IMG/VR virus record: IMGVR_UViG_3300025138_000060
Location: 1 to 51,201 of that record
Source of the DNA: a virus
Taxonomy: Duplodnaviria; Caudoviricetes
Strand: one strand, 5' to 3'
Length of the DNA: 51,201 bases
The notes beneath the pieces are model-generated. The model was given only the letters and a program-made list of their open reading frames with translations, was not told the origin of the DNA and did no database searches. Of the stretch, positions 1 through 51,201 are shown piece after piece. Numbering within the stretch: position 1 is the first letter of the stretch; every line of letters starts with the position of its first letter. Made by a program: the position numbers and the translations under genes.

Positions 1-1770
1 ACCATAGGTTACTGTACCTGTTGTAGTAATCGCAGACGATCCGTTGTCGATTGCGCCAAAGCCGCTTGTAATAGATCCCGCATTTAAAGCACCGACTGTA
101 GTGACGTTAGCCAAGGTATCTAGGCTAGTCTCCATGTACGTTTCAAAGTCGGTCAGAGCGACCTGCTTCATAGTACCAGCGTCATTGACCACTACACGAT
201 CAGCATCTGCAAGCGTTGTGCTTGAGGCTGACGTACCACCGTCCATAATGTTTAGCTCTTCTGGGGTAGCTGAAACTGCTGTATTACTTGCAGCCGCTAG
301 TACTGGGATCGTACCAGATTGGTTAGGAAGGTTAATCGTGCGGTCTGCTGTAGGATCAACAATCGATAATGTTGTCTCATGGTCATCTGCTGTAGCACCT
401 TCGAACACCACCGCATTCTGTGCGTTCATAGTCACTGTATCTACAACAGTTTGAGTGCCGCCTACAGTCAGGTTACCTGTAATTACTAGGTTGTCCCCAA
501 TGGTTACTTCAGAAGTCGTATGTCCTATAGTTACTGCAATACCAGAATTTTCGGTAGCTACTTTTAAAGTGCCTGTGCCGTTGGTCACGTAGCCGTTTGA
601 TCCATCGTGATACACAAGCATATCATCGTCTGTGCCTAGCTTAATCTGCCCAGCATCAGTCATATCTACGTGAGAAGCAGGGCTTAGAACTCCAGCTACT
701 GCAAGAGTGCTATCAAACGTACCCGCACCAGTACTATCTAGAGTACCCGCAAAGTCTACATTTGCCCCTGAGAATGTGGCAGCGGTAGTAGTGCCTGACT
801 TGATGATCAGGTTACCGCCAGTATTGGTTAACGATCCAAAGGTTGCAGATCCATCTTGAAGTGAGATGTTACCGCCGTCTGCGTTAAGAATAATATTGCC
901 AGCAACGTCTAAGGTAAGATCACCGCTAGATAGATCGATCTCTGTGCCATCAATGGTAATGTTGTCTACTATAACGCCAGCGTTTGAGGTTATAGCACCT
1001 GTGAATGCAGAGGTTGAAGCAACTGCAAATGTGCCACCTACCGAGGTATTTCCGCTTGTGTCGGCAACTGTGAACTTGTCGGAGTCCATAGTTAGACCGC
1101 CGTTTAGGACAGTAGCTCCAGTAACAGTCAGCGTACCAGCCGTAGAAACATTTCCTGACGTATCCGCAACGGTAAATTTGTTGCTGTCCATTGTAAGACC
1201 GCCATTTAAGGCAGTCACACCAGTTACAGTGAGAGTAGAGTTAAGAGCCGTGCCGCCTGTCATGGTCAGCGTACCACCTACTGCGGCATTGCCAGCGGCG
1301 GTTATATCCGCGCTGAGAAAAAGGCTCTTAAACCTAGTGCTGGTATTACCCAAGTCTATGGAGTTATTTGAGGCAGGTAAAATAATGTTGTCTGTTTGGA
1401 CTTGTACAAGCTCACGCCATACCGCTGCACCAGAGTTGTTACCAACACAGATGTATATACGGCCTGTACTAGTATTTTCCCAAAGAGATCCCGGCGCAAA
1501 ACCATCTGCACTGTCATCGCCCACAGCGGGGTTAGAGGTATTAGTGAATATACTTTTACCGCCTGTGCCACCGTTTTCTGCGGGTAGGAAACCGCTTACA
1601 GAGGTAGCTAGGGGTATCTTTGTACCATTGCCCGTAGCGCCAGTGTGCGTGTGTCCCGTGGTAGCGTGAAAGGCTGCTAGTATTTGGTTAAATTCTGCAT
1701 TTAATGGTGGAGCGGTAATTGCCGATCCGTTCACGATGCTCGCGGTAGATTGTCTTGTGTAGCCAGCCAT
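1..1770 (-). CDS. Tail fibre protein, N-terminal part (runs off the left edge; missing from ORF track)
   Basis: ATG at 1770 overlaps stop of upstream gene; reads MAGYTRQSTASIVNGSAITAPPLNAEFNQILAAFHATTGHTHTG..., a podovirus fibre-like N-terminus; Gly/Thr/Ala-rich repeats. Confidence 0.8.
   Translation of the reverse strand, partial: MAGYTRQSTASIVNGSAITAPPLNAEFNQILAAFHATTGHTHTGATGNGTKIPLATSVSGFLPAENGGTGGKSIFTNTSNPAVGDDSADGFAPGSLWENTSTGRIYICVGNNSGAAVWRELVQVQTDNIILPASNNSIDLGNTSTRFKSLFLSADITAAGNAAVGGTLTMTGGTALNSTLTVTGVTALNGGLTMDSNKFTVADTSGNVSTAGTLTVTGATVLNGGLTMDSDKFTVADTSGNTSVGGTFAVASTSAFTGAITSNAGVIVDNITIDGTEIDLSSGDLTLDVAGNIILNADGGNISLQDGSATFGSLTNTGGNLIIKSGTTTAATFSGANVDFAGTLDSTGAGTFDSTLAVAGVLSPASHVDMTDAGQIKLGTDDDMLVYHDGSNGYVTNGTGTLKVATENSGIAVTIGHTTSEVTIGDNLVITGNLTVGGTQTVVDTVTMNAQNAVVFEGATADDHETTLSIVDPTADRTINLPNQSGTIPVLAAASNTAVSATPEELNIMDGGTSASSTTLADADRVVVNDAGTMKQVALTDFETYMETSLDTLANVTTVGALNAGSITSGFGAIDNGSSAITTTGTVTYG
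1035..1235 (-). repeat. Two tandem ~34-aa repeats inside tail fibre (approximate bounds)
   Basis: TGVTALNGGLTMDSNKFTVADTSGN and TGATVLNGGLTMDSDKFTVADTSGN. Confidence 0.75.
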
Positions 1771-3446
1771 TATCTTCTCCCTGCGGCACTAAATTCAAAA
1801 ACTAAGCCTTGAATTGAGAATGGTTCTGATTGCCCGTCTGTCACGAAGGTAGCCCTGCAACTAAAACCAGAGCCTTGAATATCTGAAGTGATTACGGGTT
1901 TAGATGCACCGCCGTAGATTACGTTGTCTCCATTGTAGGTGATGTTTCGCCCAGAATAGACTGTGGGTGCGCCTAAAGATGTTTGTGTGTACGTATTAGG
2001 AACAGCAGTGTTGTAATCGCCCCAATCATAATCGATAGCTAAATTCATTTCGAATGGCCCTTCGGCCCGTACAAAAGTGTTTACTTTTCGCAAAGCTTTA
2101 CGTTGTTCTGTTTCTCCAAAATCTAAGTATGGGGTGGAGTAAACTGATATAATGTTAGCGCCGTTAAAGGACTTGCCTTTTTCTTGTTGATAGACGGAGC
2201 CGTCATGGTCACCATGTAAAATAAGCTCAGTAGTGCCTACGTAATCAGAGGTACAACATGAGGCTCTTATACCTAAAAGCTCACCAAACTCCCAGCCAAC
2301 AGAGCCGCTGGTGTCTGTGAGACCCCCAATAATCCCTATACTTTCATTCTGTGCCAACACTGAATTACTTACGGTAGTAGTTATAAAATATCTAACTTGG
2401 GACTTTGAGCGTATTACAACTCCAATTAGCGCATCCATATCTTCGTTTTGGATAATATCAACGAGCGTTGTTTGAATAGCCGAAGACAAAGGACTAAGTT
2501 CGATATCACCGATTCTGGAAGTTCCGGCAACCGGACGAAAACCTGATGGGCTAAGAAACATGAGGTCTCCGCCAATTTCAAGAACGCTATCCCGTGCTAC
2601 ACAACCAACATTTGTGGTGACGTTTTCAAGAGCAAATGCATTAGAACTAGTAACTGTAACTTTTTTTATGTTGTTGTTACCAAATACAAACAAATTATCT
2701 CTAAAGGGTTTAATTTGTACAACATCAAAACCCGCAGCTATCTGACCACCAGCCGCCGCTGAAGTCCAAGTGTAGGGGTCATTTGGGGCACTGTGGGCGA
2801 TAGTAGCCCCTGTAGCCTGATGACCGGATAAAAATACGTGGTTTTCAAAAACGTCTACTAAAGCCGGGGCATTAAGAGCTTGGTTACCTCCAGCGGTATT
2901 GTTGTCTGCGTGGTATCCACCGGAATGGCTTGACTTAATCTCTTTCCAGTTTGTGCCGTTAAATATAATTGCAGGGTTAACACCATCTACAAAGATAATT
3001 GCATTGCCTGTACCAGTAGTAAATTGAACGTGGCGAAGACGATTGACCGTTAACGAGTTAGCAGTCATAGGGCGGGTAACGCTGTGGTCTAATGTAAATT
3101 TTCTCCAGCCCACTCCGGCGGTGTAATAATAAAAACTGTAATTAGTGGCTCCGGCATCTTGTCTAGCCGCAATGATTGTTGTGCCGTTGGTTACGTCATT
3201 TTTAAAAATTGCTATGCCAAGCACTTTGCCTTGACCTGTAGTAGAACCTGCTACAGTGACCTGTCCGTAATCGGAATCATAATCGTCATAGCCCTGAATA
3301 CGGCGATAGCCACCAAATAAAGAAGGCTCATAATTAAGCAATCTTACGGCGGCTCCGGGGCTATTATCAGACAGATCCAAATGGTTTTCGTTACTATTTA
3401 GACCACCACTGCATAGTAGCTTGAATGACTGAATTTGATCAGGCAT
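1770..3446 (-). CDS. Tail tubular/nozzle (head-stabilisation) protein
   Basis: 558 aa beta-rich, N-terminal GGLN motif, position between adaptor and fibre. Confidence 0.7.
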   Translation of the reverse strand: MPDQIQSFKLLCSGGLNSNENHLDLSDNSPGAAVRLLNYEPSLFGGYRRIQGYDDYDSDYGQVTVAGSTTGQGKVLGIAIFKNDVTNGTTIIAARQDAGATNYSFYYYTAGVGWRKFTLDHSVTRPMTANSLTVNRLRHVQFTTGTGNAIIFVDGVNPAIIFNGTNWKEIKSSHSGGYHADNNTAGGNQALNAPALVDVFENHVFLSGHQATGATIAHSAPNDPYTWTSAAAGGQIAAGFDVVQIKPFRDNLFVFGNNNIKKVTVTSSNAFALENVTTNVGCVARDSVLEIGGDLMFLSPSGFRPVAGTSRIGDIELSPLSSAIQTTLVDIIQNEDMDALIGVVIRSKSQVRYFITTTVSNSVLAQNESIGIIGGLTDTSGSVGWEFGELLGIRASCCTSDYVGTTELILHGDHDGSVYQQEKGKSFNGANIISVYSTPYLDFGETEQRKALRKVNTFVRAEGPFEMNLAIDYDWGDYNTAVPNTYTQTSLGAPTVYSGRNITYNGDNVIYGGASKPVITSDIQGSGFSCRATFVTDGQSEPFSIQGLVFEFSAAGRR

Positions 3447-4136
3447 TTAGAATTTAATCCGTGTGTCTGTAACACTGATTGTGTTGTTTATATAAAGTGT
3501 CTGAAGGTCTTTGACGCCTTGTTCATAAGAGGCGTAAGCAATTTGAGCAGCTTCTAAATTATCTTTAAATTGGTACATATAATAAAGCGCACCATCAATT
3601 AAGACGGTGTCATAACTTTCCGGTACTCGCGTAACATCCGTAGCGTTTACGATGTCCGAATAATTCATAAAGTATCTAAATTTTAGGGAGTATGTTTTGT
3701 TTGGGGAAGGGGAGACACCGTAGCCATTACCGTGTGCTGGGAATACAAATTCAGGTACATCTCTTCCAGTAGAGCCAGAAGTGTCATCAAGATCCCGATA
3801 GTTTTTGTACCAAGTGTCCCGTTCAATAAATTTAAGAGCTTTAAACTGTGACCCTAGACTAGTGCTAGCTTGTATTTGGAAACTATTCCAATCAGCTATT
3901 TTATAAAAAGTGGGCCAAGTGTATTCTTCTTGACCAACAATTAAGGTGTCTGTTTCTTCAGCCGCATTAAAGGGCCATTCAAATTCCATTTGGTTTATTC
4001 TAGCTAAAGCGGCTTTCACCGCATCTTTCACTAGAGCCTGAACGCCAGTGCAAGATGCAAAGTCACCTTCGATTAATTCCACCTCGTTGAGGCGGCGAAT
4101 AACTTGATTGCATAAGCTTAAATAAGTGCTGGGCAT
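3447..4136 (-). CDS. Head-tail adaptor / tail tubular protein A-like
   Basis: 229 aa, TYLSLCNQVIRRLNE...WPF pattern; synteny downstream of capsid genes. Confidence 0.7.
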   Translation of the reverse strand: MPSTYLSLCNQVIRRLNEVELIEGDFASCTGVQALVKDAVKAALARINQMEFEWPFNAAEETDTLIVGQEEYTWPTFYKIADWNSFQIQASTSLGSQFKALKFIERDTWYKNYRDLDDTSGSTGRDVPEFVFPAHGNGYGVSPSPNKTYSLKFRYFMNYSDIVNATDVTRVPESYDTVLIDGALYYMYQFKDNLEAAQIAYASYEQGVKDLQTLYINNTISVTDTRIKF

Positions 4137-4156
4137 ACTGAACCTTTAGATAAGGA

Positions 4157-4186
4157 AATGGGGCCAGCGGTTAAGCCAACCCCATA
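4157..4186 (-). terminator. Hairpin / probable terminator after capsid genes
   Basis: ATGGGG..CCCCAT stem followed by a short pyrimidine run. Confidence 0.45.
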
Positions 4187-4191
4187 AATTT

Positions 4192-4683
4192 TTAAGCTAA
4201 ATAATCGCGGTCTGCGATATCAGCTACACCAACGCCAGTATCTGCAACGTCCATTAAGACTGCGTAGATACGTAACTTACCAGTAGTCAAAGCAGTGCCT
4301 GACTGCGTAGCAAGTTTTAGATCGATGTTATCGTCTGCAACTGCAACTAGAGGCTGGTATGCCGCTGCGTTCTGGGAGATTGTCCCAGCAGCAACGCTGT
4401 CTGAACCATCCATACCGTCTACAAAACAGTCAGCATCAACTCCTGTGCCTAGATCAAAAGTTGTTGTGCCACCAGAAGTGACGGTATCAACTTCGATCCC
4501 TGCATTCATAATCATTGTGCCTTTCGGAACAGCAATTACAGGAATTACATCGTTAGCAGCAAGGGCCGAGCCTTTGTCTGATAATGCTGTAGCAAGGTCT
4601 ACAACGGTTTGCACCATGTAGGGTTGACGGCCACGCGAGGATGAACCTCTGGCAGCCGCTAAAGTGTTATCACCTAATGCCAT
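4192..4683 (-). CDS. Putative capsid decoration/cement protein
   Basis: 163 aa beta-rich protein directly after MCP. Confidence 0.55.
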   Translation of the reverse strand: MALGDNTLAAARGSSSRGRQPYMVQTVVDLATALSDKGSALAANDVIPVIAVPKGTMIMNAGIEVDTVTSGGTTTFDLGTGVDADCFVDGMDGSDSVAAGTISQNAAAYQPLVAVADDNIDLKLATQSGTALTTGKLRIYAVLMDVADTGVGVADIADRDYLA

Positions 4684-4701
4684 TTTTTAGTTTCCCTCTA
4701 T

Positions 4702-5775
4702 TTAGGCTGCGTTATATTTCGCGGTTACAATTGCTTCTGGACGAAGTATCTTCGAACCGTAGACCTGAATTCCGCGCACAATGTCGCTGAATGAGTCAGG
4801 ATCACGATAAGTCTCTGTTTTTGAGATAGATTCTGCGGTTGCTACAGCAGAACTATGCCCAGCTACCAACACACCGTAATGGGCGTCAGAATTTGCCGTA
4901 CCTGATTGGCCCGGTCCATTACCTTTTGCCGGAAGATTGCTTGAGGAGTATACCTTAAAGCCGTGGAAGCTATTTAAAATTAGTCCATTGCGTAGGCCAC
5001 CTGACTCTCCAAAATCAGAATTTAGCATTCTGGAATCTTCGTCTGCGAGGAGTTCTAAGAACACCGGATCACAAACGAGCCATCTATTTTGTGTATCAAC
5101 TTGCTGTTGATCTAGAAGGCGTTTCATACGTGCAACGACCATTGCTGGTGATACAGTCGCAGTTGGCAAAGCTGTTGCACCCGGAAGACGGGCAGCTAAT
5201 GGTATTGAGTGATCTCCAGCGGAAGACGTTGTAATATTCCCAAAGCTATCCTTCCGCAATTTCATGCTGGTTAGTAACTCATCCGTACCCGCAGTTGCTA
5301 AAGCTTTATCACCACGGGCTGTGTCGTTTACTGTGTCAGCCTGAGCGTGAAGTGCTGATTGCTTGTAGCCAGACATATAACCAAGAACGTCTTGGTCAAA
5401 CTGATCTGCCAAACGATAAGCTGCACGATCTGTTGCAAGATCCATAAAATTTATGTGCGAATGGGCGGTTTCTATATCGTCCATCTTAAAGGCAAAATAA
5501 TTAGCTTTATTTACAACCAAAGAAAAGTCTTCATCGTCTAAATCTTGTGGTTGAATTGTCGTGCCCCTGCTGTACTGCGCCACAGAAATCTCTGGTTCCT
5601 TAATAATACGGACTGTGTCGCCTTGGCCTGAGATCTCGCCAAAATATTCATTGTTCGAAATGTCACCAACAACAGTAGCTTTCCTAAAAGCTAGCTGGGT
5701 TTTTTTGCTATAAATTACACTACTGAACGATCCGTTTGGAAGGTTATTGTGCCCGGAGGCTGATTGAAATGCCAT
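4702..5775 (-). CDS. Major capsid protein
   Basis: 357 aa; GEI..QGDTVRI, ETYRDPDSFSDIVRGIQVYGSKILRPEA motifs typical of podovirus coat proteins; follows scaffold. Confidence 0.9.
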   Translation of the reverse strand: MAFQSASGHNNLPNGSFSSVIYSKKTQLAFRKATVVGDISNNEYFGEISGQGDTVRIIKEPEISVAQYSRGTTIQPQDLDDEDFSLVVNKANYFAFKMDDIETAHSHINFMDLATDRAAYRLADQFDQDVLGYMSGYKQSALHAQADTVNDTARGDKALATAGTDELLTSMKLRKDSFGNITTSSAGDHSIPLAARLPGATALPTATVSPAMVVARMKRLLDQQQVDTQNRWLVCDPVFLELLADEDSRMLNSDFGESGGLRNGLILNSFHGFKVYSSSNLPAKGNGPGQSGTANSDAHYGVLVAGHSSAVATAESISKTETYRDPDSFSDIVRGIQVYGSKILRPEAIVTAKYNAA

Positions 5776-6006
5776 TGTTATAATCCTTGTATGAAATGGC
5801 TGAGATTACACTTCTTACATTAGTAACGTGACTAACAAATTGTGATTTTAGGTAAGAAGCAGCTAGATCAGACAACTTAACAATAGTGTCAGCTGGCTTG
5901 AGGTATCGCTAAAGCGGTCCAAACCTTCTGGTAAACTTTGTATTATTATCTGGGAGTTTGGATATAAGGTATACTGCTAAGTGTCTTATATCTATAAAAA
6001 TTCAAT
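5771..6006 (-). promoter_or_regulatory. Long structured 5' leader of the MCP gene
   Basis: Five consecutive inverted repeats; last one (GCCATT/AATGGC) pairs with the start codon. Confidence 0.65.
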
Positions 6007-6012
6007 GGTTTC

Positions 6013-6041
6013 ATTATACCATATCGAATTAATTACTGCAA
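6013..6041 (-). promoter_or_regulatory. sigma70-type promoter for MCP
   Basis: TTGCAG-17 bp-TATAAT with extended TG. Confidence 0.75.
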
Positions 6042-6073
6042 TAGTTAAGTTATTTATTAATGGTACAATAAAA

Positions 6074-6859
6074 TTATCTAGCACCACCTGAAATATCGTA
6101 AGTAAATGTTCCATTTTTTCTTGAAGCATCAATTGCTTCTTCATTGGCTTCATACTCACGGGCAGACATACGTTCCACCATACTTTCAGACCACTCAGAC
6201 TTTCCGCCTGAAGAGGGTGCTGTATTCGAGGTACGTCCGACTGCTTGTGCGGCTGACCTCTTAGCCTTTCGAGAACCTTTGTCAGACTTATACAAGTCAA
6301 TAGTTCTAGAGGCCCATTGAGCATCAGTATTATTTTTGTACACGCTGTCTTGCAATGCAGACGGCTGTAAAGATACCCATTCATGGAACTTAGGATCTTG
6401 TCGTATTTCCGCAAAATCGGGATGCAATTCAACAAGCTGTTGTTCTGCGCTTTGTTTGTGCAAAGAACGCTCAAAGCTCTCTACTTTTTCAAGACGCTTT
6501 TCGCCTTCTGCAAGAACTTCATTAGCTCTTTTACGTGCAATAGTATCGACAATTTTTGCAACGTCAGGATAGCGGCTTGACCAAGCTTCGACTTCCTCAT
6601 CACTTTTAGGAAACTTAATTTGCTTCCGAGTTGCTTCGTCTAACTGTTTCTTAACAGCAGCAACTTCCTGATCTTTTTGATCACGAACAGTTTGAATATG
6701 TCGCTGAATGTCTTGATAGCGTTTTTTGTAACTTTCTTCTTCAGCATCTAATTGTTCTACAGGCTCTTGGCCTTGCTCTTGAGCATATTCCTTACTTTTT
6801 AGTAAGCTATCAATTTCTTGCTCTAATTCTTCAGCGCGAAGTTTTTTTGTGTTTTGCAT
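6074..6859 (-). CDS. Capsid scaffolding protein
   Basis: Coiled-coil, charged; YKKRYQD, LHPDF motifs; start moved to ATG 6859 (GAGGA RBS). Confidence 0.75.
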   Translation of the reverse strand: MQNTKKLRAEELEQEIDSLLKSKEYAQEQGQEPVEQLDAEEESYKKRYQDIQRHIQTVRDQKDQEVAAVKKQLDEATRKQIKFPKSDEEVEAWSSRYPDVAKIVDTIARKRANEVLAEGEKRLEKVESFERSLHKQSAEQQLVELHPDFAEIRQDPKFHEWVSLQPSALQDSVYKNNTDAQWASRTIDLYKSDKGSRKAKRSAAQAVGRTSNTAPSSGGKSEWSESMVERMSAREYEANEEAIDASRKNGTFTYDISGGAR

Positions 6860-6898
6860 AATTTCCTCTTGCGGGTCCAATAATATTGGGTGTCCAAG

Positions 6899-8038
6899 TT
6901 AAATGATGAATGCGTATTTTTGTTTTTTAAGCATTCGGGGAAGGTCGGATGTTTGAGGATAAACTTTTTCAGTATCCTCATTTTCATCCGTTAGATCGTC
7001 TACTTCTACAGCAGCGGTCTCTACATCGAGATCCTCTTCAGGCTCTTCGATTTCTTCTTCTTCAACCATTTCGGTGTCAGAACTTTCTGCGTGTTGGATC
7101 AAGCCATCCATTTTCATAGACATAAGACCCATTTCAGCTTCAGACTGCATCGTCTGTATGTGTTTTAAACCGTGCCATTTTACAACATGAGCGGGTAAGA
7201 CATATTCATCTGTACTTAGCTTGGCATCAATATCATCTCGAACATTTGCTGCATGAGATCCTACCGGAATAGGATTACCAGATACATTGTCGTACCCCAT
7301 AATACCGTCTGTCATCATGCCGCCGCAGCCGCATTCTTCCATTGCACCACAACCGCAAGCCATTCCGCCGTGGCTCATCTCTACAAGCTCATCGTTCTCT
7401 ATGGCTTTCTGAATAGCTTCGCCTTTAACTTCTTCATACTTGCTTAGTTCGCCATCACCATCTGTGTCGGCTTTTTTCTTATCTAATTGAAATTTCTTAG
7501 CTGCCATATCTCTTCCCTCTTGTGTGGTAATTCCTTTAGTAGCTGTTGGTATGCCACCTAATGCGTAGCTACTGCCTTCGTCCTGACTTCCAAAAAAACC
7601 ATAAATTTTATCTCTAGTGTCAGCAGCAAAATCTATTACGTCTTGCTTTCGATCTGCCATAGTGGTCGCGGAACCATCTTGCTTAAAGTAGGTATCACTT
7701 TCACCTGCATAAAATTCTTGGTCTGTAATATCGAAGTTCAAAAGGTTATCAGAACGCCATTTAGAATATTCTATTGCAGTGCCTTCGTCCTCGAACACAG
7801 GAAGCTTTTCCCCCGTGTATAAATCGTAGGGGCCATTTTCATTATAGTGAGCAAACAAATCGTCTATTTTATAAAGTTTGCCTGTTTCAGGATTAATTGT
7901 AGGGGTTACAATATAACCTGTACCATAATCGTATGTTGCCGTTTTTTCAGAATAATTTTCTATATCCTGATCATTTTTCCAAACAGGCTTACCGTTGCGT
8001 GTCTGAAGACCTTTAATTTGTTGTGGGGTAGACGCCAT
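6899..8038 (-). CDS. Head-cluster protein with DDIDAKLSTDEYV domain (putative processing peptidase), EF-hand-like loop and acidic tail
   Basis: Start moved to ATG 8038 (AAGGA RBS); position of a prohead protease between portal and scaffold. Confidence 0.5.
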   Translation of the reverse strand: MASTPQQIKGLQTRNGKPVWKNDQDIENYSEKTATYDYGTGYIVTPTINPETGKLYKIDDLFAHYNENGPYDLYTGEKLPVFEDEGTAIEYSKWRSDNLLNFDITDQEFYAGESDTYFKQDGSATTMADRKQDVIDFAADTRDKIYGFFGSQDEGSSYALGGIPTATKGITTQEGRDMAAKKFQLDKKKADTDGDGELSKYEEVKGEAIQKAIENDELVEMSHGGMACGCGAMEECGCGGMMTDGIMGYDNVSGNPIPVGSHAANVRDDIDAKLSTDEYVLPAHVVKWHGLKHIQTMQSEAEMGLMSMKMDGLIQHAESSDTEMVEEEEIEEPEEDLDVETAAVEVDDLTDENEDTEKVYPQTSDLPRMLKKQKYAFII

Positions 8039-8048
8039 TATAAGTTCC

Positions 8049-9770
8049 TTAAATAGCTCCGAAGCCTTTGTCTTCAGGAGCAATAGCTGCACCCAGAGCG
8101 GCGCTGGCTCCTATGATCGATAACAAAGGAATTTTTCGATCCATAAGCATTCTAAAGATTTCTTCTCTAGAAAAACCCATTACGTTTGCGGTGACGCCTA
8201 TTCTTTCGTCCAACAACTCAACAATAGTAGCTGTTTCAGATTTTAGACCTGTCTTTTCCCCTGAGCCAAACCAACCCATAGATTGTGATTCCGCAGGGGA
8301 TACTTGGGCTTTTTCGCCAGCTAATTTATATATATCAGAAAATACAGCGTATTCAGTCTGCATAGCAGCACCGTCAATTTGCTGCTTACCCAGTGTATCT
8401 TTTAGCCATGTAACAGCATTAAGTTGACTTGGGTCTTCTTTATAAGCTTCAAGCCATTTAGGTTCTATCCATCCATCTGGTATGGAACCCGGCGATACCT
8501 CATTCATTGCATCTAATGCACCACGAATTGCGTGAGTATCGATTGTTGAGCCTTGCAGATTACCCTCTACGTTTTTAGCAAACGTAAATGGCTTAGTGTT
8601 ATTGTTTGGGTTTATTCCGCCAGCTTCAACTTGGTTCGTAAGAATACGATGAATACCGCTGTCAGAGGTCATCATATTGTAACCTTTTTCACTAATACCA
8701 CCTGTACCGGGGCCAATTAGGGTCTCTAGAGGTACTCCCGCTTCCTTTTTAGCCATAACCAATGTGGCATTACGCAAATTTGTGGCGGTATCAGTGCGAG
8801 GACTAGTGGCGGCATAAGCTTCTGAAAACTCTTTCATCCAATCATCTACATATTCTTTTGAGTAGCCCATTGCGAGTGCTTTTTCCCGAATAGGTTCCGT
8901 ATTGTAAAAATACTGGGCAGCGGTCCCTTTCCATTTTTCCATACGTTGAGCAAGGACTTCGGCAATCTCCTCACTCATCTCTTGAACAGGCCGAGACCTA
9001 TCTCCTAAAGGCAGCATTGCATCTGGATTAGGATTTCTAGGTACGTATATCTCTTCTTGTTTTACAGTATTGCGCTCATAAGCTTCTGGAGAGGTATCGA
9101 ATAAAGGTTCGCCTTTTGCTCCAGTACGTTTGCCTACGGGTTTAGTCATCTCATTGGCACGGGCATTGATTACGTTAGCCATATTGGTTTCTAAAGGTGG
9201 GCCTTCGTTATGACCCATTCCAAACAGTTCGTCTGTCTGGTTATCTACTGTACTACTGCCTTTACCCATATCAAAGGGCTGCCTGACTACCTCTGCACCA
9301 GCCGCTTGGGCATCTTGAGGATTACCTCGGCCTTTAATAAAGTCTATATCTCCATCTAAAAGTGCGCGAGTGTTACCCACAACTTCCCCAGCAACCTTAC
9401 CTGCGGTATCTTGCAGAGACCTAGCACCCGCTCTGATTGCGCTAGCAGCAGCATCTCCCGCCCCCGGCACTAATCCTATAATAGTGGCAGCGGCCCCTAG
9501 ACCACCCAAAGCACCAATCATATAGTAGTTAGGGTTTTCTTTAGCTAACTCATCACCAATCATCTGAATGGTCTCATAACCGCCCTTAATGTCTCCAATA
9601 ATAGGCGTGAAATCTAAGGCTACGTTACCTAGCCCTTGCCACGTAACTTCCGGTATATCTTCCGCAAGACTTTCGCCATAAGATTGCCAATCTTCTTCAG
9701 TACCGCCCATAATTTTAGCTGGCTCATTAGACTGTTCTCCTTCTCCAAAAATATATTCATACAGCCCCAT
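8049..9770 (-). CDS. Putative virion-packaged effector: pre-toxin-TG-like N-terminus plus helical DNA-glycosylase-like domain
   Basis: LDFTPIIGDIKG; AATSP..N, K..F..N, TIDTH, P..QS..W motifs. Confidence 0.5.
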   Translation of the reverse strand: MGLYEYIFGEGEQSNEPAKIMGGTEEDWQSYGESLAEDIPEVTWQGLGNVALDFTPIIGDIKGGYETIQMIGDELAKENPNYYMIGALGGLGAAATIIGLVPGAGDAAASAIRAGARSLQDTAGKVAGEVVGNTRALLDGDIDFIKGRGNPQDAQAAGAEVVRQPFDMGKGSSTVDNQTDELFGMGHNEGPPLETNMANVINARANEMTKPVGKRTGAKGEPLFDTSPEAYERNTVKQEEIYVPRNPNPDAMLPLGDRSRPVQEMSEEIAEVLAQRMEKWKGTAAQYFYNTEPIREKALAMGYSKEYVDDWMKEFSEAYAATSPRTDTATNLRNATLVMAKKEAGVPLETLIGPGTGGISEKGYNMMTSDSGIHRILTNQVEAGGINPNNNTKPFTFAKNVEGNLQGSTIDTHAIRGALDAMNEVSPGSIPDGWIEPKWLEAYKEDPSQLNAVTWLKDTLGKQQIDGAAMQTEYAVFSDIYKLAGEKAQVSPAESQSMGWFGSGEKTGLKSETATIVELLDERIGVTANVMGFSREEIFRMLMDRKIPLLSIIGASAALGAAIAPEDKGFGAI

Positions 9771-9985
9771 TATTTGGCTCCCTCAAGTGCTTCATCGCGT
9801 AAGGTTTCAAAGCGTTTCAACTCTGCAATGCATCCTTGTATTTCAAGTATGCGCTGATGGTCTTTGACGGTTTCTAGAAGGCTATGCATTATCTCGATAC
9901 GGGCCTTAGCGTATTCTTTTAAAGTAGAGTACTGAGCTTTATCATTGACCAAGGGAAGCAAGCTCCGATAAAAAATTTTATCCAT
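9770..9985 (-). CDS. Small conserved protein following portal
   Basis: 71 aa helical, QG motif, translationally coupled to portal. Confidence 0.6.
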   Translation of the reverse strand: MDKIFYRSLLPLVNDKAQYSTLKEYAKARIEIMHSLLETVKDHQRILEIQGCIAELKRFETLRDEALEGAK

Positions 9986-12129
9986 TATTGTACTGGGCCT
10001 TGTGGTGGTTGCTGAGGCTGGGGTGCATTACCGCCATTGGCTCCGCCGCCGCCGCCCGTGAAACCTGCTGCGTCTGGCTCCGGTGCTTGGCCCGGTGCTA
10101 TATTGCCGCCGCCATTGCCAGTAGGATCTTGCACTGAAGGTGCGCCGTTTGGCCCTGCGCCCGGTGGTGGGGCTGGTTGTTCTGGCATAAGACTTTGTAT
10201 CTCTGCCATCATTTTTTGTTGGATAGCTGCTTCGCGTGGATCGTTCAGGATCTTATCTTCATCAAGATCCATACTGGATGCTAACTCACGTAAGATGTAG
10301 TCGTACTTAACAAACGGCTGCATAGATGGGTTAGCTGTCATCTGCATGAACTGTAGTAACCTCTGGCTACGTACCTCGTTACGCATCAGGCTTTCTGTGC
10401 CCCGTGCCTTAACGTCTAGATCCCCAATAAACTCCTTGTCGAAGTTGAACTGCATATTGAAACTAAATAAAGATCTGCCTAATGGAGCTAGCAAATAGTC
10501 ATCGATGTTACGGACAACTGCTTTAATGTTTTGTGCGGCTGCACCCATCAACATACTCATGCCAGATGCGGTACGCCCCACACCGCCAACGGCCCCAGAG
10601 CCGTGACTATAAGAAGGAATACCTGTAGCCTCATCAGCAAGCTGACGGCTCTTATCAAACATCATTAGTAGCTCTTGGCTAACATTCGGAAACTTAATTC
10701 CATTCAGGCTGCTACCGGGTACACCGCTTTGACGCCGGAACACTTTGCCGGGGTACACACTCATGTCTTGGCCCGGCACTAAGTTTGTTTCATCTATTTC
10801 TATCAATAGGTTACCGGATAGTGCGCCGTTGTCTACAGCCATACGCATAAAGCCGTTCATCAACAGTTGGGTGTCCATCATGTTCTCAGCTACACCAATA
10901 CCAAAAAAGGAATAGGGATTTAGCTCATAAGGGACTGAAAGGTACGGAATACGGGTTGGAGTGAACGGATTAAGCACTAAACGCAGTATTTGACCGTTAC
11001 AAACCCATATATTGACCTGAACTTCGTCCTGATCCTTTAATTCTTTAGGTATCTTTATATCGGCATCTTCGGCTAATTCAGCGTCTAAAACACCCCAATA
11101 TTCCATTACTTCGTAGCGTTCCATAGAAGGTGACACTGAATCATCCTCTAAAGCGTCTTCCCAGTACTCACGCACGTAGTCTGTGCCATAGTTAATGGCT
11201 AACTCGATACTTTCTTTACGGAAATGGGGCCGTTTCTTTAGGGATCTCATCTGTGTGCGGTTTAAACGATGCCGTTGGATGGTAAATTCGGCTTCATTCA
11301 TGTTTCTGGCGTCTGGGTCAGGATAGAAGTCCCAAATAGAAACATATTCCATCTTTGGTATAGTCTCAAACTTAGGCTCGTACTCACCCTCTTCATTCCA
11401 GTGGGGATATTCCTTATCCTGTGCAAATGGCCCCTTAAATACTCCAGTACCAAAGAGACAACACTCAAATGCAATTGATCGAAGGTGCTTAGGAGCATCC
11501 GTTTCGTCCAATTGGTCGTGCATCAGCTTTTCCATCTTCTGAGCGGCACGTTTTGCTGGCTCGAAGGTAATACTGCCCGGAACACCACTGGCTCCTAGCG
11601 TTAAATCCTCTTTAATTGGCTCTAGTGTCTCTTTATATAGTCCTAGTTCCTTAGCAATGTCGGGACGCACTACAGAAGTTGGTACATTGTAGTCCACATC
11701 GACTTGATCTTTAATTTTTTCGTTTGTTAATTCGTTTGGGTTAAAAGATACGGCATCAGCCACGTTACTAGGGAACTGGCGGGACTCAATGCCGATAGGA
11801 AACTTTGATCCAGCAAACAAAACGTCTACAACTTGGGCATAGGCGGCGAGTACCTTGGTCTTCGTAACTTTTATGAATGCCTTGGACTTCTCAGTGTCTG
11901 TAAATTGAACTTCTGAGGAGTATATTCCACGATAATTACGGTAAGCATCTAGCCAACGCTCTTCATCAGCATACCTAGCGTCTTTCGATCTTTTATATTG
12001 GCTGTTTACAAAGGTAACCGCCCCAGAAAAATCAGCATTTTCAGTCTCAACATCCCCATCTTCGGTGAGAGGCACTGAAATGCTTGTATCTGTAAGGTCT
12101 TCTGGTAGCGGTTTGTCCATTATTGCCAT
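9985..12129 (-). CDS. Portal protein
   Basis: 714 aa, FGTG, WDFYPDP, GIGVAE motifs, Pro/Gln-rich tail; follows TerL. Confidence 0.9.
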   Translation of the reverse strand: MAIMDKPLPEDLTDTSISVPLTEDGDVETENADFSGAVTFVNSQYKRSKDARYADEERWLDAYRNYRGIYSSEVQFTDTEKSKAFIKVTKTKVLAAYAQVVDVLFAGSKFPIGIESRQFPSNVADAVSFNPNELTNEKIKDQVDVDYNVPTSVVRPDIAKELGLYKETLEPIKEDLTLGASGVPGSITFEPAKRAAQKMEKLMHDQLDETDAPKHLRSIAFECCLFGTGVFKGPFAQDKEYPHWNEEGEYEPKFETIPKMEYVSIWDFYPDPDARNMNEAEFTIQRHRLNRTQMRSLKKRPHFRKESIELAINYGTDYVREYWEDALEDDSVSPSMERYEVMEYWGVLDAELAEDADIKIPKELKDQDEVQVNIWVCNGQILRLVLNPFTPTRIPYLSVPYELNPYSFFGIGVAENMMDTQLLMNGFMRMAVDNGALSGNLLIEIDETNLVPGQDMSVYPGKVFRRQSGVPGSSLNGIKFPNVSQELLMMFDKSRQLADEATGIPSYSHGSGAVGGVGRTASGMSMLMGAAAQNIKAVVRNIDDYLLAPLGRSLFSFNMQFNFDKEFIGDLDVKARGTESLMRNEVRSQRLLQFMQMTANPSMQPFVKYDYILRELASSMDLDEDKILNDPREAAIQQKMMAEIQSLMPEQPAPPPGAGPNGAPSVQDPTGNGGGNIAPGQAPEPDAAGFTGGGGGANGGNAPQPQQPPQGPVQ

Positions 12130-12131
12130 AT

Positions 12132-14003
12132 TTAATACCCAAATGTTGCGTCAGCGGGTCGCCAACTTTGCTGTGGAATGCCGTCACCCATATCGAAGGG
12201 AGAAAAGGCTCTTGGCCTACTCATCACTGCGTACCGAACACTGTCGTATGCGTGATCTGTTGCGTAGCGAGGGTCTATATCGTCAGATCCTTTAGGGTCG
12301 GCTGGTATAACTGGTAGATCGGCAATGATCTGGCGGCACGTATTAAAAAATTGTATGCCGGGAATACCTGTATCTTCGTCTACCTTCAGGACTTCGTGTA
12401 AGCGGTTCTTACCTGCTACCCTTGCGCCGTGGCTTCTATCGCTTGGACGCCACTTAGTGCCTTGGGAGATCATTTCTTCCGCAATACTTGGGCCTATCTG
12501 TCCTCTTACGTGCCAACAAGAACTGTCCAGTATGCCATAATCTACACGGTCACCTATTTCAGCCTGTTGTACTGCCTTAGCTAGATCCCGCCCAGTATGC
12601 TTACTGAGGTATAATTCCCTGTAATTAACTAAAGTCCCAAAGTTTGGGTCAATAGCAAACCAGTGAACAGCAGAATAAGAACTGTATCCGTAGTCACATG
12701 ACCTGAACCTGCGCCAATCAGGCGGTATGTTATAAGGTTCGATAACGTGGATAGACGATCTGAACTCAGAGAACGCCGCGCCATCTGCAACTGCCCAATC
12801 ACCTTCAAGTAGTTGTCTCCTCTGCATTTCCGGTAGAGATAGTAGGTTAGCCTCGTATTGACCGCCTTCCATCAGGTAGGGGTTGTCTTTGAGGCTAGCT
12901 GGTATGAAGCGCCTGTAAAACAGTGGCTCTCCAGCTTTCTCATGTCCTTCGGGATAGACTAAGTCTTTGCCCGTTTCTAAGTCCCTTGCCACAAACTTTG
13001 TATTTGCTGGGGCAGGGTCTACATACATCCGTTTCACCCAGCTATGCCCGACTGAACCGGGGTTTGTAGTGGCGCGAATAAAGATTGGTAGATCAGGATC
13101 GGTAGTTCTTAAACGAGACCTCATATAATCATATGCGAAACTTGTGGGGTATTGCGTCAACTCATCAAAAGCTATGTAACTAAAAGCCTGACCCTGATAT
13201 CGAAGTACGTCTTGGTCTCTTTCCAAATACGTCAGCCAGAGTTTGGCCCCGCTAGGAAATGTCCATTGAGATTTCTTTTCTCCCCACTTGGCCCCTTGAA
13301 ATGCTTTGGGGTATAATTCTTGAGATTTCCAGATTAATTCTCTTAACTCATCATTTGATCTACGAAGTATTAACCCATTGAAATTACTGTTAGAAAAGTA
13401 GCGCATTGGGTCAGCAAGTAGCCCAAATGATTTGCCACCACCGGCCGCGCCCCCATATAGTACTTCTCTTTCACTAGCTGCTAGAAACTCAGTCTGTGGA
13501 CCCGGATTGGGAGAAAAGACCACCTCCTTTTTTTGCTTTTGGCTTTCAACAACAGAAAAGTCTAAGTTAGCAGTATTTAATTCTTTATCAGGCTGTAGCT
13601 CATCTAACTTTTTCTTTGCTAAAGTAAGCCGCCTCTTAGCATCTGTCTGTCGGCGTTTAGCAGTAGCCAGCTTCTTATCTTTAGGCGTCTTAGGTTTACG
13701 CTTGCGATTGTCCTTGGCTAAGGTTTTTAGCCGTTTAGATGGATTGTCACTTTCCTTGCCTCGCAAAGCTTTCCATATATGGATAATCCCTTGATGGCTT
13801 ATTCGGTCACCCGTCTTCGAGGTCAGCCACTCAGCAGTCTTACGGCTGCTATGTCCTTCATCCAGATAGTCCAAGGCCTCTTCTACCAATAGTGCTTTGT
13901 CTTCGTCAGCTACTAATACAAGTGGATCTTTGTCCGAAGCCTTGTATGCGTATGGTATTTTAGCAGTCTTGTTGGGTCTGGTTTTATCTAACCAAATGCT
14001 CAA
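12132..14003 (-). CDS. terL: Terminase large subunit with N-terminal HTH-like/basic extension
   Basis: Walker A YGGAAGGGKS, Walker B IAFDELTQ, ATTNPG, nuclease DYG and DHAYDSVRY. Confidence 0.92.
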   Translation of the reverse strand: MSIWLDKTRPNKTAKIPYAYKASDKDPLVLVADEDKALLVEEALDYLDEGHSSRKTAEWLTSKTGDRISHQGIIHIWKALRGKESDNPSKRLKTLAKDNRKRKPKTPKDKKLATAKRRQTDAKRRLTLAKKKLDELQPDKELNTANLDFSVVESQKQKKEVVFSPNPGPQTEFLAASEREVLYGGAAGGGKSFGLLADPMRYFSNSNFNGLILRRSNDELRELIWKSQELYPKAFQGAKWGEKKSQWTFPSGAKLWLTYLERDQDVLRYQGQAFSYIAFDELTQYPTSFAYDYMRSRLRTTDPDLPIFIRATTNPGSVGHSWVKRMYVDPAPANTKFVARDLETGKDLVYPEGHEKAGEPLFYRRFIPASLKDNPYLMEGGQYEANLLSLPEMQRRQLLEGDWAVADGAAFSEFRSSIHVIEPYNIPPDWRRFRSCDYGYSSYSAVHWFAIDPNFGTLVNYRELYLSKHTGRDLAKAVQQAEIGDRVDYGILDSSCWHVRGQIGPSIAEEMISQGTKWRPSDRSHGARVAGKNRLHEVLKVDEDTGIPGIQFFNTCRQIIADLPVIPADPKGSDDIDPRYATDHAYDSVRYAVMSRPRAFSPFDMGDGIPQQSWRPADATFGY

Positions 14004-14374
14004 TCGTCACTTTTCGGTGGCAATATAAACATTGCCCCGCCTGTATTTTTAACTTCGACTTGTTCTTTTTTAACGAGGCCTGTTCGATCTAATATCTGAG
14101 CCGCCGCTGCTATAGAGTTTCTAGCACCCATTGCACCGGGATCTTCCAATACATCGACCATACCCCAAGCTGCGCGAGGGGCATTCATAGCCAACATTGT
14201 GGCGGCTCTTTCATTTATTTCATCTTTAAGGGCAGTCACAACAACCGTACTGGATGTATTCTCAGCATAACCAGCTAAGTTCATAGCTTTCTTAATATTA
14301 CCCTTGCACTCTTCTGACATAAGGGCTTCGAGAAACATCAACTGTTTATCTGTGTACTGTTTTTCTTCTGCCAT
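14000..14374 (-). CDS. Terminase small subunit
   Basis: TDKQ..F, AMNLAGY, ILDRTG, FILPPK; immediately upstream of TerL. Confidence 0.7.
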   Translation of the reverse strand: MAEEKQYTDKQLMFLEALMSEECKGNIKKAMNLAGYAENTSSTVVVTALKDEINERAATMLAMNAPRAAWGMVDVLEDPGAMGARNSIAAAAQILDRTGLVKKEQVEVKNTGGAMFILPPKSDD

Positions 14375-14375
14375 A

Positions 14376-14645
14376 TTATCCTCTAAAGTAGATAAAGACT
14401 GAGGCTATGGCGGCGGTAATAACTATCCACCATATCCTCTCCATAAAGCGCAAGGTATGACCTCTCGCATTAAAATCGGTTGTAAGCTGTCGAACTCTGT
14501 CCCACATCAACTTTTGCTCATCGTCATAATGATCCATCCTCTTAAACAGAGTGATCATTCGTTCTTCCATACGAGCTAACGTAACTACTGCGGTAGACAG
14601 TTTATCCAGCTTATCCTCAATTCGCGTGAGGCGCACATCGGTCAT
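14376..14645 (-). CDS. Coiled-coil protein with C-terminal TM (XhlA/holin-like)
   Basis: RLTRIEDKLDKL...LARMEER plus hydrophobic C-terminus. Confidence 0.55.
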   Translation of the reverse strand: MTDVRLTRIEDKLDKLSTAVVTLARMEERMITLFKRMDHYDDEQKLMWDRVRQLTTDFNARGHTLRFMERIWWIVITAAIASVFIYFRG

Positions 14646-14815
14646 CCGACTTTAGCTTTCTTAGATTTTTTGTCTTTAGCCTGAGCAAGTTTATGAGCAG
14701 CACTGAAAGATTTACCTGCAACCATAGCGGTCCTCATACTTTTCATATGCTGCGCCGTATGATGCTTTTTATGTTCTTTCATTTTAGCTTCTTGAGCCGG
14801 GGTTAGTTTACTCAT
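14642..14815 (-). CDS. Small Lys/His-rich protein (57 aa, not in ORF track)
   Basis: MSKLTPAQEAKMKEHKKHH...; ATGA overlaps at both ends. Confidence 0.75.
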   Translation of the reverse strand: MSKLTPAQEAKMKEHKKHHTAQHMKSMRTAMVAGKSFSAAHKLAQAKDKKSKKAKVG

Positions 14816-14970
14816 GCCTTTTGAGCTTTTTTCTTTTTGGCTTTATTTTTTTTAGAATTAGGAAAGCCAGCTTTCATATCGGCATAAGCTTTAGGGCTTA
14901 TTGTAGACTTTTTTTTAGTACTGCTTGTACCAGCTTTTCTTTTTTTATTAATGTTTTCATATAAAGACAT
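14812..14970 (-). CDS. Small Lys-rich protein (52 aa, not in ORF track)
   Basis: MSLYENINKKRKAG...; coupled overlaps with both neighbours. Confidence 0.75.
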   Translation of the reverse strand: MSLYENINKKRKAGTSSTKKKSTISPKAYADMKAGFPNSKKNKAKKKKAQKA

Positions 14971-15128
14971 TATTTCTTTTTCTTTCCAGCCATTCCGCCA
15001 TGAGCCATTTTTTTCTTGGCAGCCATTCCGCCTTTCATGTAGCCAGTTTTTTTAGCAGCCATTCCACCCTTCATGTAGCCGGATGTTTTAGCCATTTTCT
15101 TGCCGTCTTTTTTCATCATGTTAGGCAT
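14970..15128 (-). CDS. Small Lys-rich protein with three xxxGGMA repeats (52 aa, not in ORF track)
   Basis: MPNMMKKDGKKMAKTSGYMKGGMAAKKTGYMKGGMAAKKKMAHGGMAGKKKK; AAGGA RBS. Confidence 0.8.
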   Translation of the reverse strand: MPNMMKKDGKKMAKTSGYMKGGMAAKKTGYMKGGMAAKKKMAHGGMAGKKKK

Positions 15129-15138
15129 ATTTATTCCT

Positions 15139-15405
15139 TTACCAATTTTTACAGGACCAATAACGGGCTGTTAGTTTTGAAGTTGCAGTGTCGCACTTAT
15201 GCCTTGCTCTAAAGGACTTACGTGCTGCGGGGTTATCCCGGCGAATTTCCATATTTTTATCGCCAAAGGTAATATACTTAACGCTGTCTCCCTCGACTGC
15301 TAGCACCTCAAACTTCTTGGGGCCGCCTCTGCGAGGTTTGTTTACTGCTTTAAAACCATGACGTTTTTTACCAGCAGCAATTTTCTCAGACTTGGTTTGC
15401 GCCAT
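15139..15405 (-). CDS. Basic phage protein
   Basis: FGD...RKSFRARHKC...ARYWSCKNW pattern. Confidence 0.7.
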   Translation of the reverse strand: MAQTKSEKIAAGKKRHGFKAVNKPRRGGPKKFEVLAVEGDSVKYITFGDKNMEIRRDNPAARKSFRARHKCDTATSKLTARYWSCKNW

Positions 15406-15419
15406 GTAAATCTTCTTTA

Positions 15420-15872
15420 TTATTGATAAATATAAACGAGGTATATTGAAGCTACGAGTGCGGCTACAAAAAATAAGCTTCCGCCTATTATCATAATCAT
15501 CTCTTGCAATTCTTCGCGTTCTTTTTTTCTACGTATCTCAGCTTCACGCCGTGCTTTTCTAGCTTGCGCTTGATATTCAATAAACGAGTCCCACATTCCC
15601 GGCCTCGCATATAATCTGCAATGAGATTCCAAAATTCTTCTTTGTTCTTTCATTTTATCTAATGCTAAAAAGGATTCAAAATCATTTGTGTCTTTGCCCA
15701 TCATCTTATTAAAGACAGACTTTTTATCGTTGTCGGCTTTGTTCTTCAGGGTTTCTTCTGCCCCTATCCAATCGCCTATTTGTTTTCCTACTTGGGCTAA
15801 GTCTTTCCCATTGCCAATTGCGGATTTGATTACCCCAAACGCCGCATTAGCCATAGCTAATTCTGCAAGCAT
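15420..15872 (-). CDS. Hypothetical membrane-anchored protein
   Basis: 150 aa, coiled coil plus C-terminal TM. Confidence 0.65.
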   Translation of the reverse strand: MLAELAMANAAFGVIKSAIGNGKDLAQVGKQIGDWIGAEETLKNKADNDKKSVFNKMMGKDTNDFESFLALDKMKEQRRILESHCRLYARPGMWDSFIEYQAQARKARREAEIRRKKEREELQEMIMIIGGSLFFVAALVASIYLVYIYQ

Positions 15873-15902
15873 TTCTCCCCCCCGAAAGATAAGCTATAAA
15901 TT

Positions 15903-16097
15903 TTAAGTAGCTTGTCCGACCTTAAAACACTTAGCTCTCGCCACGGCCTTAATGCCTTTTGCTATCACCATCATTTCTTGTGAAACTACTTTTTGGCATT
16001 CCCGTTCAGTATTAAACAGGCCGCCTGTTCTAGCAGACATATTACAACTAAATACATCGTAAGGTTGGTAGCAGAAGAGGATAACTCCTAGAAACAT
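15903..16097 (-). CDS. Small Cys-containing hypothetical protein
   Basis: 64 aa, hydrophobic N-terminus, 4 Cys. Confidence 0.55.
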   Translation of the reverse strand: MFLGVILFCYQPYDVFSCNMSARTGGLFNTERECQKVVSQEMMVIAKGIKAVARAKCFKVGQAT

Positions 16098-16106
16098 TTC
16101 TATGTT

Positions 16107-16367
16107 TTAATTTTCTTCATTATCAAAATCTTCTTCGATTAATTCAGGAATAAATCTTTTAGGATTAACTGGTATTTCTACAGAACAATCTTCTGTATGG
16201 AAGTATCGACCGTAACCATCAAATTCGTGTGCTAAAGGATTAGCTTCAATCTCTTTAGAAGAGATCAGCCCTTCTTCGAGCAACAATCTTTTTATATGAT
16301 TAAACTCTAATACTCGACCTGTGCGCTCTTGAATAGCAGCGCGTATATAATATAAATTAAAAGACAA
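16107..16367 (-). CDS. Hypothetical protein
   Basis: 86 aa, TTG start downstream of a promoter. Confidence 0.6.
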   Translation of the reverse strand: MSFNLYYIRAAIQERTGRVLEFNHIKRLLLEEGLISSKEIEANPLAHEFDGYGRYFHTEDCSVEIPVNPKRFIPELIEEDFDNEEN

Positions 16368-16383
16368 TTTAACTTACCCCTTC

Positions 16384-16413
16384 ATTGTACCACTTTATAA
16401 TGATGTTGGTCAA
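16384..16413 (-). promoter_or_regulatory. sigma70-type promoter for packaging operon
   Basis: TTGACC-18 bp-TACAAT, extended TG. Confidence 0.65.
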
Positions 16414-16446
16414 GCTATTAATTAATACACTAATTAAGTAAATAGA

Positions 16447-16475
16447 TTGACAAAAGGCTAATCTGGCGGTATAAT
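16447..16475 (+). promoter_or_regulatory. Perfect consensus sigma70 promoter with no downstream plus-strand ORF
   Basis: TTGACA-17 bp-TATAAT. Confidence 0.8.
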
Positions 16476-16573
16476 GAATTGTCGGTTGAGCGGTATACTA
16501 TAGTAGTAGGCTCTAAGTCACCCTAGTAGGGGACTGTAGTAGTTTACTTTAAGCAGTCAGCCCCGAACCCCTA

Positions 16574-16714
16574 TCAATCTTCTAATACTCTTCTAATATC
16601 GCCTCGACTAATACCAATGTCGTTTAGGTGTTTGTCACTCATGTTATGTAGCTGCCAATAGGCTACTCGTTGCATTTGATGTTTCTGTATGCGTTTGATT
16701 AAATTTCTAAACAT
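16574..16714 (-). CDS. DUF1127 (YjiS-like) small protein, 46 aa (not in ORF track)
   Basis: MFRNLIKRIQKHQMQRVAYWQLHNMSDKHLNDIGISRGDIRRVLED matches L..(M/L)SD..L.DIG..R.DI; AAGGA RBS; upstream TGGTATAAT. Confidence 0.85.
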   Translation of the reverse strand: MFRNLIKRIQKHQMQRVAYWQLHNMSDKHLNDIGISRGDIRRVLED

Positions 16715-16792
16715 AATAATATCCTTAGCTATGTGTGGTATCATTATACCAACTAAGGGGTTTGTTTAGTAGATTGAGATTAGGAATACCCG

Positions 16793-17218
16793 TTATGATT
16801 TCAGGTAATCAATAGCTCGTTCAAGACTGTCTACTCGATCTTTAAACAGCCCCAACGCCCGATTGCAGTTATGGCATAACCACCCTCGAAACTCATCTGA
16901 AGTATGGCAATGATCTAATACCCAAGGCCCAGCCTTTAGACCACCATGACCAGCTACTGCATCACCAGATTTTAGGCATATAGGACAGCAATGATCTTCT
17001 GAGGCTGCATCTACTTTAGCTCTCAGGTCATTACGAACTTTGTTAGCTGCCGAAATACAAGAATTGCATGACGTTCTAAGATAATTATTATTAGCAATGG
17101 AGTAGCATGATAATGCTTTGTCTACACCACACTTGATGCAAACTTTAGACTCCACATCTTCAGGAGCCGTATCATCCCATCCGAATAGATTATCTTGAGG
17201 GCACATAGTCAGCGTCAA
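16793..17218 (-). CDS. Recombination endonuclease VII-family (HNH-like) nuclease
   Basis: CPIC...LDHCH....RGWLCHNCNRALG. Confidence 0.85.
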   Translation of the reverse strand: MTLTMCPQDNLFGWDDTAPEDVESKVCIKCGVDKALSCYSIANNNYLRTSCNSCISAANKVRNDLRAKVDAASEDHCCPICLKSGDAVAGHGGLKAGPWVLDHCHTSDEFRGWLCHNCNRALGLFKDRVDSLERAIDYLKS

Positions 17219-17522
17219 AAAGATCGGCTACATTATTTGCACTATCTTCTTTCGTCTGAGCTAAGTCTCGAAGCCTTTCAGCTTCCTTGGCAAGTTCATT
17301 CGCTATGCCGTATATTTCGTGATAATCACTTTCATAATCATCTATTATAAAATCAATAATTTCATAGAACGGCTTTTGTACCGTTAATTCTTCAAACTCA
17401 CCTATCGATAGCGAAGTATTTACATACAATGTACCAGAATCCGACATCACAAAGTCGTGGTCTAAAAATAAGGGTATGCCTTCATCGAATAAAGTAAGGT
17501 CTTGACCTAGATCTTCTGTCAT
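17190..17522 (-). CDS. Acidic hypothetical protein
   Basis: 110 aa, strongly Asp/Glu-rich. Confidence 0.65.
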   Translation of the reverse strand: MTEDLGQDLTLFDEGIPLFLDHDFVMSDSGTLYVNTSLSIGEFEELTVQKPFYEIIDFIIDDYESDYHEIYGIANELAKEAERLRDLAQTKEDSANNVADLFDADYVPSR

Positions 17523-17599
17523 TAAGTATCCAACTATAACAATTAGTGGATTGGTCTACTTACATATATACTAACCCCATAGCTAATGCAATAGTTAAA

Positions 17600-18240
17600 T
17601 ACTTTACAGAGTAGTTTATTAATACACAACCACAATATATAGACACTTTACATATACCCAGCCCCAACTTCCCGCTGAGGCCATTTACAAATGCCAAATT
17701 CTAAAAATATGCCGGGGCTGTATACGACTGTGGGGGGGTGGGGGGTGGCAGATGCCCCCGGTATGCAGCGCGATCTTAAAAAAATTATGGATATAGTTAA
17801 GTCATTGTTTTTATTACGTAATTAGATGACCTGCTACTGTTATGTTATCAGGCGCAGCCCTACTATCTGTATATAAAACAATGCTTTAACCGCAGCCGAA
17901 TAAAACAAAACGTGGCAGAACCTGCCAATAAAGCTTGCGTAAATAAACAGCAGCCGAAAATTAGAGTAAATTTTATAACGCGCCTAAAATCAGGGCTGAC
18001 GTTTTGAGATAGGGGGCGCGGAAGGCGAGGCTGTATACCACCAGCCTCGAACGTGGCACTGAGCGGCCTTTTCTGAGCCTCTCACGCCCCATTGTACCAA
18101 TTAGCTAGATGCTCTGAGAGGCGATATAAGAGCCACTGAGTAGGTGTAACAGTTCTGGGTATAAATATGCATTAGAGCAGTTTGGGCATTGTACGGCCTT
18201 CTCCGGCGCTCTCACGATGTACTGCATTTTGCTATTCAGA
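17600..18240. other. Non-coding region, candidate physical genome end / packaging region
   Basis: No credible ORF, G-tract at 17732-17748, short dispersed repeats, lies between early genes and late operon. Confidence 0.4.
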
Positions 18241-18243
18241 CAC

Positions 18244-18272
18244 AAAAAAACCCCACCGATCAGGGCAGGGTT
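18244..18272 (-). terminator. Intrinsic terminator ending early operon
   Basis: AACCCTGCC/GGTGGGGTT stem running into T7. Confidence 0.75.
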
Positions 18273-18299
18273 CTTTAAGTATCGATGCTCGATGTTGGG

Positions 18300-18584
18300 T
18301 TATTCGTAATCGAGTTCTTCCAGATAATTATCGGCTGCTGAAACACCAAGGTCGTTTTCACGATGCCAACGTGCTTCCGAAAACTTATTGGGATAGATGG
18401 CTGGGCCTGAGTAGATCCGGCGATACTGACGGCCCATGATTGCGTGATTTAATTCCTGAACCATCACGTCATAACCTTCGCGCTGCTTTGACTTTGCCAA
18501 GTCAATTGCCGCCTCTTTAGACAAATAGGGTTCAGTCATAAATTCGCCATTGTCCTCATTTGATCCGCTCACAATATACTGCAT
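18300..18584 (-). CDS. Hypothetical early protein
   Basis: 94 aa, coupled to upstream gene. Confidence 0.65.
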   Translation of the reverse strand: MQYIVSGSNEDNGEFMTEPYLSKEAAIDLAKSKQREGYDVMVQELNHAIMGRQYRRIYSGPAIYPNKFSEARWHRENDLGVSAADNYLEELDYE

Positions 18585-18871
18585 TATTTTATCCCTTCGA
18601 TGTCGTGAGAACGTAACCGGATGGTTAACTCGTTTTCAATATACAATTTCTGCAACCTCATGGTCTCGATCTCATCCGCCTCGAATGCCGAAGACCAACC
18701 ACTATCAGCCAGCATTCGATTAACAGCTGAGTAGGCTGCCAGTAAATTTGGGCTGCTTTCATTACCGACTGCGTCCTTAATTTTAATATCAGGATCACCG
18801 ATATAAATGTCAGCCAGTTTCACCTCGCTGTTTTTCCAATTTTGGTTTTGAATATTCATTATAAAATCCAC
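18584..18871 (-). CDS. Hypothetical early protein
   Basis: 95 aa ORF; start uncertain. Confidence 0.6.
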   Translation of the reverse strand: MDFIMNIQNQNWKNSEVKLADIYIGDPDIKIKDAVGNESSPNLLAAYSAVNRMLADSGWSSAFEADEIETMRLQKLYIENELTIRLRSHDIEGIK

Positions 18872-18965
18872 TTCAGAGAAATATTTATTACGTTAAGTAT
18901 TATTAAAAATACGACAAAATATTGGACGGCCTTTGTAAGCCGTCCAAATGTTTTAATGGGATCGA

Positions 18966-19682
18966 TCACGTAAGCAGCCCCATCGATCTGCCACCGCCTA
19001 CACCTTTATTCAGCCCCACCCGATTAGCTGCTGAACGTCCGGCTGCTACAGCGCCACTGCTTCGGCCTGAGACCCTGCGATTACCGGAAACCAAATTGGG
19101 GTGGGCTTGTCTGAATGCTACCTCTAACGCTCGATCAGCCATAACCACCAGCGCCGTACCATTGGATGCTTTCGGCTGCTGAACTGTGTCAGCGTTTTCA
19201 TTGTGCATTTTTTGCAACCGCTGGCCTACACGTTGAGCCATCCCATTCATAAACGATGACCGGATGGTTCGAGGGTGGTAGTAAAATTTTTGCTCACAAT
19301 AATCCGGCGTAAATTTATAGCGGTTAAACTCAAGTTCCATTGCTGATTGGATCAGGGCCAAAAGATAGAGGGCGCTATCAACTTTATGCTGCTGGCCGTA
19401 AATACACAGATTGGCTCCACTGGTGTAAAATTTTACCCCACAGAATAATTTGATGCCAAAGCTTGCCCCGATGACCGGATGCTTTACCCGACTACCCAAA
19501 CTAAACCGATCCTTAACGTATTCAGTCAACTCAATATCGAGTTCTGTGAGGGTCAGATTATATTTATTTTGTAGACCCTGCATTGCTTTGGCAGCTGCCA
19601 GTGCTTCAGCTTCTGTGCAGCCGTTTTCCATTGTACGTTCTGAGAATGCTTTCAGCTTTTTTAATATGTCTTTGCGTTCCAT
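18966..19682 (-). CDS. DUF2786-domain protein
   Basis: ILKKLKA....NGCTEAEALAAAKAMQGLQNKYNL; RSSFMNG in C-terminal part. Confidence 0.75.
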   Translation of the reverse strand: MERKDILKKLKAFSERTMENGCTEAEALAAAKAMQGLQNKYNLTLTELDIELTEYVKDRFSLGSRVKHPVIGASFGIKLFCGVKFYTSGANLCIYGQQHKVDSALYLLALIQSAMELEFNRYKFTPDYCEQKFYYHPRTIRSSFMNGMAQRVGQRLQKMHNENADTVQQPKASNGTALVVMADRALEVAFRQAHPNLVSGNRRVSGRSSGAVAAGRSAANRVGLNKGVGGGRSMGLLT

Positions 19683-19900
19683 TATTTTTCTCCATCTACT
19701 AAAGTTCGAATTGATTTTAAGGTGTTTTGTAACTCATCGATCAGGCAGCCCATTTGCACGATTTCCCTATAAGCTTCATCACGACAACCGCCGTCCTGAT
19801 TGAGCAGCGTCATGCCATAAATGGTTGCAGCTGCTTTCCAAGAAGGGGCCATATTTATTGTGCCCACTTTTTTAGTGTGTGTGATTTTGAGGTCTGACAT
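19682..19900 (-). CDS. Hypothetical early protein
   Basis: 72 aa, coupled. Confidence 0.6.
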   Translation of the reverse strand: MSDLKITHTKKVGTINMAPSWKAAATIYGMTLLNQDGGCRDEAYREIVQMGCLIDELQNTLKSIRTLVDGEK

Positions 19901-19901
19901 T

Positions 19902-20222
19902 TTACATCCATTCCATTTTGTTGGTTTCGAGGTTTCTGTATTTTATTCCGGTGCAACCATAACTGGCTCCCCACTCATCGAGCGGCTCGAATAAATCCTC
20001 ATCTTTATTTTCGTTGGAATAACCACGGGCATACAAAATTTTGTCATCATCATAGAGTTCAAAATAATGTGGAAATGCTGCGGTCTCTGACGCTGTACGT
20101 TTGCGGGGTTCTTCCTCATCGATCACATTGTGAGTGATAATGAAATTGCTGTCAGCTGAAGGGCTGCCGAATATATCGGCCCCCATTTCATTCAGCAGGT
20201 TAAGGTTTGGTTTGTCAGTCAT
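19902..20222 (-). CDS. Hypothetical early protein
   Basis: FELYDDD..LYARG...F.PLD.WG..YGCT.IKY pattern. Confidence 0.65.
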   Translation of the reverse strand: MTDKPNLNLLNEMGADIFGSPSADSNFIITHNVIDEEEPRKRTASETAAFPHYFELYDDDKILYARGYSNENKDEDLFEPLDEWGASYGCTGIKYRNLETNKMEWM

Positions 20223-20386
20223 TGTGCTTCCCTTTCATCAGTTTTCTCAAGTCTGTTTTCGGCGTCCATTGCTTCCCAATCGTGTAAACAATCGGCACAA
20301 AGAAATTCGTTGGGCCTCCAATCATAAAAGCCCATCACTCCTACACCGCATCCGGCGCAGTGGTTCTTGTCATCTAGCCAACTCAT
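20219..20386 (-). CDS. Small zinc-finger protein (55 aa, not in ORF track)
   Basis: CAGC...CADC; ATGA overlaps at both ends. Confidence 0.7.
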   Translation of the reverse strand: MSWLDDKNHCAGCGVGVMGFYDWRPNEFLCADCLHDWEAMDAENRLEKTDEREAQ

Positions 20387-20925
20387 TGTGCTGCCCTCTC
20401 TGCTACCTGAGCAGCCATCATGGCATCAAAGTCAGATTTCAGCTTTTTGTCCTGCACCAGCCAGTCCCACCAAGTTGGGCAGCCGTATCGGTTTTCCTGA
20501 TCCCAGTTAATAAGCTGAGTAATTTTGCTGGGTAGTTTTTCCCAGCTGTGATTACAGCAGATCCAGCAATTGCCATTGTCAGCCTGTACAATGTCACCCA
20601 CTGAAATTGAGGGGGTTTCGGGGTGCTTAATAAACGAAAGCAGTGCGCCCTCTGGAAGCACCGGCCGTTGAGCATTGCCAGCTGCAAAAATCATTTCCAG
20701 ATGGGGCTGTATTGATTGGCTGTCGATTTCGAACTCATAGCCGAGCTGATACAGCCCCTCGTTGAACATTTCGAAAATGTCAGCAGCTGCATCCATTGCT
20801 GTGTCTTGGCTAATAAAACGCAGGTTGGCATATGCTTTAGACCAAGGCGCAAAGCCCCAGCCGTTGCCATTTAATAGAGCAATTTGCATCTCTGACATTT
20901 TGGCGGTGTATACTTTATATTTCAT
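20383..20925 (-). CDS. Hypothetical protein with YodL-like SISVGDIV motif
   Basis: Start moved to ATG 20925 (AAGGA RBS, promoter upstream). Confidence 0.6.
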   Translation of the reverse strand: MKYKVYTAKMSEMQIALLNGNGWGFAPWSKAYANLRFISQDTAMDAAADIFEMFNEGLYQLGYEFEIDSQSIQPHLEMIFAAGNAQRPVLPEGALLSFIKHPETPSISVGDIVQADNGNCWICCNHSWEKLPSKITQLINWDQENRYGCPTWWDWLVQDKKLKSDFDAMMAAQVAERAAQ

Positions 20926-20971
20926 TGTGATCAGTCCTTGTTTTGGTTGGTGGCCCTTGGGCCGTAGGCCC

Positions 20972-21001
20972 ATCCTACACACAGACCTATTAACTACGCA
21001 A
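20972..21001 (-). promoter_or_regulatory. Early promoter with operator-like motif in spacer
   Basis: TTGCGT-18 bp-TAGGAT. Confidence 0.55.
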
Positions 21002-21135
21002 GTAACTAATGTAAGAATTAATGATATAGCTGAGAGCCAATATAAGCGCCCTACAGACCTGTTAACTTTACTGGGTGGTTCTGGGTCATAAAAATGTCTT
21101 AACCCCACTCAGAATTGATTTGCCCTTTTTTAGAC

Positions 21136-21163
21136 AAAAAACCCTGCCTTTTTAGGGGCAGGG
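21136..21163 (-). terminator. Intrinsic terminator
   Basis: CCCTGCC/GGCAGGG stem plus T6. Confidence 0.8.
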
Positions 21164-21184
21164 CTAGTTGGGTGTTTTAATGGT

Positions 21185-21361
21185 TTAACTGAACCACGTT
21201 TGCAGCCGTTTGGTTGCGTCTAATCTCCGAAGCACCTCTCTGTCTGAACTATCGACATATAAAAGATCTGTCAGATGCTCCGCCATATGATCGATGGCAA
21301 CCTGAAGCACGTTCATTTCTGTAGATGAAAGCTCTAGAGAGGTAGCATTAAAAGTACTCAT
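21185..21361 (-). CDS. Hypothetical protein (58 aa, not in ORF track)
   Basis: TGATG coupling to upstream gene; MSTFNATSLELSSTEMNVLQVAIDH... Confidence 0.65.
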   Translation of the reverse strand: MSTFNATSLELSSTEMNVLQVAIDHMAEHLTDLLYVDSSDREVLRRLDATKRLQTWFS

Positions 21362-22218
21362 CACGCCGCCTCTAGAAAACGACTGTCAGAGATCCACTTA
21401 TTTACCTCGACTTCGCGATTGATCATTGTGACTGCTTCGGTCTCGTTTTTGTTACTGGTATTCCGAAGCTCAAAGCCGTTGCCTAATGAATGGCTGGCAT
21501 AGTTTGTGAATGCTGACATGAGGCTAAATTTATTATGCCCTCGATCAGCTGCTTCCTGCATATATAGCTCATACATTTTTTCAGACTTTTGTTTTGATGG
21601 GATGATGTCCTCCAACAATTTCTGAACATCAAACGACTTGAACGAAGTCTGCGCGAAATGCTGAAGCCGTTCACTTTCCGCGTAGAAGTCGTTTTTTGCT
21701 CTGCGTAATTCACTGATAAAATTGTCTAGAGAAAACCCGCTGCTGTTTTTCCGGCGGATTGTAGAGTACTCGCCAGTGATGCAGCCGTTGGTGCAAAACG
21801 TGTCGATGGTTCCATAGAGCGCAGTATTGCTTCCGGCTTGCCCATCAACGCTGTGCATTGCCACGATACGTTGCCGCAACGAGGTCTCATGTCCACTGTC
21901 TGTGTAAATAGATGTTTCGATGCTGGGAAATTGTACATCCATTAAAGCAAAGCCACCCTGACGGCCTGATTTAAAACGCACCTCAGCCCCAGTGATATCC
22001 TCACCTTCGAGGTTCTCTGTGATTTGCTCCCATACACCATTAAAAAACTTGGTATGGCTGGCGCAATTGAAACCACCACCAACAACCGCAAACGGCTGCC
22101 CAGTGTTTCCATTAATTGCATACTTTCGATCAGCGACCCTTGTTGGTTCAAACTGTACGTCAAAATCTATTGAGGTAGGCAGTTCTAGATTATGGTTAAT
22201 TGTAGTAAAATCTAACAT
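21361..22218 (-). CDS. DUF932/DUF945-like phage protein
   Basis: HSVDG, FCTNG, AFTNYASH motifs. Confidence 0.75.
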   Translation of the reverse strand: MLDFTTINHNLELPTSIDFDVQFEPTRVADRKYAINGNTGQPFAVVGGGFNCASHTKFFNGVWEQITENLEGEDITGAEVRFKSGRQGGFALMDVQFPSIETSIYTDSGHETSLRQRIVAMHSVDGQAGSNTALYGTIDTFCTNGCITGEYSTIRRKNSSGFSLDNFISELRRAKNDFYAESERLQHFAQTSFKSFDVQKLLEDIIPSKQKSEKMYELYMQEAADRGHNKFSLMSAFTNYASHSLGNGFELRNTSNKNETEAVTMINREVEVNKWISDSRFLEAA

Positions 22219-22311
22219 TGTGATTGATCCTTTCGAGATCTGATTAAGTTAAAAATATATTGAGTAGATCGAGCCACAGAGACAAAGCACCGTAGCAAAT
22301 AAAGAGCAGCC

Positions 22312-22521
22312 TCACTGCACATTGCTAATTAGGCCGTCCTTCATTGTGACCCGCCCAAACCATTCACGGCCTTGCCCAGTAATATGGGGGCGGTTGCACA
22401 CTGTGAGGGTTCCATTGGATTGGTACTCAGGGCCGAACATACTGGTCTCGATATATTTGAGGCCGCTGCCGATATTTTCCTTCAAGTTTTTTTTACTTGG
22501 GTAGTTAGCGATTAAAGTCAT
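22312..22521 (-). CDS. Small early phage protein
   Basis: YPSKKNLKENIG..L.YIETSMFGPEY...WFG.V. Confidence 0.7.
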   Translation of the reverse strand: MTLIANYPSKKNLKENIGSGLKYIETSMFGPEYQSNGTLTVCNRPHITGQGREWFGRVTMKDGLISNVQ

Positions 22522-22621
22522 GTGATTGATCCTTTCGTGATCGTTGGTTGTGAGTATCGAGTACTCACGTAATCCATACCACTAATAGGTCAGCCAGTGC
22601 AATTATTAATACACTAGCAAA

Positions 22622-22674
22622 TTGACCACATAATTTTTTTTATAAATTTTTATTTTATAAATTTTTTATCCACA
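22622..22674 (+). other. DnaA box next to AT-rich tandem repeat (candidate origin)
   Basis: TTATCCACA at 22666-22674, two TTTTATAAATTTTT copies, weak box TTGACCACA at 22622. Confidence 0.45.
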
Positions 22675-22702
22675 GGTAAATTACCAGACAAACCTAAAAC
22701 AC

Positions 22703-22731
22703 TTGCAGTTTCCAAAATGTTTTCATAGTAT
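22703..22731 (+). promoter_or_regulatory. sigma70-type promoter
   Basis: TTGCAG-17 bp-TAGTAT. Confidence 0.55.
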
Positions 22732-22805
22732 AAATGTAAGGTATCACTTTCTCGCGCAGGGAAATTTCTTTTTTCTCTGAAAACACAACAATAAAAGGAG
22801 CAACA

Positions 22806-23021
22806 ATGACATCTATTAAAGAATTATTCGCAACACATCCTCACTTAGAAGATGACTTTTTAGATTCTGTTGAAGCTGCTGAATTGTCTGTCCAAGATAA
22901 AAATATAGAGTATAGCGTTGTTTACATAGATAGTATGAACACAATTATATCTATGCCATCGCAACCACCACCCAGTGAGTATGGTTATAAGGTGCTTACT
23001 TACGTAAGTAACAGCATCTAG
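22806..23021 (+). CDS. Hypothetical protein, stand-alone transcription unit
   Basis: AAGGAG RBS, own promoter and terminator. Confidence 0.7.
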   Translation: MTSIKELFATHPHLEDDFLDSVEAAELSVQDKNIEYSVVYIDSMNTIISMPSQPPPSEYGYKVLTYVSNSI

Positions 23022-23049
23022 AACAACAATTGATCATATAGGACTAACA

Positions 23050-23075
23050 AGAGGCCCAATACGGGTCTTTTTTTT
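23050..23075 (+). terminator. Intrinsic terminator
   Basis: GAGGCCC/GGGTCTT stem plus T tract. Confidence 0.7.
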
Positions 23076-23173
23076 GTTTTAATTGCGTAACTAACGACTG
23101 TTAACTTTTAATTTGACAACCTGTTAACTTAATAGTTAGGTGGCGTAGTAACCAACTAACAGGAACCAATCCT

Positions 23174-23356
23174 ATGTATAAATCAAAATCAATTCATCAG
23201 TTGATGAACAATTACTTAAACAACCACACGCTAAGTAATGCGTGGTTGGTTTTAAACTACGTGCGTAAATACCCAACAGTATTGAGCGGCCTAAACCGCA
23301 TTGAGTTGGCTATCTACAAAGCTATCGTGGTAAACTGCGGAGAGGAAATAAGATGA
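23174..23356 (+). CDS. Hypothetical protein
   Basis: 60 aa, AGGA RBS. Confidence 0.6.
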   Translation: MYKSKSIHQLMNNYLNNHTLSNAWLVLNYVRKYPTVLSGLNRIELAIYKAIVVNCGEEIR

Positions 23357-23517
23357 AAAGCAAGAACAATTCCCGACACGGCAAATCAAAGTCATTTGGC
23401 TCGATTGGCAAGAAAGCCCCACGGCACATCAATCACGACTTAAATGTCTTTGATGCTAGCAAACCTAAAAAGGTGCGGGTCAACAAGCGGCCTAAAGCTT
23501 TGCGGGGTATGCGCTGA
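23353..23517 (+). CDS. Small basic protein (54 aa, not in ORF track), possible directionality factor
   Basis: GAGGA RBS; ATGA and TGATG coupling; Lys/Arg-rich. Confidence 0.6.
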   Translation: MKSKNNSRHGKSKSFGSIGKKAPRHINHDLNVFDASKPKKVRVNKRPKALRGMR

Positions 23518-24650
23518 TGGGTAAGGCTCCATACATCCGCCCTCGAAAGCGAGGCAACACAACTGTCTATGGCTTTCGCCCCACAGATGAACTACTTCGA
23601 GCGTTTCCCGATCTTACACGGGAGACATTCACTTCGTCATCGGAAGCCAATACTTATGGCAACACTATTAAACGTAAGTTCGAGAAATGGAAGGCAGGGG
23701 AACATCACGATATTTACGTGAATAAGGATTCTGTCGAGGCTTTAGTGCAATATTATTTAAATTCTATGAGATTTAAAAACATTAAGACCAACAATACCAA
23801 GCGTTCTTATCTTGAACATCTACGTCACGTAGCACCTATTCACATAACTAACACATCCTTTGATCGTATGCTTGTGTCAAATGTTGACTATGACTACGTG
23901 AATACACTGTGGCTACACATAAAGGATAAGGTGTCTACACACAAAGCGAACCACACTTTCAAGGTTTTAAAGCTGGTATGGAATGAAGCGTTTCGCGCAG
24001 GGAAAGTTAAAAACAATCCTTTTTCATCAGTAAAATTGCCTAAGCTGCCAGATCGTCAGGTGATGTGGACAGATGACCAGATCAAAGGAATGGTGGCCTA
24101 TTGTGATGAACATGACCAACACGCAATGGGTACGATGATCACGATGTGTTATGAGTTCTGCCAACGGCCTATCGATGTACGCAAAATGAAATGGTCTAAC
24201 GTAGATGGTCGCACTGGTGTGTCTAACTTCCGACAACAGAAGACCGGAAAGCAAATGGCTATCAAGGTAACTAATGCTGTACAAAACCGATTACACCTAC
24301 ATCAACGCCGTAACACAGATGATTTTATCTTTGCTACAAACTACGCAAATAAGCCGTTTACTGCTGATAGGCTAAACAAAGTCTTCCGGTCATTGGCAGA
24401 GGGTTATGGGTTGCCTGAAGTGCAGTTAGTGGATCAGTTTAATAAAGATGGCAGTCAGAAGTATTCAACCATCTGGCTGGCAGATTTACGTAGAACTGGG
24501 ATAACTCACGCATCTCAATGTGGGTGTAGTGATCGAGAGCTAATGAGTCTGTCGGGCCATCGTAATCCACAAATGCTGGTTGTTTACGCAGTCGAAGGTG
24601 AAGTCGAGAGTACCAACGCTAATAAGAAGCGGGGGCTGCTAGATGCTTAA
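23517..24650 (+). CDS. int: Tyrosine integrase
   Basis: QRPID (R), QQKTGK (K), DLRRTG, SGH, VVYA (Y); N-terminal arm/core-binding regions. Confidence 0.88.
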   Translation: MGKAPYIRPRKRGNTTVYGFRPTDELLRAFPDLTRETFTSSSEANTYGNTIKRKFEKWKAGEHHDIYVNKDSVEALVQYYLNSMRFKNIKTNNTKRSYLEHLRHVAPIHITNTSFDRMLVSNVDYDYVNTLWLHIKDKVSTHKANHTFKVLKLVWNEAFRAGKVKNNPFSSVKLPKLPDRQVMWTDDQIKGMVAYCDEHDQHAMGTMITMCYEFCQRPIDVRKMKWSNVDGRTGVSNFRQQKTGKQMAIKVTNAVQNRLHLHQRRNTDDFIFATNYANKPFTADRLNKVFRSLAEGYGLPEVQLVDQFNKDGSQKYSTIWLADLRRTGITHASQCGCSDRELMSLSGHRNPQMLVVYAVEGEVESTNANKKRGLLDA

Positions 24651-24843
24651 CTTAGATCTGGTTGGCTGCATACACTGTAATGCAGTCAGGACTGTTGTAA
24701 CCGACTCTAGACCAACGGTGAAGGCGGGTATACGTTACACACGTAGAAAGCGTGAGTGCGTGAAATGTGCTGCAAAGTATTGGACTAAAGAAGTCTTAGA
24801 TCATCAGTGCCGCGAATATATAACGAGTGAGGAAAAAATGTGA
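24643..24843 (+). CDS. NrdR N-terminal-like zinc-ribbon protein (no ATP cone)
   Basis: CIHC..T.V.DSR...TRRKRECVKC...WT.E. Confidence 0.7.
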   Translation: MLNLDLVGCIHCNAVRTVVTDSRPTVKAGIRYTRRKRECVKCAAKYWTKEVLDHQCREYITSEEKM

Positions 24844-25055
24844 TGAGTAAAACTAAATCAAAAAACTCAGTCTATGAAGAAGAGATGAACTGTTACGTTA
24901 AGATCAAGGGCTTTACCATTTATATTGAAGTTAGCGAAGCAACCCACAATGAACCTTCAGTAACTTTCTGGACTGAAGCTTACCCTGTAGATAGTACCAC
25001 AAAACTGAAGATTGATAAGAAATATTCAGAGCATTGGCCGGGTAAAAGAACTTAG
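24840..25055 (+). CDS. Hypothetical protein
   Basis: ~70 aa, GAGGA RBS. Confidence 0.6.
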   Translation: MMSKTKSKNSVYEEEMNCYVKIKGFTIYIEVSEATHNEPSVTFWTEAYPVDSTTKLKIDKKYSEHWPGKRT

Positions 25056-25066
25056 TGCTTAACAAA

Positions 25067-25109
25067 GTGGCGGCTTTCTAGATTAGTTATTTCTGGAGCC
25101 GCCATTTTT
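25067..25109 (+). terminator. Intrinsic terminator after integrase operon
   Basis: TGGCGGCT/AGCCGCCA stem plus T tract. Confidence 0.6.
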
Positions 25110-25229
25110 ATTTTTAACAGAATCAAAAAACTTTTTTAAAAAAATGGCAGATTTGGCAGACTGCCAATTTACTTTCTGCCCTGCCAAATTACCCTCAAAA
25201 TTATATATTATTGTTATTAATCAATAAGT

Positions 25230-25275
25230 TGGCTCCGGCGGTTGGGATCGAACCAACGACCAATTGATTAACAGT
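25230..25275 (-). mobile_element. attP core: 3' half of tRNA-Asn(GTT)
   Basis: Minus strand ACTGTTAATCAATTGGTCGTTGGTTCGATCCCAACCGCCGGAGCCA = anticodon loop, T arm, acceptor 3' strand, CCA; no 5' half. Confidence 0.85.
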
Positions 25276-25371
25276 TGTCCTTTGTTTTCAATGACTTACG
25301 TAACTTTATACTCAATACCTGTTAACACTAGGTGTTGTTGAAAGTAATTAGCAAATGTATTAATTAAGTGG

Positions 25372-25399
25372 TTGACAAGATCTAGATCCCCTATAAGCT
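25372..25399 (+). promoter_or_regulatory. Promoter of replication operon
   Basis: TTGACA-16 bp-TAAGCT. Confidence 0.55.
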
Positions 25400-25455
25400 G
25401 ACGCTGTCTCTTTGGAGAGGCAGAACCAACCAAAGACTATAACAACAGGTGACCA

Positions 25456-25788
25456 ATGACAAATTCAATCAATTTAAAAATAACATTAGAGAAGACTGAT
25501 GTAAAAGTTTACACAGTCGAGTACACACTCGAAAGAAGCGATCTTATTGAGTGGGTAGATAAAAATCGTGGATCATATCAGAAGGTCGAAGTAGACCCTA
25601 CACTAGATCCTAATGATGGTACTGAGGAAGTATCTTGTACTGAAGATCAATACTATGATTTACACATAGACAATTATATCGATGATCAAGATCCAGATCT
25701 TTTGTTTACTGATAATTGCCACGATCACGATAAATGTAAATTTGTAAGTGAAGAGTGTTCAATTCTACAAACTTATGCAGCAGACTAA
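25456..25788 (+). CDS. Acidic hypothetical protein
   Basis: 110 aa, AGGTG RBS, Asp/Glu-rich. Confidence 0.65.
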   Translation: MTNSINLKITLEKTDVKVYTVEYTLERSDLIEWVDKNRGSYQKVEVDPTLDPNDGTEEVSCTEDQYYDLHIDNYIDDQDPDLLFTDNCHDHDKCKFVSEECSILQTYAAD

Positions 25789-26552
25789 TGACCTACGCTG
25801 AACAACTAGAAGTTATTAAAGGCATACCAATCCGAGAAGGTGATACAAAAGTTATAACGTGTCCTTTCTGCGGTGGCCTAAAGAAGCTGGCAGTGTCCAA
25901 GATCGATGGTCAACTCAAGTGGTACTGCTATCGAGCCAGTTGCAATGGAAAAGGTATTTACACAGGCAAGCGCAATCTAGCAGCTGCTAAAAACTATATG
26001 GCTAATAATGTAGCAGCCAGAGCAATTATTAAAAGACCAATACCTTCCATAACTACTTCAGTAGAAAACCATCAACCCGCGCTCGATTATCTAACAAGCG
26101 TCAATAGTCTTGAGGCATATCAAGCTGGTTACATAAGTATTAGATACGCTCCGGCTGAGGACAGAGTACTATTTTTGAGTGAAGAAGGTGCGGTAGGTAG
26201 GTCATTAAAAAAGTATGGGCCTAAGTGGATCTCTTATGGAATAACTACTGACGGCCTTCATGTAGGTAGTGGTGAAATTGCGGTGCTGGTTGAAGACGTA
26301 CCATCAGCCTGTTCAGTAAGTAGGCTAAAAGGAATTTGTGGGGTTGCGTTGCTAGGGACAACAGTATCTATGCAAATAAAAAAATCGCTTGGAAGGTATA
26401 ACACTGTATATTTAGTCTTGGATAAAGATGCTTCTGCTAAAGCACTGGCCCAAACAAAGTACATAGATAAAAGCTTTAAAGTGCGACTAACAAAAAAAGA
26501 CTTGAAGTATTTAACAAGTGCATCCATAAAAGATTTACTAACTACTTTGTAA
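25788..26552 (+). CDS. DNA primase (Zn finger plus TOPRIM)
   Basis: CPFC...CYRASC; VLVED, LLGT, LDKDA; start at TAATG overlap. Confidence 0.85.
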   Translation: MTYAEQLEVIKGIPIREGDTKVITCPFCGGLKKLAVSKIDGQLKWYCYRASCNGKGIYTGKRNLAAAKNYMANNVAARAIIKRPIPSITTSVENHQPALDYLTSVNSLEAYQAGYISIRYAPAEDRVLFLSEEGAVGRSLKKYGPKWISYGITTDGLHVGSGEIAVLVEDVPSACSVSRLKGICGVALLGTTVSMQIKKSLGRYNTVYLVLDKDASAKALAQTKYIDKSFKVRLTKKDLKYLTSASIKDLLTTL

Positions 26553-27002
26553 TATTACTTATAGAAAGATCATAACTATACATTGATCAGTAAAGAGGGG
26601 GAATTAACAAAATGATGCGAAAAAAGAATTGCCGACAAAAGACCATACGAAACAGAAGCAGAGTTGGTGCTGGTGGACTTACTCTTGCCACTGGAATGAC
26701 CCTTTGGGAATATCGCCAACGGTCAGGAAGATCTTTTAATGGAAAGCCACCCGTATCCGTAAACGGATTATGGTTGATGCTCAGTAAGGTTGGTTTATCG
26801 ACTTATGGAGCGTTGGCTGGAATAAGAGCATCCTCATTTCCCAATCCTGTATTGGCTCCCCCTCAACCAAATAAAAATTGTTTGCCTAATAGAGAGCGTT
26901 CTGCATTCGGATCGCTGACGATAGGTGCTGGTAATATAGTAATCACGGGCGACTGTGAAATTTATGACAAACATTTTTAGAGTAAAATAAGGGACCAAAC
27001 TT

Positions 27003-27215
27003 ATGACTACGAAAAAAAGCCGTGCAATTTGCATTATAGATTATGAGATTGAAGGCAACTATAGAGATGCTGGAGCAGTTGAAGAAAAAGTAGAACTTGC
27101 TATTAAAAACTTGGTTGAGGGAGACAAACAAGTAGTACACTGGCAAGTAGAGTTACGTGAGCGTAGAGGTGAAGGCGCTCCTGACTTAGGAAAAATGAAA
27201 TTTCGAGCTAACTAA
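27003..27215 (+). CDS. Hypothetical protein
   Basis: 70 aa, AAGGGA RBS, followed by terminator. Confidence 0.7.
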   Translation: MTTKKSRAICIIDYEIEGNYRDAGAVEEKVELAIKNLVEGDKQVVHWQVELRERRGEGAPDLGKMKFRAN

Positions 27216-27239
27216 TTACGTAAATATCTGTTGATAAAG

Positions 27240-27267
27240 AACCCTGCTTTCGAGCGGGGTTTTTTTT
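27240..27267 (+). terminator. Intrinsic terminator
   Basis: ACCCTGCT-TTCG-AGCGGGGT plus T tract. Confidence 0.8.
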
Positions 27268-27319
27268 GTTGCTTTTTTTACAGACCTCTTTATTAAGTGT
27301 TGGATAGAGAGGATTATAA

Positions 27320-28534
27320 ATGCACCAATCATTATTGAATACCTGCCTTAGCAATAAATTTTATAACAATAACAAAACGAAGCTTAGAACTTCATTATTT
27401 GAGGAAACGCAGCAAGACTTATACAAAACAATCGTTTCAATGCACGATAAGTTTGAGAAAGATATTACACCACAAGAGCTTTTTAATTTTTGGAAATCGG
27501 AAAATCCTACGAGTACAGGTTCGTGGACACACGAAATTGAAAATGAAATCTCTTTAGTCGCAGAGTCTAAATCCTTAGATACGGAAATAGCTCACACCAT
27601 AATAGAAAATATCTGGCGGCAACACGTTGGCCTAGACATTGCTAACTTAGGTATCGCTATGTCTGAAGGCGATACTGGTAGTATGGATAAACTAGTTACG
27701 TTACTAGATCGTGTTTCGAAGGGCTATATGCCTGATGACTTTGCCGAAGATGTTACAGATGACATTTACGAACTTCTCGCGGTAGTCAGTAATGATAATC
27801 GTTTCAAATTTAACATCGAGACTTTGTCGCGCAATTGCTACGGCATAGGTCGGGGTGAATTTGGTGTGATAGCTGCTTACTCAAATGTAGGTAAAACTGC
27901 ATTGGCAATTAGTTTGTGTGCCGCTCCGGGCGGCTTTTGCCAACAGGATGCCAAGGTCTGCTACATTGCAAACGAAGAAGTAGCTAAACGTACCAAGCTT
28001 CGAGCTATTCAGGCTTATACTGGAATGACGAAGGAAGAGATCGAGTTCGATCCTCAAGCCGCCGCTGCTCGATATTCTGGTATTAAAGACCGACTGATAT
28101 TTGTAGATGCACAAGGCTGGGACATTCAGATGCTGGATGCTTACCTAAACAAGCAAAAGCCTGAAGTCTGTATCGTTGACATGGCGGATAAAATTGCACT
28201 GACCCAACTCTTCAATAGTGGGCATGAGCGACTACGTGAGCTATATTACAGATTACGTGAGTTAGCCAAGAAGCATGACTGCGCCCTGATTGGATTGTCT
28301 CAGGCCAGTGCTGAAGCTGAAGGTAAAACACGGCTTACTCCGACAATGCTGGAAGGCTCCAAGGTGGGTAAGATTGCAGAGACCGATATACTCATTGGTG
28401 CTGGAAAAATGAATGATGCAGAAAACCCTGATGATCCCACCCGCTACTTAACAGTGATGAAAAACAAAATTTCTGGCTGGCACGGGACTGTTATCTGCCA
28501 ACTGAATGCACAAACCTCACGCTACGAGGTTTAA
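27320..28534 (+). CDS. SF4 (DnaB/T7 gp4-like) replicative helicase
   Basis: Walker A AYSNVGKT, ANEE, IVDMAD, LSQA, KNKISGWHG. Confidence 0.9.
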   Translation: MHQSLLNTCLSNKFYNNNKTKLRTSLFEETQQDLYKTIVSMHDKFEKDITPQELFNFWKSENPTSTGSWTHEIENEISLVAESKSLDTEIAHTIIENIWRQHVGLDIANLGIAMSEGDTGSMDKLVTLLDRVSKGYMPDDFAEDVTDDIYELLAVVSNDNRFKFNIETLSRNCYGIGRGEFGVIAAYSNVGKTALAISLCAAPGGFCQQDAKVCYIANEEVAKRTKLRAIQAYTGMTKEEIEFDPQAAAARYSGIKDRLIFVDAQGWDIQMLDAYLNKQKPEVCIVDMADKIALTQLFNSGHERLRELYYRLRELAKKHDCALIGLSQASAEAEGKTRLTPTMLEGSKVGKIAETDILIGAGKMNDAENPDDPTRYLTVMKNKISGWHGTVICQLNAQTSRYEV

Positions 28535-28535
28535 T

Positions 28536-30686
28536 ATGAAAATTCTTATTTTAGACTTAGAGACTACTGTCGAGCGTATCGAAGGTCGTATAGACAACTC
28601 GCCCAAAAACCCGCGCAATAAGTGTGTGTCTGGTTATTGGGGGTGGTTAGGCACAGAGACTGTAGATTACGTAAAGAAGGCAGTCTGGTATCACAAAGAT
28701 TATGATGGCTGTGATCCAACAGATGAACTGAAAGCAGACTTATTGGCTGCTGATATGTTGGTTTGCTACAACACAAAGTTTGATGCTGAGTGGCTGCTTG
28801 AAATGGGGTTCAGACTACCGCCCTTGGTCTATGACTGTATGATCATCGAGTACTTACTTGCCAAAGGCCAACGCAGACCTCTGTCACTGAAAGCCAGTGC
28901 CATCAGACGTAAGGTAAACAGTCTTAAAAAATCTGAATTAGTAGATGAAATGTTTAAGTCCGGTACTTGTTTTTCAGAGATGCCGTTAGACGTTGTTAAC
29001 GAGTATGCGGAAGCAGACGTAAAGGCTTGTGGCGAGTTGTATATTGCCCAGCTAGAGATCTTAGATCGTGAACATAATCAATCTTTAAAAAAAGTCATAC
29101 CCTTTATGAATGAGATGCTTTTGTTTCTGTGTGAAATAGAAATGAATGGTGTGAAAGTCGATCTAGAAGCCTTGGAAGAGGTTGAGCGAGAGTTCGAAGC
29201 TGAGAAGGTGATAATAGAAACTAGGCTAAATGAGTTAGTTGAACTGGTTATGGGCGATACCCCTATTAACCTAAATAGTGGGGCGGATCTGTCCTCTGTC
29301 GTGTACTCTCGTAGGGTAATTGACCGACATATTCATCAACAGACCTTTAACATTGGCACGAATGAAGCAGGGAAGTCTCTCAGGCCACCTTACATGAGCA
29401 ACAATCAATTTGTTGAGGCTGTTCGAGCTACCACTAACATAGTCCACAAGACGCAAGCTACCGTGTGCCCTGACTGCAATGGCATTGGCTCGATACAAAA
29501 GTTCAAAGTAAAAACTAAAATTAAATTGGGTAAGAAGTATCGGGTACAAGGCGAAGCATATAAGAACCGAACTAAATGTAAAACTTGCGAAGGCGTAGGT
29601 GCTATTTACGTAAGCACTGGGGTTACTGCGGGTCTCAAAATGTCCCCAAGCTCACCATATGACGCTAGTATTAATGGCTTTAAGACCGATAAAGAAACTA
29701 TCAAAGCATTAATTACGCAAGCACACAAAAAGCAGAATGACACAGCGGTGGAGTTCCTGACTAAGATTAGTAGGCTTAATGCTCTGTCTACTTACTTAGA
29801 TAGTTTTGTTGCAGGTATCCAAAGAGGCACACGCAACAGTGGATTTCTTCACGCTAATTTTAATCAGTGTGTCGCGGCTACGGGACGATTGTCGAGTGGC
29901 GGTGGTATGTCCATCAACTTACAGAACCAGCCTAAGCGAGGATTTCCGGTACGCAAATGCTTTGTCAGTCGATTTAAAAACGGGAAAATAATTGAAAGTG
30001 ATTATGTCGGACTCGAATTTAGGACGGCAACGGAACTGTCTAGGGATTCACAAGGACTAGCTGACATATTAGAAGGTAAAGACATACACAGACAGACGGC
30101 TAGCATCTGCTTACAGAAACCCGCTGACGCAGTAAGTAAGGATGAAAGACAAGGCCATAAGTGGGCGAGTTTCCAGCCTCTTTTTGGGGGTACTGGGGCA
30201 GGGCAGCCGCCTCATATAAAGTCATACTTTGAAAAGTTCTATTCAATTTATCCGGGCATACACTCTTGGCATCAGTCATTAATGACGGGCACTTTGAAGA
30301 ATGGCACAGTCGAAACGCCGTCTGGTAGAATGTACTTTTGGCCCAACGTAACTAGAACAAAAAACGGGCGGGTCACAAGTGCTACTCAGATACTAAACTA
30401 CCCCGTCCAAGGCTTCAGTGCTGACCTTGTGCAGCTTGCTTGCATCAGGGCACATAATTTATTTAAACAAGAAAATCTACAGTCAAAACTGATACTTACA
30501 GTCCATGACAGTATTTGCGTAGATGCCCATCCAGATGAAGTTGAGCAAGTAAAAAACATACTGACTATTGCTATGACGGGCGTTGGAGATGAAGCAGAAA
30601 AACGCTTTGGATACAAAACAGTAGTGCCTTTAGACATAGAAATTTCGGGTGGAAAAAACTGGTTAGATCAAGAAGAATACGCTTGA
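28536..30686 (+). CDS. Family A DNA polymerase with DnaJ-type zinc-finger insertion
   Basis: Exo LDLET, NTKFD, YAEAD; TGRLSS; motif A DYVGLEFR; NYPVQG; motif C TVHDS; CPDCNGIG/CKTCEGVG. Confidence 0.93.
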   Translation: MKILILDLETTVERIEGRIDNSPKNPRNKCVSGYWGWLGTETVDYVKKAVWYHKDYDGCDPTDELKADLLAADMLVCYNTKFDAEWLLEMGFRLPPLVYDCMIIEYLLAKGQRRPLSLKASAIRRKVNSLKKSELVDEMFKSGTCFSEMPLDVVNEYAEADVKACGELYIAQLEILDREHNQSLKKVIPFMNEMLLFLCEIEMNGVKVDLEALEEVEREFEAEKVIIETRLNELVELVMGDTPINLNSGADLSSVVYSRRVIDRHIHQQTFNIGTNEAGKSLRPPYMSNNQFVEAVRATTNIVHKTQATVCPDCNGIGSIQKFKVKTKIKLGKKYRVQGEAYKNRTKCKTCEGVGAIYVSTGVTAGLKMSPSSPYDASINGFKTDKETIKALITQAHKKQNDTAVEFLTKISRLNALSTYLDSFVAGIQRGTRNSGFLHANFNQCVAATGRLSSGGGMSINLQNQPKRGFPVRKCFVSRFKNGKIIESDYVGLEFRTATELSRDSQGLADILEGKDIHRQTASICLQKPADAVSKDERQGHKWASFQPLFGGTGAGQPPHIKSYFEKFYSIYPGIHSWHQSLMTGTLKNGTVETPSGRMYFWPNVTRTKNGRVTSATQILNYPVQGFSADLVQLACIRAHNLFKQENLQSKLILTVHDSICVDAHPDEVEQVKNILTIAMTGVGDEAEKRFGYKTVVPLDIEISGGKNWLDQEEYA

Positions 30687-30711
30687 TTACGCCACCTAGT
30701 TAGCGTATAAT
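30684..30711 (+). promoter_or_regulatory. sigma70-type promoter (approximate bounds)
   Basis: TTGATT-17 bp-TATAAT. Confidence 0.65.
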
Positions 30712-30738
30712 GAAAGTTCCCAATTAAGGATTTAATTA

Positions 30739-31560
30739 ATGTCAGAACTAATACTCCAAGAAAATGGTTTATCGATAGATGAAATTAGTGCCCAGTTAGG
30801 CGCTGCCTCGACTCAAACTGGGCCAAGCATACCAAGCCTAGCTATGAATTATGATGGTGAGAATGGCCCAATGGGTGCGTTCTATCTCAAGACAGGTCAA
30901 GATCAAGCTTACGCAACTGAAGGCGTAAAGTTTAGAGCGTTTAGTAACCATATCCAATATCAACATTGGGGAGATGATAATTCTTTAATTAACAAATCTC
31001 TTATGATTAAAAATGCGAGGGAAGAAGCAAGAGATCAACTAGGCGGCGTTAATTGTGGAATGCCTTCCTATGATGACCTGATGCAACTCGATATTGAGCA
31101 AAGAAAAAAATATCAGGGTATTGATAGATATAGAGTAGTACGAGGCTTAGTCTCCTATGTTGGGAAGACTTCGGATGGTCGTGAAGTTACGATAGAAAAC
31201 CAGCCGTGTATTCTGTCTGTAAAACGTAAAAACTACGGCCCGTTTTGGCATGACGTTATAAAAAAACTTCCTCAAGGAATGAACCTGTGGGACTTTGAAA
31301 GCATACTTTCGAAAGAGACCCAAACTAATTCTCATGGCAAAAAGTATTATGTTATGCACTTTGCTCCACAGTTCGGTAGCCCCATCCCAATGGATCAGCT
31401 TACCTACGACAGTCTTGCTCACGTAACTAACTTAATCACCGCAGAGAACAAGCGGATCGATGAGATGTATAAAGCAGTTTCGATGGATATTGCAGACGCC
31501 TCTGCCTCAGAGCGCATTGCAGATAAAGTTCAAGCTAGCTTGGATGCAGACGTAGCATAA
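30739..31560 (+). CDS. Putative ssDNA-binding protein
   Basis: 273 aa, position after polymerase, acidic end; function from synteny only. Confidence 0.5.
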   Translation: MSELILQENGLSIDEISAQLGAASTQTGPSIPSLAMNYDGENGPMGAFYLKTGQDQAYATEGVKFRAFSNHIQYQHWGDDNSLINKSLMIKNAREEARDQLGGVNCGMPSYDDLMQLDIEQRKKYQGIDRYRVVRGLVSYVGKTSDGREVTIENQPCILSVKRKNYGPFWHDVIKKLPQGMNLWDFESILSKETQTNSHGKKYYVMHFAPQFGSPIPMDQLTYDSLAHVTNLITAENKRIDEMYKAVSMDIADASASERIADKVQASLDADVA

Positions 31561-32330
31561 TGGGTATTATTATAGATATGAGCAATGAGGCGTACCACAA
31601 ACAAAGTGGTATTTCCTCTACCGCAGTAAAGTCTGTCTATAAGAAAAGTCTTGCTCACTGGAAGGGCGAGAAACGTGTACAGACAGCAGCTTTTTCAATG
31701 GGGTCTGCTGTTCATGCATTACTTTTGGAAGAAAGTAAGGAATTAGTAATTAAAGGGCCAAAGACTAGGCGTTCTAAAACTTTTACCGAGATGGAAGAAA
31801 AGTTAGAGCCTGATCAAGTGATACTCACAGAAGTTGAATACAACGTAGCTAATAAGATAGCGCGAGAAACCTTAAATAATAAAAACTGCGAAGCTTATTT
31901 ACGTCATAAAGATAGGCAAAATGAGGTTAGTATATTTGCAGAGTGTGAACGGACGGGATTGGTCATAAAAACCAGACCGGACTTGTTTATACCCTCTGAG
32001 GGCACTGTTTTTGACGTAAAAACTACTCAAGATGCAAGTCCAATTGGGTTCGCAAAAGAGTGCTGGAAGTACAATTACGATTTGCAAGCTGCGTTCTACA
32101 TTTACACCTGCAAAATGGCTGGACTTTTAGTCGATAGTTTTAAATTTATTTCAGTTGAAAAGGCAAGTCCGTATGCCTCTCATATTCACGTAGTTAGTCC
32201 AGAATTATTGGATAATGCTACGGAACGAATGCACAATACTTTAGCTATTATTGCTGAAGCTACTGAGAAAGAAGAATTTGGCACTGGGTGGGGTGAATAT
32301 AGCATCCTTGAACTCCCCAAGTGGCTATAA
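31560..32330 (+). CDS. PD-(D/E)xK exonuclease (RecE/DUF3799-like)
   Basis: SNEAYH..ISST, GSAVH, KTRPD, DVKTT, YDLQAAFY. Confidence 0.85.
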   Translation: MGIIIDMSNEAYHKQSGISSTAVKSVYKKSLAHWKGEKRVQTAAFSMGSAVHALLLEESKELVIKGPKTRRSKTFTEMEEKLEPDQVILTEVEYNVANKIARETLNNKNCEAYLRHKDRQNEVSIFAECERTGLVIKTRPDLFIPSEGTVFDVKTTQDASPIGFAKECWKYNYDLQAAFYIYTCKMAGLLVDSFKFISVEKASPYASHIHVVSPELLDNATERMHNTLAIIAEATEKEEFGTGWGEYSILELPKWL

Positions 32331-32689
32331 CTACAGCCAGTGCCAAACAGAAGGGCCGAAAGCATCAGCAGTGGGTTAGGGACATTATATTAAGTCTTTA
32401 TCCCCAGCAACTCCTTCCCGATGATGTTAAGTCCACTTCTTCCGGCGCTGGCGGCGAGGACGTTCAGCTAAGTCCCGCTGCCAGACGCCTATTTCCTTAT
32501 TCTATTGAGTGCAAAGCTTACAAGTCTTTCGCATTTTACAAAATTATGGATCAGGCCGCTGCCAATGCTCCAAAGGGTGCAGAGCCACTAGCTATTATTA
32601 AAGGGGATCGCAAAAAGCCCTTAGCAGTGGTCGATGCAGAGCATTTTTTTAAGTTAACTAAAGAGGTGACTAATGAGCATTCCAACTAA
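32321..32689 (+). CDS. Holliday junction resolvase-like endonuclease
   Basis: AKQKGR, GAGGEDV, SIECK. Confidence 0.75.
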   Translation: MAITTASAKQKGRKHQQWVRDIILSLYPQQLLPDDVKSTSSGAGGEDVQLSPAARRLFPYSIECKAYKSFAFYKIMDQAAANAPKGAEPLAIIKGDRKKPLAVVDAEHFFKLTKEVTNEHSN

Positions 32690-33017
32690 TTCTATTCGTT
32701 TAGATATATTTATTGATCCGCCCACTGGTGATTTACAGATTGATGTTATTGATAATTTAACCGCAGACCTCGGCTCGAAGCAGGTAAGTTACTATTCAGA
32801 CGTAGTAAGTGGGTTAATAGCTAAGTTACATTCTGAAATAGGAAGTTTTCAAGAACACGGGTCATTGTTACGAGAACTGTCTGATCTTTATGATCACATT
32901 GATAATTTAGAAGACGATCTTGGTGTTGAGTTTGAGCCAGATGAAGAGCTTTTAGAGGCAATTAAAGAAAAACAAAAAGACGGCAATGTCGTCAAATTTA
33001 AGAAAAAGTTACACTGA
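32673..33017 (+). CDS. Hypothetical protein
   Basis: 114 aa, GAGGTG RBS, NVVKF..KLH end. Confidence 0.7.
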   Translation: MSIPTNSIRLDIFIDPPTGDLQIDVIDNLTADLGSKQVSYYSDVVSGLIAKLHSEIGSFQEHGSLLRELSDLYDHIDNLEDDLGVEFEPDEELLEAIKEKQKDGNVVKFKKKLH

Positions 33018-33319
33018 TGGCTAAGTGGGGCGCAATCCCGCCAGTGGAACCGTGGACTAATCATTTAACTATGAAGACGCCACACAAACCCGCTCCTGAC
33101 GTTGTGAACAGTCCACCTCATTATAACGAAGGCACGATTGAATGCATAGACGCAATGAAGGCTATGGCAGACGGCGTACTGAATGTCTCTGCACATGAAG
33201 CTTACTGTTGGCAGAATGCTTTCAAATACCTTTGGCGGTGGCCTTACAAGGCTGGCGTTGAGGATCTGAAGAAATGCCGTTGGTACTTAGATCGTTTAAT
33301 TGAGGAGTTAGAAGAATGA
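33017..33319 (+). CDS. DUF3310 (T7 gp1.7 nucleotide-kinase-like) protein
   Basis: VNSPPHY..G.IECIDA...NAFKYLWR..K..EDLKKCRWYL. Confidence 0.85.
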   Translation: MAKWGAIPPVEPWTNHLTMKTPHKPAPDVVNSPPHYNEGTIECIDAMKAMADGVLNVSAHEAYCWQNAFKYLWRWPYKAGVEDLKKCRWYLDRLIEELEE

Positions 33320-33795
33320 AATCACCATCTAAAATCGGTTGCTCCAGAGATGAACAATTATTGTATGCTATGGCTGAAGCGGGTTCAGAATTTCCTACTC
33401 AGGATTATTCTTCTACCCCGCTGGAAATGGTCACAGAGTTTGCAGAATGTATGGGGCAACCGCTTAATGTTCCTTGGTGTGAAGACAAGCCTCTCGAAGA
33501 ATTAAGATGGGACATGATCAGCGAAGAATACGAAGAAGCTTTTGATGAGAGTTGCTACAAAAAAAACCCTGAAAATATGCTTAAAGAACTTGCTGATATG
33601 TCAATTAATATTAATGGCTACTGCGCCACTTACGGTTGGAACTTAGACGAAGCCATCCGCCGTGTTCATCTCTCAAACATGAGCAAATTGGGCCAAGACG
33701 GCAAGCCCGTAAAAGACTCCAGAGGCAAAGTGCTGAAGGGGCCAAACTACAAACCAGCAATACTCACAGATTTAGTGGAGACCAATAATGAGTAA
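33316..33795 (+). CDS. MazG-like / PRA-PH-family nucleotide pyrophosphohydrolase
   Basis: EEYEE, KELAD, VHLSNMSKL, GKVLKGPNY. Confidence 0.8.
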   Translation: MKSPSKIGCSRDEQLLYAMAEAGSEFPTQDYSSTPLEMVTEFAECMGQPLNVPWCEDKPLEELRWDMISEEYEEAFDESCYKKNPENMLKELADMSININGYCATYGWNLDEAIRRVHLSNMSKLGQDGKPVKDSRGKVLKGPNYKPAILTDLVETNNE

Positions 33796-35692
33796 TTATT
33801 TACCTACAGACTATCAGACGTTTATCGCCACCAGCCGTTATGCACGTTGGCTTGATCAGGAAGGCCGCCGTGAAACGTGGTCCGAAACTGTCTCTCGCTA
33901 TATGAAAAATATAGTTATGCCCATTACTGGAGATGATAGTTATATAAAGAATATCGAACAAGCTATCTTAGGCTTAGAAGTAATGCCTTCGATGCGCTCC
34001 TTGATGACGGCGGGGCCAGCCGCTGCACGGGACAATACTTGTATGTATAATTGCTCTTACTTACCTGTAGATGATCCTAAGTCATTTGACGAAGCTATGT
34101 TCATTCTTCTCTGTGGAACGGGTGTGGGCTTCAGTGTTGAGCGCCAGTTCATCAGTAATCTTCCAGATGTGCCAAAGCTCTTTGAGAGCGACACAATCGT
34201 TATGGTTAGGGATAGTAAGGAAGGGTGGGCTAAAGCGTTTAGACAAGTTCTTGCTCTCCTTTGGGCTGGTGAAATTCCTAAATGGAATATAAGTAAGGTG
34301 AGACCAGCGGGTGCGAGGCTTAAAACCTTTGGGGGAAGGGCATCCGGCCCCGCTCCGCTGGTCGATCTGTTTAATTTTGCAGTTAGCACTTTCAAGGCTG
34401 CACAGGGCCGAAAACTGTCGAGCATCGAGTGCCACGATCTAATGTGTAAGATTGGTGAGGTAGTCGTAGTAGGTGGCGTAAGACGATCTGCTATGATTAG
34501 TTTATCAAATCTATCAGACGATCAAATGCGTCATGCTAAAAGTGGTAAGTATTTTGAAACTAATCCCCACCGCAACTTAGCAAACAACTCTGTAGCATAT
34601 TCACAAAAGCCAGACAGCATGAGCTTTATGCGCGAGTGGATGGCTTTAGTTGAAAGCGGATCTGGTGAGCGGGGTATCTTTAATCGTCAGGCGGCAAAAA
34701 CACAGGCTGCTAAGAATGGTAGGCGTGAGGCTAACTACGAATTTGGGACCAATCCTTGTTCTGAGATAATTTTAAGGCCAAACCAATTTTGTAATCTTAC
34801 TGAAGTAGTTGTAAGGGCCACAGACACAGTCGAAGATTTAGCTCGTAAAGTCCGTATCGCTACAATCTTGGGTACTATACAAAGTACTTACATAAAGTTC
34901 CCTTACCTACGTAAGACTTGGGAGACTAATACCGCAGAAGAGCGTTTGTTAGGGGTATCTCTAACAGGAATAATGGACAATCCATTAATGACTACTGCTA
35001 ATGCGGCTTTGCAAAAAACTTTGGGGCATTTAAAAGATGTTGCTATTAACACTAATATTGAGTGGGCTGAACGCCTTGGCATCCCTCAGTCTACTGCTAT
35101 TACGTGCGTTAAACCTTCCGGTACGGTATCACAACTGGTTGATAGCGCCTCTGGTATTCATGCTCGTCACTCACCCTATTATATTCGTACTGTTCGTGGT
35201 GATACTAAAGACCCACTAACTCAGTTTATGATAGACCAAGGCATTCCTAGTGAACCAGAAGCATTTAAACCTGATCAAACGACAGTATTTAGCTTTCCCA
35301 TGAAAGCTCCTAACGCTGCTGTATGCACTAAGGATATGACGGCTCTTAAACAGCTTGAGATGTGGCTATTGTACCAAAGACATTGGGCAGAACATAAACC
35401 AAGTGTCACTATTAACGTAAAGAAAGACGAATGGTTTGAAGTAGGTGGGTATGTGTATGAAAACTTTGACGAAATGTCGGGCGTTTCATTCCTACCATAT
35501 GACGATCACATTTATCAGCAAGCACCTTATCAAGAGTGTGATAAAACAACATATAACGAGTTGTTAAAAAAAATGCCGTCTAAGATAGATTGGTCTGCAT
35601 TGTCAGACTATGAACTCGAAGACACTACAGTATCTATGCAAACACTTGCGTGTTCTGGAGACAGTTGTGAGCTAGTAGATATATCTGCGTAA
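33788..35692 (+). CDS. nrdJ: Class II (adenosylcobalamin-dependent) ribonucleotide reductase
   Basis: NPCSEI, CNLTE, KPSGT, C-terminal ACSGDSCE; no beta-subunit gene. Confidence 0.9.
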   Translation: MSNYLPTDYQTFIATSRYARWLDQEGRRETWSETVSRYMKNIVMPITGDDSYIKNIEQAILGLEVMPSMRSLMTAGPAAARDNTCMYNCSYLPVDDPKSFDEAMFILLCGTGVGFSVERQFISNLPDVPKLFESDTIVMVRDSKEGWAKAFRQVLALLWAGEIPKWNISKVRPAGARLKTFGGRASGPAPLVDLFNFAVSTFKAAQGRKLSSIECHDLMCKIGEVVVVGGVRRSAMISLSNLSDDQMRHAKSGKYFETNPHRNLANNSVAYSQKPDSMSFMREWMALVESGSGERGIFNRQAAKTQAAKNGRREANYEFGTNPCSEIILRPNQFCNLTEVVVRATDTVEDLARKVRIATILGTIQSTYIKFPYLRKTWETNTAEERLLGVSLTGIMDNPLMTTANAALQKTLGHLKDVAINTNIEWAERLGIPQSTAITCVKPSGTVSQLVDSASGIHARHSPYYIRTVRGDTKDPLTQFMIDQGIPSEPEAFKPDQTTVFSFPMKAPNAAVCTKDMTALKQLEMWLLYQRHWAEHKPSVTINVKKDEWFEVGGYVYENFDEMSGVSFLPYDDHIYQQAPYQECDKTTYNELLKKMPSKIDWSALSDYELEDTTVSMQTLACSGDSCELVDISA

Positions 35693-35708
35693 CTAGTTAT
35701 TTTTACAT

Positions 35709-35740
35709 AAAAAAACCTACAGATCGCTTGACCTCTAGGC
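35709..35740 (-). terminator. Terminator of the late ejection-protein operon
   Basis: Minus strand CCTAGAGGTC-AAGC-GATCTGTAGG followed by T7; overlaps -35 of sRNA promoter. Confidence 0.6.
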
Positions 35741-35756
35741 TCGTTTATTGTAAAAT
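35728..35756 (+). promoter_or_regulatory. sigma70-type promoter of candidate sRNA
   Basis: TTGACC-17 bp-TAAAAT. Confidence 0.75.
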
Positions 35757-35762
35757 GTTACC

Positions 35763-35838
35763 AGAATAAGGTTAATGATTGGTCACCTTGTTCGTTGGTT
35801 GGAAACCCCTTGCTTTGGTTGGCGAGGGGTTTCTTTTT
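35763..35838 (+). ncRNA. Candidate ~76-nt trans-acting small RNA
   Basis: Promoter, hairpin GAATAAGGT/ACCTTGTTC, linker, 12-bp terminator stem plus T5; complementary to many phage RBS regions. Confidence 0.7.
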
Positions 35839-38800
35839 ATGGGAAGGCGTCTTGCATCTGTACACTTACGGACGGCGTTTCTTCGCCTTGTGCGCTATCA
35901 ACAATAGCTCCGGGGTACGCCATTGGCAAAGTGCTTAATTTGTTTGCAGTGCCTTCAACAATACCTTTACCAACTGCTTTAAGTGTGCCCGTAATCCCTA
36001 ATTCTTTTGCTATTATTAAATATTCTTTAGCGGCCTGAAACCCACTTCTACTAATAGTAGGGTTTGCATCGAGCATTGCAGCTAACAGTCTGGGTTGTTT
36101 AAGTAATATGGTAAGCTCTTGTACCTGTTTACCTAAAGGGAATTGATCTACAAATTTCTTAAATGCCGCAGAACCAATTGCCGCTGCCTGAAGGCTGGCG
36201 TTACCTGTACCAAACAAGACACCAATATTCGCACCCGCTATTCGAGCTATGTTCTTTTGAATATCTGGCGTATCACTCATAACTTTATTGAAAACGGCTG
36301 GGTCACGTAAGCCTTTTTCTATCCTTAGACCTTCTGCCAACATATTAAGAATAGCGTCCCGTTCCTGTGGCCCCATAATTTCTTTATTGACCATAGTATC
36401 TAAAATATTGGTATCGCCTTTTCTGCCACTTAAAGGTTTTAGAAGTCTTTCGGATATTTTGAGTAAATCAGGAGATCCATCAGGTTTAGTTGCGCCCCTA
36501 AATAGTTCATCCATTGTAGCGTTTCTAAAATCAATCTTAGCGTCAATTGTAATAGCTTCATCTGCAAGTCTTGAGAAACTTTCTACAGGGTTAGCATCAT
36601 CGATGGCTTTGCCTATTGCTTCAGGAAGTTTTTCATTTGCTGCGGAACTTAAATCTTCTATTAATTTATTCGCTGTACGCCTTGCATCGTAGAGTAATGT
36701 AATATTGTTTCTGAGATCTGGAAACTTATCGAGTAAGTCTGAGTTTTTAGAAACAAACTCTTCAATAGCTTCTGCGCTTAATTCAGCTTGTGTTCCATCT
36801 ACATTCTTCCCGGCAAGTTCCTCGATCTTTGACCTTAAAAAATCTTCTTGGGCAGCAGACATTTCATCACCTAAACTTAAAGGTAGATTATCTGCCTCAG
36901 TAGTTAAGGCTGTTTTATCTGCACTTTGTCCACCTTCGTTAAGTTTAAAATTATCAGTAGCAGTCTCTGGCCCACTTCGACTATAGGTAGCACCTTCGGG
37001 TCTATTAAACAGTTCGTCTAGTCGTTCTTGGTCTGCCACCCCATCTGGCAATTCCTCTTTTGAAATAGGATTTCCGTCAGCATCTACTACATCATCAGAA
37101 AATTGTCTTTTAGGGCCACGGCGTCCATCCGGCGGAAAAACTCTTTCACCATCAATTATAACAAAGCCATCACCTTCTTGAGTGCCTATAGGATAGCTAG
37201 TATTCTCTGGGTACAGTAAACCTTCATTAGTAGCGACTTCAGTGTTACTTGTACGTGTGCCATCGTCACCTAATGTAGAAGCTTTTCTACGTGCTTCGTC
37301 CTCAGCCCTAAGAACTGCTAAGTCCGGGCCTAGATCATCAGCAAATTGTGTAGCGTCCCGTAACTCCCCAAAGTTAGTACCTGCGTCACGGCCCCCTGCA
37401 CCAAAACCCTCGCTTAAAACATCTGTATCTCTTACTGTAGTGCCGCCTGTTTTTTCGGTAGAAAGTATGTCTTTAGTAAAATACCTATTAAAGCGTTTGT
37501 TTAATTCTAAACTAAAGTTTCTAGCAAGTCCTACAGTGTCACCCGCTGCTCCTTGTAGTTTATTCAATTCATCAATACTTGCGCCAGCTAATTCATCAAA
37601 CAAACCTGCGTGGAAATAATCGTTATTAGCACCAAACTTGCGAGAATTAGACAACATAATAGAACGAAATTTTAATATTTCTCCTACTGGTATTCCTTGA
37701 CCATTTTTAATTTTTTGGTTTAGAATATCTATCGCTGTGTCTATTTCATCTCCACCAGCAATTCGCATCCCATCAAGAAGGTCGTTTGCGTAAATTCCAT
37801 CTATCGCTTCAGATATTTTTTTACCGTCTAGAATTTGGTTTTTGTCTATGCGGTTCCAAAGAAAAGTTTCCATCTCACGTATGTTAGTTTTTGCTTGAAA
37901 TAGAGTTTTTTGAGCCAGTGCAGAAGCCGCTGCTTGATCGCCTGTGCCTTTTATAGCCTTCATGGCTTCTGCTACATTGCTGGAAGAATTTGCAAAACGT
38001 GCATCTATCATAGCCGAATACGCTCTTGTACGTAGCGCCTCTGCGGCGGCTGTATTTCCAGCCCGTGCAAGGATCTCTGATACCTCAAATATGCCAGTTA
38101 TAGCATTATTAGCCCGTTGCATAATTTCGCCACCAAACTGAGGACTTTCGCCCATCAAAGTTTTTTGTAACGCTAAAAGAGTAGGGTTATTACTTACTGT
38201 ACCCGCTGGTAATAAATTGACTGCGTTTGGCGTGAGAGGATTAGCATCTTCCAATGCTAGTTGTGTCTCAATGTCAGACTGCATTCTTTCGGGTGTAAAT
38301 TTGTCTGCCTCAAGTCGTAAGGCATCTGCCATTTCTGTGTTGCCGTTTTTAGCCATTAAATCGGCTTCTCTTAACAGAGACTGCCTACTTGCATCTGCTG
38401 CCACAAGTATCTGTTGATAAGCCCCTTGCTGGGCCGCAGATGTAGTGACGCCTTTCATAGCTTGCTTAAATATACCGCTTACTACACGTACCCCCGGTAA
38501 ATTTCTTGCTATTGCAGGGGTAATATTGCCAGTTAAAGCACCAAGGATTTCCCCGCCAGCTACTGCATAGGGATTATCACCCATTCCAATTGCTTCTACC
38601 GTACTTGCGCCAATCGCAGAACCCGTAGTTGCGTATGCTTCACCCTTAATAAATTTTTTCGGGTTATTTTTTATAGATTGCATAAGAGGATTAGCTATCC
38701 CAAAACCAGCTTTTGCTGCTTTTAAAAGAGCAATTCCGGGCAAAACATTTTCTGCAATAACGCGAGAAGCAGCGGCCTGAGTTCTATATTCATCAGGAAT

Positions 38801-39421
38801 TTCATTAATATTATCTACGTACTTTGTTTTGTTATCTTCATCAAAGTCTGTACCAAAAGTTTTATTAACTGTTGAAGCAACTAAGTTTGCAGCGGGGTCA
38901 GTAGTAACATTAGCAACCTTTTCTATACCTCTTCTTACATTTTGGCTTCCAAAAGGGGCTACCTCTGAAGAGAACAAAAAATCTTTTGGGTCAGTGCTTA
39001 AATAAAAATCTGGATCATAGTTAGGGGAATCTGGATCGTCTACTCCTTCAGGTGGGTTTAAACTTGCCAACTTGTTAGCTCCGGCTCTTACGCCGCCTTC
39101 AACAACCTGCGGGATCATATTAAGTAAATCACCGGGCAAGCCTATTATGTTAGTTAGCCCTGTAGCTCCCATATTCATATTGGCTTCGAATTGACTGTCT
39201 ATATCTTCGCGAACAGTCTTACCTGATGTCAAATAATCTAGTAAGTCACTAGTACTTACCCCGGCATCAAGGGCTTGTTGTAGATCAAGGGTCTCATCAT
39301 TAACATTTAGCACGCCATTACTGTCTTGTAGTAGGATGTTAATAATATCTAAATCATCGACATTGTTTTCTCGATCAGACCTGATTTGATCAACATTAAT
39401 TTTTCTTGACTCTTCTGCCAT
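35837..39421 (-). CDS. Large internal virion (ejection) protein
   Basis: 1194 aa, helical Ala-rich, last of three large late genes. Confidence 0.6.
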   Translation of the reverse strand: MAEESRKINVDQIRSDRENNVDDLDIINILLQDSNGVLNVNDETLDLQQALDAGVSTSDLLDYLTSGKTVREDIDSQFEANMNMGATGLTNIIGLPGDLLNMIPQVVEGGVRAGANKLASLNPPEGVDDPDSPNYDPDFYLSTDPKDFLFSSEVAPFGSQNVRRGIEKVANVTTDPAANLVASTVNKTFGTDFDEDNKTKYVDNINEIPDEYRTQAAASRVIAENVLPGIALLKAAKAGFGIANPLMQSIKNNPKKFIKGEAYATTGSAIGASTVEAIGMGDNPYAVAGGEILGALTGNITPAIARNLPGVRVVSGIFKQAMKGVTTSAAQQGAYQQILVAADASRQSLLREADLMAKNGNTEMADALRLEADKFTPERMQSDIETQLALEDANPLTPNAVNLLPAGTVSNNPTLLALQKTLMGESPQFGGEIMQRANNAITGIFEVSEILARAGNTAAAEALRTRAYSAMIDARFANSSSNVAEAMKAIKGTGDQAAASALAQKTLFQAKTNIREMETFLWNRIDKNQILDGKKISEAIDGIYANDLLDGMRIAGGDEIDTAIDILNQKIKNGQGIPVGEILKFRSIMLSNSRKFGANNDYFHAGLFDELAGASIDELNKLQGAAGDTVGLARNFSLELNKRFNRYFTKDILSTEKTGGTTVRDTDVLSEGFGAGGRDAGTNFGELRDATQFADDLGPDLAVLRAEDEARRKASTLGDDGTRTSNTEVATNEGLLYPENTSYPIGTQEGDGFVIIDGERVFPPDGRRGPKRQFSDDVVDADGNPISKEELPDGVADQERLDELFNRPEGATYSRSGPETATDNFKLNEGGQSADKTALTTEADNLPLSLGDEMSAAQEDFLRSKIEELAGKNVDGTQAELSAEAIEEFVSKNSDLLDKFPDLRNNITLLYDARRTANKLIEDLSSAANEKLPEAIGKAIDDANPVESFSRLADEAITIDAKIDFRNATMDELFRGATKPDGSPDLLKISERLLKPLSGRKGDTNILDTMVNKEIMGPQERDAILNMLAEGLRIEKGLRDPAVFNKVMSDTPDIQKNIARIAGANIGVLFGTGNASLQAAAIGSAAFKKFVDQFPLGKQVQELTILLKQPRLLAAMLDANPTISRSGFQAAKEYLIIAKELGITGTLKAVGKGIVEGTANKLSTLPMAYPGAIVDSAQGEETPSVSVQMQDAFP

Positions 39422-39438
39422 TTATAATTCCTTACTAA

Positions 39439-42324
39439 TCAATTTTTTATAATATATGAGCTTACTGATGGTTTATTTTTAGGATTAGCCCCACCCATAT
39501 ATTCTAAGACAGTGGTGTAAGTTCTTTCCAACTCTTGTAAGGCAGCGCGGGTAATAGTAGCCTTCGATAAAGCAGCTTTTGTTATAGTACCTGCGCTCTC
39601 TGCTTGATTTAGCTTCTGTAAACTTATTTTGATTTGGTTAAGAGTTAAGCCTACTTGGTCTCTGGCTTTATTTGGACCTGTAAGTACTTTTCCGGCTTCT
39701 GGTAAAGTTCTAAGTATCTGTTGTTTGTTCCAAACGCTGTCCTTAGTGCTACTTGCCGCCGCAATGTTTATTAAAGTATTTAATCTAAGGTTGTCCATAA
39801 ACCTGATAGCTGCATTGGCTTCAGGATAAGCTCCGCCGCCCAGTGCATCTGCGGCTGTTCCAATGACCTTTTTAAATGCGCCTTCGAGGCCAAAGGCATC
39901 TTCTAATCCAGCCAAGGAACTAGCAGCTACTCGGAAATCATCGTTTGACCTTATCATTTCGGGAGTGATAGTTATTTGTTCACCATCTAGCCCTACAAAT
40001 GTAAGTCCATTTTTTTTCCAATTAGGATCAGATCTTGAAAGAGCCGCATCTAATGAAGGCGCTGCATCTAATCCTGTCTCAATGACTTGACCCGTTCTAT
40101 CGGTTAGATCAACAATCATAGGCATACCACTGAAAGTAGTTGATATTTTAATGGTTTTATTAACTATCTGTGATGCCAGCTTTCTATTCTCTGGAGTATC
40201 CTCAAAACCCATATCACTCATTACTTGAGACACATTGCCTAACTTAATTCCACTCCATCCTTTTTCTTCCGCATCTTTTTGGTCTGCTTCTGACCTAATT
40301 TCCAGAGTATCCCCGTTCAGGTAATAAGTACGCACTGGGTAGTCAGCAGTCTTTGCAGTCGAGTCTTTCCACGTAGTTTCCCACTTGGTAAGTACGTTAA
40401 TAAGCTCTTGCCCTGTTTTATTTGCGTTTTCTGGTAAGGCTAAATGTGTTTTGAGAGCAACTTGATATGCATTTATATCTTCGCCTTCAGCAATTTTACC
40501 TTCAGATGCCGCTAGAACCGAACGTACTCTGGCAAAACTATCCAGATCTTCTTGTTTAGTAAGTTTGTTTGGACCTAGTGCCGCCAAGTGAGCGTCTAAG
40601 TCCCGTGTTGATTTAAAGTTTTGTTGTAAGGGGTCTAGGTCTTGAGAAAGCTTAGTAGCCGCTACCTGATCAATTTTTGAATTATAAATACCTTGGACTA
40701 GAGATAAAGCTTCTGGTTTTTCGCTTAACAATCCTGTGTCGATAATTGCTTTTAAGTTTTCAGAACTCATCTTCACAAGGTTTTCTTGGTCATTAAACCA
40801 CTTTGGCGGTTTGTCTGTAATATCTGTAAGCTCTTTCCATTCTTTTTCGATTGCAGCCATAGCAGCACTGTCAGGGACGGTAACTTTGTTGTCGGCTCCT
40901 ACAGTTAAAAAACCATTTTCTGCATACTTAGCTTTTAAGAAACGCTCTTTAGCAGGTAGTTTTAGTTCAGCTTGCAAATCATCTACGTTAGCCCGTTCTA
41001 CAGCGAGGCTTTTCAACAGTAGTAAGTCGGACATAGATTGTAGGTTTTGCTGGTAGAATGGATCATCTGGATCTAGTTTACCCTGTGCCTTAATAGCTTG
41101 TTCATAAAAATCAGCGTCTTTATCCAGTGTTTTAGACAATGTTGCAAAACTAGTAGAATTTTCTTGCGCTTGCTTTATTCCCAGAGCAAGTTGAATATTA
41201 TCGCCAAAGGTAGTGCCTTTTTCGTATATTACAGAATACATTTGTAAGTCACTGAGCGGCTTTAAAAGCAACTTTTCTACATTATTAAATATTTTAGCGT
41301 CTTCTACTTCTGCTTTTTTGACCGCTATTACACTTTTAACCAATGTTTTTTCTTCATCAGTTTTTGCTACAGCGTTTAGTATGGTATTTAAACTTGTTTG
41401 TTCTCCCTTGCTGTCTACAGGCATTCCTAAAAGCTCTTTTTGAGTATAATTGCCTACTACAGTATAGAATTTTTGCCCAACCGCCCAAGCCCTAATAGCT
41501 CTAGCATCGTCACTATCCTCGCCTTGGTTAGCGATTACTTTTTGCAGTTCGCCTTGCCAATTATTTTCTCTAAGATCACCTGTATCATAAAAAGGCTTAG
41601 TGTAAGGTTTAAGATCTACTTTTTGAGAAGAAGAAGTAACAGGTACTTCCTCAGTAGTCATTTCCAATTGACTTGCATACAGACCAGAATCAAGCATCTG
41701 TTGGGCTTCTGCTGCTGCTTTTATTTTTTTTGGGTCTTTACCTTCATATTCTGCAAATCTTTTTAGATCTTTAGCAGAAAGGGGTCTTTGTACCCCACCT
41801 TCAACATACTTTCCAAGGGTTCTATCAAAACTTGTACTAACAAACGGACCAATTCTATCTACCCTTTTTGCGGGGCGTTGGTCAAAACCACCGTCTACAC
41901 TTACTGTTTCTGTACCCATATCCGTTACGGGAAAACTTAATCTATTACTGTTCATTAGTTCAGCAGTAGCAGTTCTAAGGCCGTTGTAGTCATTGTCAGA
42001 AGCTTTAAGATCATTTTTGAAGTATGATATTATTTCTGCGTTGCTACCTGCGTCAGCCCCTGCAAATTCTAGTGCAAGGCGTTTTGCATTAGCTTCTATT
42101 TTTTGCTCTAGTAAGTCAGCAGTTTTTTGGGCTTTTTCATTTTCCCTTGCTATTATTCTATTTTCTTTTCTTATAGCAATTTCTTCGAGCCGTTTTTCTT
42201 CGTCCCGTTTTTTTAATCCGTAACTAACCTCTTCAAAAAATCCTTCAAAGGGGTCTGTTTTCTTTTTGTAATTACCAGAGGCAATATTTGACCTTATACC
42301 AGCAGCCGCAGTCTTAAAGCTCAT
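39439..42324 (-). CDS. Internal virion (ejection) protein
   Basis: ~960 aa helical; start moved to ATG 42324. Confidence 0.55.
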   Translation of the reverse strand: MSFKTAAAGIRSNIASGNYKKKTDPFEGFFEEVSYGLKKRDEEKRLEEIAIRKENRIIARENEKAQKTADLLEQKIEANAKRLALEFAGADAGSNAEIISYFKNDLKASDNDYNGLRTATAELMNSNRLSFPVTDMGTETVSVDGGFDQRPAKRVDRIGPFVSTSFDRTLGKYVEGGVQRPLSAKDLKRFAEYEGKDPKKIKAAAEAQQMLDSGLYASQLEMTTEEVPVTSSSQKVDLKPYTKPFYDTGDLRENNWQGELQKVIANQGEDSDDARAIRAWAVGQKFYTVVGNYTQKELLGMPVDSKGEQTSLNTILNAVAKTDEEKTLVKSVIAVKKAEVEDAKIFNNVEKLLLKPLSDLQMYSVIYEKGTTFGDNIQLALGIKQAQENSTSFATLSKTLDKDADFYEQAIKAQGKLDPDDPFYQQNLQSMSDLLLLKSLAVERANVDDLQAELKLPAKERFLKAKYAENGFLTVGADNKVTVPDSAAMAAIEKEWKELTDITDKPPKWFNDQENLVKMSSENLKAIIDTGLLSEKPEALSLVQGIYNSKIDQVAATKLSQDLDPLQQNFKSTRDLDAHLAALGPNKLTKQEDLDSFARVRSVLAASEGKIAEGEDINAYQVALKTHLALPENANKTGQELINVLTKWETTWKDSTAKTADYPVRTYYLNGDTLEIRSEADQKDAEEKGWSGIKLGNVSQVMSDMGFEDTPENRKLASQIVNKTIKISTTFSGMPMIVDLTDRTGQVIETGLDAAPSLDAALSRSDPNWKKNGLTFVGLDGEQITITPEMIRSNDDFRVAASSLAGLEDAFGLEGAFKKVIGTAADALGGGAYPEANAAIRFMDNLRLNTLINIAAASSTKDSVWNKQQILRTLPEAGKVLTGPNKARDQVGLTLNQIKISLQKLNQAESAGTITKAALSKATITRAALQELERTYTTVLEYMGGANPKNKPSVSSYIIKN

Positions 42325-42865
42325 TTTCTGGTTCCTCTTCCTCAATAGGATCTTCGCCTAACATTGCGGCTTGTTCGTCCTGTGGGGCTACCATTTGATC
42401 AGGCATAGTCATCAGCCCCTCTGTGGGAGCCTCTGGAGCCTCTTCTTCTAATAAAGGCGCTTCCTCTTCTTCTTCTTGATTAATGATGCCTAGAGAGGCT
42501 CTGAGAAGAGTAGGGGTAATAATGACACGATCTTTGTTTTCTACACCCATTTCATATTTGAGGCTTACATCCTTAGCTGCAATCTCTATGTACCGGGCTA
42601 ACGGACCCGCTATGAGTATAGCAAGATCGATAGATACTTTACCTTTGCTGACTGCTTGTAGAAGCAGTGTGGTAACTACTGTAGTGATGTGAGCATCGAT
42701 GCCAAGCATTGCGTAAATAAGTTCTATTTGCTCTGGTTCGTCTATCTTGTCGATAAGATATGCTACGGCTTCATCGTAGTCTGTGATATCGGGCGGCCTA
42801 TGCCACGCATAATTACGGGTGTCTGCGGTATAGTTTCCGCCGGGGATGGGAGCATCAAGTTGCAT
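42314..42865 (-). CDS. Conserved virion-associated protein
   Basis: DAPIPG...W.RPP motif; start moved to ATG 42865 (GAGGAG RBS). Confidence 0.6.
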   Translation of the reverse strand: MQLDAPIPGGNYTADTRNYAWHRPPDITDYDEAVAYLIDKIDEPEQIELIYAMLGIDAHITTVVTTLLLQAVSKGKVSIDLAILIAGPLARYIEIAAKDVSLKYEMGVENKDRVIITPTLLRASLGIINQEEEEEAPLLEEEAPEAPTEGLMTMPDQMVAPQDEQAAMLGEDPIEEEEPENEL

Positions 42866-43049
42866 CAGTAAGCTCCTCGTCTTTAGTTTTTTTGCTGTCA
42901 GTAGGCTCATCTAAAAGCTCTGCTTCTAGCTCATCAAAAAAGTCCGGTGTATAAAACAAACCACTTTCGGCAAGCTGTCCTGTTTGCATAGGAGACTTAC
43001 CCGCAAGAAATGTTTTAATAGATTTTTTCACCGCTTCATCAAATGTCAT
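42855..43049 (-). CDS. Hypothetical protein
   Basis: 64 aa, AAGGGA RBS. Confidence 0.6.
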   Translation of the reverse strand: MTFDEAVKKSIKTFLAGKSPMQTGQLAESGLFYTPDFFDELEAELLDEPTDSKKTKDEELTDAT

Positions 43050-43070
43050 TATATAATCCCTTACTTACGC

Positions 43071-45281
43071 TTAAGCAGTTAGTGTTTTAGTCAGCCATTG
43101 AGACCCACTAGTTGAGCCTATGTACGCCCCACCTAATTTGAGAAGACCACTCATAAATCCGCTACCAGAAGACTGCCCTGATTGAGCGGTCATTTCTGCC
43201 ATCAATAGGCGCATTTCGCGCTCCATATCGTTGTCAGTGGTTCTCCAAATGTAATCTAGAATATTGTCTGCGCTGTCCCACAATTGATTTTGTGCTTCTT
43301 GGGTCAGATCCAGTGCAGATTTTACGTCAGCAGTATGGGCATCTACCGCAATTTGGTTGTTAGTAGTGGTGACTGTTTTTCTCCATCCTGCATTAGCGAA
43401 GTCTATATTGTATTGCATACTTGCTAGAAATTGCTGCCTGTCATTTTTAATATCCGCTGAAAACTCAGAGGCGTCATTAATTTCACCAGCATTGAATTTT
43501 TTTAAAGCGTTTTGTTCAGAACTATTGTGCCGATCAATTGATACCTGCAATTCAGAATAAAACTTATTTACGTCATTTTGAGCTTCGGCTGAAAATAATC
43601 TCTCTGCGTTTTTAGCTTTTGCATTATCAAACATTTCTTGAACCATTGCCTGTTTGTTTACAACTTCTGCTTGCTGTTCGTTAGACAGGTTGCTTAGATC
43701 CATCTCCATAAAGTTTTTGGCATTCTGAATAGCTGCTTGTGAACGCGCATCCACATTAGTCATCTCTAACTTAGATAGAATATTAGCTTTGTTTATTATT
43801 GCCTCTTGTTTATTACTTAAATTAGTAGTGGTAAGCGTTTGAAAAAACGTAGCTTCTTTTTCTGCAACGCCTAATGTAGCTTCCATGATTGCATTACTCA
43901 TTGCATCGACTGCGGCGGTCCCTGTAATATCGTTAAAGGCAATACTTTTCATCACATCCCGATGACTTGCAGCGGCCCACGGCGGGATCACGGCATTACC
44001 CTGCGAATCTGTGAATTCCGCAGATATAGTCTTCATCTGAAATAAAATAGATGTTTTAGCGTCTACAAAATCTTTGCCTTCTGCATTCAGCTTATCTGCT
44101 AAAAGTTTCCCTGATACAGTTGAAGTGTCTACAATTTTGGATAGATCTACTGAAGCCCAATCATTAAGGGAAGAGCCTAGCTCGTTTTTAGTGCCGTCAG
44201 CATTGATGCCAGTTGCAGCACCCGTCATATCAACAGTATACTCGTCTGCGTTTACTGTAGCTTCCTCACTAACTGTACCTGTAGCAGCATCAACCATTTG
44301 AGCGTCAGTTAGATCTACTTGCTCTGCGTCATAAGTTACTGCGTCAGGTTGAGTAACTCCTCCTACAGTAGCCGCATCTCCAGAACCAGAAGCAGTATAG
44401 CCACTTTCTCCTTCTAAATCATAGTTTGGATTTGTACCATCAAGCGTAGTGCCCTCAGTATTTGCATCAATTTTGGGCATAATATCAGCTAGTGTAAGGT
44501 TTCTGTCTGATAAAAACTTAGTAGGGTTTGCTATAATAGCCTTTGAATCAGCTTGGCTTTGAATAATACCAGCTTTTTCAGCCATTGCTATAATATCGTC
44601 TGGCGAGGGCGTACCTTCTACGGTATTAGTATCAATATTGTTTTGTTCATATTGATTTAATTCAACAACGCTTTTATTTCCATCATCACCACCGCCACCT
44701 GTAGCCACTGCCTTACGCCGATTGTATTCATATCCAGTAATTGTACCATTTGGGTCTAGTATACCTGTTTCGGAGTTTACGCTCATACCCAATTTGTCTT
44801 TAACAGTCTGCCCGTCTACGACTACTTCATAGGGCTGTCCTATTAAGTTATAGGAATACTTATATCCTTGACCGTTGTCATATACTTGGCGGCCCCCAAT
44901 TACCCCAACACTTTGGTTTGTGGGGTCTAGGTCTAAAGACCAGTTAGCAATACCTGTTAATATAGAAGGAACTAAAGTAATTGGGGCCATTATCCCTAAA
45001 GCTGCATCAGCACCAGTAAGAGAGGCGGGGGCTACACCTTTAGCCTTAGCTACTGGTTTACCATCACTGCCCACGGTTCCATCATTAGAAGTAGTGTTAG
45101 CATTACCTGAAATTACGTTTGTAGTGCCTTTTGCTGTACCACCTGCTGTAAGCGAAGTTCCATCACTATCGTTGACAAGATTTCCTTTCACATAAGAAGC
45201 CCCATCGTCTTTAGTGAACGTATTAGCTACGCTTTCTGCAAAACTGTTCCCATCGCCAAATGTGCTAGACCATAATCCCAT
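43071..45281 (-). CDS. Internal virion protein
   Basis: 736 aa, Asn/Gln/Ala repeats (NLSNKQ, NLSNEQQ), glycine-rich hydrophobic end. Confidence 0.6.
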   Translation of the reverse strand: MGLWSSTFGDGNSFAESVANTFTKDDGASYVKGNLVNDSDGTSLTAGGTAKGTTNVISGNANTTSNDGTVGSDGKPVAKAKGVAPASLTGADAALGIMAPITLVPSILTGIANWSLDLDPTNQSVGVIGGRQVYDNGQGYKYSYNLIGQPYEVVVDGQTVKDKLGMSVNSETGILDPNGTITGYEYNRRKAVATGGGGDDGNKSVVELNQYEQNNIDTNTVEGTPSPDDIIAMAEKAGIIQSQADSKAIIANPTKFLSDRNLTLADIMPKIDANTEGTTLDGTNPNYDLEGESGYTASGSGDAATVGGVTQPDAVTYDAEQVDLTDAQMVDAATGTVSEEATVNADEYTVDMTGAATGINADGTKNELGSSLNDWASVDLSKIVDTSTVSGKLLADKLNAEGKDFVDAKTSILFQMKTISAEFTDSQGNAVIPPWAAASHRDVMKSIAFNDITGTAAVDAMSNAIMEATLGVAEKEATFFQTLTTTNLSNKQEAIINKANILSKLEMTNVDARSQAAIQNAKNFMEMDLSNLSNEQQAEVVNKQAMVQEMFDNAKAKNAERLFSAEAQNDVNKFYSELQVSIDRHNSSEQNALKKFNAGEINDASEFSADIKNDRQQFLASMQYNIDFANAGWRKTVTTTNNQIAVDAHTADVKSALDLTQEAQNQLWDSADNILDYIWRTTDNDMEREMRLLMAEMTAQSGQSSGSGFMSGLLKLGGAYIGSTSGSQWLTKTLTA

Positions 45282-45524
45282 TTATTTATCCTTTTCTTCG
45301 TCACAGGCTCTTATCCTGTCGCGTAGTGTCACATAATCTGCGATAGCCGTTTCAAGGGCAGTGCTTTCAGCAGGTAGACTATTAATCTCTTCTGCAAGTT
45401 TTTGGTTATATTCAGGTGAATACTGCGCCATTGGTGGGCAGTAGATTTCCAGTTTGGTCCTATAGACCGGAGTCGCGCAGCCTGTCAGTAAGATCAGCCC
45501 GGTCATTAATATCATCTGTTTCAT
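45282..45524 (-). CDS. o-spanin (Rz1-like lipoprotein)
   Basis: MKQMILMTGLILLTGC lipobox, further Cys residues, overlaps i-spanin. Confidence 0.7.
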   Translation of the reverse strand: MKQMILMTGLILLTGCATPVYRTKLEIYCPPMAQYSPEYNQKLAEEINSLPAESTALETAIADYVTLRDRIRACDEEKDK

Positions 45525-45699
45525 GCTCTGCCATTTTCTTATAAAAGGTTGTGGTCTTTTGCTGCGCTTGAAGATCGTCTTTAAGAACTTTGTTTTGTTC
45601 TTTGGCAGCGCCCCGCACTCTTCCCATGACGTAAAGAATAGGTAGAGCAATCGCTAAAGTAGCTATTATGTAAGTTTTGATCTTACCTAGAATAAACAC
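45460..45699 (-). CDS. i-spanin (Rz-like)
   Basis: GTG start overlapping endolysin stop; N-terminal TM plus coiled coil. Confidence 0.65.
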   Translation of the reverse strand: MFILGKIKTYIIATLAIALPILYVMGRVRGAAKEQNKVLKDDLQAQQKTTTFYKKMAEHETDDINDRADLTDRLRDSGL

Positions 45700-46430
45700 T
45701 AGTGAATGCCGTCCTTGTTGTCTTTCCATCGAGAATAGGCAGCCAAAGCAATCCCGCCGATAGCACATATTAAAAATACAGTTTTTAAGCTATCTGCGTA
45801 GGCAACTAGTCCCTGAAGCTGACCTGCTACTTCATTCAAGCCTGTAGCTGCACCAGCTAGACCCGCACCAGCCATAGTTTTAGACTTTAATAAGGATTTT
45901 GGGGCTTCAGCAGTAGGCTTCTGAGGCATCTCTGGGCCGCCTTCATCTGAAGGTAGTTGTGCGTCACGGCTAAAGATAGCGGCTTCCGCTGCACGGCGTC
46001 TAGTAAGTCCACGTAGAGGTTGTAATTTACCGTCTACACGGGCCTTGTTCCATCTTAAAATTTGCTCTGGACAAGCATCATAATTTCCCGCTGACAGAAC
46101 TTTGAGCAAGGTGGATGATTTAAACGCACCACCGCCTAAATTAAATACAAATGAGGTTAGGGAGTCAAACTGACCTTGAGTAAGCGGCACGTTTACAAGA
46201 CGTTTAACAATCTTGCCGTGTTCGTCTATATCATCTCTAAGTCTTTGTTCTGCTTCTTCAACAGTGATCTTCATACCAGAACGGACGCCTTTACAGGAAC
46301 CAAATCCTATAGTCCATTTTCCAGCGGGGCAGCGATAAGCATGAACTAAGCCATCGTCTTTTATTTTGTGAAGTCCTTCAAAGCGTTTGACTAGATCAAC
46401 GCCTTCTTGTGATACTGATGTTGGGTGCAT
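45699..46430 (-). CDS. GH24 lysozyme (endolysin) with hydrophobic C-terminal extension
   Basis: FEG, AYRCPAGKWTIGFG, QFDSLTSFVFNLG, GLTRRRAAE. Confidence 0.9.
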   Translation of the reverse strand: MHPTSVSQEGVDLVKRFEGLHKIKDDGLVHAYRCPAGKWTIGFGSCKGVRSGMKITVEEAEQRLRDDIDEHGKIVKRLVNVPLTQGQFDSLTSFVFNLGGGAFKSSTLLKVLSAGNYDACPEQILRWNKARVDGKLQPLRGLTRRRAAEAAIFSRDAQLPSDEGGPEMPQKPTAEAPKSLLKSKTMAGAGLAGAATGLNEVAGQLQGLVAYADSLKTVFLICAIGGIALAAYSRWKDNKDGIH

Positions 46431-46433
46431 AAT

Positions 46434-47822
46434 TTATCCTGTGCTTGCGAATGGAGAGGCAAATCCAGAATTAGGCACTGCGCTTGAAGAGGCAGGGGTT
46501 AAATTACCCATTGCCGCATTAGCACCCGGTCTGGATTGTAAGTTATTCAAATTTTGTAATACGGTTCGAATATTAACCGTCTTAGATCCAAGCCCCTGAC
46601 CAGAACTATCGAAACTATTTAAGATCAGGTTGCCTTGCTCATCCATTGCCCGTGCAATAGTATTTCCTTGATCGTCTATGGTATTTTCGATTAATTTTCC
46701 GTTATCATCAAAGGCATTGCCCAACTGATTAAACTCTTGGCGCATACCCATATCTAAGTCTGTTTGACTTGAAGCAATTTTAGCTAGGTCTCTAGTCTGA
46801 GTAATCTGCCCTGCATCCAGCCCTGCTAATCCTTGTGCAAACTGGCTTTCTAGGCTTGCAGCTTTCTGGGCGGCTGCTTGAGCATCTCCTTGTGCAGCAA
46901 CAAACCCGCCTTCAACTGTGTCTCCTAATGTCTTCAGTCTACTATCTACACCCTGTGCCACGTTATCTACTTGAGTAGTTGCAGCTTGTGCAAATTTACC
47001 CATATCTTCTCTTAGTCGATCTGTTTGGTTAGCCTGTGCGGTGGCTAAATCAGTCCTAGCTGTTTGAGCTAATTCTTCATCTTCGCCATAACGCTCTACG
47101 TAGTTATCAAAACTAGAAACAAAACCATCTTGCCCAGATTGAAGGGCTGCTTGATTTATTAAGGATTGGTCGGCATAGATATCTGCGGCACTAGACATAG
47201 TGTTTAAATCTGTTTGCAATTGGTTTTGGCTTGTTAATACATTAGATTGCGTATCTGCTAATTGCGTAGATGCATCTCCAAAACCTGTATTAAGAGCATC
47301 CCCTGTGTCTTGAAACCCAGTGGCTAAAGCAGCATCTGTAGTATTGAAACGTGCAGTACGATCAGCTTGTGCGTCAGCAAAACTTTGATCCTGATTTACA
47401 AAACCTTGATCTACCGCGCCTTGTACATTATTTACGCTAGTATCTAGAGTATTAAAGCGTTGGCCTTGGTCATTAAAACCACCTGTTACATCAGTTTGTA
47501 AGTTGCCAAGGGCTTGGTTGTTGGTGGCAAGGGCTGTAGCGTTGTTTCCAATTTGTGCGCTAACTCCAGAAAACTGGTCATTCATCCCAGTATTGTAAGT
47601 ATCGAGCAAAGACTGGATATTAGTAAAACCTGCATCCATTCCAGTATTTATGTTAGTACCTAAGTTAGTAACACCAGAAGATAAGTTGTCTAATTTAGCA
47701 CCCGCCCCAAGAAAACCTTCTTCAGCCTGTGCCCCTAAGAGGCCTTGGTTAGTTTGGAGTTGTGCATACTGATCATCTCCTAGACCCGTATTAGTTGTAC
47801 TACTCGATCTGTTAAAACTCAT
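46434..47822 (-). CDS. Putative internal virion protein with amphipathic repeats
   Basis: 462 aa, recurring GF motifs, Gln/Asn/Asp-rich. Confidence 0.5.
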   Translation of the reverse strand: MSFNRSSSTTNTGLGDDQYAQLQTNQGLLGAQAEEGFLGAGAKLDNLSSGVTNLGTNINTGMDAGFTNIQSLLDTYNTGMNDQFSGVSAQIGNNATALATNNQALGNLQTDVTGGFNDQGQRFNTLDTSVNNVQGAVDQGFVNQDQSFADAQADRTARFNTTDAALATGFQDTGDALNTGFGDASTQLADTQSNVLTSQNQLQTDLNTMSSAADIYADQSLINQAALQSGQDGFVSSFDNYVERYGEDEELAQTARTDLATAQANQTDRLREDMGKFAQAATTQVDNVAQGVDSRLKTLGDTVEGGFVAAQGDAQAAAQKAASLESQFAQGLAGLDAGQITQTRDLAKIASSQTDLDMGMRQEFNQLGNAFDDNGKLIENTIDDQGNTIARAMDEQGNLILNSFDSSGQGLGSKTVNIRTVLQNLNNLQSRPGANAAMGNLTPASSSAVPNSGFASPFASTG

Positions 47823-48292
47823 TTGCTATCCTTTACTCCTAAGAAACCAACATCCCGGTATCCCATTCGTTGTAAAAACTTTTTATATCCAGTGCCGTAT
47901 GCTTCAGTGGACGCTCCTATGGATATTTCTTCAGCGCCGTTTTTTCTGCCCCACTTTTCAAAGTGCAAAACCATATTCTTTAATATCAAGGGCGCGTTTC
48001 TTCGATGCTCTGGTAAAATACAAACCGCCCAATCACCCGCATATTTCATGTCAGAAAAATAATGAAAATCTACGTAGCCGTGAAAATAACCAAGTATCTC
48101 GCTTGAGTTGTGTTTTAGTGCTACTGACACATAAACATTGCTGTTTGGGTTTAAACTTAATGACAGAAGACGTTTAACTTTATCTTCTTTGTAGGTAAAA
48201 ACTTTATAGCGTGAATTTTGATGAAGCCACTTAGATATTTTTAAAACTGAAGGTAAATCGGTTTCTCTAAGTCGCCGTATATAAACGGTCAT
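47819..48292 (-). CDS. GNAT-family acetyltransferase
   Basis: IRRLRETDL, ILPEHR, FEKWGRKNGA, FLQRMGY. Confidence 0.75.
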   Translation of the reverse strand: MTVYIRRLRETDLPSVLKISKWLHQNSRYKVFTYKEDKVKRLLSLSLNPNSNVYVSVALKHNSSEILGYFHGYVDFHYFSDMKYAGDWAVCILPEHRRNAPLILKNMVLHFEKWGRKNGAEEISIGASTEAYGTGYKKFLQRMGYRDVGFLGVKDSK

Positions 48293-48322
48293 ACAAACCT
48301 AATTTGATATAATTATGTAATT

Positions 48323-48352
48323 ATTATAGCACTTTATTAATACACTAGGCAA
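48323..48352 (-). promoter_or_regulatory. sigma70-type promoter with operator-like motif in spacer
   Basis: TTGCCT-18 bp-TATAAT, extended TG. Confidence 0.7.
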
Positions 48353-48355
48353 GTG

Positions 48356-48664
48356 CTATCTTCTGCCTATATTAGTAAATCCAAAAAAACTTGCTACCAG
48401 CGCAGAAACACTTACAAAGTACACCCCAGCTATAGAAGTAAGGCTTTCTGTGGCCTGATCTAAACCTGCCCATGATGTTGCAACAATAGAGAATGGATAC
48501 AGTAGCATCCCGCCTAGTGCGAACCATATCATGGATCTCTGCTGATCTCTCTTACTGTTTTCGTCATCAATACGCATACGGCGGTCTTCAAGCTCCAGCT
48601 TCTGCCACTCCGCTGGATCTATGTGACCATTTCCATCTGTGTCGTATTTTTCGAATTCAGTCAT
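48356..48664 (-). CDS. Two-TM holin-like protein with N-terminal EF-hand-like loop
   Basis: DTDGNGHIDPAE followed by two hydrophobic helices. Confidence 0.6.
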   Translation of the reverse strand: MTEFEKYDTDGNGHIDPAEWQKLELEDRRMRIDDENSKRDQQRSMIWFALGGMLLYPFSIVATSWAGLDQATESLTSIAGVYFVSVSALVASFFGFTNIGRR

Positions 48665-49023
48665 TATTCAGCAGCCCAAGGTACGCCAGTAGAGTTAGCA
48701 GCGGCACGATCTATCTGCCCTTGCACCTTTGCTGTATTCTCAGCTTCAGTACGAGCTTTAGCTTCAGCGGCGGTTTCATCTGAGCCATCTTCTTTTTGCT
48801 CAATTAGACTACTATACACCCAACCAAGCACATCGGCTTCCGTAAGGTCTGCGTATGCAATGTAATCTGATGCGGAAGGGTCAGCAGTGCAGCGTAGCTT
48901 GCCACCGTATTGTGCTGTATATGTGCCGTCATTTGAAATTAGTGACCAGTTAACAAGGAATACACCGCCATCTGAATCTTTATGCGTCATGTCGTTGACG
49001 CTCCAAGTTGTAGTTATTGCCAT
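48664..49023 (-). CDS. Tail-fibre-associated small protein
   Basis: W-rich, YIAYADLTEADVLGWV, GVPW end; follows fibre gene. Confidence 0.6.
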   Translation of the reverse strand: MAITTTWSVNDMTHKDSDGGVFLVNWSLISNDGTYTAQYGGKLRCTADPSASDYIAYADLTEADVLGWVYSSLIEQKEDGSDETAAEAKARTEAENTAKVQGQIDRAAANSTGVPWAAE

Positions 49024-49027
49024 TTGT

Positions 49028-51031
49028 TTATCCTTCCAATGCCGTTAAGCGTGTCTCAATAGCTGCAAATCGTTGCTCATTGTATGCCGCTAAGAATGAC
49101 AGCAACTCAGGATAACGCATACCTAAACGTGTCTTTTTAGTTGACCCTTCTGGCGCTTCATCTTCACTTGCCCACTTATCTGTTCTGGTATAAGCGTCAG
49201 CAGCTTCAATGCCTTCATCCTCATTAGCTTCAACGGCTGCAACCTCAACGTCTTTTTCCCACCAAGGACTTTCTATAAATAAAGAGTAATCCCCTGCATC
49301 TAAACCCTCTGCGGTAAAAGCATCTTGTACATCTTGTGCTATAACACCTGTGTGTGTACGAGCAGTTTCTCCTTTAGCTGCCTTTTCTGCAACTTTAGCT
49401 TTCCAACGGAATGTTTTAAATAAAACAGAAATACGTTTTGCTACTAACATTTCTTTTGAAGTAAGTGTAGCTATGTCTTGTTTATCATTACGGTCAGATG
49501 TTTGAATTGTTCCATTTGTAGCAAAAATGTCATTGAGCCTACCACTACCAAAACCCAAGTCAACTGCATCATCAGAGGCAGAACCATTTTTAAATGGTAC
49601 ATATGAAGCGGCGTCAAAGCGCAAACCAGATGCATCGCCTGTGCTTCTTATTAAAATCCTATTTCCGTTTATATCAATTTGACCTCTAGTAGTTCCTTGC
49701 TCAAAAAACTCTACCATACCAACATTGCCACTTGATGATGTTCTGTTTATTTTCAAAGCCATCCCATTACGACTTATACCCACCATTCCATCACTAAGAA
49801 GATTAGTTCCTACTGCGTTGTTGCCGACTGTGTTCATTTGAGTTGTGCCAATGCCTATCGTATCAGCACTAGCATCTACAAAAAACATATGATTGTTACT
49901 ACCACTGACAACACGGAAGTCTAAAGCACCACCACGGTCTATGTTAAATACTGCTCCAGCAGTGGGGGTAAAGGTAGCCATAGGAATAACAGAGCCAACG
50001 GTTGGCCTACCAGACCAAAGGTTTATACCACCGTCAGAATCGTTGTCATGGTTAAAAAGGTGAAGACCCCTTGCACTATCTGTGCTGGGATTTGTGCCTG
50101 TCATGCCCTTATAATAATCAGTGTAAGTACCCGCTTGGTATGACATGACCAGAGAGCCAGAGTAGTCTGTAGTAACACCAGCAATAGCAGCAAGTGATGC
50201 AATAGCAGCAGGTGTTGTAGTTGACGCTGCTCCGATTATAACTTGATCGTCTCCCCCATTAACAACTAGCATATTAGCGTTGTCATCTGATTTAACACGG
50301 AAGTCTATGTCTATACCTGCTTCGTTAAATACCATTGAAGCGACACTAGCATCAGTATTTATGAATGACTGTACTTCTCTGGGTGTTCCATTTAAATAAG
50401 CTGTCCAAGCAAACGATACATCTTCACTTCCTGCGGTAACATCTCGCATTCTAGCTGTTAAATCAAGAAAGTCATGCTCGGTTCCGTCACTGTTTTCACT
50501 AGTCCACTCTAAAACACCTATTAAATCATTATCTGCGGGGGAACCTGAATTTCTACGAAGTTTTAATCTCGGACCTTGGTTAGCATCGGCATCTGTTGAT
50601 ATAAGAGTTAGCTGTGCAAGGTTATCAGCAGTGCTTATTGTAGAAGCAGCATTACTAGCAAACCCACCATTAAACACAGTCGCAGCCGTAGTAGTCAGGA
50701 CGCCTGTTACTAGGGCAGTGCCATCAATTACAGCATTCGTAGCAACATCTATAGAGCCAATCACATTAACATTTGTTGTACCCGTAGGCACTTGCAGAAC
50801 CACCGCATCAGCATCATTCTTGATAGTAATATCACCACTAGAGCCTTGACCTGTAAGGATCAGACCTTCAGCCGCCGTGTATCCCATAGCCGCATTATCG
50901 CCAGCCGCTGTATCACCAGTTGCTTCGACAGTCAGACCTGTGATTACGCCGCTGGCATTGACGGCATCTAAAGTGATTGTGCCAGCAATGTCTTTGTCAG
51001 CGGAGTCGGCGAGATCTCTAGCTCTAGTCAT
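49028..51031 (-). CDS. Tail fibre/spike with C-terminal S74 intramolecular chaperone
   Basis: IQTSDRNDK, HTGVIAQDV, GMRYPELL, terminal coiled coil. Confidence 0.85.
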   Translation of the reverse strand: MTRARDLADSADKDIAGTITLDAVNASGVITGLTVEATGDTAAGDNAAMGYTAAEGLILTGQGSSGDITIKNDADAVVLQVPTGTTNVNVIGSIDVATNAVIDGTALVTGVLTTTAATVFNGGFASNAASTISTADNLAQLTLISTDADANQGPRLKLRRNSGSPADNDLIGVLEWTSENSDGTEHDFLDLTARMRDVTAGSEDVSFAWTAYLNGTPREVQSFINTDASVASMVFNEAGIDIDFRVKSDDNANMLVVNGGDDQVIIGAASTTTPAAIASLAAIAGVTTDYSGSLVMSYQAGTYTDYYKGMTGTNPSTDSARGLHLFNHDNDSDGGINLWSGRPTVGSVIPMATFTPTAGAVFNIDRGGALDFRVVSGSNNHMFFVDASADTIGIGTTQMNTVGNNAVGTNLLSDGMVGISRNGMALKINRTSSSGNVGMVEFFEQGTTRGQIDINGNRILIRSTGDASGLRFDAASYVPFKNGSASDDAVDLGFGSGRLNDIFATNGTIQTSDRNDKQDIATLTSKEMLVAKRISVLFKTFRWKAKVAEKAAKGETARTHTGVIAQDVQDAFTAEGLDAGDYSLFIESPWWEKDVEVAAVEANEDEGIEAADAYTRTDKWASEDEAPEGSTKKTRLGMRYPELLSFLAAYNEQRFAAIETRLTALEG

Positions 51032-51037
51032 TTTTGT

Positions 51038-51201
51038 TTATCCTTCTAATGCCGTAATACGAGCTTCTAATTCTAGTATTGTTTTGGCAAGCAGTGGGAC
51101 CAGCTTGCTTTGGTCTATGCCCTGCATATCTGGCATTGTATTGCCATCAGCATCTAACTTATTATCACCTACTGAAACACCATCTGGTAATTCTTCACCG
51201 T
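51038..51201 (-). CDS. C-terminus of another S74-chaperone tail fibre (partial)
   Basis: ...MQGIDQSKLVPLLAKTILELEARITALEG*. Confidence 0.8.
   Translation of the reverse strand, partial: GEELPDGVSVGDNKLDADGNTMPDMQGIDQSKLVPLLAKTILELEARITALEG

What the first reader, a model, noticed from the sequence alone, without database searches (positions are those of the whole stretch)
35728..35838. Candidate phage sRNA antisense to the ribosome-binding regions of about ten early and replication genes
Seen: promoter TTGACC-17-TAAAAT, then a ~76-nt unit (hairpin, linker, terminator) with UUGGU in loop 1, the linker and the terminator loop, plus an anti-SD CACCUU. The reverse complement of 35773-35802 (CCAACCAACGAACAAGGTGACCAATCATTA) recurs at gene starts: 25447-25457 AGGTGACCAAT (11/11, covers SD and start) plus 25426-25433 CCAACCAA; 23150-23171 AACCAACTAACAGGAACCAATC; 20936-20950 on minus (15 bp with a 2-nt sRNA bulge); 22541-22550 on minus (10/10); 22221-22229 on minus (one G-U); helicase 27324-27334 ACCAATCATTA (11/11, codons 2-5); 32664-32674 AGGTGACTAAT (one G-U); nrdJ 33777-33786 (9/10); 26989-26998; 17549-17556 on minus (8/8). 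I saw no comparable sites at structural gene starts. Inference: one RNA silences the early/replication programme, either for the early-to-late switch or for lysogeny/immunity in an integrase-carrying phage with no recognisable CI repressor. It is conceptually like P1 C4 or P4 CI RNA but with many more targets.
Basis: partly seen in the sequence, partly recalled or inferred. Interest (0 to 1): 0.92.

Follow-up and report, generated by a model that had tools for sequence, protein, structure and literature searches.

The report
Phage small RNA targeting early-gene leaders
A marine phage carries a conserved gene for a small RNA of about 76 nucleotides whose exposed parts match the ribosome-binding regions of several of the phage's own early genes, and in a related phage the RNA and its target sites have changed together, which points to RNA-based control of the early programme.

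Summary
No transcript evidence was obtained.

- **The gene.** Window 35763-35838 (+) is a two-hairpin RNA gene with its own sigma-70-type promoter. It lies between the convergent nrdJ operon and the late operon of an HMO-2011-type roseophage.
- **Conservation.** Homologues sit at the same junction in Roseobacter phage CRP-738, in divergent form in CRP-235, and in at least 44 IMG/VR contigs. Stems covary, while the loop AUUGGU and the linker GUU(C)GUUGGU are invariant. G.U pairs outnumber A.C by 86 to 5, so the folded strand is plus.
- **Targets in the window.** About 4-5 early leaders pair better than chance, not about ten. No late gene start does.
- **Covariation with targets.** Orthologous leaders (69-aa gene, 285-aa gene, helicase) pair in CRP-738, G040 and G001, using phage-specific sRNA positions. 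In CRP-235 the linker is UUUCAAGUUUAG and the leaders carry CTAAACTTGAAAGGG instead of CAACCAACGAAC.
- **Absence where expected.** Six sRNA-less relatives lack both the gene and the leader motifs.
- **Extra feature.** The hairpin holding the -35 box is a minus-strand terminator, so late mRNA should end with the full antisense of the sRNA.

Repression of translation, and any role in immunity or timing, are inferred. There is no Rfam match, and no paper was found linking these phages to sRNAs.

The parts
35709..35740 (-). Hairpin P0 plus flanking A-run (a U-run on the minus strand). This is the intrinsic terminator of the late (minus-strand) operon. Its top holds the -35 box of the sRNA promoter.
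   Evidence: The minus strand folds at -22.2 kcal/mol, z = -6.3, followed by U7. Four homologues behave the same way. 86.8% of cells are paired and 3 pairs show compensatory change. There are 0 G.U but 18 (+19 inner) A.C cells when read on the plus strand, which means G.U on the minus strand.
35728..35756 (+). sRNA promoter: TTGACC, 17 nt, TAAAAT.
   Evidence: TTGACC is invariant. A -10-like hexamer (A2, T6, >=4 of 6) lies at 17-18 nt in 18 of 21 homologues although the hexamer itself varies.
35763..35838 (+). Predicted sRNA of about 76 nt. The 5' end is inferred from the -10 box; the 3' end is the U-tail.
   Evidence: Fold. Covariance model R1 scores 83.7 bits here. Homologues are shown.
35764..35793 (+). 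Hairpin 1: 9-bp stem (35764-35772 with 35785-35793) and a 12-nt loop, 35773-35784, containing the invariant AUUGGU. The 3' arm is pyrimidine-rich and anti-SD-like.
   Evidence: RNAalifold on 19 sequences. 38 G.U against 3 A.C cells shows the plus-strand RNA is the folded one.
35790..35801 (+). Conserved stretch GUUCGUUGGUUG (main seed). Its first four bases, 35790-35793, are the base of the hairpin 1 3' arm; the unpaired linker proper is GUUGGUUG, 35794-35801.
   Evidence: G80 T81 T82 G84-T89 are invariant in alignment A2. It is unpaired in the consensus structure.
35801..35838 (+). Rho-independent terminator with U-tail. The loop UUUGGUUGG is a possible third seed.
   Evidence: 48 G.U against 2 A.C cells. 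The loop's reverse complement matches 25426-25435 over 10 nt.
22522..22551 (-). Predicted target 1: leader of the 69-aa gene 22312..22521, the first gene of the leftward early operon. It contains CAACCAACGA plus AGGATCAATCAC directly before the ATG.
   Evidence: Best duplex in the window, -37.5 kcal/mol, lower than the lowest value (-34.4) seen with 200 shuffled sRNAs over all starts. Orthologous leaders pair over 15 nt in CRP-738 and 11 nt in G040.
25426..25457 (+). Predicted target 2: leader of 25456..25788, the first gene of the replication module. It contains CCAACCAA(AG) and AGGTGACCAAT, covering the SD and the start codon.
   Evidence: 11 of 11 exact. Duplex -32.2 kcal/mol. The CRP-738 primase leader carries CAACCAACG.
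20925..20950 (-). Predicted target 3: leader of 20383..20922, CCAACCAAAACAAGGACTGATCAC.
   Evidence: Duplex -27.2 kcal/mol. No orthologue was found in the other genomes by tblastn.
23150..23171 (+). Predicted target 4: leader of 23174..23356, AACCAACTAACAGGAACCAATC.
   Evidence: Duplex -25.3 kcal/mol. The G040 orthologue has TCAACCAACTAACAAGGACCAATC.
27324..27334 (+). Predicted target 5: helicase codons 2-5, ACCAATCATTA, complementary to the loop of hairpin 1.
   Evidence: 11 of 11 exact. Orthologous helicase starts or leaders match each phage's own sRNA over 10 nt (CRP-738), 11 (G040), 8 (G001) and 10 (G037). Five sRNA-less relatives with a helicase hit carry GAACT(A/G/T)(T/G/A)CACT(T/G) after the ATG instead, with no ACCAAT.
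32664..32674 (+). Weak candidate: AGGTGACTAAT before 32673..33017.
   Evidence: Duplex -24.5 kcal/mol. It is not conserved in orthologues, where the longest matches are 5-6 nt.
22221..22233 (-). Weak candidate in the window: AGGATCAATCAC before the 285-aa gene 21361..22218.
   Evidence: Only 6 nt are exact here. The orthologues are strong targets, however: 9 nt in CRP-738, 11 nt plus CCAACCAACCAAC in G001, and 14 nt in G040.

Best explanation
35763-35838 (+) encodes a trans-acting base-pairing sRNA of an integrase-bearing HMO-2011-type roseophage.

Transcription. It is transcribed from its own host-type promoter. It may also arise by read-through from the nrdJ operon.

Structure. It folds into hairpin 1, a single-stranded linker and a terminator.

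Pairing. The linker (GUUCGUUGGUUG), the 3' arm of hairpin 1 (CCUU-like) and the loop (GAUUGGUC) pair co-linearly with early-gene leaders. The three parts meet, in order, the ACCAAC motif, the Shine-Dalgarno sequence, and the spacer plus start codon.

Targets. These include the first genes of the leftward operon, the first gene of the replication module and the helicase start.

Consequence. Covering the SD and the AUG should block translation initiation and may trigger mRNA decay.

Relation to the late operon. The late operon, transcribed on the other strand, ends at hairpin P0. P0 lies beyond the sRNA gene and overlaps its -35 box. Late mRNA therefore carries a full antisense copy of the sRNA. 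Late transcription should both interfere with sRNA synthesis and titrate the sRNA.

What is shown by computation: the gene's conservation, structure, strand and promoter, and complementarity that covaries with the targets.

What is inferred: expression, the direction of the effect (repression), and the biological role (prophage immunity or superinfection exclusion, or damping of early genes).
For: (1) Conservation at one place.
- blastn of the 301-nt region against 50,697 phage records finds only the same intergenic spot of CRP-738, while the flanking coding DNA is not matched.
- Pattern scans and the covariance model find it in at least 44 IMG/VR contigs.

(2) RNA structure.
- 20 consensus pairs, 8 of them with compensatory changes.
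- The single-stranded AUUGGU and GUU(C)GUUGGU are invariant.

(3) Strand.
- Hairpin 1 and the terminator hold 86 G.U cells against 5 A.C cells on the plus strand.

(4) Promoter.
- The -35 box is invariant. The -10 box varies but stays -10-like at 17-18 nt in 18 of 21 homologues.

(5) Targets in the window.
- 3 of 4 exact matches of >=10 nt lie at sense gene starts.
- 5 of 33 early starts reach <= -24 kcal/mol against 0 of 24 late starts. One of 200 shuffles does as well.

(6) Targets in relatives. Starts with >=9 nt complementary to the phage's own sRNA:
- CRP-738: 6 of 67 (0 of 500 shuffles reach this).
- CRP-235: 5 of 71 (0 of 500).
- G040: 5 of 91 (1 of 500).
- G001: 3 of 73 (5 of 500).
- Inner-gene control windows: 0 in every genome.
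- A 15-mer lies in the true leader of CRP-738 gp64.

(7) Covariation.
- The CRP-235 sRNA has linker UUUCAAGUUUAG and loop UUUGGUCA.
- Its leaders carry CTAAACTTGAAAGGG (15 nt, 8 nt before an ATG), TAAACTTGAAA and TGACCAAATG.
- Cross-pairing counts are 0: the CRP-235 genome against four GUUGGU-type sRNAs gives 0, 0, 0, 0. The reverse direction gives 0, 0, 0, 2.
- Within the GUUGGU type, the best matches use phage-specific sRNA positions:
  - window: ACCAATCATTA
  - G001: GACCAATCTTT
  - G040: ATGGACCAATC and CAACCAACGAACAG
  - CRP-738: AACCAACGAACAAGG
  - G037: TACCAACTAA

(8) Co-occurrence.
- Six sRNA-less isolates have only a terminator at the junction.
- They have 0-4 ACCAAC and 0-1 GACCAAT leaders, against 4-7 and 3-6 in the four complete GUUGGU-type genomes.

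(9) P0 as a minus-strand terminator.
Against: - No transcript evidence. The single metatranscriptome run that shared words with the stretch had no contig over 35540-36457.
- In the window alone the exact-match test is only modest: 18 of 500 shuffles do as well.
- Within the GUUGGU-type group, a phage's own sRNA does not beat the sRNAs of sister phages in the count matrix, because the seeds are shared. The clean covariation therefore rests on one divergent lineage (CRP-235 type) plus the single-phage variants.
- In G001 the 69-aa gene has no site.
- The 3' arm that should meet the SD is paired inside hairpin 1.
- RNAduplex ignores intramolecular structure and accessibility.
- The gene starts used are my own calls.
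- The direction of regulation and the role are untested.
- Integrase, and the lack of a CI-like protein, do not distinguish sRNA-bearing from sRNA-less relatives.
- No prophage copy was found in 185,579 species-representative genomes with two exact patterns.
Confidence: 0.68

Rival explanations
1. The sRNA is real and pairs with the leaders, but its effect is not repression. It could stabilise or activate early mRNAs. Or its main partner could be the late-operon 3' end, with 3'-end processing or stability control through the perfect duplex.
For: The late mRNA should carry a perfect antisense of about 76 nt, because P0 is a minus-strand terminator lying beyond the sRNA gene. The leaders have a 5' hairpin directly upstream of the pairing site. 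Its function is unknown, and the sRNA could alter it.
Against: Predicted duplexes cover the SD and the start codon in the best targets, which is the usual geometry of repression. Selection on leader complementarity across phages is not explained by a purely cis-antisense role.
Confidence: 0.15
2. The shared motifs are DNA or protein-recognition sites rather than RNA-RNA pairing sites. Under this view a phage or host protein binds CCAACCAAC.../GACCAAT at early genes and at this junction. Alternatively, the junction is just an inverted copy of a repeated leader cassette kept alike by recombination.
For: The reverse complement of the sRNA reads like a consensus leader (motif, SD, spacer). The covariance model weakly hits target leaders in antisense orientation. 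Leaders form a repeated family within each genome.
Against: Stems of the element covary independently of the leaders and use G.U pairs on the plus strand only. Promoter and terminator are conserved. Matches are short (8-15 nt) and centred on ribosome-binding sites, even inside an operon and inside helicase codons 2-5, rather than being long identical repeats. A protein that binds the leader RNA motif would not bind its complement.
Confidence: 0.07
3. The sRNA is real, but its important targets are host mRNAs or host sRNAs. The phage-leader matches would then be secondary.
For: Other phage sRNAs act on host transcripts. VpdS and PreS are described this way in the passages of the review PMC12197685 that I read. 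I tested no host genome.
Against: Leader motifs switch together with the sRNA seed in CRP-235. They are absent in sRNA-less relatives. This is expected only if phage leaders are under selection to pair.
Confidence: 0.07
4. No functional RNA exists: a chance promoter-like site sits next to an ordinary bidirectional terminator.
For: Promoter-like hits in the region 30000-40000 are not above shuffles overall (15 found, 20.3 expected). No expression data exist.
Against: Conservation, covariation, strand asymmetry and target covariation all argue against it. sRNA-less relatives show what a plain terminator junction looks like.
Confidence: 0.03

Closest known systems
c4 antisense RNA of phages P1 and P7 (immunity; blocks the ribosome-binding site of the ant operon)
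   Same: It is a phage-encoded RNA of about 75 nt. Short exposed segments pair around a ribosome-binding site of the phage's own mRNA, and specificity is set by a few bases. The mechanism is taken from passages of PMC12197685. The size and the two-segment pairing are recalled.
   Different: c4 is cut out of the leader of the operon it controls and has one target region (recalled). Here the RNA has its own promoter and lies far from its 4-8 predicted targets on two divergent operons. No sequence or structure match was found: Rfam gave no hit at gathering thresholds, and C4 was not among the hits at E<=10.
CI RNA of satellite phage P4 (RNA immunity factor)
   Same: An RNA, not a protein, acts as the candidate immunity determinant of an integrase-bearing element. 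It pairs with repeated complementary sites in early transcripts (recalled).
   Different: P4 CI is processed from the same transcript and causes premature termination rather than RBS occlusion (recalled). No Rfam similarity was found. Immunity is not shown here.
sar RNA of P22 and OOP RNA of lambda
   Same: These are small phage antisense RNAs that lower expression of a regulatory phage gene (passages of PMC12197685). Like them, this RNA overlaps a convergent transcript, here the late-operon 3' end.
   Different: sar and OOP act on the gene they overlap. Here the overlap is with a 3' UTR, and the conserved, covarying matches are to distant leaders.
VpdS of vibriophage VP882 (Hfq-binding, multi-target phage sRNA)
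   Same: It is a trans-acting phage sRNA with several phage and host targets (passages of PMC12197685).
   Different: The host and phage group are unrelated. VpdS promotes replication. No homology was tested beyond Rfam. Hfq dependence is unknown here.
Alphaproteobacterial sRNAs with repeated loop motifs that pair at ribosome-binding sites (for example CcsR 'cuckoo' RNAs and AbcR) (recalled)
   Same: The host clade is the same. A short motif is repeated in loops and linkers (here UUGGU). There are multiple mRNA targets at or near the SD.
   Different: The motif differs (CCUCCUCCC there, recalled). Those are chromosomal stress regulators. No Rfam hit was found here.

Membership tests
Trans-acting base-pairing sRNA (generic class) | Independent transcription unit: promoter plus Rho-independent terminator | tested here: met
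   TTGACC-17-TAAAAT and a terminator with U-tail. Promoter geometry is kept in 18 of 21 homologues. This is by sequence only; no transcript data exist.
Trans-acting base-pairing sRNA (generic class) | Conserved secondary structure with covariation, and conserved unpaired seed | tested here: met
   20 pairs, 8 with compensatory changes. Loop AUUGGU and linker GUU(C)GUUGGU are invariant. G.U asymmetry of 86 against 5.
Trans-acting base-pairing sRNA (generic class) | Complementary target sites that are conserved or covary | tested here: met
   CRP-235 switches both the seed and the leader motif.
Trans-acting base-pairing sRNA (generic class) | A detectable transcript with a regulatory effect | not testable with these tools
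   The one RNA run found does not cover the locus.
C4 antisense RNA family (P1/P7 c4, P4 CI; Rfam) | Match to the family covariance model | tested here: not met
   cmscan of the window at gathering thresholds gave 0 hits. At E<=10 on 35600-35950 only rnk, PyrR, L10 leader and Chlorobi-RRM models appeared, all far below their cut-offs.
C4 antisense RNA family (P1/P7 c4, P4 CI; Rfam) | Processed out of the leader of the operon it regulates (recalled) | tested here: not met
   The gene lies at the 3' end of the nrdJ operon with its own promoter, 8-15 kb from its predicted targets.
3'-UTR-derived sRNA | Shares the terminator of an upstream mRNA and can arise by read-through or processing | tested here: inconclusive
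   P0 is weak on the plus strand (-10.8 kcal/mol, A.C mismatches). nrdJ transcripts may therefore run on to the sRNA terminator, but an internal promoter is also conserved.
Cis-antisense RNA to the late operon 3' end | A convergent transcript overlaps the whole RNA | tested here: inconclusive
   The late-strand terminator P0 lies beyond the sRNA gene in 5 of 5 homologues folded. On the minus strand the sRNA terminator lacks a U-tract. No 3'-end mapping is available.

The most novel reading that the evidence does not exclude
This RNA is the immunity repressor of a subgroup of integrase-bearing HMO-2011-type marine phages that have no recognisable CI-like protein. One constitutive sRNA would lock the ribosome-binding sites of 4-8 early genes on both early operons. 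The late-operon 3' UTR, a built-in perfect antisense ending on the sRNA promoter, would act as the anti-sRNA switch that makes lytic commitment irreversible. Seed and leader divergence (GUUGGUUG against AAGUUUAG types) would then define heteroimmunity groups, as with P1 and P7.
Probability: 0.25. Interest if true: 0.9.

Novelty: new variant of a known kind. Interest (0 to 1): 0.78.

Why it matters
HMO-2011-type phages are described as a dominant, widely distributed marine viral group (abstract of PMC9038755). How their integrase-bearing members control early genes or lysogeny is unknown. No CI-like protein was found in 13 genomes.

A conserved multi-target sRNA whose seed and target leaders have co-evolved gives a concrete, testable regulator. 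Cultured phage-host pairs exist (CRP-738 on FZCC0089 and CRP-235 on FZCC0040).

It would add a trans-encoded, many-target case to the few phage antisense RNAs known (c4, CI, sar, OOP). It would also be an example of a three-part layout: early leaders, the sRNA, and a late-mRNA antisense tail.

It also supplies a covariance model for annotating an RNA that current phage annotations miss. In CRP-738 the spot is unannotated, and one target gene has a wrong start.

Tried and rejected
**Expression.** The look-up of sequencing runs (kind rna) on 35000-36600 gave one metatranscriptome run with a 0.06 share of words. Laid at 85% likeness, it held only 8 short contig pieces over 35000-35535 and 36500-36600, most under 90% alike, and none over the sRNA. 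This is no evidence either way.

**Rfam.** No hit at gathering thresholds over the whole window. Only sub-threshold, unrelated leader models appeared at E<=10.

**Prophage copies in bacterial genomes.**
- Pattern GATCGCTTGACCT-gap-GTTCGTTGGTT: 0 hits.
- A looser pattern (18 specified bases) gave 92 stretches in unrelated taxa. That is about the number expected by chance, which I had underestimated.
- The covariance model found none in the 80 of 92 that were held as loci.
- So no lysogen or host was identified. Exact patterns would miss variants.

**Co-factors and correlates.**
- DUF1127 (CcaF1-like) protein at 16574-16714 is present in 12 of 13 related genomes, with or without the sRNA. It is not specific.
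- Integrase is present in all 6 sRNA-bearing genomes, but also in 6 of 7 sRNA-less isolates. It is not discriminating.
- HTH_3 and Peptidase_S24 hit 0 of 13.

**Other copies in the window.**
- The only further covariance-model hits (18242-18316 minus, 27200-27268 plus) match the terminator half only.
- The invariant 13-mer around the -35 box has no other copy within 3 mismatches beyond chance: 8 found, 9.9 expected.

**Target gene functions.** Pfam and PHROGs name only integrase, helicase, primase and endonuclease VII. The best targets are of unknown function.

**Methods that fell short.**
- The first duplex scan used T instead of U and a 40-nt tiling. It served only for ranking and was superseded.
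- Literature searches were badly posed (min_terms 2 did not force the phage term) and say nothing. replace them.
- G038 and G039 (partial contigs) showed no matches >=10 nt. Whether they include the early region was not checked.
- In one search my coordinates for L339 were wrong, so that fold is meaningless and I do not use it.

**Papers.**
- PMC9038755: search listing, abstract start and four passages.
- PMC12197685: listing and twelve passages.
- Other titles: listings only.
- Supplements were not opened. The review's Supplementary Table S1 (38 phage sRNAs without function) could bear on novelty.
Full report
**Setting**

The window is a whole IMG/VR virus record of 51,201 bp, estimated 95% complete.

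- Minus-strand structural and late genes occupy 1-14,645 and 35,837-51,031.
- A leftward early block runs from about 22,521 down to about 15,139.
- A rightward block runs from 22,806 to 35,692. It holds the integrase, primase, DnaB-like helicase, DNA polymerase and nrdJ.
- The finding lies in the 144-nt gap between the stop of nrdJ (35,692, plus) and the stop of a convergent 1,194-aa late gene (35,837, minus).
- The nearest isolate is Roseobacter phage CRP-738. It appears in the isolate table of the paper on newly identified HMO-2011-type phages (PMC9038755, passages read).

**Observation**

- The promoter TTGACC-17-TAAAAT is at 35728-35756.
- The downstream 81 nt fold as a 9-bp hairpin with a 12-nt loop, a 7-nt linker in the single-sequence fold, and a 14-bp terminator with U-tail. 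The energy is -33.2 kcal/mol, z = -4.99.
- ARAGORN finds no tRNA or tmRNA.
- Rfam finds nothing.

**It is a conserved RNA gene on the plus strand**

blastn of 35600-35900 against 50,697 phage records gave a single hit. It is 131 nt at 76.7% identity, lying exactly between the reductase gene and the convergent gp20 of CRP-738.

Two exact-pattern scans of IMG/VR recovered the element in 34 contigs. One pattern came from the linker and one from the promoter, so the second is unbiased with respect to the RNA. The covariance model added G001 and G002. A divergent form occurs in CRP-235 and 8 more contigs.

In an alignment of 19 distinct sequences:
- The loop AUUGGU and the linker GUU(C)GUUGGU are invariant.
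- The stems change with pairing kept. There are 20 consensus pairs, 8 of them with double compensatory changes.

The stems hold 86 G.U cells against 5 A.C cells when read on the plus strand. A minus-strand RNA would have the opposite bias. The functional fold is therefore on the plus strand.

The -35 hexamer is invariant. The -10 hexamer differs among lineages (TAAAAT, TATACT, TACTAT, TATAAT, TAAATT). It still keeps A2, T6 and at least 4 of 6 matches, at 17-18 nt spacing, in 18 of 21 sequences.

The only plus-strand ORF that starts in the RNA begins at an ATG that CRP-738 lacks.

**The hairpin around the -35 box belongs to the other strand**

The 8 outer pairs of hairpin P0 (35716-35739) are 86.8% paired, and 3 pairs show compensatory change.

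- P0 has 0 G.U and 18 A.C cells on the plus strand, plus 19 A.C in the inner pairs.
- Folded on the minus strand it gives -20 to -23 kcal/mol (z from -3.8 to -6.3). A U-run follows in the window, CRP-738, CRP-235, L085 and L057.
- On the minus strand the sRNA terminator hairpin is followed by CAACCAAC, not by U.

My inference is that late transcripts pass through the sRNA gene in antisense and stop at P0, on top of the sRNA promoter. This also explains why 15 nt around the -35 box are invariant and occur nowhere else in the window. The strand-asymmetry count and the folds test it computationally, but 3' ends are not mapped.

**Targets in the window**

Outside the locus there are 4 exact matches of >=10 nt to the reverse complement of 35762-35803. 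Three lie at same-strand gene starts.

RNAduplex of sRNA nt 1-42 against -50..+15 of 57 hand-curated starts gave these energies:

| Target | Energy (kcal/mol) |
|---|---|
| Leader of 22312..22521 | -37.5 |
| Leader of 25456..25788 | -32.2 |
| Leader of 20383..20922 | -27.2 |
| Leader of 23174..23356 | -25.3 |
| 32673..33017 | -24.5 |
| Best late start | -22.8 |

- Five of 33 early starts are <= -24. One of 200 shuffled sRNAs reaches that count.
- Two of 33 are <= -30. None of 200 shuffles reaches that.
- None of 24 late starts is <= -24.

In the best duplexes the pairing is co-linear:
- the linker pairs with the (C)CAACCAAC motif;
- the 3' arm pairs with the SD;
- the loop pairs with the spacer and the AUG.

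The stricter automatic test is weaker for the window alone. Three of 73 starts qualify, and 18 of 500 shuffles do as well. I therefore count 4-5 credible targets here, not ten.

**Targets in relatives**

*CRP-738.* The longest match in the whole genome is a 15-mer, AACCAACGAACAAGG.
- It sits 47 nt inside the annotated gp64.
- The alignment with the window's 69-aa protein shows that the true start is the ATG 8 nt downstream of the 15-mer. The site is therefore the SD-containing leader.
- Further sites: gp61 (12 nt, over the start), helicase gp10 (TGGACCAATC, over the start), gp59, gp63 and primase gp08 (9 nt each).

*G040* (complete) has 14-, 12-, 11-, 11- and 11-mers at early leaders and at the helicase start.

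*G001* has CCAACCAAC repeats plus GACCAATCTTT, which matches its own loop AAAGAUUGGUC.

*Orthologue table*, longest match to the phage's own sRNA, in nt:

| Gene | Window | CRP-738 | G001 | G040 | G037 |
|---|---|---|---|---|---|
| 69-aa gene | 10 | 15 | 5 | 11 | no orthologue |
| 285-aa gene | 6 | 9 | 11 | 14 | no orthologue |
| Helicase | 11 | 10 | 8 | 11 | 10 |

- Integrase, DNA polymerase and the 71-aa gene show only 5-6 nt. That is the background level.

*Shuffle tests*:

| Genome | Starts with >=9-nt match | Shuffles reaching this |
|---|---|---|
| CRP-738 | 6 of 67 | 0 of 500 |
| G040 | 5 of 91 | 1 of 500 |
| G001 | 3 of 73 | 5 of 500 |
| CRP-235 | 5 of 71 | 0 of 500 |
| G037 (22-kb fragment) | 1 of 27 | 92 of 500 |

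Inner-gene control windows scored 0 in every genome.

**Covariation of sRNA and targets**

CRP-235 has the same layout at the same junction: P0 with TTGACC in its top, TATAAT at 18 nt, two hairpins and a U-tail. Its loop is UUUGGUCA and its linker region is CCCUUUCAAGUUUAG.

Its genome-wide best match is the 15-mer CTAAACTTGAAAGGG, 8 nt before an ATG of the leftward early block. Three more leaders follow, each carrying (A)CTAAACTT... and TGACCAAATG.

- CTAAACTT occurs 8 times in that genome, 5 of them in -50..+12 of gene starts. It occurs in 0 leaders of the four complete GUUGGU-type genomes.
- ACCAAC leaders number 4-7 in those four genomes and 1 in CRP-235.
- Cross-pairing counts are 0 in both directions, except for 2 in G040.

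Smaller, phage-specific agreements point the same way:
- G040's sRNA reads CCUGUUCG and its target reads CGAACAG.
- CRP-738's sRNA reads CCUUGUUCG and its target reads CGAACAAGG.
- G037's linker is GUUAGUUGGUAG and its three best sites read ACCAACTAA.

One counter-example exists. The first rightward gene keeps ACCAACTAAC in the window and in G040 although their linkers read GUUCGUUGG. That is one mismatch.

**Distribution**

- Six other HMO-2011-type isolates (CRP-207, -2, -13, -345, -1 and HMO-2011) have no covariance-model hit. So does CRP-603.
- At the convergent junction those six have only a terminator.
- They have few or no leader motifs.
- Eight complete genomes of other lineages share the 69-aa gene but lack the sRNA. 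Their leaders lack ACCAAC.

These are different lineages, so this co-occurrence is not independent evidence.

**Mechanism and role**

The geometry covers the SD and the AUG. That argues for inhibition of translation initiation, as in c4 and sar (passages of PMC12197685). This is an inference.

The 3' arm must open for full pairing. Loop and linker contacts would have to nucleate the interaction.

Role:
- All six sRNA-bearing genomes have an integrase.
- None of 13 related genomes has an HTH_3 or S24 protein.
- An RNA immunity factor is therefore attractive. Neither property is specific to sRNA carriers, however, and no lysogen was found.
- The antisense late 3' UTR suggests that the sRNA is neutralised once late transcription starts. 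That fits an immunity or early-phase brake better than an early-to-late shut-off.

My estimates: about 0.68 that this is a real sRNA acting on phage leaders, most probably as a repressor, and about 0.25 that it is the immunity determinant.

**Comparison and novelty**

It works like the phage antisense regulators c4, CI, sar and OOP. It fails the membership tests for the C4 family: no model match, and it is not processed from the regulated leader.

It differs from those regulators in three respects:
- it is trans-encoded with its own promoter;
- it addresses 4-8 leaders on two operons;
- it is fully overlapped by the tail of the late operon.

In print:
- Full-text searches found 0 papers with HMO-2011 and sRNA.
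- Five papers hold both roseophage and 'small RNA'. Judged by title and abstract start, none deals with phage sRNAs.
- The HMO-2011-type paper has 0 occurrences of 'sRNA' or 'small RNA'.
- About 1.7 million PMC papers and all supplements were not searched.

I rate it a new variant of a known kind. It rests on comparative evidence only.

Noticed in passing
L112/L113 (CRP-738, MZ892992.1) record 53120-53398, minus strand: The annotated GTG start of gp64 (53398) is probably wrong. The protein aligns with the window's 69-aa protein from the ATG at 53329-53327. The stretch in between is a 5' hairpin plus the 15-nt sRNA-complementary site.
   Followed up: yes
window 22551-22569 (-), 25404-25423 (+), about 20951-20975 (-); also G001, G040 and CRP-738 leaders: Each strong target leader begins with a stable hairpin without a U-tract, directly 5' of the ACCAAC motif. 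One such hairpin (GGGCAnnTGTGCCTG) is conserved across CRP-738 gp61, G001 and G040. The function is unknown. It could be a 5' stabiliser, a processing site or an attenuator.
   Followed up: partly
window 16574-16714 (-): A 46-aa DUF1127 protein (Pfam 31.6 bits). Related genes occur in 12 of 13 HMO-2011-type genomes searched, with or without the sRNA.
   Followed up: partly
window 22312-22521 (-): The 69-aa protein (phrog_37117, unknown function) has relatives in 241 IMG/VR stretches across many phage lineages. It is usually at or near the head of an early operon.
   Followed up: partly
window 18242-18316 (-) and 27200-27268 (+): Two terminator-like hairpins (AAAGAACCCUGC...GGGGUUUUUUU) resemble the sRNA terminator half (23 and 19.3 bits) but carry no seed. 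The second sits just before the helicase gene.
   Followed up: no
window 35814-35822 (+) and 25426-25435 (+): The terminator loop UUUGGUUGG is complementary to CCAACCAAAG (10 nt) in the 25456 leader and to CCAACCAAA at 20942-20950. The loop motif is present in 12 of 19 aligned homologues, so it may be a lineage-specific extra seed.
   Followed up: partly
window 25456-26552 (+): The gene behind the strongest rightward leader (110 aa) has no detectable orthologue in the other genomes by tblastn. The next ORF is primase-like (phrog_47). In CRP-738 the ACCAAC leader precedes the primase gene directly.
   Followed up: no
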